Source: Dictyostelium purpureum (lineage: Eukaryota). From it: a DNA stretch of 64,000 bases. The position numbers and the translations under genes are program-made. Each line of letters opens with the position of its first letter. The first letter of the stretch is position 1. Positions 1-64,000 of the stretch are shown here, piece by piece. The notes under the pieces are model-generated. The model did no database searches, had not been told where the DNA came from, and saw only the letters and a list, made by a program, of their open reading frames with translations. The stretch covers positions 22,330-86,329 of the forward strand of contig NW_003519425.1 in the NCBI RefSeq assembly GCF_000190715.1. Direction: 5' to 3'.

Positions 1-87
1 ATTTTCATGTAAGTAATTCATACATTAATATTTATATATAATAAAAAATATTCATTAATATTAATTTATTTTATTATTTAATTGCAG

Positions 88-387
88 AGAGAGGGTCGTA
101 TTCCAAGAGAAGTCAAATTAAATTTAATACTTCAAAAATATAGTTCAGAAAATAATTCTCAAAATAATTCCGAAGATGAGTCCAAAGTTAAGTCCGAAGA
201 TGAGTCTGAAAATGAATTAGAAGATAATTACGATGATCATTCCATTTATGAATCAGATTTCGAATCAGATTTCGAATCAGATGATCATATCAATAATGAA
301 TCTGATTCCGTTTCAGATGATCATATCAATAATGATTTCTCTTCTGGTAATAATGAAGAATTAGTTGACCCAATGGATCTCGATTAA
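88..387 (+). CDS. Terminal exon of a gene that starts upstream of the window. It encodes an acidic Ser/Asp/Glu-rich C-terminal tail.
   Basis: Acceptor ..ttatttaattgcag at 75-87, then open frame to TAA at 385-387. Internal duplications (SDFESDFESDDHINNESDS / VSDDHINNDFSS). No start codon in window. Confidence 0.4.
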   Translation, partial: REGRIPREVKLNLILQKYSSENNSQNNSEDESKVKSEDESENELEDNYDDHSIYESDFESDFESDDHINNESDSVSDDHINNDFSSGNNEELVDPMDLD

Positions 388-699
388 TCATGAAATCGAA
401 GGCGATGAGATTAATAACTAAATCGCTCCATTCTTTGTTTCAATTAATGAACTCGATGGAGATAAAATTATTAATTAAATCGTTTTATTCAAAAATTTCA
501 TTAAAGTCGATTACATCAGAAATCATCACCATATAGTTTAAATCTTTTGAAAAAACCTCGAACATCAATAAAAAGCAAAATATTAAGGTAAAAATAATGA
601 TATCATTATTATAATTATAATTATATTAAATATAAAAGAAACTAATATTTAATTTTTATATCTTTATAGTTAAGTTCTAATCAATTCGTTTTGTCTTAA

Positions 700-1260
700 G
701 TCTCTAATCAAATATAGGGTTTATGTTTAATAAATAGTAAACACAAAGTGCACCATTATCATAAGGATGACCATCTACATCAACCATTATCACATATTTC
801 TTTTGAAAGCTCGCAAACATTTATTTAAATCACCACCACCACCTCAGTACTTAAATTGAACCACCTCACAAATCACACTCAAAGTTACAATCCAGTAGTA
901 TAGCCACAAACACAAGTTCAAGTTCTACACAACACACCAAAAACACATCACCACCTCAATTACTCAGAACATGTCTTAGTGCCAGTAATACAATATCAAT
1001 CAAAATTTCATTATATTTTTAAAAGTTCAATTCACTGGTCATTTAGCTCATTGTTCATTGTTTATACCGATTCAAAGTAGAAATTATCTGTAAACCAATT
1101 ATAAATTTCCAAAACTTTCATTGCTCCACCTAATCCGCTTACCCAAAGTTCTATGCACCAGAAATATTGGTGAAAAAGGTGAAACTTAGTTCAAACCATG
1201 TTAATACTTAATCAAGAGAAGGTAAAGAACACCCAGTGATAAAACTTTGATATTAAAGAT
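700..1260. other. ORF-free, strand-asymmetric C+A-rich segment (about 35-40% GC, almost no G on the + strand). Not typical intergenic spacer.
   Basis: Composition contrasts with the flanking >85% AT spacer. No ORF of 60 aa or more on either strand. Motifs ccaccaccaccacctc, cacaaatcacactcaaag, cacaacacaccaaaaacacatcaccacc. Confidence 0.3.
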
Positions 1261-1859
1261 ATTTTCATAGAAATATATAAATAAATAATTTTTTCTAATT
1301 GTAAATAAATTAATTTTTAAAAAAATAAAATTTAAATTTCACCTATTTTTATACACATTTAATCTTAATAATGATTTGTATAATTAAATTAAAATTTTTA
1401 TTTAACTTACAATTACACATTTTTTCACCATTTATTTTTAATAATAAACATCAATCACTTTTAAGTATATTTTATTTTTATTTTTTAATTATTTTCAACA
1501 CTAATATAACTTTCTTTCTAAACAATGAGTTAACACCATCTGCTACATTCAATATATTGGTTTCTAAGTGGGTGCCATATTAGCAACTCTTATAGTAATT
1601 TTACTAGTAATTGCATTTATTGATGTACCACCTATTTTTGTATTTCTTGGGCATGTTTCTATGAAAAATAAATTGTAATGACTATAGTTTTAAAATTTAA
1701 AAGTTCTATATTTAATTTTAAATAAATTCATTAAAAAAAACAATTCTAAATTATATATTATAGATATAATATTATAGATAAATTTTTTTATTATATTTAT
1801 TATTTATTAAAAATATAGTAATAAAGTTCAAACTGATGAATGTTGGTAAAATAAAAGGT

Positions 1860-2230
1860 ATAAAACACACACACACATCTAAACACTCATTCATTTAAGT
1901 GAAACAACACTCTTAATAATTGGAGACACAAAAAAAAATAAAAAAAAAATTTTATCATGCATTTCTCTATTTTTTTTTAAAAAAATTGGTGATAGTTAGT
2001 GGTGTTTTTCTTTTGTACATCACACTCACACACTCACACAATTTAAGATCATTAAGATAACTAAATAATTCATAATAAGATAACAATTTAATTATTATAA
2101 TATTTGAAAAAAAAAAAACTTAAATTATTAAAAACTAAAAATAACTTTTTTTAAAATCACAATGTAAAAACACACAATCACACACCAACAAATAAAAATA
2201 ATTCACACACATTAACACACAATTATAAAA
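1860..2230 (+). promoter_or_regulatory. CA-rich upstream elements (CAE-like, acacacac / cacactcacacactcacaca) 5' of the 2325 gene.
   Basis: Several (CA)n and CACAC clusters in otherwise pure A/T sequence, 100-450 bp upstream of ATG 2325. Confidence 0.3.
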
Positions 2231-2324
2231 AAAAAAAATTTTTTATCCACCCAATTTTTTTTTTTTTTTAATTTAAAAACCAAGTTTTTTTTTTTTTTTA
2301 CTATCATTAATTAAATAAAAAGGA

Positions 2325-4409
2325 ATGGATAGCAATAGTAATAATAGAAAAATTATAATAAAAAATATAATTAATAATGTTATAAATAATGTTATAGATA
2401 ATAGAAATAATAATAATAATTCTAATAATAATTCCAATGGTGAATTTAAAATATTACCAATGAGCCATACGGAAGTTGTATTTTGGAAAGTTTTTAAAAA
2501 TTGTTATCTAAAAAAAAATATATTTTCATTTTTCATTTTTAAAGATATCTTTAGATATGATGATATTTATTTTGTCCAAGATATAGTTCTTTATAAAAAT
2601 GCAGAAGAAATATACAAGGATAAAGTCAAAAGTGGAGCAGTTTTAAATTTCAGTGGAAAGCCCGTTTTGGAAAAGGAAAGAGTTCCACCCATATCTAATA
2701 TTTATAAAACCATCAATAAAAATACTAAAGAGAATAAAATGTTTTACCAGATGTTGTTTACCAAGTACCCAGAGGCAAATTCATTTTATGGAGACTCATT
2801 ACAGCAGATAATAAATGAAAAAAACTATGTTGCCTTTAAGCAGTACAGAAAAATGTTTCCAATCTCGTCAGAATTTAGAGAATCACTACCTGACATTAAA
2901 GAAATAAATTGTTTTGAAAATTATATTATGTGTAAGTTGTTATATCCTAACTTTGATTATAAAAATAAAATATCAGTTAGTATATTTAAAGACAACCAAG
3001 GAAATTCCATTACATTTAAAAAGTTACTCCAAATGTGTTGTATGGAAGAAGATGAACAACTAATCAACTGTTCAAAAAAACTTTTATCGTTTCCTATTAG
3101 CCATTTGTTCCGAACCCACCGTCTATTGGTTTTAGAATACATTCACTTATTTTATAGTTTAACTAATAACCCTCTCCCACCAGATTGTAATTCAATATTT
3201 TTCAATAATAAAGAAGAAGTTGTAAATAACAAAAACAGTACCAACAACAATAACAATAACATTAACAACAACAATAACAATAACAATAACAACAACAATA
3301 ACTATTACAATAACAATAACAATAACAATAACAATAACAATAACAATAACAACAACAATAACAACAACAATAACAACAACAATAACTATTACCATTACCA
3401 TTACAATAACAATAACAATAACAATAACAATAACAATAACAATAATATCAGTATTAATAATAATAATAATAATAATATTAGTATAACTAATGACTCTCTC
3501 CCACCATATTGTAATTCATTACATTACAATAATAAAGAAGAATTTGTAAATAATAGAAAAAGTAACATGAAAAAAAAAATCAGAAACCTTAAATACCTTA
3601 ATAATAATTTTATTAGAACTGACTATATCCTACCATGTTATAATACATTACTTTATTGTAATAAAGAAGAACTTTTACAAAACAAAACCTGCTACGACAA
3701 CATCAACAACAATAATATCAGTGCTGATTATGATAATAATATTTATAATAATTCTCCCTTTTTGTCTATAAAAAAATTCTATAATAATTCATTTAGTAGT
3801 TTAAAAAAATTCGAAGTGAATGATTTTGTAGACAGATATGAAGCATTTTATTTAGTCGCTAATATAAAGTATGAAAAAATTGAAATGCATTGTTCTGTTT
3901 ATATCAATTATTTGTATTTCTTTGGTTACAAAGAAGATCTTTACAGGATAACCTATATGTACCCAAATTCTCTTGGCCCCCATACACGTGAATACATATA
4001 CTCTGATATTATTCATCAATTTGTAAACACCATTGTCAAAAATTCAACACTTCCAGACTATAATTCAATGGCCTCTGCAAAACAAATTTTATTTTGTTTT
4101 AAAATTATAAACAAAATTTGCAAATACAATTTTTATCACACACTAAAATCGCTTGCATCAAATTACCATCACCTATTATTCAATTCACAACAAGGTTGGT
4201 ACAATGACAAAAAAGTAAAGACATTCATCACCACAGCAATTCAAAGTGAAAATTCAATAATTGCTGAACTTTTACTCGATTTCACCAAGATGGATAAATA
4301 TACTTTTAAAAATATTTTATTCAACAAACAATCATGGGAATCAACACATGAAAAAGTCAGATTTAACAATCTTTTAAAAAATTACAAATTTAAAGGTATT
4401 TTTGATTAA
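2325..4409 (+). CDS. Hypothetical Asn-rich protein (694 aa). N-terminus carries the 'VVFWKVFKNCYL' motif shared with FNIP-repeat proteins. Contains three internal repeats of the 'LPPxCNSxxxNNKEExVNN' type.
   Basis: Long uninterrupted ORF starting at ATG 2325. Coding (AAC/AAT)n tract 3238-3470. CA-rich upstream region at 1860-2230. Confidence 0.6.
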   Translation: MDSNSNNRKIIIKNIINNVINNVIDNRNNNNNSNNNSNGEFKILPMSHTEVVFWKVFKNCYLKKNIFSFFIFKDIFRYDDIYFVQDIVLYKNAEEIYKDKVKSGAVLNFSGKPVLEKERVPPISNIYKTINKNTKENKMFYQMLFTKYPEANSFYGDSLQQIINEKNYVAFKQYRKMFPISSEFRESLPDIKEINCFENYIMCKLLYPNFDYKNKISVSIFKDNQGNSITFKKLLQMCCMEEDEQLINCSKKLLSFPISHLFRTHRLLVLEYIHLFYSLTNNPLPPDCNSIFFNNKEEVVNNKNSTNNNNNNINNNNNNNNNNNNNYYNNNNNNNNNNNNNNNNNNNNNNNNNNYYHYHYNNNNNNNNNNNNNNISINNNNNNNISITNDSLPPYCNSLHYNNKEEFVNNRKSNMKKKIRNLKYLNNNFIRTDYILPCYNTLLYCNKEELLQNKTCYDNINNNNISADYDNNIYNNSPFLSIKKFYNNSFSSLKKFEVNDFVDRYEAFYLVANIKYEKIEMHCSVYINYLYFFGYKEDLYRITYMYPNSLGPHTREYIYSDIIHQFVNTIVKNSTLPDYNSMASAKQILFCFKIINKICKYNFYHTLKSLASNYHHLLFNSQQGWYNDKKVKTFITTAIQSENSIIAELLLDFTKMDKYTFKNILFNKQSWESTHEKVRFNNLLKNYKFKGIFD
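3238..3470 (+). repeat. Coding (AAC/AAT)n tract (poly-Asn, ~75 codons) inside the 2325-4409 ORF.
   Basis: Direct read. Causes spurious antisense VIV(n) ORF 3192-3401. Confidence 0.9.
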
Positions 4410-4728
4410 ATAAATATATTTTATAGTTTTTAAAAAATATTGAGATCAATTGATCTTTAAAGTCTTAAATTTCTTTTTATTATAATTTCATTTTTTTTCA
4501 ATTTTTCCCCCTATTTTTTTTAAATTTTAAAATTTTTTTAAAATTTTTTCATTTTTTTAATTTTAATTTTTTTTAATGACATTTAAGTAAATAAATATAT
4601 ATTTATAAAGTATATAAAAAGTTTTATAGTTTTATAGTTTTATAAATTGTTGTAATATTGAGGTTAGTATTTAAATTACATTATTATATTTTTATTATGA
4701 CGATCTTTTTAACAATTATTTAAATAAG

Positions 4729-7700
4729 ATGGTTGAAAATTGCAATAATAAAGGAATAATAGATTATTACATTATACCAAGGAATAATGTTAATCACGAG
4801 GTTATTAGAATAATAGCCTCCAATGCAAATATAGAGCCACATGACTATTTAGAAAGAAATGAAAATATTATAAAGGTTTCAAACATAGATGGTTATAACT
4901 GCGATCAATCAAACTGGGAAAAAGAATATAACAATGATTGGAGGAATAAATTAAATAGTTTAATAAATCACGATGTTCAATATATAGAGAATAAACTAAA
5001 AGATTATATAAATGATTCAAAGATTAAACTTAGTATTTTTAAGAATCAATCAAGTAAAGGATTTAGTAGTGGCAATACCAATACTGATTTTGGTTATAAA
5101 GAGGCTTTGAAGAATTTTACACAACAGCTTGATTACTATAATTTAGAAAGAGTCTATAATAAATCAAATCCTTTGGGTATCGAAAGTTGGTTTTCTTTAG
5201 CCAGATGCGACATCAATGAATCAAAATCATCAAACGAATATAGGGACGAAGGCGGTTTACCATTAGATTCAAATTTATTTGAAGGTTATTCCGAAAGATT
5301 ATCTTGTTTTTCACAATCCAATCATATATTATTGTTCCCAAAACCAATAAATAATAGTGATAATGATAATGATAGTAATAGTACCAATAGTCAACAACAA
5401 CAAGAAAATAATAATAACGAAGAATTTAATTCAAATAGTTTCAATCAAATTTTAATAGAGTTAGTAAGAGGTATTTACCAGTATAATAGTTTACCAATAT
5501 TTTCTTTACATTTAAATAATGATTGCAGTATGGATCCAGTTGTTCACCCAGCATACAGAAATACATTAGTAGGAAAGGTTTTATTTGCATTGGACTATTA
5601 TATGAAGGGGTTTCTTAATGGTGGCTTCATATCTAGCGATTATATAACCAACTATTACGATATAAAACAACCAGAAGATCAAGATGAGAATGCCATTAAA
5701 TCAAAAATAAGAAACTTAAAAAGAAATATTATTGACATCAAAGAAGAGATAGAATCTGGTGAATGGATGCACTTAAAAGATAAATTCGAATACAAGTCAC
5801 TTAGAGAAAGATCTTTCGAGCTGGGTTTAGAAGGAAAAGGTAACTTTAATGAAGTTCAAGCGGAAATAAGGCAACTTCATGGTATAGACGAAGATCCTAC
5901 TATTATTGCATTACAAAAGGCATGGGATAATTTAAATAAACCTGAAAATGGAGGGATAAAATTTAATACAACTTTTAGAGTTATAGCAAAAGAGAATTCA
6001 TGTCAAATGGAGGATGGTATATGGGTAGTTGATGGTGGTTTTACTGTTACATATATTATTGAACCAACTAAACCATATCAAGAATACATTGATGCTTATA
6101 AATCAGTATTCCATGGCCAAACACCAAAAGAATATCAATTACAAGAACAAGTTTATAGAGAAACTGCCGATGCGATATCAAATCAAATGCCTCTATTACC
6201 ACCTTGTCGTAAATACTTTGAAATGTTCAAACAAATTTCATTTTTATCTTCATATCTATCAACTCTAAAATCATCTGGACAAATACCAAATATTTCTCAA
6301 ATTAAGGAATCATTAAATGATATAGTTAACTTTAAAACTCCATTAAAAATACCACCTTTACCAGTTAGATTTTATAAAACTATTCAAATATCATTAACAA
6401 TTGATGATATTTTAAGTTTTATTAACACCAATTATAATCCAAATAATAATAATAATAATGAAAATTTAGAAATCTTAGTGTATGAGCAATTAAAAAGTTA
6501 TTTAGAATTGGTTTCAAGTTATGATAATATTCAATTTATTAATACAAGTAAAGAACAAGAAGAAATGATCAAAACTAAGAAATTAGAATTAAAGCAAACA
6601 ATTTCACGAGTAATTCACAAAATGATTGAAATTAAATATGAACACCCAATAAGATTTAAAAGTATCAGTGATCAGTTAAATATATTATCAAATAATTTTT
6701 TAAATTTTTTAGAAATGCACGTGGATATTGTTTTGGTCCAACAGTTCTCTGATTTAGTCAGTATTATGGGGTCATTTATTGAAGTGTTGGAACAAAATAA
6801 TCAAAAAGGATCAGACTATGGTGCACCTTGGCCTGTTTTTCAAGATATTGTTAACGAAGAAGATTTATTATCTGATTCAGACACAGCAAGTGAAACCTAT
6901 CTCCAAAAGATGGAAAAGGTTTCAGATTTCCGTGACGAATGTATCAGATTAAATATCAGCCTCGATGATCTGAAAAAAAGTTGTATGGAAATCATAGATT
7001 CTTGCAAAATCTTTTTATTTTCCGATAATTGTAGAGGTTGTAATGGTGATTTAGAATTGCATAAGAATAACCTTTTTAGTCAAGAAGACTCACTCTGCAC
7101 AATTGACTCACTCAAATGTTTTAAAAAATTTCTCAATATGTGTAAAGATCGGCTAGAAGAAAAGAAAAGAACACAAGGTTGGTTTTCCTCTATATTCAGT
7201 AATCCAGAAAAAGAAATAGCTGAAATAGATCAAACTTTATCCACATTACAAATTTCAAATATTAATCAGTACTCCAGTGTAGTAATCAGTTATTTAGAAG
7301 AGACTTTTGGAAATGTAGAAGACCTTGTCTCTTCACTCAAAGAATCAACTATTGATTTTTTTGAAAATCATTTATCGCATTTTACAAAAAAACTATTAAA
7401 ATTAATAAAAGACTCAAGCGGAACCCTCGATATTATTCAATGGCTAACCCAAGGCCGTTCTTCATCGATCCAGTCCAAATTAAATAGCACATCAACATCA
7501 AATTTATTAAACATTAGTTTATTACCTTTATCAAAAATAGAAATTGCAGATTCTACTTATTATTCAAAAGAAGGGGAATACCAAAAGATTTGGGGTGGCT
7601 GTTTTTTCGATTTTACAACATTAATAATTAAACCAATTAAGGAACTATCATCTGATGGTGGCTGTTTCACAGTGGAATCAATTAAGGATACTTTTGAGGG

Positions 7701-10700
7701 ACATTTTAACAAATGGATTAGTTTAGAAAATGAACAGTTAATGGGTATTCAAATTAATATTTTACCAAGTGACTCTATTACACAACAATTCAATCAAATT
7801 AGTTATTATTCGGTACCACCAATAGTTAATGTATTTTACCAATTTATAAATGATGAGGAATTGCTTTTAGAATATATAAATAGTAAGTCCAGTAACGATT
7901 TAATGGAGCTTGACAGCTATAGCAATTCACTGTTACATCTCTCTGCATCTGTTGGTAATACATTGGTTTTAAAATCATTGATTTCAAAGATTGGTATTGA
8001 ACATATAAATGATAGAAATGACTTTGGCTATACTCCTCTATCAAGTGCAGCTATTATGGGTCAAGTAGAATCAGTTAAAGTTCTATTGGAACAAAATGAA
8101 ACCAATATAAATAGTATCAGTAATAATGGCTTCACCGCATTACATATATCAATTTTAGAAGGAAATTCCCAAGTCTCAAGATTAATAATCGAGAACTCTA
8201 AAACTAACTTAAACAAACAAATAAATGGAAACACACCGCTACATTTAGCATTATTAAGTAATCAAGTAGATTTAGCCATTGAACTCGTTAATAAAGGTGC
8301 ATCCCCATTTATATCAAGGCAGTTTGATGGGTTTACCCCGATCGAGGTTGCAGTTTCTTTGGGCCAATTAAAATTTATTAAACACATCGGCTACCAATCA
8401 TTAGAACCAAACTCTATATTATTAGCATATCAAACTACTTTAATGCATATCGCAGCTCAAAATGGATCTTTAAAAATATGTGACTGGTTAATTAAAAATG
8501 GTTATTCAGCCTCAACTCAAAATCTGTATGGATATACTCCATTGATGGTGGCATTAGAAAATGGATATCCAGAAATAGCACATTTAATATTAGATCATCA
8601 GCCATTATTATCAAACTATAAAGAACAGTCTTCACTTAAAGAGGATTTCCATTACCAATGCACTAGTAAAACCTTTGGCTCATATACAAATTGTAAAAAG
8701 CAAACATCCGCAATGATATCAATATCAAAAGGTTATATAGATATAGCATGGGCCATTTTAAAACAAGGTAAAGAATCATGGGAATATATAGACAAAAATG
8801 GGCACAAGCTTTTAGACTACATCATTCTATATGGAGAACATTTACTATTGGATAGAGTACTCTCAAGTGAAATAATTCCATTAAGTACTACACTTTTACC
8901 ATCTAAATCTATGTCACCCTCATCAACATATTTAGAATTCACCCTAAAGCAAAGAAATAATGAATTAGCAAATGTAATACTTAAACATAACCGTATCGAT
9001 ATAGATATACTTATGAAACAAGAGCAATCAATACTTTCACCAAAAAGACCTTTACACCAACCTTACACACTTTTACATTTAGCAGTAAGATCAAACCATA
9101 CCAAACTAGTTTGTAAATGGATCGAAGAAACAGATATATTATCAAACAATCACGAACCAAAAGATATTATCAAAAATCTAGAAATTAAAACAGGCAATTC
9201 CCAACCTCGAAGCTTATTATCAATTGCAGCTGAAAGTGGTAGCTTGGAATCTTTACAACTATTACTATCATCAAATCTATACAAAAAAACAATTGAAGAA
9301 GACCCAAACGCAATCATTTGTCCAAATGGTATTCATTTATTATATTATGCATTAATTGGTAGAAGTAAAAAGACAATCGAATATTTAGTTAAAACTTGCT
9401 ACATTGATCAACTTAACATCGAATTGGATAGGAATGATCCAGATATAACAGTAGTGGCAATATTATTATCAACCTCACAACATTCATTATTGCCATTCTT
9501 TTCAAGTCATGGTTTAAAGATTTATCAATTTGGCATAAATTCAGTCAATGAAGCTATTAAAGTTGACAATTATGAATCAATAGAATACTTTATTCAAAAA
9601 GCAAATATTGAACTAATTCAAAATAAAAAAGAACCAATAGGGGATGCTTTTTATTTCAACTTGTGGTTAAAATCAATTAAATATAATTCAAAAACAATTC
9701 TCAATTCATTTAGTCAACAAATATCATCTAGTTTATTAAATATTAAATCAAAATTTAAAAGTAACGATACATTAATAACATCACCTTTAACCGAAATAGT
9801 AAAATATATAGCCGTCCCATTGTTATTATACTATATCAATAATAAAAGAGATATTAATAATGTACAATTGCTTTTACAAAATCTACCCAATCAACTATTA
9901 AACCTGGAAACTATTTTAGCAAACCTCAAAGAATTAATAATAAATGATGATTATAAAATGTTAATCACATTATACCAATATTTCAACAAAAATAATAATA
10001 ATATTAATAATATTCAAGAAGAAATAATTAATAATTGTATAAAATTCAAATCTATTGGCTGTTTGGAATCAATGTATAAAGAAACAAATGAAAATAGTTT
10101 ATTAGAAGAGATTAAATATATCAGTGATGACAAGTACCATAATGAAAATGAAGTACTTAAAGATAGAATTTTTGATGCATTACAAAAAAAGAAAGATTTA
10201 ATTGTATTGAAATTTTTAGAATTATTTGGTGAAAGTTTACCATCAGTTCTAATCCAAGATACACCAGTTTTAGTTTTAACATTCAGTTTTTGTTGTGAGC
10301 TTTCATTTAAGTATTGTTTGTCAAAAGGTTGCAATGTGTTTGATAAAAGAGGAAGCGGAAACTATATTGGCCAAGGTGAAGATAAAAATCAACAAACAAA
10401 CTTATTACTATACTTATTAAAAGATCATTCAGTATTAGGTACTCAATTATTAATGCTAAAGAAATATTTAACAAAAGATACTATTCATCAATTATTCAAT
10501 CAAGAGATAAACATCGGCACTAATGAAAGTACATCTATGAAACTAACTCATTGGGACCTAATTGTTATAGTCTCCGAACCACGATTTATTCAAGAAGCAT
10601 ATGATGAATCGAATAGTGAAGAAGAAGAAAAAGTTATTATTGAGTTTGCGAATTCATTCGCTTTATCACTAAAAGAAAAACAGAGTAATAGACAACAATA

Positions 10701-13700
10701 TGATAGTTTTATAGAAGGAATGGCCAGTTTAGGTTTGGGATCAACCAAAGTACCATCTCAAAGATACGCAACTCATGTTAGGGATATTGATTACGAATCA
10801 TTCACCCCAAAATTATTTACTGTTCCAAATGAAACCATCGATTCCAATCTTTTAATTACCTGTACAAACTCTGGTAAATCAAGTTGGTTAGAAGAATGGT
10901 TAAATTATTCCCTATTATCAAAATTACAAGCTGATCAAGAGAACAATTCCCACAAAATATCAATTACATATTTAGAAAAGAGATTTCACCTTAATCGTAT
11001 GATTAATATTATTAATAAAGGTGATCCATCAAGAGTCACACCGCTTATGTATGCTTCAGTTTCCGGCAATATTGATTGTGTTAAAATTCTAATTGAACAT
11101 GGAGCTGACCCCACTTGTTTTGACACCAAAGGAAATTCAACTTTATCTTATGCAATCGAATCAAACTCCGAGAGTACTATCTGGTTTTTAATACCATATT
11201 GTTTATGTATATTAAATAATACAAATTCAAATAATGACTATTTAATATCCATGGCTGCAGAAAAAGGTTATACATCGTTGGTATCTAGATTCCTCAAATA
11301 TGGTGCTTATATTGATAACAATGGTAGCTTTAATAAACTACCGTTATCTAAAGCCTGTTTCTTTGGTAAATCAAATATTATTAAATTACTTTTATCAGCA
11401 AAAAGACTATTAGTTCCATCGACAATGTTTTCAAAATCTACATCCTCAACTACTTCCAATACCACACAGTTGGTAAATAAAGATATTACAAGTAGCAGTG
11501 TAAAAAAGGATAAAAGCAACGAAGAAAACTCAATCTTTAGCTATTCAGTTTCTCAGATTTCAGCACTAACAACATCATTATCAACATTTAAGACCATTTG
11601 GAATGAAGTTGGAATAGAAAATATTAGAGACTCACCACAACAAAAACATTTAAAGAATATAAATCCAATTGATTTTGGTGACTCTGCTTTTGATATTGCC
11701 ATTCAAAATAACAATTTATTAATGATAGAGTACTTGCTATCATTCAACCAAACAATTGGTTCGGAGGAAGAAGAAGATCGTTGGATAAAAGTGGTCCTAT
11801 CAGATAATCCATCATTAATTAGTTTATTAAACACACCAAACGATTTATTGTCAAATATACCAAGTCTTAAGGCAAATGCATTACATGTAGCAGCATTAAG
11901 AAAATGTCATCAAATTGTACCATCGCTGATTGAAATAGGTGTTAGTCCATTTGAAACATGTTTATATGAAAACACCACACCATTACAATTGGCTGCATCT
12001 TTAGGAAATTGTCAATTCATCAAAAGTCTATTAAGGTCTTTATATAAAAATAAAGATAAATTGAACCAAGTACTGACATCAAGTGGTCACTCATCTGGTG
12101 GAAAATCTGCATTAGAACTCGCTTTATTTAATGGCCATTTATCATCAGCATATATTTTAATTCAAGCATCTCCCGATATATCTATAAGTAAACCATCATT
12201 AAAACTTTTAAACTATATTGCATCAAATCAAAATTCTCAAAACAATTGGTCAAATCAGGAATTTCTATTCAAACTATTAGCTATTTATGGTGATGACTCT
12301 ATTTCCTTAAAGAATTTGAATACATCTCAAAAAGCTCAAGAATTTTATGACAGCAAGCTTATTTCATCTTTTTGGTCATCAGAAAAACTTGTATCTTTGC
12401 AAAAATCAATTGATTCTTTAGATTTTACATCAAAATCATATCAAGGTAAACTCGAAAGATCCATTAGATTTGGCTTTTCAATGAAAAAATCAAGAGAAAT
12501 ATTAACTATGAATTGGTTAACAACAAGTATAGAAAGAATAGATATTGGAAGTGATAACTATTTAGAAACCAGTGATATATTATTAAACTATTTGCAGGAT
12601 ATTAGTTTAAATAACTCTTCTTCAATGGAATTTTTAAAATTTGCTCAATCTAAATTTAGCTCAACATGTCAAATTAATCTATCAAGTTATATTTACCAGT
12701 ATTTAAATAGTAGTGTCATTTATATCGAAAATCTTTATAAGAACTTTGATGAAGCTTACCAATGCCTAGCTCAAATTCAAGATAAATCATTAATATCAGC
12801 ATTTGATAAAGAAATTGCAAGCAAATGGCCATGGATGTATCTATTTGAAGCAACAACTGACAACGGTTTGAAACTGTTTACAATTTTAGATAAGGTGTTA
12901 AAAACCAATAATATTCAACTTTACTATTGGTTTATTTCCCATTTTACTGCCCCAATAAAGAGTTTATTTATAGAATCCACTGTTCCACTAATTAAAAATG
13001 CCATTGATAGATTTTCACAATTTGTTACAATTTTCAAAGATGACCCAAGTCTACTAGAATTTCTACCATACCCACCATCAGATTTACAATTATCATTCCA
13101 ATGTGAAAATGGAAGAAAAAATATTCAACTTGCAATTAATTCTCTTCAAAAACAAAAACAACTTCAATATATTCAAGTTTCATTTCTTCAATATTTACCA
13201 AAATCAACAGAATATATTCAAAAATCATTAAAAAATTCTTTACCAGATACATTATTAGTTTGTAGACAAACATTTGAAATATCCTCTTTTCTTATAAATA
13301 ATAATAATAATAATAATCAAATTGAAGAACAAGTATTAGATTTAATTTCTTCATGTTCACATGTATTATTGAAAGCTTTTAGAGGTATAAGAAATAGTTC
13401 AAATAACAAAGTTTTAAATTTAGTATTTTTATTAAACTATCAAACAAATTTAAGATTATTAGAAATGATGGATTATCAAACTTCACTTCCAACAGATTGC
13501 AAATTATCATTGGTTCAATTCTTTGATTCAATTTTACAAGTTAATGAATATAATATTATCTCTGAAGGGGATATATTGTCAATGGAATCCTCAAAAGAAA
13601 AGAATAACATTACAAGCGGTAGAATTGATTGGTGTAGAGATATGCAAACCATTATAGCTCAATCCCCACAGCTTATTAAATATATTGGCCAATCACATTT

Positions 13701-16530
13701 CTCGAAACTTTTAGGAATGACTTTAACCTATCAAAAGACCATTCAGAATAGTACTACCACATCTATTAAAAACATTGGTGGATACTCTTTAAGATCTTAT
13801 ATTGATATCTCTCAAAAACTATTATCACTATCATCAATAATATCAGTCAATAGAATTTGGGAAATTTCAGATTATAAAGGATTAGAATGTTTATTCAAGA
13901 ATGTGATGGATGAAGAAATCAAAAATAAAACCAATCAAATACCCTTTAGCCAAGTTTGGGAATACTTTAAATATCCTCAAAATAAGCAGCCACTTCAAGA
14001 TGATGATCTAAAAGATGTTGAAGCAATGTATTTAGAAATAGAGAGTATTCAAGATCAATTCAAAGATTTGACAAAACAATCACTAATAGAATATAGTATT
14101 AAAACATCAAAAAAACTAATTAAGCAAGTAAATAAGAAAACTATTGATAGCGAATTAGATACTATAGATACTGATGAAATTATCGATGCACCAAAGAAGG
14201 AGCAATTACTATTAATTAATAGCAAAACCAAAAAGTTAACAATAAAACTATTAAGTAGTTTACGTTGGTTAATTTACTATGAATTTGGTATCTTTCCATA
14301 TAACACTCAAATATGTTGTGTATTGGGCTTAATTTTATACTCTAAGAACAAAACTTCATCTCTCAGTCAGCTAAATGGTAGAATTGGTCAAGTTCTTACA
14401 GGTGAAGGCAAATCCACAATCGTAGCATTATTGGCATCATATTGTGCTTTATTGGATAGACAAATCGATATTATTACTACATCAGAATATTTAGCATACA
14501 GAGACTACATCAAATTTGAAGGATTTTTCAAGCTATTTGGTTTAACCTCATCCCATATTTGTGGTGATTCCCCTCAAAAAGAACAATTTCAAGCTCAAAT
14601 TTTATTTGGTACCAATACAAACTTTGAATTTGCACAACTCCGTGATTGTCTTTATGATACAAAGTCTTTGTTTACAAATGATGGAACACCACGTAAAAAG
14701 GATATAGTAATTGTAGATGAAGTTGATAGTTTATTTATGGACTCTGCATTAAATTCAGCAAGAATGGCAATACCAACCAATGATAGTCACGAATTTATGT
14801 ATAAACCAATTTCAAATTATGTATATAGCAATTTTGTATCAAAACTAAACGATAAACAATTGAAAAAACTGTCAACCGTATTATATGATGACGAAAATAG
14901 CTACAAAGATGATTTCTTATTAAATAATAACGAGTTCTTTACAATAACCCCAACCCACTTTCAAGATATCAGAGATCTTTTATCAAATATTGTAAACTCG
15001 TTACCATATGATGAAAAAACAAAACAATTATCAATCAAATGGCTAAAAGGACTAGAAGATAAGAATATTAAAATGATATTGGACAACGCCATTAAATCAT
15101 TTATATTAAAGGAAGGTTTTGACTATGTTATAATAGAAGATAATAATGATAAATCAAATGAAAACCAGTCAAAGAGTACAGTTGTTATAGTTGACAAAGC
15201 AAATACTGGTAGATTAATGATTGGGTCGCGTTTTTCAGATGGCCTACATGAATTTTTAGAGGTTAAACATGGATTATTACCAGAACAAGAAACTCTTACA
15301 GCTGCAGCCATTTCTCATCCATCATTCTTTAGTCAATATAATTGTGTATTTGGTTTAACAGGTACATGTGGTGAACCATCAGAAAGATTAGAATTAATGG
15401 AGGTATATAATGTTGATTCATTTAATGTACCAAGCTATAAACCTTCCCAACGTAAACAATTAGATTCAAAAATCTTTAAAACCATTAAAGAACACCAAGA
15501 TTATATCACTAATGAAATAAAAGAACTGATAATCCAATCTAGACCTGTATTATTACTATTACCAACAATCAAAGAATCACAATCATTCATTACTATTTTA
15601 CAATCACATAATATTCAACCACAACTATTAAATGAAATGCAACAAGAAGATGAAGAATTCATTATTACAAGAGCTGGTGAACCTGGTATTGTTACAGTCG
15701 CAACCAATACAGCAGGCCGTGGTACAGATATCAAATTAACAAAGCAATCTCTCGATAATGGCGGTTTATGCGTATTATTTGGTTTTTATCCAAAGAATTT
15801 AAGAGTTGAAAATCAAGGTTTGGGTAGATCCGGTAGACAAGGTCAAATTGGTAGTTGTAAAATAATAATTTGTTTAGAAACTTTAGAATCATACGATGAT
15901 ATTAGAGATCAAATTAATGATGAAAATGAAATAACAGCAACTGTAGAAAAGGAACAATTTGAAATATTAGACTTTGTGCGAAGTGAAAAATGTCAAAATT
16001 TGTCAAATATAAGATTAAATCAATGTTTTATTGAAAAGGAACAATTTAGGTTACTTGAAAGATATTTTAAACTACTTTTAAATATTAGAAACTACTTAAA
16101 AACATCAGAATTTAATCAACTATTAAAAGAAATTATTAAAGAACAAATCGAAGACCAATGCCACACAGAGGTTCTAATCAAATGTAAATGTAGTAATGAA
16201 CAATTTAAATTATTTTTAAATTCGTCAACATTTTCAAACTTATTAGACTCATGTCCAAAGTTATTATTCTCATCGTCCTCTTCACAGCATAGCAATACCC
16301 TTCAATCTTTAACCGAAAGAATTAAGCAATCAATCATTGACTTTATCCAACAAGAATGGGCTCAATTTTTTACTATAAATTTTTCTACTCGTTCCCAAGC
16401 TCCCCATGATCAATTTAATAAATGGTGGTATCAAGATTCAATCGCTCACTGTTTAGAATTTAACATTGAATCCCATTTCAAAAAACTTATTTACGAATTA
16501 ATCTTTCAAAATAAACAACAAAATAATTAA
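4729..16530 (+). CDS. Giant multidomain protein (3,933 aa) with three ankyrin-repeat blocks and a complete C-terminal SecA-type (preprotein-translocase-like) DEAD ATPase motor.
   Basis: Single ORF with no internal stops. ANK consensus (TPLHxAAxxGHxxxVxxLL-like) at roughly aa 1065-1290, 2100-2225 and 2380-2490. SecA motifs are LTGEGKST...ITTSEYLAYRD (Walker A, NBD1), LFGTNTNFEFAQLRDCL, IVIVDEVDSLFMDSA (Walker B), VVIVDKANTGRLMIGSRFSDGLHEFLEVKHG...QETLTAAAIS...FGLTGTCGE (PPXD/NBD1 end), VATNTAGRGTDIKL and ENQGLGRSGRQGQIGS (NBD2). Confidence 0.75.
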   Translation: MVENCNNKGIIDYYIIPRNNVNHEVIRIIASNANIEPHDYLERNENIIKVSNIDGYNCDQSNWEKEYNNDWRNKLNSLINHDVQYIENKLKDYINDSKIKLSIFKNQSSKGFSSGNTNTDFGYKEALKNFTQQLDYYNLERVYNKSNPLGIESWFSLARCDINESKSSNEYRDEGGLPLDSNLFEGYSERLSCFSQSNHILLFPKPINNSDNDNDSNSTNSQQQQENNNNEEFNSNSFNQILIELVRGIYQYNSLPIFSLHLNNDCSMDPVVHPAYRNTLVGKVLFALDYYMKGFLNGGFISSDYITNYYDIKQPEDQDENAIKSKIRNLKRNIIDIKEEIESGEWMHLKDKFEYKSLRERSFELGLEGKGNFNEVQAEIRQLHGIDEDPTIIALQKAWDNLNKPENGGIKFNTTFRVIAKENSCQMEDGIWVVDGGFTVTYIIEPTKPYQEYIDAYKSVFHGQTPKEYQLQEQVYRETADAISNQMPLLPPCRKYFEMFKQISFLSSYLSTLKSSGQIPNISQIKESLNDIVNFKTPLKIPPLPVRFYKTIQISLTIDDILSFINTNYNPNNNNNNENLEILVYEQLKSYLELVSSYDNIQFINTSKEQEEMIKTKKLELKQTISRVIHKMIEIKYEHPIRFKSISDQLNILSNNFLNFLEMHVDIVLVQQFSDLVSIMGSFIEVLEQNNQKGSDYGAPWPVFQDIVNEEDLLSDSDTASETYLQKMEKVSDFRDECIRLNISLDDLKKSCMEIIDSCKIFLFSDNCRGCNGDLELHKNNLFSQEDSLCTIDSLKCFKKFLNMCKDRLEEKKRTQGWFSSIFSNPEKEIAEIDQTLSTLQISNINQYSSVVISYLEETFGNVEDLVSSLKESTIDFFENHLSHFTKKLLKLIKDSSGTLDIIQWLTQGRSSSIQSKLNSTSTSNLLNISLLPLSKIEIADSTYYSKEGEYQKIWGGCFFDFTTLIIKPIKELSSDGGCFTVESIKDTFEGHFNKWISLENEQLMGIQINILPSDSITQQFNQISYYSVPPIVNVFYQFINDEELLLEYINSKSSNDLMELDSYSNSLLHLSASVGNTLVLKSLISKIGIEHINDRNDFGYTPLSSAAIMGQVESVKVLLEQNETNINSISNNGFTALHISILEGNSQVSRLIIENSKTNLNKQINGNTPLHLALLSNQVDLAIELVNKGASPFISRQFDGFTPIEVAVSLGQLKFIKHIGYQSLEPNSILLAYQTTLMHIAAQNGSLKICDWLIKNGYSASTQNLYGYTPLMVALENGYPEIAHLILDHQPLLSNYKEQSSLKEDFHYQCTSKTFGSYTNCKKQTSAMISISKGYIDIAWAILKQGKESWEYIDKNGHKLLDYIILYGEHLLLDRVLSSEIIPLSTTLLPSKSMSPSSTYLEFTLKQRNNELANVILKHNRIDIDILMKQEQSILSPKRPLHQPYTLLHLAVRSNHTKLVCKWIEETDILSNNHEPKDIIKNLEIKTGNSQPRSLLSIAAESGSLESLQLLLSSNLYKKTIEEDPNAIICPNGIHLLYYALIGRSKKTIEYLVKTCYIDQLNIELDRNDPDITVVAILLSTSQHSLLPFFSSHGLKIYQFGINSVNEAIKVDNYESIEYFIQKANIELIQNKKEPIGDAFYFNLWLKSIKYNSKTILNSFSQQISSSLLNIKSKFKSNDTLITSPLTEIVKYIAVPLLLYYINNKRDINNVQLLLQNLPNQLLNLETILANLKELIINDDYKMLITLYQYFNKNNNNINNIQEEIINNCIKFKSIGCLESMYKETNENSLLEEIKYISDDKYHNENEVLKDRIFDALQKKKDLIVLKFLELFGESLPSVLIQDTPVLVLTFSFCCELSFKYCLSKGCNVFDKRGSGNYIGQGEDKNQQTNLLLYLLKDHSVLGTQLLMLKKYLTKDTIHQLFNQEINIGTNESTSMKLTHWDLIVIVSEPRFIQEAYDESNSEEEEKVIIEFANSFALSLKEKQSNRQQYDSFIEGMASLGLGSTKVPSQRYATHVRDIDYESFTPKLFTVPNETIDSNLLITCTNSGKSSWLEEWLNYSLLSKLQADQENNSHKISITYLEKRFHLNRMINIINKGDPSRVTPLMYASVSGNIDCVKILIEHGADPTCFDTKGNSTLSYAIESNSESTIWFLIPYCLCILNNTNSNNDYLISMAAEKGYTSLVSRFLKYGAYIDNNGSFNKLPLSKACFFGKSNIIKLLLSAKRLLVPSTMFSKSTSSTTSNTTQLVNKDITSSSVKKDKSNEENSIFSYSVSQISALTTSLSTFKTIWNEVGIENIRDSPQQKHLKNINPIDFGDSAFDIAIQNNNLLMIEYLLSFNQTIGSEEEEDRWIKVVLSDNPSLISLLNTPNDLLSNIPSLKANALHVAALRKCHQIVPSLIEIGVSPFETCLYENTTPLQLAASLGNCQFIKSLLRSLYKNKDKLNQVLTSSGHSSGGKSALELALFNGHLSSAYILIQASPDISISKPSLKLLNYIASNQNSQNNWSNQEFLFKLLAIYGDDSISLKNLNTSQKAQEFYDSKLISSFWSSEKLVSLQKSIDSLDFTSKSYQGKLERSIRFGFSMKKSREILTMNWLTTSIERIDIGSDNYLETSDILLNYLQDISLNNSSSMEFLKFAQSKFSSTCQINLSSYIYQYLNSSVIYIENLYKNFDEAYQCLAQIQDKSLISAFDKEIASKWPWMYLFEATTDNGLKLFTILDKVLKTNNIQLYYWFISHFTAPIKSLFIESTVPLIKNAIDRFSQFVTIFKDDPSLLEFLPYPPSDLQLSFQCENGRKNIQLAINSLQKQKQLQYIQVSFLQYLPKSTEYIQKSLKNSLPDTLLVCRQTFEISSFLINNNNNNNQIEEQVLDLISSCSHVLLKAFRGIRNSSNNKVLNLVFLLNYQTNLRLLEMMDYQTSLPTDCKLSLVQFFDSILQVNEYNIISEGDILSMESSKEKNNITSGRIDWCRDMQTIIAQSPQLIKYIGQSHFSKLLGMTLTYQKTIQNSTTTSIKNIGGYSLRSYIDISQKLLSLSSIISVNRIWEISDYKGLECLFKNVMDEEIKNKTNQIPFSQVWEYFKYPQNKQPLQDDDLKDVEAMYLEIESIQDQFKDLTKQSLIEYSIKTSKKLIKQVNKKTIDSELDTIDTDEIIDAPKKEQLLLINSKTKKLTIKLLSSLRWLIYYEFGIFPYNTQICCVLGLILYSKNKTSSLSQLNGRIGQVLTGEGKSTIVALLASYCALLDRQIDIITTSEYLAYRDYIKFEGFFKLFGLTSSHICGDSPQKEQFQAQILFGTNTNFEFAQLRDCLYDTKSLFTNDGTPRKKDIVIVDEVDSLFMDSALNSARMAIPTNDSHEFMYKPISNYVYSNFVSKLNDKQLKKLSTVLYDDENSYKDDFLLNNNEFFTITPTHFQDIRDLLSNIVNSLPYDEKTKQLSIKWLKGLEDKNIKMILDNAIKSFILKEGFDYVIIEDNNDKSNENQSKSTVVIVDKANTGRLMIGSRFSDGLHEFLEVKHGLLPEQETLTAAAISHPSFFSQYNCVFGLTGTCGEPSERLELMEVYNVDSFNVPSYKPSQRKQLDSKIFKTIKEHQDYITNEIKELIIQSRPVLLLLPTIKESQSFITILQSHNIQPQLLNEMQQEDEEFIITRAGEPGIVTVATNTAGRGTDIKLTKQSLDNGGLCVLFGFYPKNLRVENQGLGRSGRQGQIGSCKIIICLETLESYDDIRDQINDENEITATVEKEQFEILDFVRSEKCQNLSNIRLNQCFIEKEQFRLLERYFKLLLNIRNYLKTSEFNQLLKEIIKEQIEDQCHTEVLIKCKCSNEQFKLFLNSSTFSNLLDSCPKLLFSSSSSQHSNTLQSLTERIKQSIIDFIQQEWAQFFTINFSTRSQAPHDQFNKWWYQDSIAHCLEFNIESHFKKLIYELIFQNKQQNN
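7925..8595 (+). other. Ankyrin-repeat block 1 within the giant ORF (about 6 repeats).
   Basis: Repeats such as GYTPLSSAAIMGQVESVKVLLEQ, GFTALHISILEGNSQVSRLII, GNTPLHLALLSNQVDLAIELVNKGA, GYTPLMVALENGYPEIAHLIL. Confidence 0.7.
11030..12190 (+). other. Ankyrin-repeat blocks 2 and 3 within the giant ORF.
   Basis: RVTPLMYASVSGNIDCVKILIEHGADP, GNSTLSYAIESN, ISMAAEKGYTSLVSRFLKYGAYID, ANALHVAALRKCHQIVPSLIEIGVSP, TTPLQLAASLGNCQFIKSLL, KSALELALFNGHLSSAYILI. Confidence 0.65.
14290..15900 (+). other. SecA-like ATPase motor domain (NBD1 + preprotein-crosslinking-like insertion + NBD2) at the C-terminus of the giant ORF.
   Basis: Every motor-domain signature motif of SecA is collinear with and recognisably similar to E. 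coli SecA (GEGKT..VTVNDYLAQRD / GTNNEYGFDYLRDNM / VDEVDSILIDEA / RRWSDGLHQAVEAKEG / GMTGTA / ATNMAGRGTDI / DNQLRGRSGRQGDAGS). No SecA C-terminal translocation (HSD/HWD) region follows. Confidence 0.75.
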
Positions 16531-16617
16531 ATAAAAGTAAAATAACTTTATGATAAAAATAACTTTAATACAAAACCTTTTTTTTTATTTTTATATTTAA
16601 ATTTTAATTAACGATGG

Positions 16618-18023
16618 TTAATGAGGCTGTTGTGGTTGTTGTTGGGCTGTTACGGAAATTGGATCAGAACAATATGGACATTTACCAAAAATTGTAGAAA
16701 ATGAGTATCTTGGATTGGGTAACGCTTTTAACCATTCGTATATGCAAGTATGATGAAAATGCTTTTGACACTTTAAATTATTACAAACTATATCTGGTAA
16801 CGAGTAGTTACCTGTATCTTTTATATCTTGATCATCCGTTGGAGCGTGGAAAAATCTATGGGTATAACAAATTGCACACTCGATAACAATCTCTTCAATT
16901 TTAGTATTTTGTTTTAATGGAAATTCTAAATTTAAAATAGTTTGAAAATTATCAACCGGTGACCTGTTATCTTCTTTTTGAGCTCTCCATTCGTTTAAAT
17001 TTTGATTTAATAAATTCTTTAAATTTGAGACTTTTTTAGCAGGACCGAGGAAATTGTGGTTAGATGGAAATGATCTTGGTTGTTGTGGCGATACTTCGAA
17101 ACATAATGAACAGCCATTGCCTAAAGCAATTCTACGGTAGGTTGATGATCTTTTAGGGTTCTCTGGTTCCAAAACCCATGAATTTGAGTCGATATCATCC
17201 ATAACATCAAAGAACTCTTGATACTCATTGATCATTATTTCGATTAGTTTCAATATATTTATGATTGAATATTTATTTTTGATTTCATCCTGTTTTTGTT
17301 TATGCTTTTCTTCCAATAGTAATTGTTGATTGTGATTTTGTATTCTATTCACCAATTCTAAATTGTCAATGGGTAAATCACATCTAATTAATGGTAACTG
17401 GCTTGGATAATTTTCATTAATTGCAAACTCTATTGAATATTCTCTGTTTTTTATATCTAATAATAATATTTCAAATGTTGAAAATGTATTTTTATCAATC
17501 TCTACAATTTTATCCCACCCTATATCATCCAATTCCTTTAAAACCAAATATAATACATTAATTGGTAGTGATGGTTTATTTGAGACTATAATTGGTGCCT
17601 TTCCTATTGTTGATGTTTGTTTTGATAATCTGTCGATAATATCTTTTAATTCATATAAAAATTGATTTAAATTTTTACATTGCAAAAATCTCTATTTTGA
17701 AAAAAAAAAATTTATTAGTACATTATAAATTATAAAGTTTATTGTTTTGTTTAAAGTAAACTTACATTTTTAATTGTTTGTGAATAAGGATGTAATATAT
17801 CGTATAGTTCTTTTGTGCAATTGAACTCTAATTCTTCAAAGAATATACCATTATTTGTATTATTTTTATTATTATTGTTATTGTTATTGTTGCTTTTATT
17901 ATCGTTTTCTATTGTCCTAATTTCCACAGGATATTCTTTCCCCAAAACATTTATAAATCCTTTATATTCATTTAATTTGGTATTTAAAGGAATTAAATGT
18001 GGAAAAGGTATTTCATCATTCAT
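16618..18023 (-). CDS. fncL: FANCL-type E3 ubiquitin ligase (Fanconi anaemia group L homologue). Two exons: complement(join(16618..17691,17766..18023)).
   Basis: C-terminal PHD/RING is highly similar to FANCL (CAICYTH..DIVCNNLKCQKHFHHTCIYEWLKAL..FSTIFGKCPYCSDPI). Intron GTAAGT...AAAATAG is phase 0. Exon 2 begins AGA upstream of the TTG labelled 'M' in the ORF track. Poly-Asn tract in exon 1. Confidence 0.8.
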
Positions 18024-18288
18024 GAATACACATAAATAAAGAATTTGATAAATGACAAAATTAAAAAAAAAAAAAAAATAATATTAATTTTTAAAAAAAA
18101 AAATTTTTTTTTTTTTTTTTTATTAAAATTTATAATTTCATAGAATTAAAAAAACAATTATTTTGTTTTTTATAACTGTTTAAACAGTTCTGAAAAAATT
18201 TAATTTTTTATAAGAAAAAAGAACAAACAAATAATATTAAACTTTTTTTTATTATTTTATTAAAGCTTTTTCTTTATTGTTTTTTTTT

Positions 18289-19638
18289 TTAATGGTAATA
18301 TAAACCATAATTATTTTTATCTTCGATATCTGCAGTAACAGAATTAAGTGTTTCAAATGAATTTAAATCGATTTTGGTGATGAGGTATTGGTCTGGTGAT
18401 TGTGGTTTAGAAACAATAAAGAAGAATGGATCTGTATTGTTAACGTAGGCAAATGGAATACCATCATCGATAGCACCGGCACTATTGTCTAAGGTTAAAA
18501 GTAATTTGTTGGTAGCTTGATTATTTGCAAATGAAACCGAGTAGAAATTGATTTTGCTGCTGCCTGGGGTACTGCTGCTACTGCTGCCTTCGGTACTTGA
18601 TCCAGTGGAATTAGTTACTTCGATCATATAAATATTGTTTGTAGTTGGTCCAACTGAAGTTTGCATTAAATAAACTTTATTTTCTACTGGAACCAAATCA
18701 TTTTGGAAAACATATTCTTCAAAAGCTTCTTCTCCTGATGAAAGAACTGGTTGTACTAATAAATTACGTTGGTTAGTGGTTGGATCAATGTAGTTTATAT
18801 ATATATTTTTTTCGATTGGGTCGTATGTATGAACCAAACTGTTTTGGTATTTAGTTGCAACTGGGTATTTTGTGACATTGTAATAAAAGAAATAATTATA
18901 ACAACATGTATCAAAACCTATAACTAGCATTTCATTGGTTTTCTTGGACCAACCAACATAGAATCTATAGTTGATAGATGGGTCATAACTGATTGGATGA
19001 ATAGTAAAATCTGTAATAGCTGGGTGACAATTTTCTAAAAAAAAAATAAAATAAAGAAATAATTTCAGTTAATATGTGTTATTTAATATATTTTTCTTTT
19101 TCTTTTTTTAAAACAAACCATAATTAATATAATCTACAATTAATTCACCTTGGTCAAGATCACTGAATGTACCATCATAATAACTATTTTATAAAAATTT
19201 TAATTTTATAAATATTTAATTAAATTAAAAACCAAAAAAAATAAAATACCTACATTCCTTGATCATAAACCTACAAAAAGTAAAATTAAAAAAATTAAAA
19301 TTTTGAAAAAAAAAAAAAGATTAAAGCAACTTACACCATAATAAAAATTATTTATACCATCATAGGCATAGGTTCCCATGAACTTTTCAATATATTGATA
19401 TCTTGAATATAAAGTAACGTTTAAACTACCATCCTCCAATGAAAATCTGTTAAATGTGACATATGATAAAGTATTGATGGGAGAGCTAAAGAATGAAAAT
19501 AATGTTGGTTCCTCTGACTATTTAAAAAAAAATTAGATCACTAAAATATTTAAATTAAAAAAAACATGTATTTTTTATACATACAGCATATACAGATAAA
19601 AAACCAAATATCAATACCAATAATAATAATTTATTCAT
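18289..19638 (-). CDS. Secreted hypothetical protein. About 5 exons, signal peptide MNKLLLLVLIFGFLSVYA, Ser/Gly-rich linker.
   Basis: ATG at complement 19636-19638 followed by a GTATGT donor. Downstream exons joined by GTAAGT/..TAG introns (approx exons 19341-19505, 19256-19275, 19152-19185, 18289-19026). No recognisable domain. Confidence 0.5.
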
Positions 19639-20107
19639 TTTTTTTATTTCCTTTCGTTTTGTGTATGGGTCTGATATTTCAAAATGATTTTTTTTTTTAT
19701 TTTTTCAAATTTAAATTTGAAAAAAAAAAGAAAAAAAATCAGATAGATATTATAATAAATGTTCAACGACACAAAAGCAAATATATGACGATTTCAATTC
19801 CAATTTTTTTTTTTAAAAAATAAAATACGAAAAAAAAAAGAAATTTTAAAAATAAAAATAATAACAAAAGATATTTTTGTGTGATAATAGTTTATTTCTT
19901 TTTTATTATTTTGGAAATATATTACATTAAAAAAAAAATATATATTGTTGTTCTAAAGATTTGTTAATTTTTTGGTTCTATGTGAAAAGGTGGTGATATA
20001 CGATATATATCAATTAGATATAGATGATATTGATATGTAAATTAAATATTGTATTACTATTATGTGATTGTGGTTTCTGTTAGCTATTATTTATTATAAT
20101 TTTTATA

Positions 20108-20620
<513 letters not shown>

Positions 20621-21090
20621 TTTATGTATTTTATGAAATTTGGTTTATTTAAACTGATTAATTAAAAAATATGGTTTGTAATTAAAAATATATGAAAAAA
20701 ACTGTGCGTATAGTTTATTATATTTATATTATGTAAAAAATTTTTATTTTAGTGTGGATATTTGTAATGCTATATAAAAAAAAAATATTTGAAAAATATT
20801 TATTTGTTTGTTTATGTGTGTTAAAATATTAATTAATTTAAAAAATAATAAAAAAAAAAGAAAAAAAAAAATTAAATAAAAAAAAAAAAAAAATTAAAAA
20901 ATTAAAAAAAATAAAAATTTAAAAAAAATAAAATATTAAATTATTAAATTATTATATTTTTAAAATTTTTTTTTTTTGAAAATATAGGTTTTTCCATTTA
21001 TTTATTTGTGACCAGAGGAAATGATTCTGGTTGGATGGTTCAAAGAAATGGGTAAGTATTTTATTTTTAAGTTAATATATTACACATACA

Positions 21091-22688
21091 CTATCTGTCA
21101 ATAATTAGGTAATTTGGATCATTAATAAATTGGTTATTATTATTATTATCTTTTTGGTTATTTTTGTATTTTTTATAATAATATCTAAAAAATACTAATA
21201 ATATAATTATGGTAATAAAAACAATAGTATTCCATTGAATAGTTAGAGGTAAAAAAATAAAAATCGTTATAGTAAGAATGATTGGAGAGGCCAGGTATGG
21301 GAGAAACCATTTGTTTGGAATTGCTTTGTAGGGTCTGTGGTAGTTTGGATTGTATAGGTACAGTTTGATATAGACAACGCACTCTATTGCTATTACTATG
21401 CTGTAGATGGCCATGTCTAAATTTAGAATAGATTCAAAAGGCAGAGAAATAAACAAAGATACTATAGCGGCATTGAAAAGGATAGCAATGTATGGTGTTC
21501 TTCGTTTAGGTAGTAGTTTCGAAAAGAATTTTGGTATTAATCCTCTTTCAGAGATACTGTAGAAATTATTACTGGTTGCTTTTAGGCTGCATAAGAACCC
21601 ACCTATTGCAGATGCCATACCCCCAATACTCATCAGTATTTCAAGCCATTTTCCACCAACTAATACAGCCAAGTTGGAGAATTCACCAGTGTACCATTTA
21701 TCAGGGTCTCTTTCGAATTGCATGCCCACAATCAACGGTAATATATAGAATATAGTTGAGATGATAATAATTGCAAATACACCAATGGGATAGTTTCTTT
21801 TTGCACTTTTAATCTCACCTGCTAATTGCCCCAATTGGTCATAACCACTTATCGACCATAAAACTGTAATTATTAGTATGTTCCATTTTACACCACCAAT
21901 ATTTTTAATACCACCTATTAAAATAAATAATTATTAATATTTTTCTAAAATAATTATAATATCATATAGATCTATAGGTACCATTAATCGATAATATTTC
22001 ACCTAATTGGACTTTACCAATACCAATGCAAACAAATATTACAAATGGGATTAATAAAACAATTGAAAAGATCGCACCAAAATAACCAACCTTTTCAGTG
22101 CCCCATATATTAATAGCAACCACAATAATAATTAAAACTATAGATATTAAAAAAGTACACCAATAGCATTCAGATAGTTTCCCACACCAAGTATAGTTTT
22201 CATATTTGGTATCAATAAAAATATTGGATAGATAGTGCACAAAGATAGGAGCGTATAGTGATAGATCTACTGTTGCAGAAAACCATGACAAAATACCAAC
22301 AAAAAAGCTAAAATCTTCACCAAATGCTTTTTCTGCCCACTATATAGATATTAGTTAGATGGTTTTACACGAATTACAACGTTATTTTAAATATAATAAG
22401 AAATCTACATACCAAAGAACAACCGCCAACATCATTAACCATTAAACTTAGTTCAGCAGTAATTAAAGAGGTTGGTATACTCCATACAATTGGCAATAAT
22501 AAGAAAGTCAATAAAACATAAACATAGCTTCCACAGCTTGAGACCAGTTCTATGCCATATGGACCACTCGAAGTAAGAAGATAGCCAATTGATATTAGTC
22601 CTATTAGTCCAACAGATCTTGGCGGTTTTTTTAAAGATAAAGATGAATTATCATTTTCAATAATAAAGGGTATTTCATCTTCATTCAT
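21091..22688 (-). CDS. APC-superfamily amino-acid/polyamine permease. Three exons: complement(join(21091..21914,21982..22339,22413..22688)).
   Basis: Twelve-TM-like hydrophobic profile and APC-like motifs (SVGLIGLISIGYLLTSSGPYG, GGKWLEILMSIGGMASAIGGF). Introns GTATGT..ATATAG and GTACCT..TTTAATAG. The second donor is atypical. Confidence 0.65.
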
Positions 22689-23550
22689 TTATTTATTTTT
22701 AAACATTTATAATAAAAAATATAAAGAGAAGAGGAGATAAATTTAATTATTTTTATTTTTTTCAACCCAAAAAAAAAAAAGAAAAATTTTTAATTTTTTC
22801 ATTTTTACACCACACCCCCACATGGAATAACCAAATATAATATAAATCGAAATTTTATTTAATATCTTTATTTTTTTCTTGTTTTTTAATTTTGTAAATA
22901 ATTTTATAAAATTATAATTTTTTTAAAACTATTTTTTTTTTTTGGGAAATATTTTAGAAATTTTATTAAATCATATTTATAAATTTTGAGAAATTTTAAT
23001 AAATCAAAATTTAAATACCCATAACTATATTTAATAATATTCACTCTATCCTTTTAAAAATTAAATTATCATTGATATATTGAATCAAGGCCATCCAACC
23101 CCAAACCTATTGATACTCCGCAATACATTATTACAATGAACTAACAAATAATATTATAGAAATATAATATCAAAATCTTTGAACTATAGAGATATAGAAA
23201 GAAGAAAAATAAAAAAAAAAAAAACAAAAAAACAAAAAAATAAAAAAACCGATGGTATTGAAATATATCATCAAAAACAATAATCTGGGGTTGGAATTTG
23301 ATACCTTGATTTTTAATTCAATTTGATCTTCTTGGTGATATTAATATCAAATTATAAGGCACAATTATAGTATTTGTTTTATATTATATTTACTTTTAAT
23401 TAATTTAAAACATTTTACTGATTAATTTAAAGCATTTGCTTTTAATTATCTTTTTAAAAAAAAAAAAAAAAAAAAAAATTTATATTATAACCTTGAATAA
23501 ATTAAAATAAGAAATATAGGGATTGTATTAAAAGTTTTTTATTATTTTTT

Positions 23551-24355
23551 TTAATCACTCATAAGTTTGATAGTTATAGGATCAGTGGATTTGGATGTAG
23601 ATTTAACTATTTTATATATTAATAATATAAAATAATTTAAAATTGAAATACCAATGCCAATTGTATTGGAAATATAGATTGGTTGGTTTGATAGAGACGA
23701 CTTTAGTACGGTTTTGCATAGTTTTAGAGAGGGGTTTGGATCATCCATACAATCTTTATACGGCTCGGAATAACCACAACAACCTAAAATTGATTGATAC
23801 TTTTGAATATTTTTTAAATTGTAAAATGAATTGTTTTGATTTTGACTTTGGTTTTGTATATGATTATTCCATTGGACAGGATCAATAGATTCTATGATTT
23901 TTGTACCATTGTTATTTTCATAGAGGAGCATTTTTACATCTAAAAATAGTAAAAAACAATCCAATATAGAAAATATAATTACCATTCTAATTAATAATGT
24001 TTCTACATTTATATTTTTTTTTACAAATGCTTCTATTAAATGTAAAATAAACACCAAATGATAAAATATAGTAATACATGAAATTAAAAGAGTTAATATA
24101 AAAAAAACTTTAATATAGCCATCATTATTACTATCAAAATATATTAGTTTATGGTATGATAGCAATGGTTTGAGTACATAAAATACCATAAAAATTTTAT
24201 AAATCTAAATATAAAAAAAAACATATGAAATTTAATTAGCAAGCCCAGAATATAATATTTTTTATAATAAAGGTAATACCCACTAAACAAAATAACCATA
24301 CTGTAATAAAAAATATAATAGCTGTGGGAATACTTTTTGGTTTTTCCTTTTTCAT
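23551..24355 (-). CDS. Tetraspanin (4 TM, CCG motif in the large extracellular loop). Two exons. The exon-1 donor is ambiguous (GTATGG at ~24270 or GTGGGT at ~24245).
   Basis: CCGYSEPYKDC signature plus four hydrophobic segments. ATG at complement 24353-24355. Acceptor tatatttag|ATTTATAAA at ~24203. Confidence 0.6.
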
Positions 24356-24423
24356 TATTATTTTTAAAAAACTTTCCTTTTACCCTATTATATATAGTTT
24401 TGAAAATTAATCATATGTTTTCC

Positions 24424-24474
<51 letters not shown>

Positions 24475-24745
24475 GAAACCCCCACCCCACACTAAATATT
24501 ATTTATTTAATAAAATAAATAACATTATCTAAACACCATAATTATAAAAAAATACTAAAATAAAAAAAAAAACTTAAATAAATAAATTTCCTTTTAAAAA
24601 GATATTTTATATGAATTTTTTTATAATAAAAAATTAATATCTTTTTATTTTTTTTTTTGTTTTATTTTTTTTTATTTTATTTTTTTAAATTTATTATTTT
24701 TTAATTTATTTTTTATTTTTTTTAATTTTTAATTATTTAAATATA

Positions 24746-25952
24746 ATGGATAATAATAATGACAGCAATAATTTAATAATTTATAATTTATATAAAAAAG
24801 TTTTTTCAAATATTTATTTATCAACTCGAATATTTAAATATGTCAAAAAGCTAAATTTTAATCATTTTTTAAAAAATCTTTTAAAACTTTTTCCTAAAAC
24901 TGCTGTAAATGATAAAAAAGCATTAAAAGAAAGATTCAAGTCATCTTTCTATCAACTAGATACAATACCATTTTCAAAGATTATTGAATTTAAACTAGGC
25001 AATGTTTTCAGAGATAGGTTAAAGGCTAAAACAATTAATTTTATTGGTATTTCCCCAGAGTTTAGTTTTGATCAATTTTCATCATTTATTGAAGCATCAA
25101 AAATAACAAAAAAAGAACAAGAAGAGTTTTACAATTTAAATAATTATTTTTATAAAAGTAAAAATAAAAAAACCTTTTTAAAAGATATTGACAAGTTTGA
25201 CCTATTCGAATCATTGGTTCATTATAATTTTTTAACCCTATTAGAGCTCATTTACAATGATCATAAAGAAAATATAGAAACAGAAAGACAGTACTATAAC
25301 AGAATCCAAAAAGAAAGAGCAGAGGACCCAACCTTTAAACCAAGCTATGGTCATAGAGATATTACCCCTGCCGATCAAGGATATCAAGCCAATGTCAAAT
25401 CACCATTTTTTATATTTTTCAATAAACCTCTAATTATGGCCGCTTTCCAAAAAAGCTCTGTAGAAGTTTTAAGATTTTTAAATAAAATAGGAGTGGACTT
25501 TTATCAATGCGAAAAAAATCTATTGTTTTGGGCAATTAAAAGTAACAATCCAAATAGAAAGGTTGAGTACCTTTTGGACGAACTAAACTATTGTGTACCG
25601 ACTCTCTATAGTGGTGTCTATGATGGGTTTTACAGAAATCTTTTAAAACTTGACTATAAAAATTACAAAAGACTTCACAAAATGGGTTCACCTCTTTTAT
25701 TCTCATTTTCATCATATGATTATTCAAATTATAGCAGAGCAGATTTTAAATTCAAATTAAACTTGACTAAACTGGGTCTTCATTCTCATGCCATTTATTA
25801 TAAATCAGAAGAGTTAATGCTTGCTTTAAAACTGGTAAATCAACTTATAAAATATGACAATAATAAAACTGAAGAGAATAAAATTACACCTCAATTAATT
25901 CAAATAATTAAATATAAAATAAAAAATAAATATAGCTTTAATCATTCACAGC

Positions 25953-25989
<37 letters not shown>

Positions 25990-26806
25990 GCAACAACAAC
26001 AACAACTACAAACATATTTACATGGTTTATATAATACGATAGGCAGTTTCTTTATTACCAAAAATTATAAACATGAAGAAAACAACAATAGTAATGATGA
26101 TATCAATATAATAACAGATGGATTTATTAATGGCAATTTAAAAGAATTATTAGAAATAGACTATGACAATTTCAATTTGGAAAGAGAAATTGAAAGAATT
26201 TTCTTTCTTAGGCTCTTCAATCGAAAACCATTTTGCAATGACGACTTCATTTCAGGTTATGTAAACTTCTTAGCAAGGTACAAAGAATACAAATCAGTAT
26301 TAATATTACTCAGTTTAACACCAACACATCGTGAAAATATAGTAAAAGAAATATATCTTAGCATCCTCAAAACCGATTCGACTGATTTTTATGCTTATGC
26401 AGCAGATAATAAAATTTTATGTACACTTACAAACGACATGCTTTACACTTTTTCCTCACCATTTTGCTACTTTGATCCAATAAAAATAGAATTTTATTTA
26501 GAAACTCTATTGATTCTCAAAATTCACCAAGATAATTATTATAAAAAATTTATTTCATTTTTATTGGAGAGCAATTCAGTGGGAAAGAAATTTTTACAAA
26601 CAATTATAAAACCAATTAAACAATTCAATGAAAAAAAGTCAATAACAAGATTTTCAGGAGCAGATTTAACTTTAGAATTAATCAATGCATATCTTTTAAA
26701 AAATAGAAACAGTTCTTTAGAAATTAAAACCCTAAAATTAAAAATAGAATCACAAGGGGATGATATCGACTCTTATATAGATTATCTTTTAAAAATAAAT
26801 ATATAA
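24746..26806 (+). CDS. Hypothetical protein (686 aa) with a polyGln tract. N-terminal 'LIIYNLYKKVFSNIYL' motif.
   Basis: Uninterrupted ORF from ATG 24746. (CAA)n at 25952-26013 encodes Q21. Confidence 0.55.
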
Positions 26807-27229
26807 AAAATTAATAAATATTTAAAAAACTGTTAGATATCTCGGATACTAACATATTATTAATAATTAATAACGTTCGAAAAAATTACAAATTTTTATG
26901 TCGGTAAAAACCGAGCAAGCTTTTCTCATAATAATTTTATAATTAAGCATAATAAAAAAAAAAAAAAAAAAAAAAAAGTGTAATCTTATTTAAAGGTTTA
27001 AAAATATTATTGAGTGTTTCTCTCTTTATTATTTTAGTTGATTCTTATTATGCTTAATTAATAGTTTTATACAAGGTTTTTTTAATAATTATATTTAGTT
27101 TAATTTATTCGATAGCTAGTTTTAGGTATGAAGGTTTATAATTTATATGTTTAATCTTTAGTATCATATATATAGAAGTACTTGAAGATTATTACAAAAA
27201 CTCCCTCACATTTTTTCTATAATATTTAA

Positions 27230-27600
27230 TAATTTTTTTATTTTTTTATTTTTTTTATTTTTTTTATTTTTTTTATTTATTTATTTATTACTTTTTACAA
27301 TTTACTGTCAAACTAAAAAAAAATTACTGTCAAATTAAAATTAAATTATTAGAAATAATATTAATAATAGTATCAATAAAAAAAGATTTACAATCACCCT
27401 GGTGGTGAATTTAATTTTTTCCAATTTTATTTATGATGTTTTCAAACTTATTTATTTATTAAATAATACAACCACCAAAACACATAAAAATTAGAAACAC
27501 ACCAATATAACCACCTTTTATTTTTTATTTTTTATTTTTTATTTTTTATTTTTTATTTTTTATTTTTTATTTTTTATTTTTTATTTTTTATTATTTTAAT
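27230..27600. repeat. T-rich minisatellites (TTTTTTTATT)n and (ATTTTTT)9 in the intergenic spacer.
   Basis: 27518-27590 contains nine tandem 'ttttttattt' units. Similar A-rich arrays at 29771-29840 (AAAAAAAT)n and 39721-39775 (AAATAAAAT)n. Confidence 0.8.
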
Positions 27601-28025
27601 TATTATTTAAATATAAAGGGAAATAGAATTAACAACACACCTGTATCTATGATCATAAATAAAAGTAATTTAAATTAAATAAATTTATATATCCTAAAAA
27701 AGGTTTTAGTGTTTTATTTTTTTTATTTTTTTTTATTTTTTTTTTTTGGTGCATGTTTGGGGGTTATAATATCATATGTTTTTTGACTATTTGATAGTAT
27801 TGGATCTGTTTTTGTTGTGTGGGTATGTGTGTTATTATTATTAAAAATAGTAAATCTGTTATTATTAGAAAATTATTTTTTTTATTTTCAATTTAATTTT
27901 ATTTTAATTTAATTTTTTTGTTTTTATTTATTTATTATTTATTATCATAAAAAAAAAATTATAAATTCATTTTATTCATTATATTTTGTTATAAATATAT
28001 TATAATATAAATTATAATAAAAAAA

Positions 28026-29214
28026 ATGAAATATTTAATAGTATTTATTATTTGTTTTTCTCTATTGCTTTTAAGAGGAGATGCATTCTCACATTTTGAA
28101 ACAATAGATGACAGCGCATATACAACCGATGAAGGTTTTGAACACCATCATTGCTGGCACAAAGGATTTGACGGTTATAATACAGGTATGTATTATTAAA
28201 GTAATCTATTTATTTTTAAAAAAATATATTAAAAAAAAAATTTATTTTAAAAATTTTAGAATTTGCTCTTTCTAGTTTTAATACTTACTATCCAACACCA
28301 AAAGGAATTATACCAGCCTCTTTTTATGAAGGTGGTGTAATTGATGTTAGTCTAAAAAAACAAATGATGTATGTACATTTTGGAGTTGTTGCTAAAAAAG
28401 AAGATGGTAGTAGTCTTGTATTTGCAGGAAGATTATATACCTATGGTGAAAATGTAAGTTTTTAATTCATTTATCTGTATTTCATAAATAAAATAAACAA
28501 TTTTTTAATTATTATTTACATTAGTCTACACAATATGTTATAATGAATGGTTCATCAACATGCTATGCTATGCCTCTTCAATATCCATTCCCAAAGGAGT
28601 GGCCAAAAGTAAAAAAAGTAGGCTCCACAGTATTAGGTGATGTAGAAGTAGATGTTATTATAATGAAAAATAATAATATGACAGGATATAATATGACTAG
28701 ACAATGCTCTTTAATTAGAAAAGGCTCATGTGCACCATTGTCATCAAATATTGGAAATGCAGATAAAAATGAATTAGGTTTTTCATTAATGAATTTCTAC
28801 CGTTATGAAGGCAAACCCAACTTAACAAAGATTCAATTACCACAAGAATGTTATGGTGTAACCCCATCCGATGAAGTATTCCAACCAACTCAATTCGATG
28901 ATGATGATGAACTATCGTTCTTTGCCAATCAAGAAGATGAACAATTTGAAGAAACTGATGATGTAACCAACCAAGATGAGCCACAAGAACAAACATTTGG
29001 AATTCACAAAAATCTTGACATTAATAATAATAACCATCACAATAGACACCATCGTCCACACCCACATCATCGTCGTCCACATGGTCACCCACACGGTCAC
29101 CCACACGGTCGTCATCCACACCATGGACACCACCCATACCATCCACACCACATTACTAAAGATGGGGAATTTATTTATTATCCACATGCTGCTGATCTTG
29201 TTTTAATTCATTAA
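28026..29214 (+). CDS. Secreted histidine/proline-rich protein. Three exons: join(28026..28185,28260..28453,28525..29214).
   Basis: Signal peptide MKYLIVFIICFSLLLLRGDA. Introns GTATGT..TTTTAG and GTAAGT..ACATTAG with consistent phases. C-terminal HHNRHHRPHPHHRRPHGHPHGHPHGRHPHHGHHPYHPHH. Confidence 0.6.
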
Positions 29215-30286
29215 ACTCAATTAATATCCCAAATAATAAATAGTATATATAAATAAAATATCTCTTTATCTTATAATTATATCTAGATAATCATATTATA
29301 TTTCAATTAATAATATTATTATAAATAAAAAAATAAAAATACAAAAAAATATATATAAAAAAAAATATTAACATTGACATAGAAACCATACTTTTTTACA
29401 TGTTTTTTTGGTAGTATTAGTTATACTACTACTTTTAAATTTAACGACAAAAAAAATATTACTTGGTGGGTATACAAAAAAAATGAAAAAATTAAAGTGG
29501 GGTTTTATTTTTAGATTATTTTACCATATATTCTCATATTAAGATATGTAAAAAGAATTTAAATCTAATTTAGTACCAAAAATTACAAAAAATATTGTTA
29601 ATTATTTTTTTTATAAATATTATTATTTTTTTTATTTTTTTTATTTTTATTTTTGTTTAATCTGTGTATTTTATTTTTTTTTAAAAAGGAAAAAGGCAAT
29701 ATATGGTATTTTAAAATTAGATATTAACATAATTGATAACACCATAAAATAATTAATTTAGAATTATAAATAAAAAAAAAAAAATAAAAAAAAAATAAAA
29801 AAAAATAAAAAAAAATAAAAAAAATAAAAAAAATAAAAAAATATATATTTTAAATATTTATTTATTTCATTTTTAGAAATCAAAGAAATTTCATTATTAT
29901 TCTATTTTATGGGTTCGGGAACCTGGTATAAATATAGAATTTAATTGTATAAAATAAATAAATTAAAATAAAATTAAAAAAATTATAAATAAAAATATTT
30001 TTTGTGTATTAAAAAAAAAATAAAAAAAAATAACTCTAACCGATTATATAAAAAACCAAAAAAAAAAAAAAAAATCATTTTATATAAACGAATAAACAGA
30101 ATAAACAAATATCAATAAACAGTAAATATATATTTTAACAAATAATTAAAAATGATACAAGAGTAACTATATTTATAAATAATAAAAATAATAAAAATAT
30201 GTAATTTAAAAAAATAAATATTTATTAATTTTATTAATAATTATAATTATTATAATAATAGAAAAAATGAAACCTTATTTTGGAAG

Positions 30287-31912
30287 GTGTTTAGAAATAT
30301 TTATTTAAATAATTTAATATTTTCAAATTTGTATAATAGTGAAATATATGTTGATGCCATCAATATGAAGGTTGTACCAGAGATACCAAGACATTTAAAC
30401 AATATAAAGTTTAGCACATCCAGTGGTTATTGCAATTGGTTTATAAAGAATTTAATATTTAATGACCAAAGTACCGACTCAAATATTAAACTAAAGAAAC
30501 TTATCAAAGATGATGGATTACATAATTTTAATTTTCTCTCAAAGTTTAGAATTGATTCAATTACTTTCGACAATAGTATGGAAATAGAAACTTTAACTAG
30601 ACTAGAAGACGACGGTGTCACTGAATATCAAGTTGAAGAATGGTTGCCAGTCCAACATATTAAAGAAATAGAATTAAGTGCATCAAATAACAAACCAATT
30701 GAAAAAAACCAATTACCAGGATATACCAAATCTATTAATTTAATCACGCATACCCAACCCGAAAACATTCCATCATCTGTTAGAAATTTAAAAATTAGAG
30801 AATTTGATGAAGATCTCACCCAAGAAAAGATACCCAGCAATATATCCTCTTTACATTTAGGTGAATATTATGACAAACCAATTACTGCCTCAATGATACC
30901 ACCTAACATTACACACTTGAACCTAGGATGGCGTTTCTCTGCTGATCTATCTGAAGAAATGCTACCAGCAACAGTTAAATCTCTAGTTTTAGGTGAAACC
31001 TTTAATACCCCATTCAAGAAAAATAGCATTCCCAATTCATTAAAAATATTAGAGGTAGGTGCAAACTTTTCCGAGTTTCAATCACTAATTCATTTACCAG
31101 AATCAATTGAAACATTTATATTTGGTGATAATTTTAATAGAAGTTTAGAAAGCAATTTTAAATTACCCAAAACTATAAAAACTTTAATCTTTGGTAAACA
31201 ATTTAATCACCCAATTCCAAACGGTATATTAGAAAATGAAGATGGTCTAGAAACTTTAAAACTTGGCAGTTCTTTTGCACAACCTTTGACAATAGACAAC
31301 GTACCATCAAGTGTAAAACATTTAGAAGCCCCCAATAGAGCCCAGCAATATGTCTCTGAAGAAATTTTCAACAAATATTATTCATTAAAAGCATGTTTGG
31401 ATAACAAAGATCCATCAAAAAAAGGTCATTTAGAAATAGGGGATGCTCATAAAAAATATCTTTTTGACAAAGGCTTAAAACTTGTAATCCCACCATCTAT
31501 CAACAGTCTTACACTACACAATGATGCATTTTTAAAGAAACATAATATTCCAAGATCAATTAAATATTTAACTTTTGGTTCAGATTTTATAAATACAGAT
31601 AATTTAACTCAGGAAATTGATGGCGCAAATATTCAAGAACCTCAAGCAGCCGCCAATGCAATTTCAAATTTTGATAAAAGATTTTTCATTAGAGCCAGAG
31701 ATATCCCAAAAACCACCACCCACATTTCTATTAACTCCCCCCATATAGTTTTAGATTTTATACCATCCCATATCACCCATTTCAAAACTTCAAAAAATTA
31801 TTTCCAACAAATCAATATTTTAAAAAATAATAATAATTTAAAATCTTTAAAAATTAAATTATTAAATTTAAATTATATAATTCATGATGAATTAAGACCA
31901 TTACAAAAATAA
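30287..31912 (+). CDS. FNIP-repeat protein (Dictyostelium-type 'FNxxxI' tandem repeats). 5' end uncertain.
   Basis: Repeats LVLGETFNTPFKKNSIPNSLKILEVGANFSEF / IFGDNFNRSLESNFKLPKTIKTLIFGKQFNHPIP. The frame is open from 30218 with no in-frame ATG; 30287 is GTG. An upstream micro-exon or non-canonical start is likely. Confidence 0.55.
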   Translation: MFRNIYLNNLIFSNLYNSEIYVDAINMKVVPEIPRHLNNIKFSTSSGYCNWFIKNLIFNDQSTDSNIKLKKLIKDDGLHNFNFLSKFRIDSITFDNSMEIETLTRLEDDGVTEYQVEEWLPVQHIKEIELSASNNKPIEKNQLPGYTKSINLITHTQPENIPSSVRNLKIREFDEDLTQEKIPSNISSLHLGEYYDKPITASMIPPNITHLNLGWRFSADLSEEMLPATVKSLVLGETFNTPFKKNSIPNSLKILEVGANFSEFQSLIHLPESIETFIFGDNFNRSLESNFKLPKTIKTLIFGKQFNHPIPNGILENEDGLETLKLGSSFAQPLTIDNVPSSVKHLEAPNRAQQYVSEEIFNKYYSLKACLDNKDPSKKGHLEIGDAHKKYLFDKGLKLVIPPSINSLTLHNDAFLKKHNIPRSIKYLTFGSDFINTDNLTQEIDGANIQEPQAAANAISNFDKRFFIRARDIPKTTTHISINSPHIVLDFIPSHITHFKTSKNYFQQINILKNNNNLKSLKIKLLNLNYIIHDELRPLQK

Positions 31913-32341
31913 TATATAAATAATAAATAATTTAAACAATAATTATTTCCCAACCATTTCATCTTTTTTTTTATTTTTTTTTTGATTATCAAAAATATCT
32001 TTTTTTTTTAAAAGAAAAATATTGGAAAAAAACTCTATTTTTGTTTTTTTAAATAATTTTTTAATTTTTTTTTCTTTTTTTTTTTTTATAAATTAAATTT
32101 TTTCTCATTTTAACTTTTTTTTTTTTTTTTTCTTTCCCATTGAATAAATATTTAATTTTATCTGTATATATAGTTATAATATAATTTAATATTATCTATA
32201 GTTTATCAATTATTTATAAATATATACACTTCAATTTCATTGAAAAAAAATTAAATATTACATAATTCAAAAATTGTAAATTAATATTTTTTAGTTGTTT
32301 AGTTTTTATTTTCACAAGTTTTTTTTTTATTATTATTTCAA

Positions 32342-35300
32342 ATGTCAAGTGTTTTAAGAGGCGGTCCAATTAGAGGCAGAGGTGGCAGAGGCGGCAGAGG
32401 TGGTAGGGGTGGTAGAACTCCACTTGAACGTCCAGGTGCAAGATCAGATGCTTCGCAATCTTCTAAAAAAACATTCAAACCCTTCAACAATAATAATAAC
32501 AACGAAAACGAAAACGAAAACGAAAATGAAAGATCAAACAAAAAACAATCAACATTTTTAAGCGAATTAAAGAAATCACCAATTGCTTTGTTAGGTAGTG
32601 AAGAGCTTAGAGAATTAAAATTAAAGCTTATCAATATTGTATCAGCTTCATTAATCAAAGAACCAAGAGTTAATCATCTCACTCCAACATTGGAAACAAT
32701 TATGTCATGTGTTTATACACTTTCATACTATGACCCAGAGTTTGTTTTAAAACTCATCCTTTACACTCGTGATGAATTGGGTATTCGTACTGTAGCAAAC
32801 TATATGATTTGTTTAGCATCACTCTTCCCAACAACTCAACCATTTTTAAAAAAGTATTTCAAACACTTAATTAGAATCCCATCTGATTGGTTAGAATTAC
32901 CAACTATTCTTTCAAAATTAACAGAGTAAGTTTTATATATATATTATTTAAATTAATATTAATTGAATCATATACTAATATTTTTTTAATTTTATTTTAT
33001 TTTTAGAACCAATAACATTCCAAAATCATTAAGAAATGTAATGGTTGAAAAATTCAAAGATTTTGATACCTATCAATTAGGAAAGTATAATACTGAAGGT
33101 AAAATTAAAAGAAAGAGAAAGAAGTTAAAGGAATTAATTAAAAGCAATCCAGACCAAAAGGATGATTTAATCAGCAAATCTCAAGCCAACCAAACTGCAT
33201 CATTAAAGAACTTGATTAGAGTACTTCATATCTCTGAACCAGTATCTAGTGTCATGTCTATTCTTGGCAAGAAATATCCATTAACCTATGAAGAGTGGAT
33301 TAAAAATAAACTTCCAGGTACCTTTGAACCAGAGCGTGCTGGTAAAAGAATGAAATTACCAGTCCCAGAAACTTGGGAGACCTTAGTATCAGCCAAAGGT
33401 AACAACTCTGCTACTTGGGAAGAATTAATGCAACACAATAAACTTCCATTCATGGCAATGTTAAGAAATCTTCGTAATATGATGATTACTGGTGTACCTG
33501 CTTCAGTCCATAAGCAAATTATTTCAAAATTAACCAATGAACAAACCATTGCAAATTCAAAACAATTTCCATTAAGATTTTTAGCTGCCTATGATGCAAT
33601 TCCAAAGTAAGTTTTAAATTAAATGATTATATTTAATAATAAAAATATATATTAATATTATTTTATTTTATTTTTTATTTAGGGATGTTGAAGAATTAAA
33701 AACTTGGTCCACACAAAAGAAAACTAAAATTCAATATTATCCACCAGCAGATTTATTAAAAACTTACAGAGAAGCTTTAGACACTGCAGTTAAATTATCA
33801 ACAATTCACAATGTTAAACCAATTCGTGGTAATACTGTCGTATTCTGCTATGTAACCAGTGATAGTAATAGCGAACAATGTAAATCAAATACCTCTGGTA
33901 AATACTCAATGTTAGAATCATCTATTCTTTTAAGTTTAATGTGCAAATATGTCTGTGAAGAATGTGACCTCTATTTGGTTGGTTATAAACCAGATGAATC
34001 AGAACAAACCTATTTCAAAGTTCAAGAACTCCAAAGTGATTCAATTTTAGAAAACATGAAATCTATTAAATCTATGATCTCAAGAGTTTTCATGGATCAC
34101 AAGACCCTTAATCCTCCAGATTTCCCAACCAATGTTATCATTGACCAATTCCTTTTACCAAAAGCTAAAGTTGATAATATTTTAATTCTTAACCACAAAA
34201 CTGTAGAATTAGATTCAGAACCAAGTAAAAGAAATATTTTAAGCAAATATCGTCAAGATGTTAATCCAGAATTATTATTTGTAAATATCAATTTATCTGG
34301 ACAAGCTTCATTAAATGCCTCCGCATCCACAGAGTCTGAAAGACATCAAAACGATGTTTACATTAGTGGTTTCAGTGATTCAATTCTTAAATTTATTGCT
34401 GAGCGTGGTGGTACAGATCAACAACTTCAATATATTGAAAAGATTGATGAAATCAAAAAGATTCAAGATGTAAAGAAAACAAATCAAGCTGCTGCTTCTG
34501 TAGTTGCCACAACTGATGAAAAGAAAGAACAATCATCAGCATCAGCATCAGCATCATTATTAACTCAAAAAGAAAAACCATGGAGAAATGCTAAAGTTTT
34601 TATTTCATCTACTTTCTTGGATATGCAAGGTGAAAGAGATATGTTAGTTAAAAGAGTTTTCCCAGAACTCAGAGCCAAATGCTTAAAACATAGAATTCAT
34701 CTCACTGAAGTTGATTTACGTTGGGGTATTACCGAAGAAGATGCTCAAAAGAATAGATCTGTCGATTTATGTTTAGATGAAGTCGATCGTTGTCGTCCAT
34801 TTTTCATTGGTCTTTTAGGTGAACGTTATGGTTGGGTACCAAAAAAAGAACAAATCCCCAGCGATCCAAAATATGATTGGATTAGAGAACTTCCATCATT
34901 AAGATCAATGACAGAGTTAGAAATTCTTCATGCTTGTTTCAATAAAAACAAACCATCTTCAGCTCCATTAATCTATATTAGAGATCCATCATTCAACCAA
35001 CAAGTACCAAAAGAATTCAAAGACCAATTCGATAGTGAAGATCGTAGTAGCGCTGAAAAATTAAATGCATTAAAACTTAAAATTGGAAAAGAAAATTCAG
35101 GTGCTAAATATTCCCACTATAGCGCCAGATGGGGTGGATTAAATGGTGATGGTAAGCCAGTAGCTGGTGATCTCTATGAATTATGTGAAAAGATTCAAAG
35201 TGATCTTTGGGAAACACTTGTAAGTACCTATAATCTCAGTACTGGAGGTAAGCCTGAGTGGTTGAATTGTTACAACGATTCAAACCAAGATGCTGAATTT

Positions 35301-38300
35301 GATCCATTCGAATACGAATTAAACCAACACCAAATCTATTCAGACTTAAAGTGCAAAAATTTCGTTGGCCGTAAAGATGAAATCAATTCACTTTTCAAAT
35401 TCTGTGACATTACACGTCCTTTCCTTTCAAGTCGTGTATCTAAACTCCAATTCAATAAATCAAATACCCTCCTTGTTACCGGTAAACCAGGTTGTGGTAA
35501 ATCAGCTCTTGTCTCATACTTTACCAATAAAGCCTTACCAGAGTTCTACCAAAAGAACAAACAAAGCAAACACATTATCATCTCACACTATATTGGTTCC
35601 ACCAGTGACTCAATCGATATTAGAAAGACCTTAACAATGATTTGTAATCAAACTAACATCAAACTAGGTCTTGGTGAAAACTTTAATGCCAACATAGAGA
35701 TCTCTGAATTAAAGATTACATTTGCACAATTCTTAAAGAAAGCAGCATTAAAAGCCTCACAAAACTCTCAAAAGGTATTATTACTTATCGATGGTCTCGA
35801 TCAATTAGATAAAAAGAACCGTGCCCATACTTTAGATTGGTTACCAATTGCATCACCAATTAAAATCATCATTTCAACTCTTGATGGTGATCATACACTC
35901 AGTGTTCTTCGTCGTAGAAAGACCCCACCAACCGAAATCTCAATTGCTCCAATGGAAATGAAAGATCGTCATTTATTGGTTAAATCCAAATTTGATGACT
36001 TTAGAAAGAAACTCGATGAATCTGCTGGTAATAATCAAATGTCATTACTTTTAAACAAGTCTGATGCCAACAATCCACTTTATTTAGTATTAGCTTGTGA
36101 AGAGCTCCGTTACTTTGGTCAATTCGAAAATCTTACTGACAAGATTAAAGGTTTAGCTCCTACTCTTACCAAACTCTTTGATGACATTTTGGATCGTCTT
36201 GAATCTGAATTTGGAAAACAATTAATCGCTACTATTTTAGGTTCAATCGCTTGCTCCCGTATTCCACTCTTTGAAGATGATTTACTTCAAATCTTAGCCA
36301 GACCCGAAGTTAAAGGTGAAGTACAATTCCCAATTGCATTATGGTCAAGAATCTATCGTGGTATTTCATCATTATTAGTCGAATCATTCGAAGATAAAGA
36401 ATCCAACTCAATCGACAGAGGTTTAGAATTTTTCCACAATCAACTTAAATTAGCCGTATTCAAGAGATACCACTCTCTCAGCGATTCCTCAACTCGTATC
36501 CATAAGTTATTAGCAAACTACTACTTGACAAAAGCAGACCCAGAAGCAGATAAACATTGGAATGGCTCCGAAGCTTTAGCATTCTCTGAATTACCATATC
36601 ATTTAACTAAAGCAAGACTTTTCAATCAATTAGAAGATACCCTTTGCAACATCAAATTTGTTGAAAAGAAATGTAGATTTGGACTTACTTTTGAATTGAT
36701 TTCCGATTACCTCGAAATTACTGGTGATGATTTACCAGAAAAAGAAAAGAACAGTTTAAACGCCCCATCTCGTTTAATTAAAAACAAAGATCTTCTCGAA
36801 CACATTAAAGATTTTTGTGATTTTGTTTCTTCCAACACCCATATTTTATCAAAGTCACCAGAACTTACTTTCCAACAAGCCTACAACCAACCAAATACCT
36901 CCTATTGTCATAAAGTTGCTTCACAAAATATTTTCTCATCCTCAAGCTGGATCGAATGGGTCAATAAACCACAACACAAAGATAATTGTAAACAAACCAT
37001 CACTGGTTTAGAAAATGGTGCTACTGCTGTCGCATATAGTCGTGATGGTAGTTTAATTGCATCTGCTGGTAAAGATTCAATTATTCATATTTATAAAGCA
37101 TCAAATGGTTCTGAAGTTTTAACTTTAGTTGGTCATTCAAACTGGATATCATGCTTCTCGTTCAGTGATGATAACAAGACCTTAGCCTCCTCCTCATGGG
37201 ATGAAACTGTTATCATTTGGGATCTTGTTGTCGGTAATCAAATTCATCAATTCAAAGACCATAAACGTGCTGTTAATTATTTAGAATTCTCACCAACCAA
37301 TAACAACTTATTAATGTCATGTGCATGGGACAGCTCAATTATCATTTTCAATACCTATGATAAAAATATCTTTAGAATCTTTAGATCTGCTCATTCTAAA
37401 CCAGTCAATAGTTGCAGCTGGTCACCAGATGGTTCAATGATTGCTTCATCTGCATGGGATGGCACTGTTAAAATTTGGAACCCACATGATACAATCGCTA
37501 AAAATCGTTTGCTTCATGTTATTGATCAATCTCTTGTTTATGGTTCAATTAAATCATGTAAATTCTCTTCAAATTCTAAACAAATCTATGCCACAACTAT
37601 GAAGAACGATGTTTTGCTATTCGACATACAATCACAAAAATTAGTATCAATTCTTGGTAGTCACTCCAAATCAGTAAACCACTGTGCTTTATCCAAAGAT
37701 GGTAACTATCTTATCACTGGTTCAGATGATGCTACAATTAAAGTATGGTCCTCACAATTAGGTAAAGAACTTTCAAGCCATCATCTTTCAAATGATTTCT
37801 GGGCTAATTGTATGGCATTCCATCCAACTAAACCAATTTTAGCTGTTGGTGCTACCGACTGTACTGTTAGACTCTATGATGTATCAAGTAATACTATATA
37901 TCGTGAAATCGCCAAATTCCATGGTCATACTCGTTCCATTACAAGCATCAGCTTCTCTATTAGTGGTAATTTAATTGCCTCAACATCTGAAGATCTTTCT
38001 ATCAAAGTTTGGAATATCGAGTCACAAAAAGCTGAATATGCTATCGAAAAAGCCCACAATGACCCAATTAACTGTGTAGCATTTAGTCCAAAGAATGAAC
38101 ATCTATTAATCTCATGCTCTGACGATTATAGCACCAAAGTATGGTTAAGAGGAAACCCTGTCGTTACACTCTCAACTGAAGGCTCAACCAATACCATTAA
38201 ACACTGTACCTTCTCGCCAGATGGAAAATACATTGCAACAGTATCCCGTGATTGCACAATCGGACTTTATTTAGCAGAAAGCTATAAACTTTTAAATAGA

Positions 38301-39704
38301 CTCAGAGGTCATACCGATTGGATCAACTTTTGCACTTTCTCACCAGATTCAAAGAAATTAGTCTCTGGTGGCTGGGATTTCAATATTCGTGTATGGAACG
38401 TCAGAACTCAAAAAGAAACCTTATGTCTTAAAGGTCATACTAGCTCCATCGAAAAAGCTTTCTTTACCGCAGATCAAAAGTATATTATCAGTTGCAGCTT
38501 TGATGGCTCTGTTAGAGTTTGGGATTCTGAATTTGGTAGTGAAATTACAACACTCCACCATGCATCTCGTATCAGCGATGTTGTTGATTCAAAGGACAAT
38601 TCTGGTAGAATCTTTTCTTCCTCCGATGATGGTATCATTAAATCATGGTACCCAGTATCTGGTTCATGTTTAGCTACATTTGCTGGTCATTCTGGTGCCG
38701 TTAATATGGTTGATATTAAACCATCAAGCAGTGGCTCAGGTTTTGGTGGTTTCTCCTCATTCTCATCATCAAGCAAATCAGACAGTGCTCAATCCTTGTC
38801 ATTTGCATCTGCCTCAAGCGATGGTACAGTTAAACTTTGGGAATTTAACTCTTCTAAAAATCTTTTATCTGCCCACAAAGGTCCAATCAATAAATGTGTA
38901 TTTTCAAAGTGCGGTAACTATATTGCATCAGCTGGTCAAGACTCTGTATTAAATATTTGGGACTCCACAACCCTTGTAAATCTTAGAACCTTAATTTTAG
39001 ACTCACCAGTTACTGCATGCACTTTTGATCCACAAGGCCTATTATTTATTGGTTTACAAAATGGTACCTTTAATATATATAATAAAACATGGGACTCAGT
39101 TATTCATTCAGGTTTTTCAGAAAGTAAGATTTCATATGCATCATCAAGTGTAGCTAATATTTTTGCATTCTCAACTTGGGAAAATGTAGTTTTCATTGTC
39201 AATTTGGAAACCAAATCCAAAACACCATTAATGGAATTCGAGGATTGGGTAGAGGTTGTAGAATTTTCAAGTAAAGGTAGTGTTTCAGCTGCAGGAACAA
39301 GAACAAAGGATTTAGCAGTTTTTGATCCACAATCAGGAAAACATTCATACAAAAACGCCTCTAGCTATACTACCTCGCTTTCATTCTCACCAAATGAAAC
39401 CCAATTAGCCATAGGTTCATTTGATGGCTCTGTACAACTCTTAAACTCTGAAACAGAAAAATTTGTTAGAATTCTCACCGCCCAAACTTCATCAATTACT
39501 GGTTTAAGATTTTTAGATTCAGACCGTCTCGTTTCAGTATCAAGCGATCGTTCATTAGTAGTATGGAATTTCAAACTCTCTGCCATTGAAAATGAATTCA
39601 TTCATAATTCACCAATCACCTCATTGGATATCCACCAAAATAATATTATCACATCCGATACAAATGGTAATATTTATTTCTTAAAATATCATAAAAAAAA
39701 TTAA
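32342..39704 (+). CDS. tep1: TEP1 homologue (telomerase/vault-associated protein 1) with TROVE, DUF4062-like, NACHT P-loop NTPase and long WD40 array. Three exons: join(32342..32925,33007..33606,33683..39704), about 2,400 aa.
   Basis: N-terminal RGG box then a TROVE-like region (..LIKEPRVNHLTPTLETIMSCVYTLSYYDPEFVLKLILYTRDELGIRTVANYMICLAS.. continuing across both introns). KVFISSTFLDMQGERDMLVKRVFPELR (DUF4062-like). Walker A GKPGCGKS. At least 20 WD40 repeats (GHSNWISCFSFS..WDETVIIWDL etc). Introns GTAAGT..TTTTAG are phase-consistent. Confidence 0.75.
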
Positions 39705-39828
39705 ATTTAATTTTATGATATTGTATCAAATAAAATAAAATAAAATAAAATAAAATAAAATAAAAATAAAATAAATAAAAATTATTTAAAATATAAACCT
39801 AATATTTATTTAAAAAAAAATGAAACAT

Positions 39829-40659
39829 TTATTTAGTTTGAGGTTGATAAGTTTGTGTATAATAATATACTGGTTGTTGTGGTTGTTGTGGTTGTTGGTA
39901 ATTTTGACCTGGATATAAATAAGGTTGTGGGGTATATTGAGCAACTGGATTATTATTTATTAATTTTGGTTGGGAAATATATAATTCTCTTTTTTGTAAA
40001 TCTTTTAATAATAAAAATAATGAAACTAAATAACGAATTCCGAAGATTTGAAGATTTAGTGAAAGCAATCCGCTAATAAATAACCACCATGGATAATCCA
40101 TTGACATTACAACTGCTGATAATATGAAGACTGCTAGAGTACATCCTAAAATAATTACTGCATAAATAGTATACTAAAAAAAAATAAAAAAGTGTTAATA
40201 CTATGAAATTCTTTTAATTTATTTGTATTTTATAATTACATTGATAATTAAAACAATATGTTTTTTAGCAACTGCATATAATCCTAAACTAACACTGAAA
40301 ATATGAGAGATAATTGCAACGGTTGTTAAAATAAAATAACTATTTTTATCACAAACTATATATAGGAATATTCCAATAAATAACTGAGTGAAACAAAGTA
40401 TTTTTCCCCACATTGAATAATATTCCAAATTATCTTTTATTCTGTAATCTACTATTGAATACATTCCCTCGCCAATATCAATTGACGACTCCATTGGGTA
40501 TGATCTTTCTTTAAATAATGGTGAATTTTCATTTAAAAGTGGTGATTCGACATTATTTTCATTTCTTTTACTTTTTTCATCCAATGAATAAGGTTTTGAT
40601 GAATTTACCTCATTTTTTTTATTATTTGGATGATATGATTCTATTCTATCAGTTGTCAT
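39829..40659 (-). CDS. Small membrane protein with a Q/P/Y-rich C-terminal tail. Two exons, approx complement(join(39829..40168,40219..40659)).
   Basis: ATG at complement 40657-40659. Hydrophobic helices FIGIFLYIVC, TTVAIISHIFSVSLGLYAV, WWLFISGLLSL. C-terminal YTPQPYLYPGQNYQQPQQPQQPVYYYTQTYQPQTK. Confidence 0.45.
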
Positions 40660-41789
40660 TATTTTACTCTAAACTATTAATAATTTAATAAAACTATTGT
40701 TTAAAAATTACAAAAATAAATAAATATTATGAATAAAAAAATAATAAAAAAATTTTATTTATTAAAAAAAAAAAAAAAAAGAAATATTTATTAGTTAAAT
40801 TTTTTTTAATTTTAAAATATTAAAAAACTACATATTCACCAATATGTGTGAGGAGAGTGCATTCATGCCACCAGTGGAATAAAGGTGAAAATTATTTATA
40901 AATGAACTTACTTTTTTAAAAAATTAAAACTATTGTTTTTTATTAAAGTTATTGGGTATTAAATAAATCTATTTGGGACGATAACAATTTAATAATTAAA
41001 ATATTATGTATTAATAAAAGTGGTTTATAATTATTATATTAATTATTGTTGGTTTTTTAATACAGATATTATTGATTTTAAAAACACAAGAATTTAAAAA
41101 ATATTTTTATTATTATTATTATAACTTCTGCTGTATTATAATATTCTTTTTTTTTTTATTTATTCTTTCTTCCACAATTTTAATATTTTAAAATTGAAAA
41201 AAAAAAATTTTAATTTAAAATTTTTTATTTTAAAATTAAAATTAAAATAAAAAATAAAATTAAAAAAGATAAAAAAAGAAATTAATTTTAAATCTAAAAT
41301 AATATAAAAAATTTGTGAAGGAATTTTTATTAAAAAAAAACAATTGTAAATATGGTGTGGTGTGGTATTTATTTATAAAACCAATACTTAACCCCTCATA
41401 TTTTTTAGTTTTGGTTGTAAAAATTTTAAATCGGTATAAATTATTAATATTTTAATTTTGAAAATAAATTTAAAAAAAAAGGGTGGGAAAAATGAATTAA
41501 TTCATTAATTTGATCAATTTGGCAAAATCCATTAAAATAAAAAAAAAAAAATAAAAAAATAAAAAAAAGATTTTATTATATCATTTTTTCTTATTTTTTT
41601 ATAACTAATAGTTAGGTGTTTATTTTTATTTTTATTTAATTTTTAATTTTATAAAAAAAAAATTAAAAAAAACGAAAAAAAAAAAAAAAAAAAAAACGAA
41701 AAATTTTTTTTATTTAATTTTTTAAAATTTTGCGACCATTAATTTATTTTATCATTTGTATACAAATAGTATTTATAAATATTGTAATA

Positions 41790-43611
41790 ATGATAGGACT
41801 TTGTAGTTTTAGAAAGGTAATTCAATAAACACACATTATTATCAAACAAAATAGCAAAATTAAAATAACAAAAACACAATCATAACTATACAATCATAAT
41901 TATACTAATTCTTTTTATCATTATCATTATTTTTAAATAGTTTTTTTCGCATTCAATAAAGAGCACAATTAATGTAGCAAAGTATAGTACATTTAGAAAT
42001 ACATTATCAAATAATGCCTCCTTTAATAAAGCAGGACAACAACAAAGAAGATTTCAAGAGGTAGTATTTGGGGGTGCCTTTGAATCTTTTGGTGTCACAA
42101 ATCAAAATAATAAACCACAAATCGATAGAAACCAAACTGTACAGTCCGAGGATAATGAGTATGATACAGGTTTTTTACCACAAATTAAAAAAGAAATCTT
42201 ACCTTTACCAACCGAAAATTCACAAAAAACATTAGAATTCATGGCAGAACATGAAGTATCATTAAAATCAAAACAAGCAATCCTTCCAGACCCAATTATT
42301 ACATTAGATGATGTTCCATTCAACAATAGAACAAAAGCAGAGTTATTAAAAAGATTTGAAGAACCAACACCAGTTCAAAGTTTAGGTTGGCCAATTGCAT
42401 TATCAGGTAGAGATCTTTTAGCAGTTTCAAAAACCGGTTCAGGTAAAACATTATCATTCATCTTACCAGCCATCCAACATATTTTAGAACAACCACGTCA
42501 ATCTGCTTACCATGGACCAAATGTACTTGTTGTAGCACCAACTCGTGAACTTGCATGTCAAATTGCAGAGGAATCACGTGAATTTCTTATTGCCAATAGA
42601 ATTAATAAAGCACTCCTTTATGGTGGTGAACCAAAATCTAGTCAAGCTTATCAAATTAGAAACCAACCAAAGATTATTATTGGTACACCAGGTAGAATTT
42701 TAGATTTCTATGATAGTGGATCACTTCAACTCAAAAATGTTTCATACATGGTCATTGATGAAGCCGATCGTCTTTTAGAAATGGGTTTCGGTGAAGATAT
42801 GGAAAAATTATTCAGTTCAATTCGTCCAGATCGTCAAGTTCTCTATTGGTCTGCTACATGGCCAAAAAAAGTTTCACAATTAGCCGATAAATACATTAAA
42901 GATCCAATCCACCTTCAAATTGGCTCAAGTGCACTCTCAGCAAATAAAAATATAACACAAAATTTTTCAATTGTAGAAAGAGAAGCCGATAAGGTAGAGA
43001 AGCTTTTAGAAACCCTTGAACAAATTTATAACAACAACGAGAATGCCCGTACTCTTATTTTTACAATGACTAAAAAGGGCGCAGAAACTCTTTCAGACTT
43101 TTTGGGTAAAAATGGTGACGTTAGAATTGGCTGTCTTCATGGTGACAAACCTCAACAAACCCGTTCAAATATTGTAAATAGATTCAAAGAAGGTAAATTG
43201 GATATGGTAATTGCAACTGATATCGCATCAAGAGGTTTAGACATTAAACATATTACCGATGTTATTAATTTTTCATTACCACCAAACTGTGAAACCTATG
43301 TTCATCGTATTGGTCGTACTGCTAGAGCCGGTGCCTCTGGTACATCACATTCAATTTTATCAAGAGAATCAATTAACGACGTCGAATTGATTGGTGATTT
43401 AATAGATTTATTAAAACTCTCCGATCAACAAATACCTGAAGACTTTTTAGAATTTAAAAAAAATAATAAAAATAGCTATGGAAACAATAACAGAAGAAAT
43501 AATAATAATAATAATAGAGGCTATGGAAGAAGCAATAACAGAAACAATAACAGAAACAACAATAGAAACAACAATAGAGGCAACAACAATAGAAACAGAA
43601 AAGAATATTAA
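41790..43611 (+). CDS. DEAD-box ATP-dependent RNA helicase with an N-terminal mitochondrial-presequence-like extension. Two exons: join(41790..41816,41941..43611). C-terminal Asn/Arg/Gly-rich tail.
   Basis: Motifs Q (FEEPTPVQ), I (SKTGSGKT), Ia (PTRELA), II (DEAD), III (SAT), VI (HRIGRTARAG). The helicase-core frame runs 5' to a TAG that sits in a ttttaaatag acceptor (41931-41940). Upstream micro-exon ATGATAGGACTTTGTAGTTTTAGAAAG|GTAATT is phase 0. Joined N-terminus MIGLCSFRKFFSHSIKSTINVAKYSTFRNTLSNNASF is basic/hydroxylated with no acidic residues. Confidence 0.7.
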
Positions 43612-44159
43612 AAAATTTAGATTTTTTTTTTTTTAAATTTTTTCAAGTGCATATAAAAATTAAAAGTTATATTTAAATACATACATATGACATTGGCAAT
43701 AAAAATAATAATAATAAATAAAATAGTTAATTAATATATGTCTCTTTAATTTAATAAATGTGTAAATATCTTCGAATACTAATTTGGGGGTAGTATTCTA
43801 TTTTTATTTATTTGTTTTTTTTTTTTTTTTATATTTTAAAAATTAAATCAAAATCATTAATTATTATTTCCTATTTTCTCTCTTTTTAATTATTTTTTTA
43901 ATCTATAACAAAAAATATCTTTTGTATTATATTGAAGTTGTTTATCTTGGATGTATTTTTAGAGCACCCCAAAATTAACAACCCCTAATTCTTTTTAAAA
44001 ACAAAATCAGAAAAAATAATTATCAGAAAAATTTTTTTATTTTTTTTTTTATTTTTTCCAAAATTTTTTAAATTTTTTTTTTTATTTAAAAAGGTGTAAA
44101 TTATTTTTTCATTTATTTAATTATTTTAATATTAGTTTTATTTTAAATTATTTATTTGA

Positions 44160-44300
44160 TATCAATTTCATATTAACACACAAATACAATAACACACACC
44201 ACTCACACTCTAAATATTTTTTTATTTATTTTTTTTTATTGTATTAATATCAAAACACACTCACACATAAAATTAATTATATCCTTAAAATAAACACATA
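44160..44300 (+). promoter_or_regulatory. CA-rich element cluster upstream of the Ras gene.
   Basis: cacacaaatacaataacacacaccactcacactc ... caaaacacactcacacataaaa ... aaacacatatacacaaaatg, 250-400 bp upstream of ATG 44559. Confidence 0.3.
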
Positions 44301-44558
44301 TACACAAAATGTAAGATTTTTGTATTAAAAAAAAATTTTAAAAAAAATTTTAAAAAAAAATTTTAAATTTTTTTTTTTTTTTTTATTTTTTTTAAAATTT
44401 TTTTTTAAAATTTTTTTAAAAAAATCTTTCTCTTTTTTTTTAAATTTTTTATTTTTTGATTGTTTCACATACTAAATTATTTATTTTTATACATAGCCTT
44501 TAGACACAACTCAATATTATTTATTACTTTTTTTAATAAGAACTCTATAAAAAGAAAA

Positions 44559-45532
44559 ATGTCAGTTTCAAACGAATATAAATTAGTTGTTATGGGTGGG
44601 GGGGGTGTTGGGTAATTATTTTTCTTTTTTCTTTTTTCCCTTTTCTTTTTTCTTTTTTCTTTTCTTTTTTTTTTTTTAATGGTAATAAATATAGCAATAT
44701 TTTATTATCAACAATATTAAATAATTGAAAAAAATAAATAAAAGAAATAAAAAATATTTATCAAGAAAACTAACTTTTTTTTTTTTTTTTTTATTAAATT
44801 TATATTTTATAGTAAATCTGCACTTGTAAGTATTTAAAATTATTTAATTTAAATTTATATAGATATAGTATTAATATTGTTTGTATTTTAGACCATTCAA
44901 TTCATACAGAATCATTTTATTGAGGAATACGATCCAACTATCGAAGATTCATATCGTAGACAATGCCAAGTTGATGATGATACATGTCTTTTAGATATTT
45001 TAGATACAGCAGGTCAAGATGATTATAGTGCTATGAGTAAATAATCAAATTATATAAAAATAAAAATAATAGCAATAATAATAATAATAAATAACAATAA
45101 TAATAATAATATTAATAATAATATTAATAATATATTATTTTTATAGGAGACCAATATATGCGTACAGGTCAAGGTTTCCTTTGTGTCTATGATGTCACCA
45201 GTAGAACCTCATTCGAAGAAATTAATGTTGTTAGAGAACAAATTATTAGGGTAAAGGATAACGATAAGGTTCCAATTGTTTTAGTTGGTAACAAGTGCGA
45301 TTTAGAAAATCTTAGAGAAGTTACCCATGGTGAAGGTGAAGAATTAGCCAAATCATTTGGTTGTCCATTTTTAGAAACCTCAGCTAAAAAGAGATTAAAT
45401 GTTGATGAATGTTTCTTTGAAGTTGTTAGAGAAATCAAGAAATCATTAAAAGAACCAGGAAGATCAAAAAAAGATAAAAAAGGAGTCTCAGGTGTTCTCA
45501 AGAAGTTTAAAGGTGACTGTATAATTTTATAA
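44559..45532 (+). CDS. rasB: Ras-family small GTPase, most likely RasB. Four exons: join(44559..44611,44813..44825,44892..45036,45147..45532).
   Basis: [18 protein letters not shown]|KSAL|[36 protein letters not shown]|[34 protein letters not shown]..polybasic..CIIL (CAAX). G1-G5 boxes intact. Exon 2 is a 13-nt micro-exon. All phases are consistent. Confidence 0.75.
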
Positions 45533-46144
45533 ATTATACAAATATTTTATATTTATATAGGTGGGATTTTTTCTAGGTTTTAATATCCTTCCTCGTTCTT
45601 TACTAGTTTTTTCACCAGCAGCTTTTTTTACTAAAAAAAAAATTTGGCCAAAAAATCAAGTCACAGAAAACCCAAAATTAAAAAAAATCCAAAACCCAGA
45701 CAACTTACAAAAAAAAAAAAAAAAAAAAAAATAACTCAATAATAACTGCCAACAACCATTAATACTATAACCATAATAGTAGTCGCGATAGTGCATCGTT
45801 GCTATCAATTGTACAGAACCCCATTTAATAATAATAACAAAAACAATAATAATAATCTTATCATAACAAACACCAAATAAATTGTATTTTTATTTTTTAT
45901 TTTACCACCTTTTTTTTTGCACATAAATCTTGTGTTTTTCAAAAAAAAAAAAAAAACAACAAAAAATTATTTATTAAAATAAAAATTTAAATAAAATATT
46001 GGGATGTACCAAAAATAAAATAAAGATTTAAATTTTAAAATAAAATAAATCAAAACAGTAAAGTTTTGTATAATCATAAGGTATATTAATATTTTAAAGT
46101 ATATACTTTAAAGGATATTTAATTGTTTTTTTAAAATTTAATAA

Positions 46145-46164
46145 TTTTGTTTTGTTTTGTTTTG

Positions 46165-46192
<28 letters not shown>
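46145..46192. repeat. (TTTTG)10 microsatellite.
   Basis: Perfect pentanucleotide repeat in the spacer between the Ras gene and the NATD1-like gene. Confidence 0.9.
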
Positions 46193-46195
<3 letters not shown>

Positions 46196-46239
46196 TTTTT
46201 TTTTAATATTTTTATTGTTTTAAAAATATAGAAAATTAT

Positions 46240-46633
46240 TTATTTCTTTATCATTCTTAAGACATATCTGATGTATTCTGGATTTTTTGGTAACCATCTA
46301 TTTGATAAATATGAACACGAAAGTAAAACTTTTCCATTCCTATTGTGTGTAATATCATTAATTGTTTGGGTACTTAGAACATCAGCTACATTTCTACCTC
46401 TTTGGCTATGTTTATAAAGAAAATTAATATTATTATTATTTTTATAGGGTGTTATTATTATTTTTTTGTTATGTTTTAAAAAATAATTACCTATCTGGTA
46501 CATATGTGTGATAGAGGTCATATTCGTTATTATTATAAATTTTATATTCAATTACAGCTTCTTCGCCATTTGGAAAAACCATTTGATATTTGTTTAATAC
46601 CTCATTGTTAACGACTGGTGGTAATTCTGACAT
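46240..46633 (-). CDS. NATD1/GTLC-like small GNAT-fold protein. Two exons: complement(join(46240..46405,46491..46633)).
   Basis: MSELPPVVNNEVLNKYQMVFPNGEEAVIEYKIYNNNEYDLYHTYVPD-(S)QRGRNVADVLSTQ... resembles the NATD1 pattern 'L.HTEVPD..RGRGIA'. Intron GTAATT..AAACATAG is phase-consistent (309 nt CDS). Confidence 0.5.
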
Positions 46634-46924
46634 TGTTATATTGGCAAATATAGTTTTTTTTTTTTGTTATTTTTAATTAAAAAAAATTTAAAAAATTTAA
46701 AAAATTAAAAAAAAAATATTTTTTAAAAAATAAAAAAATTTAAAACAGATAACCAAAAAAGAAATAATAAAAAAGATATTTTGAAAAGTTAATTTTGAAA
46801 ACGAATATATAGAAAAAATAAATTTTATTTTTTTTTTTATTTTTTTTTTGGACTGTACATTATTACAACCAATATTATTTAATTTAAAATGTTATTTGGT
46901 TGTTATTTTTGTATTTGTTGTTGT

Positions 46925-48001
46925 TTATAATTTTCTTTTGATTTCTTCTTTCTTTTGTCTGTAAAGTGAATTGTCGATGTAGGCATTATGTCTTTGATGT
47001 AAACCATAGTAACCACCAAGTGTAGCTAAACCAGCAATAAGAGAGAATCTAGCCATTGGTGATGCAGTTGGGAAGAAGAATGATGATGCAACTGTACCAG
47101 AGACACCACCAATACCAGCCCAAATAGCACCATTTCTCTTGTTTAATGTACCGAGATCTTTCTTGATAAAGTTGTATTCATTTTCGATGGCATTGGCAGA
47201 TTCATCGAGGGTTTCACCAGCTTTCTTTTTGAGGAGGTTGGCTTTCTTGGTAGCATCAGTAGCGAGATCTTCATAGGTATCATATGCTTTGTTTTTGAAT
47301 TGATTTGCTTTCTTTGAGGCATCTTTAGTAAAGTCTTCATAGGTATCATAGGCTTTGTTTTTGATATCAACGGCTTTCTTTGAGGCATCTTTGGAGAAAT
47401 CTTCATATGTGTCAACTGCTTTATGTTTGATTTCTTCAGCTTTCTTTTTGGCATCTTCGCTAAATTTACTAAGGTCGTTCTTTAATTCAGATGTGTTCAT
47501 TTCAATATCTTTTCTGGTATCAGCAGCCATTCTCTTGGTGTTTTTATGGACGTCACCAACTAATTGATCACCCTTCTTGTAAGCTTCATTGACTAAACGT
47601 TGACCTTCTTCTGTAGTTTCTTCTTTTGCACCCTTGAAGAAAGATGAGATACCATCAATGATACCATGGCTTTCGGTTTCAGCTTCTTCTAATTTTTCAT
47701 TAACATTCTTCTTTAAATCGTCAATTGCCTTTTCTTCTGGATCAACGAATGCACTCTTGACTGAGTCAATACCGCTTGAGATATATTCTTGGACTGTATG
47801 GGCACCAGAAATTGCGCCTTCCTTAACTGATTCCCATGATGTGGTGGCTGACTCTTCAACATCTTTGTTTAAATCTTTAATATCTTCTTTGGCATTGTAT
47901 TTGAATTTTTCAGCTTCTAAATTTGCTTTATTCTTTAATTTTTCACCTTCGTGTGATAATGAATTGAAGTTTTCTTTAGCTTGTTGTTCTACTCTACCCA
48001 T
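46925..48001 (-). CDS. LEA-like / apolipoprotein-like repeat protein with a C-terminal Gly/Ala-rich hydrophobic anchor.
   Basis: Uninterrupted 358-aa ORF from ATG at complement 47999-48001. Three tandem ~22-aa repeats (KKAxxIKNKAYDTYEDFxKDASKKA). Lys/Glu-rich predicted amphipathic helices. C-terminal GAIWAGIGGVSGTVASSFFFPTASPMARFSLIAGLATLGGYYGL. Confidence 0.6.
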   Translation of the reverse strand: MGRVEQQAKENFNSLSHEGEKLKNKANLEAEKFKYNAKEDIKDLNKDVEESATTSWESVKEGAISGAHTVQEYISSGIDSVKSAFVDPEEKAIDDLKKNVNEKLEEAETESHGIIDGISSFFKGAKEETTEEGQRLVNEAYKKGDQLVGDVHKNTKRMAADTRKDIEMNTSELKNDLSKFSEDAKKKAEEIKHKAVDTYEDFSKDASKKAVDIKNKAYDTYEDFTKDASKKANQFKNKAYDTYEDLATDATKKANLLKKKAGETLDESANAIENEYNFIKKDLGTLNKRNGAIWAGIGGVSGTVASSFFFPTASPMARFSLIAGLATLGGYYGLHQRHNAYIDNSLYRQKKEEIKRKL

Positions 48002-48931
48002 TTTGTAAAATTTAATCTTGGTATATATTATTTAAAATTTTAAAAAAATAATTATAAAAAAAAAAAAATAAAAAAAAATAATTAATATTAAATCATTTTA
48101 AACTAAATAATAATAATATTTTAAAATATTATTTTTATTTCTATTATTTCTAAATACACTAATAAACTTACTTAATTTTTAAATATTTTTTTTTATAAGT
48201 TATATTATTTATTTATGTATATTACTTGTTATGAATTGAAAAAATGAATGTTGTTTTTTTTTTTTACTTAATTATTTATACTTTATCCCACATTGTTTTT
48301 TATTTTATTTTTTTTATTATTTTATTCTAAAAATGGAAATATGTTCATTTTCAAAATAATTATTTTTTTATTTTTTTATTTTTATTATTTTAATTTAATT
48401 TTTTTTTTAAAAATATTTTTTAAAAATATTTTTTTATTCCTAAAAAAGTTTAAAGATTAATCATTATTTAAATAATAATATTTTTAATATATTGGCTATT
48501 ATTTGAAGATGGTTTTTTTTAGTATTTAGTTAATTTAAATCATTACATAATCTTTTAATTTTAAAAAAAAATTCAAAAAAAAAAATAAAATATTTTTAAT
48601 TTAAAATTTTATTCATTGAAAAAAAAATAAATAAAAATAATAATAATTACATTTATTATAAAATTTATATTATTAATTATAATTAATCATTTAAATAATT
48701 AAATAATAGTAAGGCAACTTTAAAGAAAAAAAAAAATTAAAATAAAAAAATAATTTTCAAAATAAAATATTTTACAAATTTGTAAAAAATAAAATATACA
48801 AACTTATTTTTGATTATTAAATAAAAAGAAATGAAATAAAGAAATAAAGAAATAATATATATAAATTAAAAAATGGGTATTAATTATTTATTTTTTAAAA
48901 AAAAAAAAAGTTTAATTTTTTTTTTGTGAAT

Positions 48932-51392
48932 TTATAATAATTTTTCAAAATTAAAGTGGGCATTATCATTAACATTAACTAATTTAGAGAAGGAAACAAC
49001 TAAGTTACCTTCATTAAATTTCCAATCCCAACAGGTTGATTGTTTTGGTTCGCAACGATAAACGATTTTGTAATTTGGTACCATTTCAAGGAAAGCTTCC
49101 ATAACCATTTCATCAGCACAACGCTTGACAATATTTTCAGTAACAGCTTTAGTGACATCGGCAAAAGAATCACCAATACGAGCTTTGGATGAATCATCTA
49201 ATGATGGATAGATATCTTCGTAACAAGATTCTTCGATAGAAAAGTCAACTTTGGTGATATTCTTAACTTTTTCAAGGTACTCGGTGACTTTTTCTTGGTT
49301 TTCCTTTAAGTTGAGTTTAGCGGCTAACGAAAGAACACCTGGTACTGGTAAAATTTTAACGAAATCAAAGTGGGCATTATCGTTAATGTTAACAAGGTTC
49401 TTAAAGGTAAGATTTAAATCGCCACCATTAAAGTCCCAGCTCCAATAGGTGCCTTGTTTTTCATTTTTACGAATAACAAATTTAGCATTTGGAGTAGATT
49501 CCATAAAGGCTTCTAAAGTCTAAATAATATTAATAAAAAACATTATTGAATTAGTAACTATTTTAAATAAATCTTTATATTTTTTTTTTTTTTACATACC
49601 ATATCATTTTTACATCTCTTTTCAATATTATCGACTGAAGCTTTGATGATTTCAGAAAGGGTATCACCAATTCTAATTTTGGTAGTTTCATCAAATGTTG
49701 GGTAAATTTGTTCAATAGCTGACTCGTCATATGACCAATCGACGTTGGTAATTTTCTTCAATCTTTCGAATTGGGTATTAATTTTTTCTTGATTTTCTTT
49801 GATGTTTAATCTTGTGGCTAATGAGAATACACCTGGTACTGGTAAAACTTTAACAAAATCATAGTGAGCATTATCGTTAACGTTTACTAAACGACTGAAT
49901 GTGATAACTAAATCATTTGAAGGGAATGACCATGACCAATAATTCTTTTGTTTGGCATCAAATCTGAAAACAAATTTGGCATTTGCAGTTGCTTCAACGA
50001 AAGCTTCTAAAGTCTAAAATTTATTTTTAAAATATAAAAGTTAGTTTAAATTGTGATAAATAGCAATCACATAAACACTACTTACAGTTTCATCTTTACA
50101 TCTCTTTTCAATGTTGTCAACTGATACTTTAATAATTTCAGCAAAAGTGTCACCAAGTCTAGCTTTTGATGAATCATCAATAGTTGGGTAAATTTCTTCG
50201 AGGGATGACTCATCATATGACCAATCCATTGAGGTAATTTTTTTCATTCTTTCGTATTGGGTATTAATCTTTTCTTGATTTTCTTTGATATTTAATCTTG
50301 TGGCTAATGAGAATACACCTGGTACTGGTAAAACTTTAACAAAATCAAAATGGGCATTGTCGTTAACGTTTACTAAACGTGAAAAAGTAATAACTAAATC
50401 TGAATTTTGGAATGCCCAACTCCAGTAAGTTTTTTGTTTTGGATCGTTTCTAAAAACAATTTTACCATTTGAAGTTGCTTCTGAAAAAGCTTCACATGTC
50501 TAATGAACAGATAATAAAAATAAATCAGTATTAGTGGTGTTTAAAATTAAAAATTATAAAAACTAAAAAAAAAATACCTACAACTTCATCTTTACATCTT
50601 TTTTCAATGTTTTTAACCATAGCATCTAAAAGTTGTGATAAGGTATCACCATATGATTCTTTTGAACTATCGTCGATGGCTGGGTATGTGGCTTCGAGTG
50701 ATGATTCATCAAATGACCAATCTCTTCTGGTAATATCTTTTAATTTTTCAAAAGCTAAATCGAATTTTTCTTGATTGTTCTTTAAGTTTAATCTGGTGCC
50801 TAAAGAGTAGGTACCTTCAGATGGGATAATTTTGAATAATTTAAAGTGTGCAGCATCATTGATATTAGCGCAGTTTGATCTGAAAAGTAAATTGAGGTTA
50901 CCACCATCAAATTGATATTTCCAATATACAGTGTTCTTTGGGTCTGGGTTAATCATAACATTAACCATCTTGCTACAGTTGGCTTCGATTAAAGCCTCTC
51001 TTGTTAAATCATCTTTACATGCTTCAGCAATACATTTTGCAATATTTGGACTTAAATTTTTATAAAAAGTTTCACCCTAAACAATAGTAAAATTAAAAAT
51101 AAAATTAATTTTTAATTTTTATGTCAATTTAACAAACTATTAATTTATACATACAACATTTTTTTGGGTAGAGGCATCGAGTTTATCAAATAATGTATCC
51201 CTTTTAAAAAAATAAATTATAAAATTAATAAAAAAAAAAAGCTTTACAAAAAAAAATTAAATTAGTTTCTTACCAATCAAAGTTAATGGTCCATTCGACA
51301 CCAGCTAAAGAAGTTTTAATTGATTCCAAGGATTTGTTTAAATGTTCTTCATTGTCTCTTAAGGATTTACGGGCAGTTAATGGAAGTGGCAT
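48932..51392 (-). CDS. Modular protein (~691 aa) built from four tandem copies of one ~140-165 aa module. Six exons: complement(join(48932..49519,49600..50013,50086..50499,50582..51076,51155..51200,51274..51392)).
   Basis: Every module contains 'YWSW.F...L...F..LVNVNDNAHFDF.K.LPVPG..SLA.RLN.KENQEK' followed by 'DWS.DES..E.IYP..DDSSKAR.GD.F.....V.NIEKRCKDE.V'. Module exons are 495, 414, 414 and 588 nt, all joined by phase-0 introns (GTAGGT/GTAAGT/GTATGT ... tag|ACTTTAGAAGC). ATG at complement 51390-51392, then two small leader exons. Confidence 0.6.
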
Positions 51393-52236
51393 TTTTACTT
51401 TGAAAAAAGATTTAAATAATTATAAAAAGAGAAATAAATAATAATGATATTTGATACAAATGAAAATAAAAATGAAAATATAATGGAACCTAAATAACAA
51501 AATGTCTTTATTTTTTTTTTTACTAAAATCAATAATTTACTCAGAAATTAAAAAAAAAAAAAAAAAAATAAAATTTTTTAAAAATATCTGGCTGATCAAA
51601 TTTAAATATTTTTTTTTTTAATTTTTTTAACGCATACTGTCAAAAAAAAAATTTTAAATTTTTTCAAATTTTCAAGACTCGTCATTTTATTGTTTTAAGT
51701 GGGATATGATTTTTTATTTATTTTTATTTTTTTATTTATTTTTTATTTTTATTCACGTCACTTAAAAAAATGGATAATAAAAAATAAAATTCTTCATAAA
51801 CAAAAAATATGGTTTTTTTCTAAAAATAACAGAAAATTTATTGAGCTTTGTTTTTGAGAAAAAAAGAATAAAAACAGACATAATAAATTTGTTAATGTAT
51901 TGTGTGCTGGAAAAAAAAAAAAAAAAAAATATCTTTTTTCCAGCACAAACCACAACAATTATTTTTTTGGCACACGTCGTTGCATCATAATTTTAACGGC
52001 AATCAATGTGACTATTTATTTTCCAAAAATATAAATATCTAAAAAAAATAAAATGAAAATATAAATTTTTTTTAAATTTTATCAAATTTTTTATTACCAA
52101 ACCACTAAAAATTGTTTTTCTATTAATTTTATTGTTAATAAACCATAAATTTAACAATTAATAGTTTAGAAAAAATAAACTATTTAAAAAATTTCTTTTA
52201 TTTTCTATTTTTTATTTTCTTTTTTAAAATTTTTTT

Positions 52237-54996
52237 TTAATAGCCAGATCCGTCATCATCGCTGGTACCATCATCATCATCATCACTTATTATATCATTA
52301 TTGTTGTCATTTGCATTTGTATTTTCTTTATAATTAATAAAATTTATAAAATCAGAAGATAAACTTTTAAAATTATAAGTGTTAATTGATAGCCAATCTA
52401 TGTCTAAAGTATATCCATATTTGTCAGTTATTTGAATTTGAGAAAGTTTTTTAAAGTTTGGATTATTATGAAATACAGTAAAAATATCTGAAGCGGTTGA
52501 TGAGAGATTTGTTTGGGTGTACAATTTGAATGAAACAGTGTTTAAATTTTCTAAATTTTTAAAACACTCAAGTAAAATAGCCAAGCAGCCATCATAGAAT
52601 AACATTAGTTCCAAATATTTGATTCTTTTTTGTTTTTCTATATAAAGAATCTTGAAATTATCTGCAAAGGTATGGTTTATTCGATTTACAATAAGGGAGA
52701 ACCGAGAGAGTTTTGAAAGTTTACCGTCGTTGTAGATTCTAAAAAAGAGGTTCATATCAAAAGATAGTTCCTTGATCATTTTGGTGTTAATTCTATGCCC
52801 CAAGATGTAGTCACCTGTCAAAAAGAGTTCAATTTGATAGTGCTTACCTAACTCTTTTAACAACTTTACTGATTTCATAGCTTCCGTGAATGGACATTTG
52901 ATGATAATTCTCTTTAACGAAGGTACATTTAGGAAATTTTTTTTGTTTAAAATTTCTTTATTAATATGCCCAGTAATCTCTAATGTGTCCAATGATTTGA
53001 ATGCATCTAGAATATAAAATTCAGCTTTTATAACATTGTTAATTTTGATTTTTAACCATTTCACTGTCAAAGGCTTTATTATGGAGTGATTGCCCAATGA
53101 TTGAATCTCTAGTGAGTGGTAGTGGTAATAAATATCTAGAGGAACGAGCATTGATGAGTTCATTATATTTGATGTAATTTCGAATAGTTTTTTACTGACC
53201 AGTAATAGATTTAGTTTTTCGAATGAATATAATGAATTGTTATTAATTAAATTGAATATTATATTGGTTATTAAATAGTATGGTATTATAGGTGATCTAT
53301 CATTGGTTGCTTTTCGATTATTGCTACTGTCATTATTAAATGTTATTTTATTTCTGTATATTGCTAGACTGTTACATTCATCTGGAAAAACCGGTTTGAC
53401 GAATTGATCAATGGTGCTGATATGTAATATTGTTACTAAATGATTTAGTTTTTGATTTAAAAACTCTTTTAGTACTTTTGATTCTGCCAAATGCTGTTTA
53501 TTAAAAAATTTTGGTAATAGTAGCTCTAGTGTTGAGCTTCTCTTTAAATAATTGAATAGAGTTTCATATGAATGCTTTAAAATCTCTTTATCTTGAACCT
53601 GGTCTTCATTAATCTTGAATATATTTATTAGCCTTGGATATTCAGCCGCATCTAAGAGCTTTAAATATTTCTTGAGGTATACTGAGGTTGTTATATATCT
53701 TTCAATCTTGAGACCATTTATTAATTTGGTTACTAGATCTAAAGTTTCATTAATTGGTTCCTCCTTGAATAATATAACTATTTTTTTAATGATTAGTTTG
53801 CTTAATTCTTTTGACTCTATTTCATTTTGGTTTGGATCTTTTGATATCATAAAAAGATGTTCTATGATACTCAAAGCTGATTTAAAACAATTTTGATTAA
53901 AGCTACCATTCTCTAATAATGCTTGAATTATAAAGTTCATTTTTTCCATTACTTCCACATGAATATTGCTATCAATGTGGATATTCTCGTAAACGGTTTG
54001 GGTGTTTTTGAAATAATTGAAGACCAGTTGTTTAAAGTCTACTATAAAGGTATTGGTTTGAACTTTTTTACGGCCGCAACTAATAATCTTTAAATATAAC
54101 AGCTCTTTATCTTGGGCACTTCTATATTCATCTTGATTTATTAACTGAATTAAAAATCTAATCTCATCGATATAGTTTTCGAAATTATCTCTATTATATG
54201 CTGAAAATTCACTGCTTTCGAAAAACTCTATTATATCTTTGCTATATTTTTTATAATCTTCTGTACTCAAAATTTGTCTAAATGATAACATTGCAATTAA
54301 TAAACTGTTATAATAAAACTTGGTCTTATTGATTTCTTTTATAAAGTCAACTATAGCTTTGATAACTTTATTTGATAATTGCTATTTATAAATCAAATTA
54401 AAATATTAAAATATGTTGGTTTTTTGATATTGATTTAGTTATTTTATAATTAAATAATAAAACTTACAATTTTAAATTCAGTATCATCTAAATTGTTTAT
54501 ATTATTAAATATGAATTGAAAAAATGTTGAACCTTTCCAAAAAAATAACCAATTTGAATTTGATGATTCATTTAAATAAATTCTAATGAATTTTAAAATA
54601 ATAGATTCTATTTGTATATTTGAATAGTTGGTTTTAATAAAGTCTGGATATTTTAAAGCAATATTTTGTTCAAATTCGCTATATCTAATTTGTTTGGATG
54701 ATTCATTTGTTTTAAATTTATCTATAATTCTTAAGAAAAGCTTGGTTGGTGAGATGTTTCTAATGAATTATTTGTGATTATAAATAATATATACACATAC
54801 ATTTTTATATTTATTAATTGATTTTTATTAAGTTTTATTAAATTCCCATATAAATATAAATATTTCATTAGAAATTGAAATGATTTAAATGAGGTTTCAT
54901 TATTTTGTTGGTCTAATAATAAGGATGAACAGTATTCATCTATGTTTATAAGTGTGTTATAGCCGTCGTTCATTGGGGGATAAAAAAAAAAATGCA
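52237..54996 (-). CDS. Hypothetical protein (>800 aa) with an acidic C-terminal tail (DDDDDGTSDDDGSGY). At least three exons; 5' exon boundaries unresolved.
   Basis: Large 3' exon 52237..54381 preceded by acceptor tttataaatag. Middle exon ~54468..54740 ends at GTAAGT (54462-54467). 5' exon starts ATGCATTTTTTTTTTTATCCCCCAATGAACGACGGC at ~54996 and ends at a GTATGT donor near 54812. Confidence 0.45.
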
Positions 54997-55083
54997 TTTT
55001 TTTAAAAAATAAATTAAAAATAAAAAAAATAAAAAAAAAATTTAAATAAAATAAAAATTAAAAAAAAAAAAGAGAGATTTTAT

Positions 55084-55734
55084 TTAAAAATTTAAATAAC
55101 TTGGTTCAACGGTACTATCTATTAGCCATTTAATAATTTTACAATTTGGAATATCTTCCATTTTTTCATCTAGTAAATAATAAAAGAAATCACCATGTCC
55201 AACTACAGCAATATTTGATTCAGGTCTTGATAATAGGAGTTGTTTAAATTGTCTAATTCTTTCTAAAAATAAAGATTCTGATTCCCTGAATGGAGTTTTC
55301 ATAAACACTTTGTGTGTGTCTATAGAAAGATCGCTTTTAAGTTCTGGACAAAATTCAGGGATCCACCAACGCTCCTCTAGTGATTGAAAATCGAATTCAG
55401 GGTATTCCTTTTCTATAATGGATCTTTCTCTTCCATTATCATCACTGGTCATTAACACTTCCCTGTGTAATGGAGATACAATACATTTAATATTACTATT
55501 TGACTCTAATAATTTGCTTAAGCTTCTTTTGGTTGTTTCTAAAGCCCTAGTTAATGGTGATGTAATAACCAGTTCCACATCTTTTAAATGCTCCATAACA
55601 TGTTCTGATAATTGACTGGCTTGATTTTCTCCGACTTGTGTTAACCTTGCATCAAATAAATATGGATCCACTTTATTATCATAGGCTACATTAAAAGTTG
55701 ATTCACCATGTCTAATTAAATAAATTGTTTTCAT
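55084..55734 (-). CDS. Histidine phosphatase superfamily protein (phosphoglycerate-mutase-like branch).
   Basis: N-terminal catalytic LIRHGES(TFN) RHG motif, LTxxGxxQA, and the second His in VVGHGDFF. Single exon from ATG at complement 55732-55734. Confidence 0.75.
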   Translation of the reverse strand: MKTIYLIRHGESTFNVAYDNKVDPYLFDARLTQVGENQASQLSEHVMEHLKDVELVITSPLTRALETTKRSLSKLLESNSNIKCIVSPLHREVLMTSDDNGRERSIIEKEYPEFDFQSLEERWWIPEFCPELKSDLSIDTHKVFMKTPFRESESLFLERIRQFKQLLLSRPESNIAVVGHGDFFYYLLDEKMEDIPNCKIIKWLIDSTVEPSYLNF

Positions 55735-56291
55735 TATTTTATAAACTTTTTATATGTTATTATTTATTATTTGTTATTTATAAAAATGGATGTATTTATA
55801 ATTTTCATTTTTCTTTGATAAAAAATATTTATGGTTGTGAAAAAAAAAGATAATTTTGGAGAAAATGAGAAAAAAATAAAAAAAATAAAAAAATAGGTTT
55901 TATTTTTTTTTTAAATTTTCGAATTTTTATTTCATATGTTTTTCTTTGTTTTAAATTATTATACCGATTAGAAAAAATAATTTTATTCTAAAATTAAATT
56001 CTATAAAAAAATGGCGTAAATTATAAATAGTATCAATTTATACAATTTCAATTGGGGTAGTTAATAAAATTAAAATATTTTTTGGATTGAGGGTGTTAAA
56101 ATTAACTGTTTCTAATTTATTGATGTTTAAAAAAAATTTTAATTGGTAATTTATGAAGTTGTGTGTGGGGTGGGGTAAATAATTAATGATATTTTTTATT
56201 TATTTTTATTGTGTGGTAAAAAAAAAAAACAAAAAAACAAAAAACTAAATTTATTTGTTTTTTTTAAATAATTTTTTATCATTTTGTTAAA

Positions 56292-58169
56292 ATGAATAAA
56301 AGTAATAATATAAATAATAATAAAAATTATAGTTATATAAATAATAGAGATAATGAATATTTATTTAAAAAAATAATTAAAAATGTATATTTATGGAGTT
56401 TAATATCCAAATATTTAAAAATTTATAATATTTTTTATAAATGTAGAAAAATAAATGTATCAGATTTAGTAAATAAAGAAACTATAGAGTTTTATAATGA
56501 TGTGGAGCTAATAATACAAGATGATATAGATTTAGAAAAAATTACACCAGTAAATATAGAGTCTATGACATTGGACCTATCGGAATTTAGAAGTCAGAAA
56601 TCATCGATCTCCATACCAAGCTCCGTCAAATCTTTAGGAATCTTAAATAACAATGCTCAAAGAACGAATAACAGAGACTTTACAGATATTTTATCATTTT
56701 TATCAAATTTAAAAATAGAAACACTATCAATATCAAGTAAATACAACAACACATTAATTCAAATCAACCCAAATTTTTTCCCAAGCTCATTAACTGAACT
56801 AGATCTGTCATGCTTTGGCCTAGAAATAAAGAAAGGAACCTTACCCAACACACTAAGGAAATTAACATTTTCTAAAGCAAAAAATAATAGTATTGAAAAA
56901 GGATCATTACCACCCAGTTTAAAAGAATTAATTGTAAACGAATACAGCTCAAAATTAACTCAAAACTCAATGATCAAATTAAATATTGACCGCTTTCAAA
57001 CTATATTTCCAATCGAGAGTGGATATTTACCAGATGGCTTAGAGGTATTGAAATTAAATAACAACTTTTATGATGACTCTTTCAACATTCACAAGTTTTT
57101 CATCTTTCCAAGCAATCTTCAGTATTTAGAAATTAAACTTAAAAGTTTTAATTTTAAACTACCCTCATCTTTGAAAACCCTAATAATGGAAATGGACAAT
57201 GACAACCTAGAAATCTCCAGCGAAATGATACCCTATGGTCTCACTTCATTAGAATGCAACTTTTCAACTTTAAAAGATTCAGATGGTATTTCAATATTCC
57301 CAGACACATTAACATCATTGGTTTTCAAAAACAAACTATTTAACGAGAGATTAGAGCCTTCAAATCTACCACAAAACTTACTCTATTTAGAGTTTACCTA
57401 TCCATCTATATTTGACAATGGTTCTTTCAGCTTATCCAATCCCAAAACATTCCCACCATCTCTTACCTATATAGACTTTGGTAACTTTTTCAATCAAACC
57501 ATAGGTGCAAATGTACTACCCCCATTTTTAAACACCCTTATATTTGGAGACTTTTATGATCAAGAAATAGGTATCAATGTTCTTCCATCTAGTTTAAAGA
57601 TCCTAAAAATAGGCTACAACTTTTACCAAGATATTTTAACAGACTCTATTCCATTTAATTTAGAATTACTTGAAATTAGAAATAGAAACTATAAAAAACC
57701 AATTAAATTAAAAAACAGATACACACTGGTAGACCTATACAACTATTATAAGCAATTTGAACAATGCCCAGAAGAGCTCTACGTATACAAAGTACCATAC
57801 AACAACTACAACACATTAGTGGTACTATCATTAAAAAATAAAATAAATTTAGAGTATCTAGATCTAAAGGAACAGAAATATTACCAATATAATATCGAAG
57901 ATGATCTCCCAATAACATCTATTAAAACACTAGTATTAGGTATCAATTTTCAACAGACTATAGATTTAGAGCAATTCAATAACCTAGAAACTATTTATAT
58001 TAATGACTCCAATCCAAAAATCAATACAACCATTTACACCTCCAACATTGATAATAATGTAAATTATAATTTCTTTAATTTAAAATCAATAATAGTACCT
58101 GCCACCAATTTAAAATTTTTAGATAACATTGACAAAATATTTTACCAATATATTACCCTAACTAAATAA
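56292..58169 (+). CDS. FNIP-repeat protein (625 aa).
   Basis: Single ORF from ATG 56292. Tandem FNIP motifs (LTFSKAKNNSIEKGSLPPSLKELIV, LIFGDFYDQEIGINVLPSSLKILKIGYNFYQ). Confidence 0.7.
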   Translation: MNKSNNINNNKNYSYINNRDNEYLFKKIIKNVYLWSLISKYLKIYNIFYKCRKINVSDLVNKETIEFYNDVELIIQDDIDLEKITPVNIESMTLDLSEFRSQKSSISIPSSVKSLGILNNNAQRTNNRDFTDILSFLSNLKIETLSISSKYNNTLIQINPNFFPSSLTELDLSCFGLEIKKGTLPNTLRKLTFSKAKNNSIEKGSLPPSLKELIVNEYSSKLTQNSMIKLNIDRFQTIFPIESGYLPDGLEVLKLNNNFYDDSFNIHKFFIFPSNLQYLEIKLKSFNFKLPSSLKTLIMEMDNDNLEISSEMIPYGLTSLECNFSTLKDSDGISIFPDTLTSLVFKNKLFNERLEPSNLPQNLLYLEFTYPSIFDNGSFSLSNPKTFPPSLTYIDFGNFFNQTIGANVLPPFLNTLIFGDFYDQEIGINVLPSSLKILKIGYNFYQDILTDSIPFNLELLEIRNRNYKKPIKLKNRYTLVDLYNYYKQFEQCPEELYVYKVPYNNYNTLVVLSLKNKINLEYLDLKEQKYYQYNIEDDLPITSIKTLVLGINFQQTIDLEQFNNLETIYINDSNPKINTTIYTSNIDNNVNYNFFNLKSIIVPATNLKFLDNIDKIFYQYITLTK

Positions 58170-58225
58170 ATAAAAAAAGTGAATAAAGTATAGTTTAAAA
58201 AAAAAAGTTTTATTTTATTAAATAT

Positions 58226-59305
58226 TTAGTATTTTTTAAATTCTTTATGGTTATCACCAAAACTAATTGCCATTTGATCCAAGAAATATTCCCTGTAGTT
58301 GCCTCTAAAATTTTGGAAATAGGAGTCTCTTTCTCTTACTGGAGGTTCTGGAATTCCCTCAATTACTTTGACTGGGGTATCCCATGGTGGGGATACAAAT
58401 AATGGAAATGAGAAACGATCTTTACCGCTGGTATTGTATAAGACTCTGTGGAAATTTGAAAGATAATAACCTCTGGTCATAATTTGAAGCATGTCACCTA
58501 AATTAATAACAAATGTTCCTTTAATAGGTTTGGCATCAATATACTTGTCTTTGGATTTAATTTGCAAACCCCCTACATCATCTTGATGGAGAACTGTGAT
58601 ACTGCCCCAATCGGTGTGCTCTGATACACCAAACTTCTCTTGTTGATCACTTTCGTCTACATCATTGTTAAACGATGGATATCTTAAACATCCTAATATA
58701 GAGGATGGATTAGCGTTATAGTTATTTGTTTTGAAATAATCATTTGGTAAATGTAATGAAATTGCTATTAGTTCTAATATTTCATTAGATAAATTCAAGA
58801 CCTTTTTAATATAGGTTTCAATTGTTTTTTTATAACCAACTATCCCATATTCTTTTTCCTCCTCTTCATTTGGGTATAAACGATTGGTTAAATGGTCTGC
58901 GTATTCATCCTGAACTAATAAATATGTCCCATCTTTATAATCTATTCCCTTGGTGTACCCATGTCCCTTTTTATCACCCACTTTAAAATAACCTAAAGCT
59001 TCACTAACGCCTGTTTTTCTTTTAAATCTGCATTTAAACTCCTCTGGCAAATCTAAAAACTTTTTAATAAATGAATACAAATCCTCAATTAATGACTCCT
59101 CTATCCCATGACCCTTTACATAAAAAAAACCATATTCTTTAGAAGCATCATGAATTTCTTTAGCAATTTTTGCTTTACCATTATCTGAATCTCTTGAAGA
59201 TATATCAATTACTGGAATAACATTATTATAATTATCTACTTTAATATCTGTACTATTACTATTTGTGTTTGTATTTGTGGTTGTGGTGGTGGATAATGAA
59301 GTCAT
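58226..59305 (-). CDS. 2-oxoglutarate/Fe(II)-dependent dioxygenase (isopenicillin-N-synthase-like family).
   Basis: N-terminal DIOX_N-like IPVIDIS...GFFYVKGHGI. HxD...H iron triad (HTDWGSITVLHQDD...FHRV) and an RxS 2OG-binding motif. Confidence 0.7.
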   Translation of the reverse strand: MTSLSTTTTTNTNTNSNSTDIKVDNYNNVIPVIDISSRDSDNGKAKIAKEIHDASKEYGFFYVKGHGIEESLIEDLYSFIKKFLDLPEEFKCRFKRKTGVSEALGYFKVGDKKGHGYTKGIDYKDGTYLLVQDEYADHLTNRLYPNEEEEKEYGIVGYKKTIETYIKKVLNLSNEILELIAISLHLPNDYFKTNNYNANPSSILGCLRYPSFNNDVDESDQQEKFGVSEHTDWGSITVLHQDDVGGLQIKSKDKYIDAKPIKGTFVINLGDMLQIMTRGYYLSNFHRVLYNTSGKDRFSFPLFVSPPWDTPVKVIEGIPEPPVRERDSYFQNFRGNYREYFLDQMAISFGDNHKEFKKY

Positions 59306-60211
59306 TATAATAAAATTAATTAAATTTCATAAGAAACAAAAAATATAAAAATTTTAATTTTTTTAAAAAAAAAAAAAAAGATAAAAAAAAAATAAATATT
59401 TTTTAATTAAAAATAACAGATATTATTTGCATTCTTTAAAAAAAAAATATATATATATTTTTTCCCATTAAAAATACAAATAAATAGTAATTTCTTTAAA
59501 AATTAAAAAGAATGAATGAATTTTACATTTTATTTTTTTAAATCTTTAACCATGCAACATTCTAATGCCTTTTTTAAAGTTCTCCCTATAAAAATTATTT
59601 TTATTTTAAGTATATATATTTATACTTATTAAGTGTTTAAATTTAGGTAAAAAGAAAAAAAATTATTTGAATAAACCAAATATCTATTAATTCTTTAATA
59701 TATTTGTATTTTTTTTTTTTTTTTTTTATAATTTCAAAATTTTTTTAATTGTATTATTAATAAATATATATTTTTTTTAAATATTTTAAAATAAAATATC
59801 CCAAATATCATCCCTAATTAAAACTAAAAATTTAATTTTATAATTTTAAAAGTATAAAACATGTATTATAAAAAAAAAAAAAAAATATTTTTGGTTAATA
59901 TTTTTTATTACATAAAGAATATTTCAAAATAAAAGAAAAAAAAAAATAGAGGAACTTTAAAATGTTCATGTTCATCTCAAAACAAAACATTCAATAAAAA
60001 AGAATCCCCAAATTTAAAATGTAGATTAGTGATAACTTTCAAAAAAAAAAGTTTCATATTATATATTTACAAAAAAAAAAAAAAATTAATAAACTATTCT
60101 GGAATATGAAATTATAAAATTAATTATAAAACTAATAATAAATAATAGATTAAAGATTAAAAAAGAAAAAAAGAATTTTTATTTTTTTATAATTATTTTG
60201 TTATTAATTTG

Positions 60212-61369
60212 TTAAATGCCATAGTAAATAGTTGGTTTTTCATTTTCTATTTTGTTGTGTATAATTGAAGATAGTTCATCCATTAATTGGGGATGTAACT
60301 TTTTATGAAGATCTGTTGAATAAAATTCTAAATATTTTAGATTTGGTAAATTTTTAAAATTGATCATGTCTATTTTTTGTGAAAAGAAATGACCAAATGT
60401 TATAGATTCTAATGATTTGGGCAATGTATTTGGGTGTATTAGTCTATCGAAAGAGTCTCCGAATGAAATTGATTTTAAATTGGGTGGGAGTGTATTGGAA
60501 ATTTCAGTGTTAAAGTCACTGCCCAAATCTAAGTGCTCTATTGTAGGTGGTAAAATTGATAAGTCCTGATTAAACCCTCTATTAAATACTAATCTCTTAA
60601 TGCTGGATGGCAAACTTTTTATTTCTGAATTGAATGAATAAAACTCCAACTCTTCGACTGAATCTGGTATTAAATTCTCTGTTAGAGGTTGGTCAAAATT
60701 TCCCATATTTAAATAAACTACTGAATCTGGTATTGATCCTTTAACTAAAACTTGGCTACAATCCTCTTTATTATCGCTACTTTTTTCCTCCTGTTCCTCC
60801 ATAATACTATTTGTAAATGTATTTGAACCAAATGATAATGAAACTACTGACATTGGTAACACACCCGGTTTAATTTGTTTTGTATAGTTTAAAGTTTCTA
60901 TCGATACCAATGTTACATTGATGGGTATATCCCCAGATTGAATTTCTTGATTAAATTCTGTGGTAAAACATAAAGATCTTACTGAATCTGGAATAAAACC
61001 ATTGCTTAGATCTTCATTTGAATGAATTGTTAATCTTTCAATACTTGATGGTAATTTCATATCTTGATCTCCATTATTGCTAATTAAAGTTAAATCTGTA
61101 TAAAACAAATCTTCGTTGATTTCATTATCTTCAAAATTAAATTGAAATGATTCTGAATGATAGTTTAATTCTGTTATATATGATTTGTATTTGAATAATT
61201 TCAATGTTTTTAAACAAAACATATTATATTCTTTTGATGTATATTCATGCACAAAATGATAAATTTTTAAATGATCAAATATTATTGATCTTATATAAAC
61301 GTTATTCCATACCGATGATTTTAATTTTAATATACTATCATCATTATTATCTTTACAATGATTATTCAT
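60212..61369 (-). CDS. FNIP-repeat protein (385 aa).
   Basis: ATG at complement 61367-61369. Repeats LSFGSNTFTNSI, ISFGDSFDRLIHPNTLPKSLESITFGHFFSQKI. Confidence 0.7.
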   Translation of the reverse strand: MNNHCKDNNDDSILKLKSSVWNNVYIRSIIFDHLKIYHFVHEYTSKEYNMFCLKTLKLFKYKSYITELNYHSESFQFNFEDNEINEDLFYTDLTLISNNGDQDMKLPSSIERLTIHSNEDLSNGFIPDSVRSLCFTTEFNQEIQSGDIPINVTLVSIETLNYTKQIKPGVLPMSVVSLSFGSNTFTNSIMEEQEEKSSDNKEDCSQVLVKGSIPDSVVYLNMGNFDQPLTENLIPDSVEELEFYSFNSEIKSLPSSIKRLVFNRGFNQDLSILPPTIEHLDLGSDFNTEISNTLPPNLKSISFGDSFDRLIHPNTLPKSLESITFGHFFSQKIDMINFKNLPNLKYLEFYSTDLHKKLHPQLMDELSSIIHNKIENEKPTIYYGI

Positions 61370-61576
61370 TCTCTATTTTTTGGTAAATTAAAATTTTAAA
61401 AAATAAAAAAAAAAAAATTAAATTTTTTAAAATTATAAAAAAAAAAAAAAAATTATTTATAACTACAAATAAATTATTATCTAAAATATAAATAAATTGT
61501 TGTTACGACTATATGATTATTTATTGTTTTTTTAAATATTTTTTTATTTTTTATTTTTTTTTTTAAATATTAAATA

Positions 61577-61607
<31 letters not shown>

Positions 61608-61821
61608 TTCACATATATAAATCGATCATCAAATTTATTCATCATTTTCGACCATATATTTTAATAAAATTAAATTAAAATATATTTTCTATCTATATTA
61701 CTATTATTGTTGTTGATATTATTATTATTATTATTATTATTTACTGTTATTCGGTGGTTGTGGTTATTTTTTTTTTATTTTTTTTTATATGATATTATTA
61801 TTGATGTTTATAAAAATAAAT

Positions 61822-63821
61822 TTAAGCGGTGGCAGTTGGGGCAGCAGTAGCAACTGGAGTGGTAGTAGTGGTGGTTGGGGTGGTAGCAGTAGTAGTGGTA
61901 GTAGTAGTGGTGGATGTGGTAGTTGGTTGATTTCTATTTTGACGTTGATTTTTACGATCTTTATTGTCACCTTTTCTATTTTGTTGAGTTCTTGATTCAT
62001 TAATACCAACAACGATTTCAATACCACGATTAAATAAGGCTTTAGTTTTATCCATAACTTGACGGTAAGAGTTGTGTTGAGTAAACATTTTAATTTGATT
62101 ATTAGCAGAATCAATTTTAGCAGTGAATCTAGTATTTCTGATAGCTTCAACAATCCATTTTTCTGATGATTCTTGTGGAATACCTAAATTTTTGCATAAC
62201 ATACTATAAAAATAAAAAAAAATAAAAAAAATTAATATGAAATTAAATAATATTATTTTCAAATTATTATCTACAGCTATATGATGATGATTATTATTAT
62301 AATAATAATAATAGTGATTATTATTATTTCTTATGATTATGGTTGTTGCTTTAAAAAAACTTACTCGATATCAATATTTTCTAAAATATTACAATAGGTT
62401 TCAAAAACACAAACTCTTGAATTTTCCATAAATTCTTCAACACATGTATGAAGGAAGAAATCATTCTTTAAAACTTTTTCGCAAAGAGTTAATTGAGCTT
62501 GAGCTTCATCAAAGTTGAATTTAACAAAAAGATTTGAAATGAAAGCAGTGACTGGATCACGATAGACGTATGATTCTTGTTCTACGACACGAATTAAAGC
62601 GTTTAAAACACGTTGGAAAACATTTGATTGTTGTTTCTTTTTGTTGACAATGATGGCAACAGCTAAATAACGAAGGATATGTGGACAAGTGGTTTGAATG
62701 GCGTTTAAGTATTTATCTTCTAATAAGAGATCGACTAATGATGATCTGCTATCTGGATGGTAAAAGTAAACAAAGAGAGCTCTGTGAATTAACCAAGCTC
62801 TTTGGCCTAATTGTTCGATTGGTGAACCATTGCTATCGATTTGATCTTGAAGTGGTGAAATATCATTAACTGCAGCAGTCCAATTTAATGAAAGAATATC
62901 AGATTCGAGAATACCCCATAATGCAGAAAGTCTCTTTTCTCTGCTGATTGAGTGTTGTGAAAGTTGTAAAAAGATTTCCAAGTGATCTCTAGCACTACCA
63001 TATTGACCAGTTTCAAATAATAATTTGGAAAATCTGTAAATTGATTCTAAAATTGCTGGTGTAACTGTTTCTTGTAATTGTGAAAATGGAATAACTTGAA
63101 TGGTTGGGGTAGTAGTAGTAGTGGTGGTTGGTGCTGGAGTTGGTGTGGTGGTGGTGGTGGTAGTAGTTGATTCTTCAGTTTTATCGGAAGCGGCGGCAGC
63201 AGCAGCGGCAGCTTCTTTTTCTTGTTTTTGTTGTTCTTTTAATTCTTTTTGTTGTTCTTTTTGTTGTCTCTTTGATTCGATATATTGTGTGACAAATGAA
63301 CATTCTTCTTTTAATTTATTAAGTTCTTCAACTAATTGTTTCTTTTTTTCTTGAAGTGGAGCTGTATCTCTACCTGTTGCTTTATATGCATCAATAGCGT
63401 AATCACAACAACCTGTATTTGATAAAATATCTGCCATTGCTTTATTAATTTCATTTTCTGAATATTGTTGGGTATCCTATATTAATTGAATTTAAAATTA
63501 TTTGTTTTTTTTTTTTTTTTCAATTTATTTGATTATTATTCGTTATTATTGTTAATTAATGAATTTATTTAAGTTTGATTAAATTAGTTTAAAATAAAAA
63601 AGTTGAATTAATATTTATTTATTTATCTATTTATTTATTTATTTCTCTTCTTCTTTTTTTCTAATCCTATTATTTTTCATATTATTTATTATTTTATTTA
63701 TTTATTTTATTTTTTTTTTCATAATAATTTTGATGATTCTTACATTAAGATACTTGACTAATGGAAGCATCATATGTGAATCTAAAAATCCCCATATTTG
63801 TTTAGTTAAATCGTATTCCAT
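61822..63821 (-). CDS. eif3E: Translation initiation factor eIF3 subunit E (Int-6). Three exons: complement(join(61822..62212,62365..63476,63744..63821)).
   Basis: Strong collinear similarity to eIF3e (AWLIHRALFVYFYHPDSR..YLNAIQTTCPHILRYLAVAIIVNKK..VVEQESYVYRDPVTAFISNLFVKFNFDEAQ..NDFFL..FMENSRVCVFETYC, then PCI/winged-helix part WIVEAIRNTRFTAKIDS). Exon 1 MEYDLTKQIWGFLDSHMMLPLVKYLN|GTAAGA. Phases are consistent. Confidence 0.85.
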
Positions 63822-64000
63822 TTTGTATATATATTTATATAAAATAATAATCGCTTTACGTTCAGCTCTAAAAAAAAAAAAAAAAAAAAAAATTTTAAAA
63901 AAAAATTAAAAAAAAAAAAACAATTTTTTTTATTTTTAATTTTTTTTATTGATAATTTTTTTATTTTTTTTTTCTTTTTTTTCGTACTTCAAATCATTGA

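Follow-up and report, generated by a model that had tools for sequence, protein, structure and literature searches.

A giant dictyostelid open reading frame is the fused form of a conserved module joining ankyrin proteins to a SecA-like motor

The gene described here occupies positions 4729..16530 (11.8 kb) of the window, by which we mean the whole 64,000-nucleotide stretch of the Dictyostelium purpureum genome that was analysed (contig NW_003519425.1, positions 22,330 to 86,329). It is one uninterrupted ORF of 3,933 codons (3,933 aa), with an ATG start and with the stop codon included in the coordinates; in this the initial annotation was exact. The gene and all the features below are on the + strand. 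Our main new result is that this ORF is the fused, chromosomal eukaryotic version of a conserved module, the X-ankyrin/SecA-like module, which in host-associated and intracellular bacteria usually consists of two adjacent co-directional genes. One of these encodes a giant protein in which an N-terminal region and a domain that we call X are followed by a helical region, a GGC motif and long arrays of ankyrin repeats; the other encodes a non-canonical SecA-family ATPase, in which NBD1, PPXD and NBD2 lie between a helical N-terminal extension and a helical C-terminus. We are very confident of this identity and evolutionary placement of the ORF. The whole explanation that we favour, that of a fused module transferred from a bacterium to a dictyostelid ancestor and containing an ATP-driven clamp, is on balance probable.

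The ORF is a genuine eukaryotic gene. It is carried on a D. purpureum chromosome, and its neighbours on both flanks are eukaryotic (FANCL, a NACHT-WD40 protein, a DEAD-box helicase and a FNIP-repeat protein), the FNIP-repeat ORF being an exact match to D. purpureum DICPUDRAFT_77962. Its GC content (0.25-0.29) is like that of its surroundings, and its AT-rich composition with Asn-rich tracts is typical of Dictyostelium. Given the ORF's own base composition, a stop-free run of 3,933 codons has a chance probability of about 1e-152, and the remaining five frames over 4729..16530 contain 203-526 stops. Orthologues are found in four other dictyostelid genomes. Residues 128-3924 are colinear with a Heterostelium album locus, and the fused proteins of P. 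violaceum and A. subglobosum are also colinear with the window ORF. In the Heterostelium annotation the orthologue is divided into two genes; the division comes from one in-frame TAA that falls within an ankyrin repeat (at about aa 2212), and the alignment runs on past it. The exact 3,933-aa product was absent from the protein collection searched. Neither a signal peptide nor a transmembrane helix is evident in the protein, and no hydropathy window is transmembrane-like. It is worth adding that a NACHT-WD40 giant elsewhere in the window is unrelated to the ankyrin/SecA-like ORF.

The first conserved feature is a globular domain, domain X (aa ~232-570, 5422..6438), delimited by HMMER, alignments and AF2. 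It is a previously unnamed and undescribed conserved domain. No match was found in Pfam, NCBIfam or PADLOC, and none in PDB using a 961-residue model of mean pLDDT 62, with which a distant fold may be missed. An exhaustive HMMER search gave 347 cluster representatives as relatives at E<=1e-3, and the domain heads giant ankyrin proteins of Chlamydiae, Legionella, Coxiella, Holosporaceae and other host-associated bacteria. Its core is predicted by AF2 with a pLDDT of ~85-95. The motifs PIFSLHLN (aa 256-263), LDYYMKGFLNGG (aa 288-299), TTFRVIAK (aa 414-421), TVTYIIEP (aa 439-446) and PPLPVRF (aa 542-548) lie within it, together with a variable charged insert at aa ~325-408. In the alignments the polar residues E244, S259, D289, K293, R417 and Y442 are invariant and H261 is nearly so, and this set would be compatible with an enzyme active site.

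Domain X is followed by a region of predicted helices with low pLDDT, conserved among dictyostelids (aa ~571-937, 6439..7539), and then by a conserved pre-ankyrin segment (aa ~938-1060, 7540..7908) with an invariant GGC motif (WGGCFF, aa 955-960), which does not vary in 17-18 diverse giants. Matches of the window ORF to bacterial giants by tblastn span aa 938-1581. The ankyrin blocks reported initially are clear in Pfam (Ank_2 2.2e-68, in 8 stretches). Block 1 (aa ~1061-1600, 7909..9528), identified by Pfam and tblastn, has Ank_2/Ank_4 matches at aa 1069-1163 and 1239-1286 and a further one at aa ~1449-1559; block 2 (aa ~2058-2225, 10900..11403; Ank/Ank_3/Ank_5 at aa 2096-2142) is followed by a Ser/Thr-rich low-complexity linker (aa ~2226-2290), and block 3 lies at aa ~2380-2490 (11866..12198; Ank_2 4.7e-13, aa 2385-2485). 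Matches to the NCBIfam families AnkY/AnkH, at 55-65 bits against a cut-off of 600, reflect the ankyrin repeats only. The 5' 2,000 aa had been described as lacking any domain that could be named; in fact the first ankyrin repeats appear at about aa 1060, and a strongly conserved domain with several hundred relatives occupies aa 232-570. Nor are the first 3,000 aa an unrelated appendage, as had been supposed: they are the conserved partner of the motor, with domain X and ankyrin repeats, and in bacteria are encoded by the neighbouring gene.

The SecA-like unit begins with a helical N-terminal extension (aa ~2746-3175, 12964..14253), which hhalign finds to be homologous to that of bacterial stand-alone SecA-like proteins (probability 97.4%, E 1e-11, 282 columns). 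The first part of NBD1 (aa ~3176-3342, 14254..14754) was assigned using Pfam, alignment, AF2 and motifs, and contains a Q-motif-like PYNTQ (aa 3190-3194), Walker A GEGKS (aa 3225-3229), TSEYLAYRD (aa 3251-3259), GTNTNFEFAQLRD (aa 3294-3306) and Walker B VDEVDS (aa 3329-3334). Inserted in NBD1 is the preprotein cross-linking domain, PPXD (aa ~3343-3500, 14755..15228), recognised by SecA_PP_bind, AF2 and spacing, and consisting in the AF2 model of a stem and a helical bulb. The second part of NBD1 and NBD2 (aa ~3501-3735, 15229..15933) match P-loop_SecA and are modelled with AF2 pLDDT >90. Here are found FSDGLH (aa 3502-3507), LTGTCG (motif III, aa 3543-3548), ATNTAGRGTDI (motif V, aa 3658-3668) and GRSGRQG (motif VI with the arginine finger, aa 3699-3705), so that all of the SecA motifs listed in the initial annotation have been located. 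What had been read as a novel insertion of ~90 aa after Walker B is a normal PPXD, present here in every SecA; the spacing from Walker B to FSDGLH is 173 aa here and 138 aa in bona fide SecA, that is, about 35 aa longer.

Profile searches of the motor, as had been suggested, give Pfam matches to SecA_DEAD (1.2e-48, aa 3091-3552), P-loop_SecA (3.8e-26, aa 3572-3672) and SecA_PP_bind (4.4e-6, aa 3432-3511; 27.7 bits against a cut-off of 23.5), with Helicase_C under its cut-off, and phmmer against PDB finds T. maritima SecA at 2.5e-55. AlphaFold2 models the motor well (pLDDT 86.3, pTM 0.89). The top 36 PDB matches of this model in Foldseek are all SecA (5eul_A, E 4.8e-33, TM 0.66), and the next class, DinG/XPD and DEAD-box proteins, starts from 1e-8. 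In a 61-member alignment the Walker A, Walker B, motif III, motif V and arginine-finger columns are invariant. The alignment and the model show an intact ATPase site, and a confidently predicted SecA clamp formed by the PPXD and a long scaffold helix.

The C-terminal helical domain (aa ~3736-3933, ~200 aa, 15934..16527) is defined from AF2. It starts with a 54-residue helix straight after NBD2 and continues as a helical bundle (AF2 helices 648-701 and 765-801), within which the tryptophan of QQEWAQFF (aa 3874-3881) is conserved across the family. In the model its topology resembles the SecA scaffold and wing, and the Foldseek alignments cover whole SecA chains. By sequence the resemblance is not detected: aa 3719-3933 score an hhalign probability of 0.06% against a SecA profile, there is no match to Pfam SecA_SW (PF07516), and QQEWAQ pairs with the SecA DxxWxEHL helix only in a greedy alignment and with low confidence. 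The two-helix finger of SecA, which inserts into SecY, has the conserved signature GIxLRxYxQxDP; neither the window protein nor the family consensus contains it, this stretch aligning only at the lowest confidence. The zinc-binding SEC-C tail (PF02810) occurs in nearly all bona fide SecA among the matches listed, and among these it is found neither in the window protein nor in P0001-P0080. The initial description of a motor without the C-terminal translocation domains holds for the SecA_SW, SEC-C and finger signatures, which are undetectable by sequence, but not for the scaffold-like helix and bundle, which are present in a confident model. These helices could include a functional finger that sequence methods do not recognise.

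The motor is of SecA type, as first suggested, rather than a generic SF2 helicase: Helicase_C reaches 16.7 bits where its cut-off is 23.5, and Pfam DEAD is not matched. It is equally not a canonical SecA, scoring 221.8-255.7 bits for the equivalog models (NCBIfam TIGR00963/PRK12904) against cut-offs of 800-1,493 and lying outside the bona fide clade, nor an accessory SecA2 (TIGR03714, TIGR04221, TIGR04397, NF012136; 164-221 bits against cut-offs of 725-1,100). The separation of the SecA-like clade from bona fide SecA has a bootstrap of 100/100 (NJ; 91/100 in an earlier NJ tree), and that of the dictyostelid clade is 96% (NJ). The SecA-like clade is one that we define here, with P0003-P0080 and the GTDB loci among its bacterial members. 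Several of its members are annotated as 'preprotein translocase subunit SecA', and these database labels are corrected here. The clade, and the position of the motor at the C-terminus of a 3,933-aa protein, also agree with the earlier view that it is not an organellar SecA, since an N-terminal transit peptide cannot serve a motor so placed.

Domain X giants were found at 74 GTDB species-level bacterial loci. Almost every one belongs to Chlamydiae, Legionellales, Holosporaceae or another host-associated lineage, and the carriers include a chlamydial symbiont of Dictyostelium. The recurrence of ankyrin and SecA-like domains in amoeba-associated bacteria, originally a guess, is therefore far stronger than guessed. 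A SecA-like gene lies within 10 kb of the giant at 40 of the 74 loci, and on the same strand in 39 of these 40. Measured from stop to stop, the frames of giant and motor are contiguous or overlapping (-130 to +7 nt) at 17 loci and 31-262 nt apart at 8 more. Contig ends curtail 25 of the 34 loci that have no motor, and where loci were found from the motor side an X-ankyrin giant adjoins in all three. The fused form occurs at three bacterial loci, in four other dictyostelids and in Monosiga brevicollis; the annotations of P. violaceum, A. subglobosum and Monosiga brevicollis contain a fused protein, and there is also one on a eukaryote-like contig. In the fused protein of the Holosporaceae 'Namur' (3,711 aa), which is colinear with the window ORF, domain X lies at aa 244 and the motor at aa 2853. 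Many terminal pairs are shared between the X tree and the motor tree, implying co-evolution of the two parts. In a gammaproteobacterial MAG the motor is fused to NACHT and HEAT, directly upstream of an X+ANK+TPR giant. Among the loci with inspected called genes, an ABC_membrane+ABC_tran gene is found two genes downstream at L004 only.

The SecA-like clade roots on bacterial SecA, with the dictyostelid clade nested inside it, so that of the two readings offered initially a repurposed motor of bacterial origin is the better. The family is not specific to eukaryotes. We consider it likely that a host-associated bacterium passed the module horizontally to a dictyostelid ancestor, and it may have been fused already before arrival. 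The opposite course, that it arose in eukaryotes, was taken up by intracellular bacteria as a 'eukaryotic-like' ankyrin effector and was later split in two, is unlikely. It would accord with the typical use of ankyrin repeats as host-derived effector domains, with the protist association of nearly all bacterial carriers, and with Gomez-Valero et al. (2014; PMC4256840, Table 5), who place L. fallonii lfa2470, labelled '[SecA DEAD-like]', among genes acquired from eukaryotes. In the unrooted X tree the dictyostelids and Monosiga also group together (66%), which would fit an older eukaryotic presence too. The backbone of the motor tree is weak (bootstrap 7-44%, NJ only), which counts against our preferred explanation and in favour of a eukaryotic origin, and which makes the direction and the number of the transfers provisional. 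Against a eukaryotic origin, SecA is a bacterial protein on which the clade is rooted, and two groups of metagenomic sequences, with Bdellovibrionales (P0091) as their sole source label, branch before the dictyostelids, which lie at least 3 nodes deep in 91/91 bootstrap replicates recovering both the dictyostelid and SecA-like clades. Bacterial diversity is moreover far greater, at 74 loci against a handful of eukaryotes; the eukaryotic distribution is patchy (dictyostelids, one choanoflagellate and one unknown), and in the window the gene is one unbroken ORF. That the gene is an artefact or something ordinary, whether contamination, misassembly, organellar SecA, two genes misread as one or a generic SF2 helicase, is scarcely credible. 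Such a reading could draw on the two-gene annotation in Heterostelium and the missing exact product; it is already refuted by the eukaryotic flanks on a D. purpureum contig, the composition, the improbable length of the stop-free ORF, the single TAA with continuous alignment, the annotated fused orthologues, the C-terminal motor out of reach of a transit peptide, its place outside the bona fide clade, and the Helicase_C score and Foldseek, which prefers SecA by 25 orders of magnitude.

For the fused module we put forward a tentative mechanism. As in SecA, ATP binding and hydrolysis between NBD1 and NBD2 would drive the opening and closing of a clamp that binds polypeptides, and the motor would use ATP to hold, unfold or thread protein substrates, which the ankyrin arrays would recruit and domain X would act on or localise. 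As no finger signature, SEC-C, signal peptide or membrane segments are detected, the motor probably works in the cytosol, independently of a SecY-type channel. A different role, as a dedicated export or unfolding ATPase that would pass its 2,000+ aa ankyrin partner to a secretion system or through a membrane, and of which the dictyostelid gene would be a self-export relic, is suggested by the tight coupling of motor and giant in an operon or fusion. Self-export was proposed by West-Roberts et al. (2023; bioRxiv 10.1101/2023.11.21.568195) for SecA_DEAD+PPXD in giant Omnitrophota and Actinobacteria proteins that lack scaffold and wing, and was suggested by Kaur et al. (2021; PMC8195603) for giant toxins of actinobacteria. 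We consider this role improbable: there is no transmembrane segment or signal peptide in the window protein, and every ATPase motif has been kept through the dictyostelid radiation in a cytosolic setting without a bacterial secretion system. In addition, effectors are secreted by a T3SS in Chlamydiae and by the Dot/Icm T4SS in Legionellales, and this difference between carriers makes a motor for a single export route unlikely. The combination of effector, repeats and NTPase in one giant also recalls the STAND/NLR layout, and the protein might be an NLR-like conflict or immunity protein, in which the ankyrin repeats would sense an invader, the SecA-like NTPase would be a switch and domain X an effector. 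The gammaproteobacterial motor joined to NACHT and HEAT, a SecA copy reported by Kamneva et al. (2015; PMC4452313) to carry TPR and NACHT, and the presence in the window of a NACHT-WD40 giant, albeit unrelated, point this way. It is nevertheless improbable, since PADLOC finds neither domain X nor the motor, Pfam finds no NACHT or NB-ARC in the window ORF, the bacterial distribution follows a eukaryote-associated lifestyle and not phage exposure, and SecA motors are processive polypeptide ATPases not known as oligomerisation switches.

SecA is the textbook example of a motor with one job, that of driving proteins through SecY, the bacterial channel. The SecA-derived motor described here retains the ATPase and clamp, has lost the recognisable channel-insertion signature, and is tied by operon or fusion to giant ankyrin proteins with an undescribed conserved domain, in dozens of intracellular bacterial lineages and a few eukaryotes. 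The module is a real, uncharacterised machine that some eukaryotes have in common with bacteria infecting amoebae. These findings point to an uncharacterised two-component system, probably host-directed, in Chlamydiae, Legionellales and Holosporaceae, and to a clear case of whole-module transfer between bacteria and protists; since dictyostelids are amenable to knockout and imaging, the module is genetically tractable. The ER is the organelle exploited by Legionella and Chlamydiae vacuoles, and Sec61 is the host homologue of SecY. At its boldest, and with a low probability, the proposal would be of a new protein machine, in which a SecA-derived motor working in the eukaryotic cytosol is delivered by bacteria into protist hosts and captured by some of them, domain X being a new enzyme or membrane-targeting fold, and the motor threading or unfolding host proteins or docking on Sec61 at the ER.

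Compared with canonical SecA (E. coli, B. subtilis, T. maritima; PDB 5eul, 3din, 1m6n), the motor shares NBD1 and NBD2 with all ATPase motifs, the position of the PPXD in NBD1 and the long helix after NBD2, with a whole-chain TM of 0.59-0.66. It is only ~25% identical in alignment, has an additional helical N-terminal extension of ~430 aa, and forms the C-terminal part of a eukaryotic, probably cytosolic, protein of 3,933 aa. Non-canonical SecA motors within or beside very large proteins, as here, have been described in the SecA_DEAD+PPXD giants of West-Roberts et al. (2023) and in the 'secondary SecA_DEAD domain proteins' of Kamneva et al. (2015), which are linked to type I secretion genes; both kinds are without a scaffold/wing domain. 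Compared by description, these proteins differ in having many transmembrane segments or T1SS-type neighbours and in coming from free-living or predatory bacteria; domain X, a coupling to ankyrin repeats and copies in eukaryotes go unmentioned in both papers. Host-directed effectors with SecA-like, helicase-related ATPase domains have been described in the amoeba endosymbiont Amoebophilus asiaticus (Zhang et al., 2012; PMC3482391); again compared by description, these differ from the window protein in carrying APD1/APD2 lipoprotein prodomains. There is a further likeness to the SecA-like proteins that stand alone in Legionella, Chlamydiae and others, for which no experimental characterisation was found in the literature searched. 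These proteins, among them those of L. clemsonensis (P0011) and L. nautarum (P0013) and lfa2470 of L. fallonii, have a motor of the same clade with 33-44% identity, the same missing domains, a homologous N-terminal extension and the same X and ankyrin partner. The difference is that in bacteria this partner is mostly encoded by a separate adjacent gene, whereas in the window ORF the two are fused.

The reading of positions 4729..16530 (+) as one giant gene is borne out, the interval being a single uninterrupted ORF of 3,933 codons. At the base composition of the ORF itself (A 0.40, T 0.32), the stop frequency per random codon is 8.5% and the probability of 3,933 codons without a stop is about 1e-152; the remaining five frames contain 203-526 stops over the same interval. 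A TAA in frame with the giant ORF lies 55 nt 5' of its ATG (4672-4674). A 694-aa ORF upstream at 2325-4409 (+), which has very long Asn runs broken by YYHYHY and no match in a Pfam search, was considered as a 5' exon of the giant gene. This was ruled out by that in-frame stop, together with the ORF's own terminal stop and the 320-bp AT-rich spacer that precedes the giant ORF, and 2325-4409 is therefore a separate gene. FANCL lies 88 bp past the end of the giant ORF, on the minus strand, and the other flanking genes are also eukaryotic: a NACHT-WD40 giant, a DEAD-box helicase, and a FNIP-repeat protein whose ORF is an exact match to D. purpureum DICPUDRAFT_77962. Given that the flanking genes are eukaryotic, and that the GC content of the ORF (0.25-0.29) is the same as that of the surrounding DNA, the giant gene is not contamination. 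An exact-sequence look-up of its 3,933-aa product in the protein collection gave no match. It may be added that the NACHT-WD40 giant, a STAND/NLR-like ORF of 1,931 aa at 33909-39704 (+) with DUF4062, a NACHT/NPHP3_N/APAF1_C NTPase and numerous WD40 repeats, has a GC content of about 0.34, clearly above its surroundings (about 0.2-0.27).

The motor belongs to the SecA family, on both profile searches and predicted structure, but is not SecA. In line with the SecA-type motor of the initial annotation, Pfam finds SecA_DEAD (1.2e-48, aa 3091-3552), P-loop_SecA (3.8e-26) and SecA_PP_bind (4.4e-6, exceeding its cut-off). All 24 PDB sequences matched by the motor in phmmer are SecA or SecA2 (best 2.5e-55). 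An AlphaFold2 (AF2) model of aa 3090-3933, built from an alignment of 61 sequences, has a pLDDT of 86.3 and a pTM of 0.89, and its best 36 Foldseek matches in the PDB are all SecA, led by 5eul_A (E 4.8e-33, TM 0.66, 857 columns). The motifs are not those of a generic SF2 helicase: Helicase_C scores under its Pfam cut-off in the window protein, and non-SecA SF2 proteins first appear at a Foldseek E of 1e-8. Every ATPase motif is intact, and these motifs are invariant across the family.

The C-terminal domains of SecA had been described as absent, which holds at the sequence level only. SecA_SW (scaffold/wing) and SEC-C were not found in the window protein by Pfam, the last 215 aa on their own have no profile similarity to SecA, and the two-helix-finger signature of SecA has no counterpart in the window protein even under forced alignment. 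In a forced alignment the family-conserved QQEWAQFF falls, with low confidence, on the SecA DxxWxEHL scaffold helix. The AF2 model, however, places a 54-residue helix immediately after NBD2, behind which come short helices, one helix of 37 residues and, at the terminus, a helical hairpin, a predicted topology that is scaffold/wing-like. The supposed insertion of ~90 aa is in fact the preprotein cross-linking domain (PPXD), the spacing from Walker B to SDGLH being 173 aa in the window protein, where a bona fide SecA has 138 aa.

Judging from sequence comparisons, the rest of the window protein is a conserved partner of the motor. At all three bacterial loci found via the motor, the SecA-like gene adjoins a co-directional giant ankyrin gene, and these giants match window aa ~241-563 with 30-40% identity (E 1e-34 to 1e-53). 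Exhaustive HMMER searching with aa 1-1050 gave 347 cluster representatives. A word-index search with the same residues had found no relatives, a false negative due to low-complexity words rich in Asn, and with aa 235-570 it found one protein only. Most among the 150 matches listed are 2,000-3,700 aa in length, and the relatives share domain X (window aa ~232-570) and an invariant GGC motif upstream of ankyrin arrays. The core of domain X is predicted with confidence (pLDDT ~85-95), and searches of Pfam, NCBIfam, PADLOC (which did not match the motor either), PDB sequences and PDB folds gave no match to the domain. The best Foldseek E against the PDB was 0.29, for a query model of 961 residues with a mean pLDDT of 62; an X-only profile matched no PDB sequence at E<=10, and Pfam and NCBIfam scans of individual X members revealed no family common to more than one of them. 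A profile still holding ankyrin columns matched ankyrin proteins only and was discarded.

A scan with the X profile, covering a single genome for each bacterial and archaeal species, identified 74 loci, 40 of which have a SecA-like motor inside their 10-kb flanks; in 39 of these the two have the same orientation. Measured stop to stop, the X and motor frames abut or overlap (-130 to +7 nt) at 17 loci, and at a further 8 the gap between them is 31-262 nt. Among the 34 motor-less loci, 25 end at a contig edge and seven form a short (~950 aa) X-only subfamily, which clusters together (97%) in the X tree. Its members (L057, L062, L063, L065, L066, L067 and L071; ORFs of ~730-1,060 aa) are from Simkaniaceae and other Chlamydiales, and no SecA-like motor was found within 10 kb on each side. 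Combinations of ankyrin repeats with a SecA-like motor, fused or in adjacent genes, do recur in amoeba-associated bacteria. At three bacterial loci X and motor are in a single ORF; the 3,711-aa fused protein of the Holosporaceae 'Namur', with X at aa 244 and the motor at aa 2853, is colinear with the window protein. Fused proteins are also found in Polysphondylium violaceum (3,268 aa), Acytostelium subglobosum (3,441 aa) and Monosiga brevicollis (A9VCV1, P0210; 3,678 aa, X + ankyrin + SecA-like). UniRef labels the last 'PARP', and Pfam finds no PARP domain in it at E<=1e-4. A further fused ORF of 3,567 aa with the same three parts (L006, ENA ERZ18440741 ptg000420l, 1.37 Mb, 6001-16704) lies in a gene-poor stretch with a FAM200/ZBED5-type domesticated transposase, which suggests a eukaryotic, possibly animal, genome.

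The window protein is colinear with the Heterostelium album locus (L001, GL290986.1) from aa 128 to 3924 (tblastn, whole protein). There, a lone in-frame TAA at 9896-9898 gives two annotated genes, of 2,159 aa and PPL_05043, and one HSP spans it without a break. The stop may reflect a sequencing error, a pseudogene or readthrough; an ancestral gene boundary was ruled out, as it maps within a conserved ankyrin repeat (window aa ~2212). The stretch of ~430 aa before the motor (aa ~2746-3175) shares homology with the N-terminal extension seen in stand-alone proteins from bacteria (hhalign 97.4%, E 1e-11), a relationship visible by profile-profile comparison only; phmmer with the linker aa 2450-3180 found nothing among these extensions.

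Nearly all of the 74 X loci are from eukaryote-associated lineages. These include Chlamydiae (Parachlamydiaceae, Simkaniaceae, Protochlamydia, and Rhabdochlamydiaceae, among them a symbiont of Dictyostelium giganteum), Legionella drancourtii, L. nautarum, L. moravica and L. worsleiensis, a Coxiella sp., Holosporaceae, Thiotrichales/Francisella-like MAGs, Mycoavidus, Neisseriaceae MAGs, Rickettsiales and Margulisbacteria/Termititenax. In a Legionella contig (L005, Logan SRR32963985, 12800-19690) the X-ankyrin/SecA-like pair adjoins HTH-peptidase S24 repressor, CsrA, DUF2859, DtrJ-like and DUF3487 genes, a set typical of integrative conjugative elements, and so the cassette may be mobile. On the Logan SRR34066014 contig (L003) the SecA-like gene comes after a 1,949-aa OTU + ankyrin + GTPase-like gene and before the X-ankyrin giant, the three making up an array of genes for large host-interaction-type proteins. 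In a gammaproteobacterial MAG (L007 / L012, contig_1331) the motor is fused to NACHT and HEAT repeats (>2,424 aa) directly upstream of a 3,436-aa X+ANK+TPR giant, with a nucleotidyltransferase pair and a UvrD-type helicase among the neighbours.

The closest relatives of the motor include H. album PPL_05043 (47% identity) and a 619-aa motor-only protein of Dictyostelium cf. discoideum (P0002; L002, JBTAPH010000039.1, 10001-12399), 53-54% identical to window aa 3179-3826. Neither domain X nor an ankyrin part occurs within 10 kb of the latter, and a second HSP, in a different frame, points to an intron close to the 3' end of its gene. About 80 further proteins of 900-1,400 aa are 33-43% identical to the motor; the few with a named source are from Legionella, Chlamydiales and a gammaproteobacterial MAG, and SecA_SW and SEC-C are absent from all of these stand-alone relatives. 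Bona fide SecA ranks next, at about 31% identity. In neighbour-joining (NJ) trees, all with Kimura distances, the motor falls in a SecA-like clade separate from SecA (100% bootstrap), in which the dictyostelid motors are monophyletic (96%) and the backbone receives only 7-44%. Many terminal groupings are identical between the X and motor trees, and X and motor therefore co-evolve.

Transfer from bacteria to eukaryotes is the probable direction, possibly with the gene already fused. The motor clade roots on bacterial SecA, and two metagenomic groups (of whose sequences a single one has a source label, Bdellovibrionales) diverge before the dictyostelids, which lie at least three nodes deep in 91 of the 91 bootstrap replicates that recover both dictyostelid and SecA-like clades. 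The bacterial diversity of the module vastly exceeds the eukaryotic. An 86% split in the X tree places dictyostelids, Monosiga and the eukaryote-like sequence with a proteobacterial branch (Legionellales, Coxiella, Holosporaceae, Thiotrichales), apart from Chlamydiae. Transfer of the module from eukaryotes to bacteria is the less favoured direction, though compatible with NJ trees, and PMC4256840 gives a eukaryotic origin for one Legionella 'SecA DEAD-like' gene.

The ATPase site is intact, the model shows a SecA-type clamp architecture, the motor is genetically coupled to the X-ankyrin giant, and no signal peptide or transmembrane segment was found in the window protein. We propose that the motor would act as a polypeptide clamp opened and closed by ATP, as in SecA but without the SecY channel, with the ankyrin arrays recruiting protein substrates and domain X forming the head, either enzymatic or for targeting. 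A motor that exports its own giant partner, as suggested for other giants containing SecA domains (bioRxiv 10.1101/2023.11.21.568195), is less consistent with an intact module kept in cytosolic eukaryotic proteins and with a host-associated bacterial distribution. An NLR-like immune switch, suggested by the NACHT-fused relative, likewise fits these two observations less well.

SecA-like domains are reported in Amoebophilus effectors (PMC3482391) and internal SecA domains in giant bacterial proteins (bioRxiv 10.1101/2023.11.21.568195), and secondary SecA_DEAD proteins are associated with type I secretion genes (PMC4452313). Neither domain X nor the X-ankyrin/SecA-like gene pair nor the eukaryotic fusions are described in the passages taken from the first two and from PMC4256840; ankyrin, Legionella, Dictyostelium and Monosiga are absent from the text of PMC4452313, and full-text literature on SecA with ankyrin, Dictyostelium, Legionella or Monosiga yielded no other relevant paper. 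The system is best classed as a non-canonical SecA-family ATPase system: against the NCBIfam SecA and SecA2 models the window motor scores 164-256 bits, whereas the cut-offs are 725-1,493.
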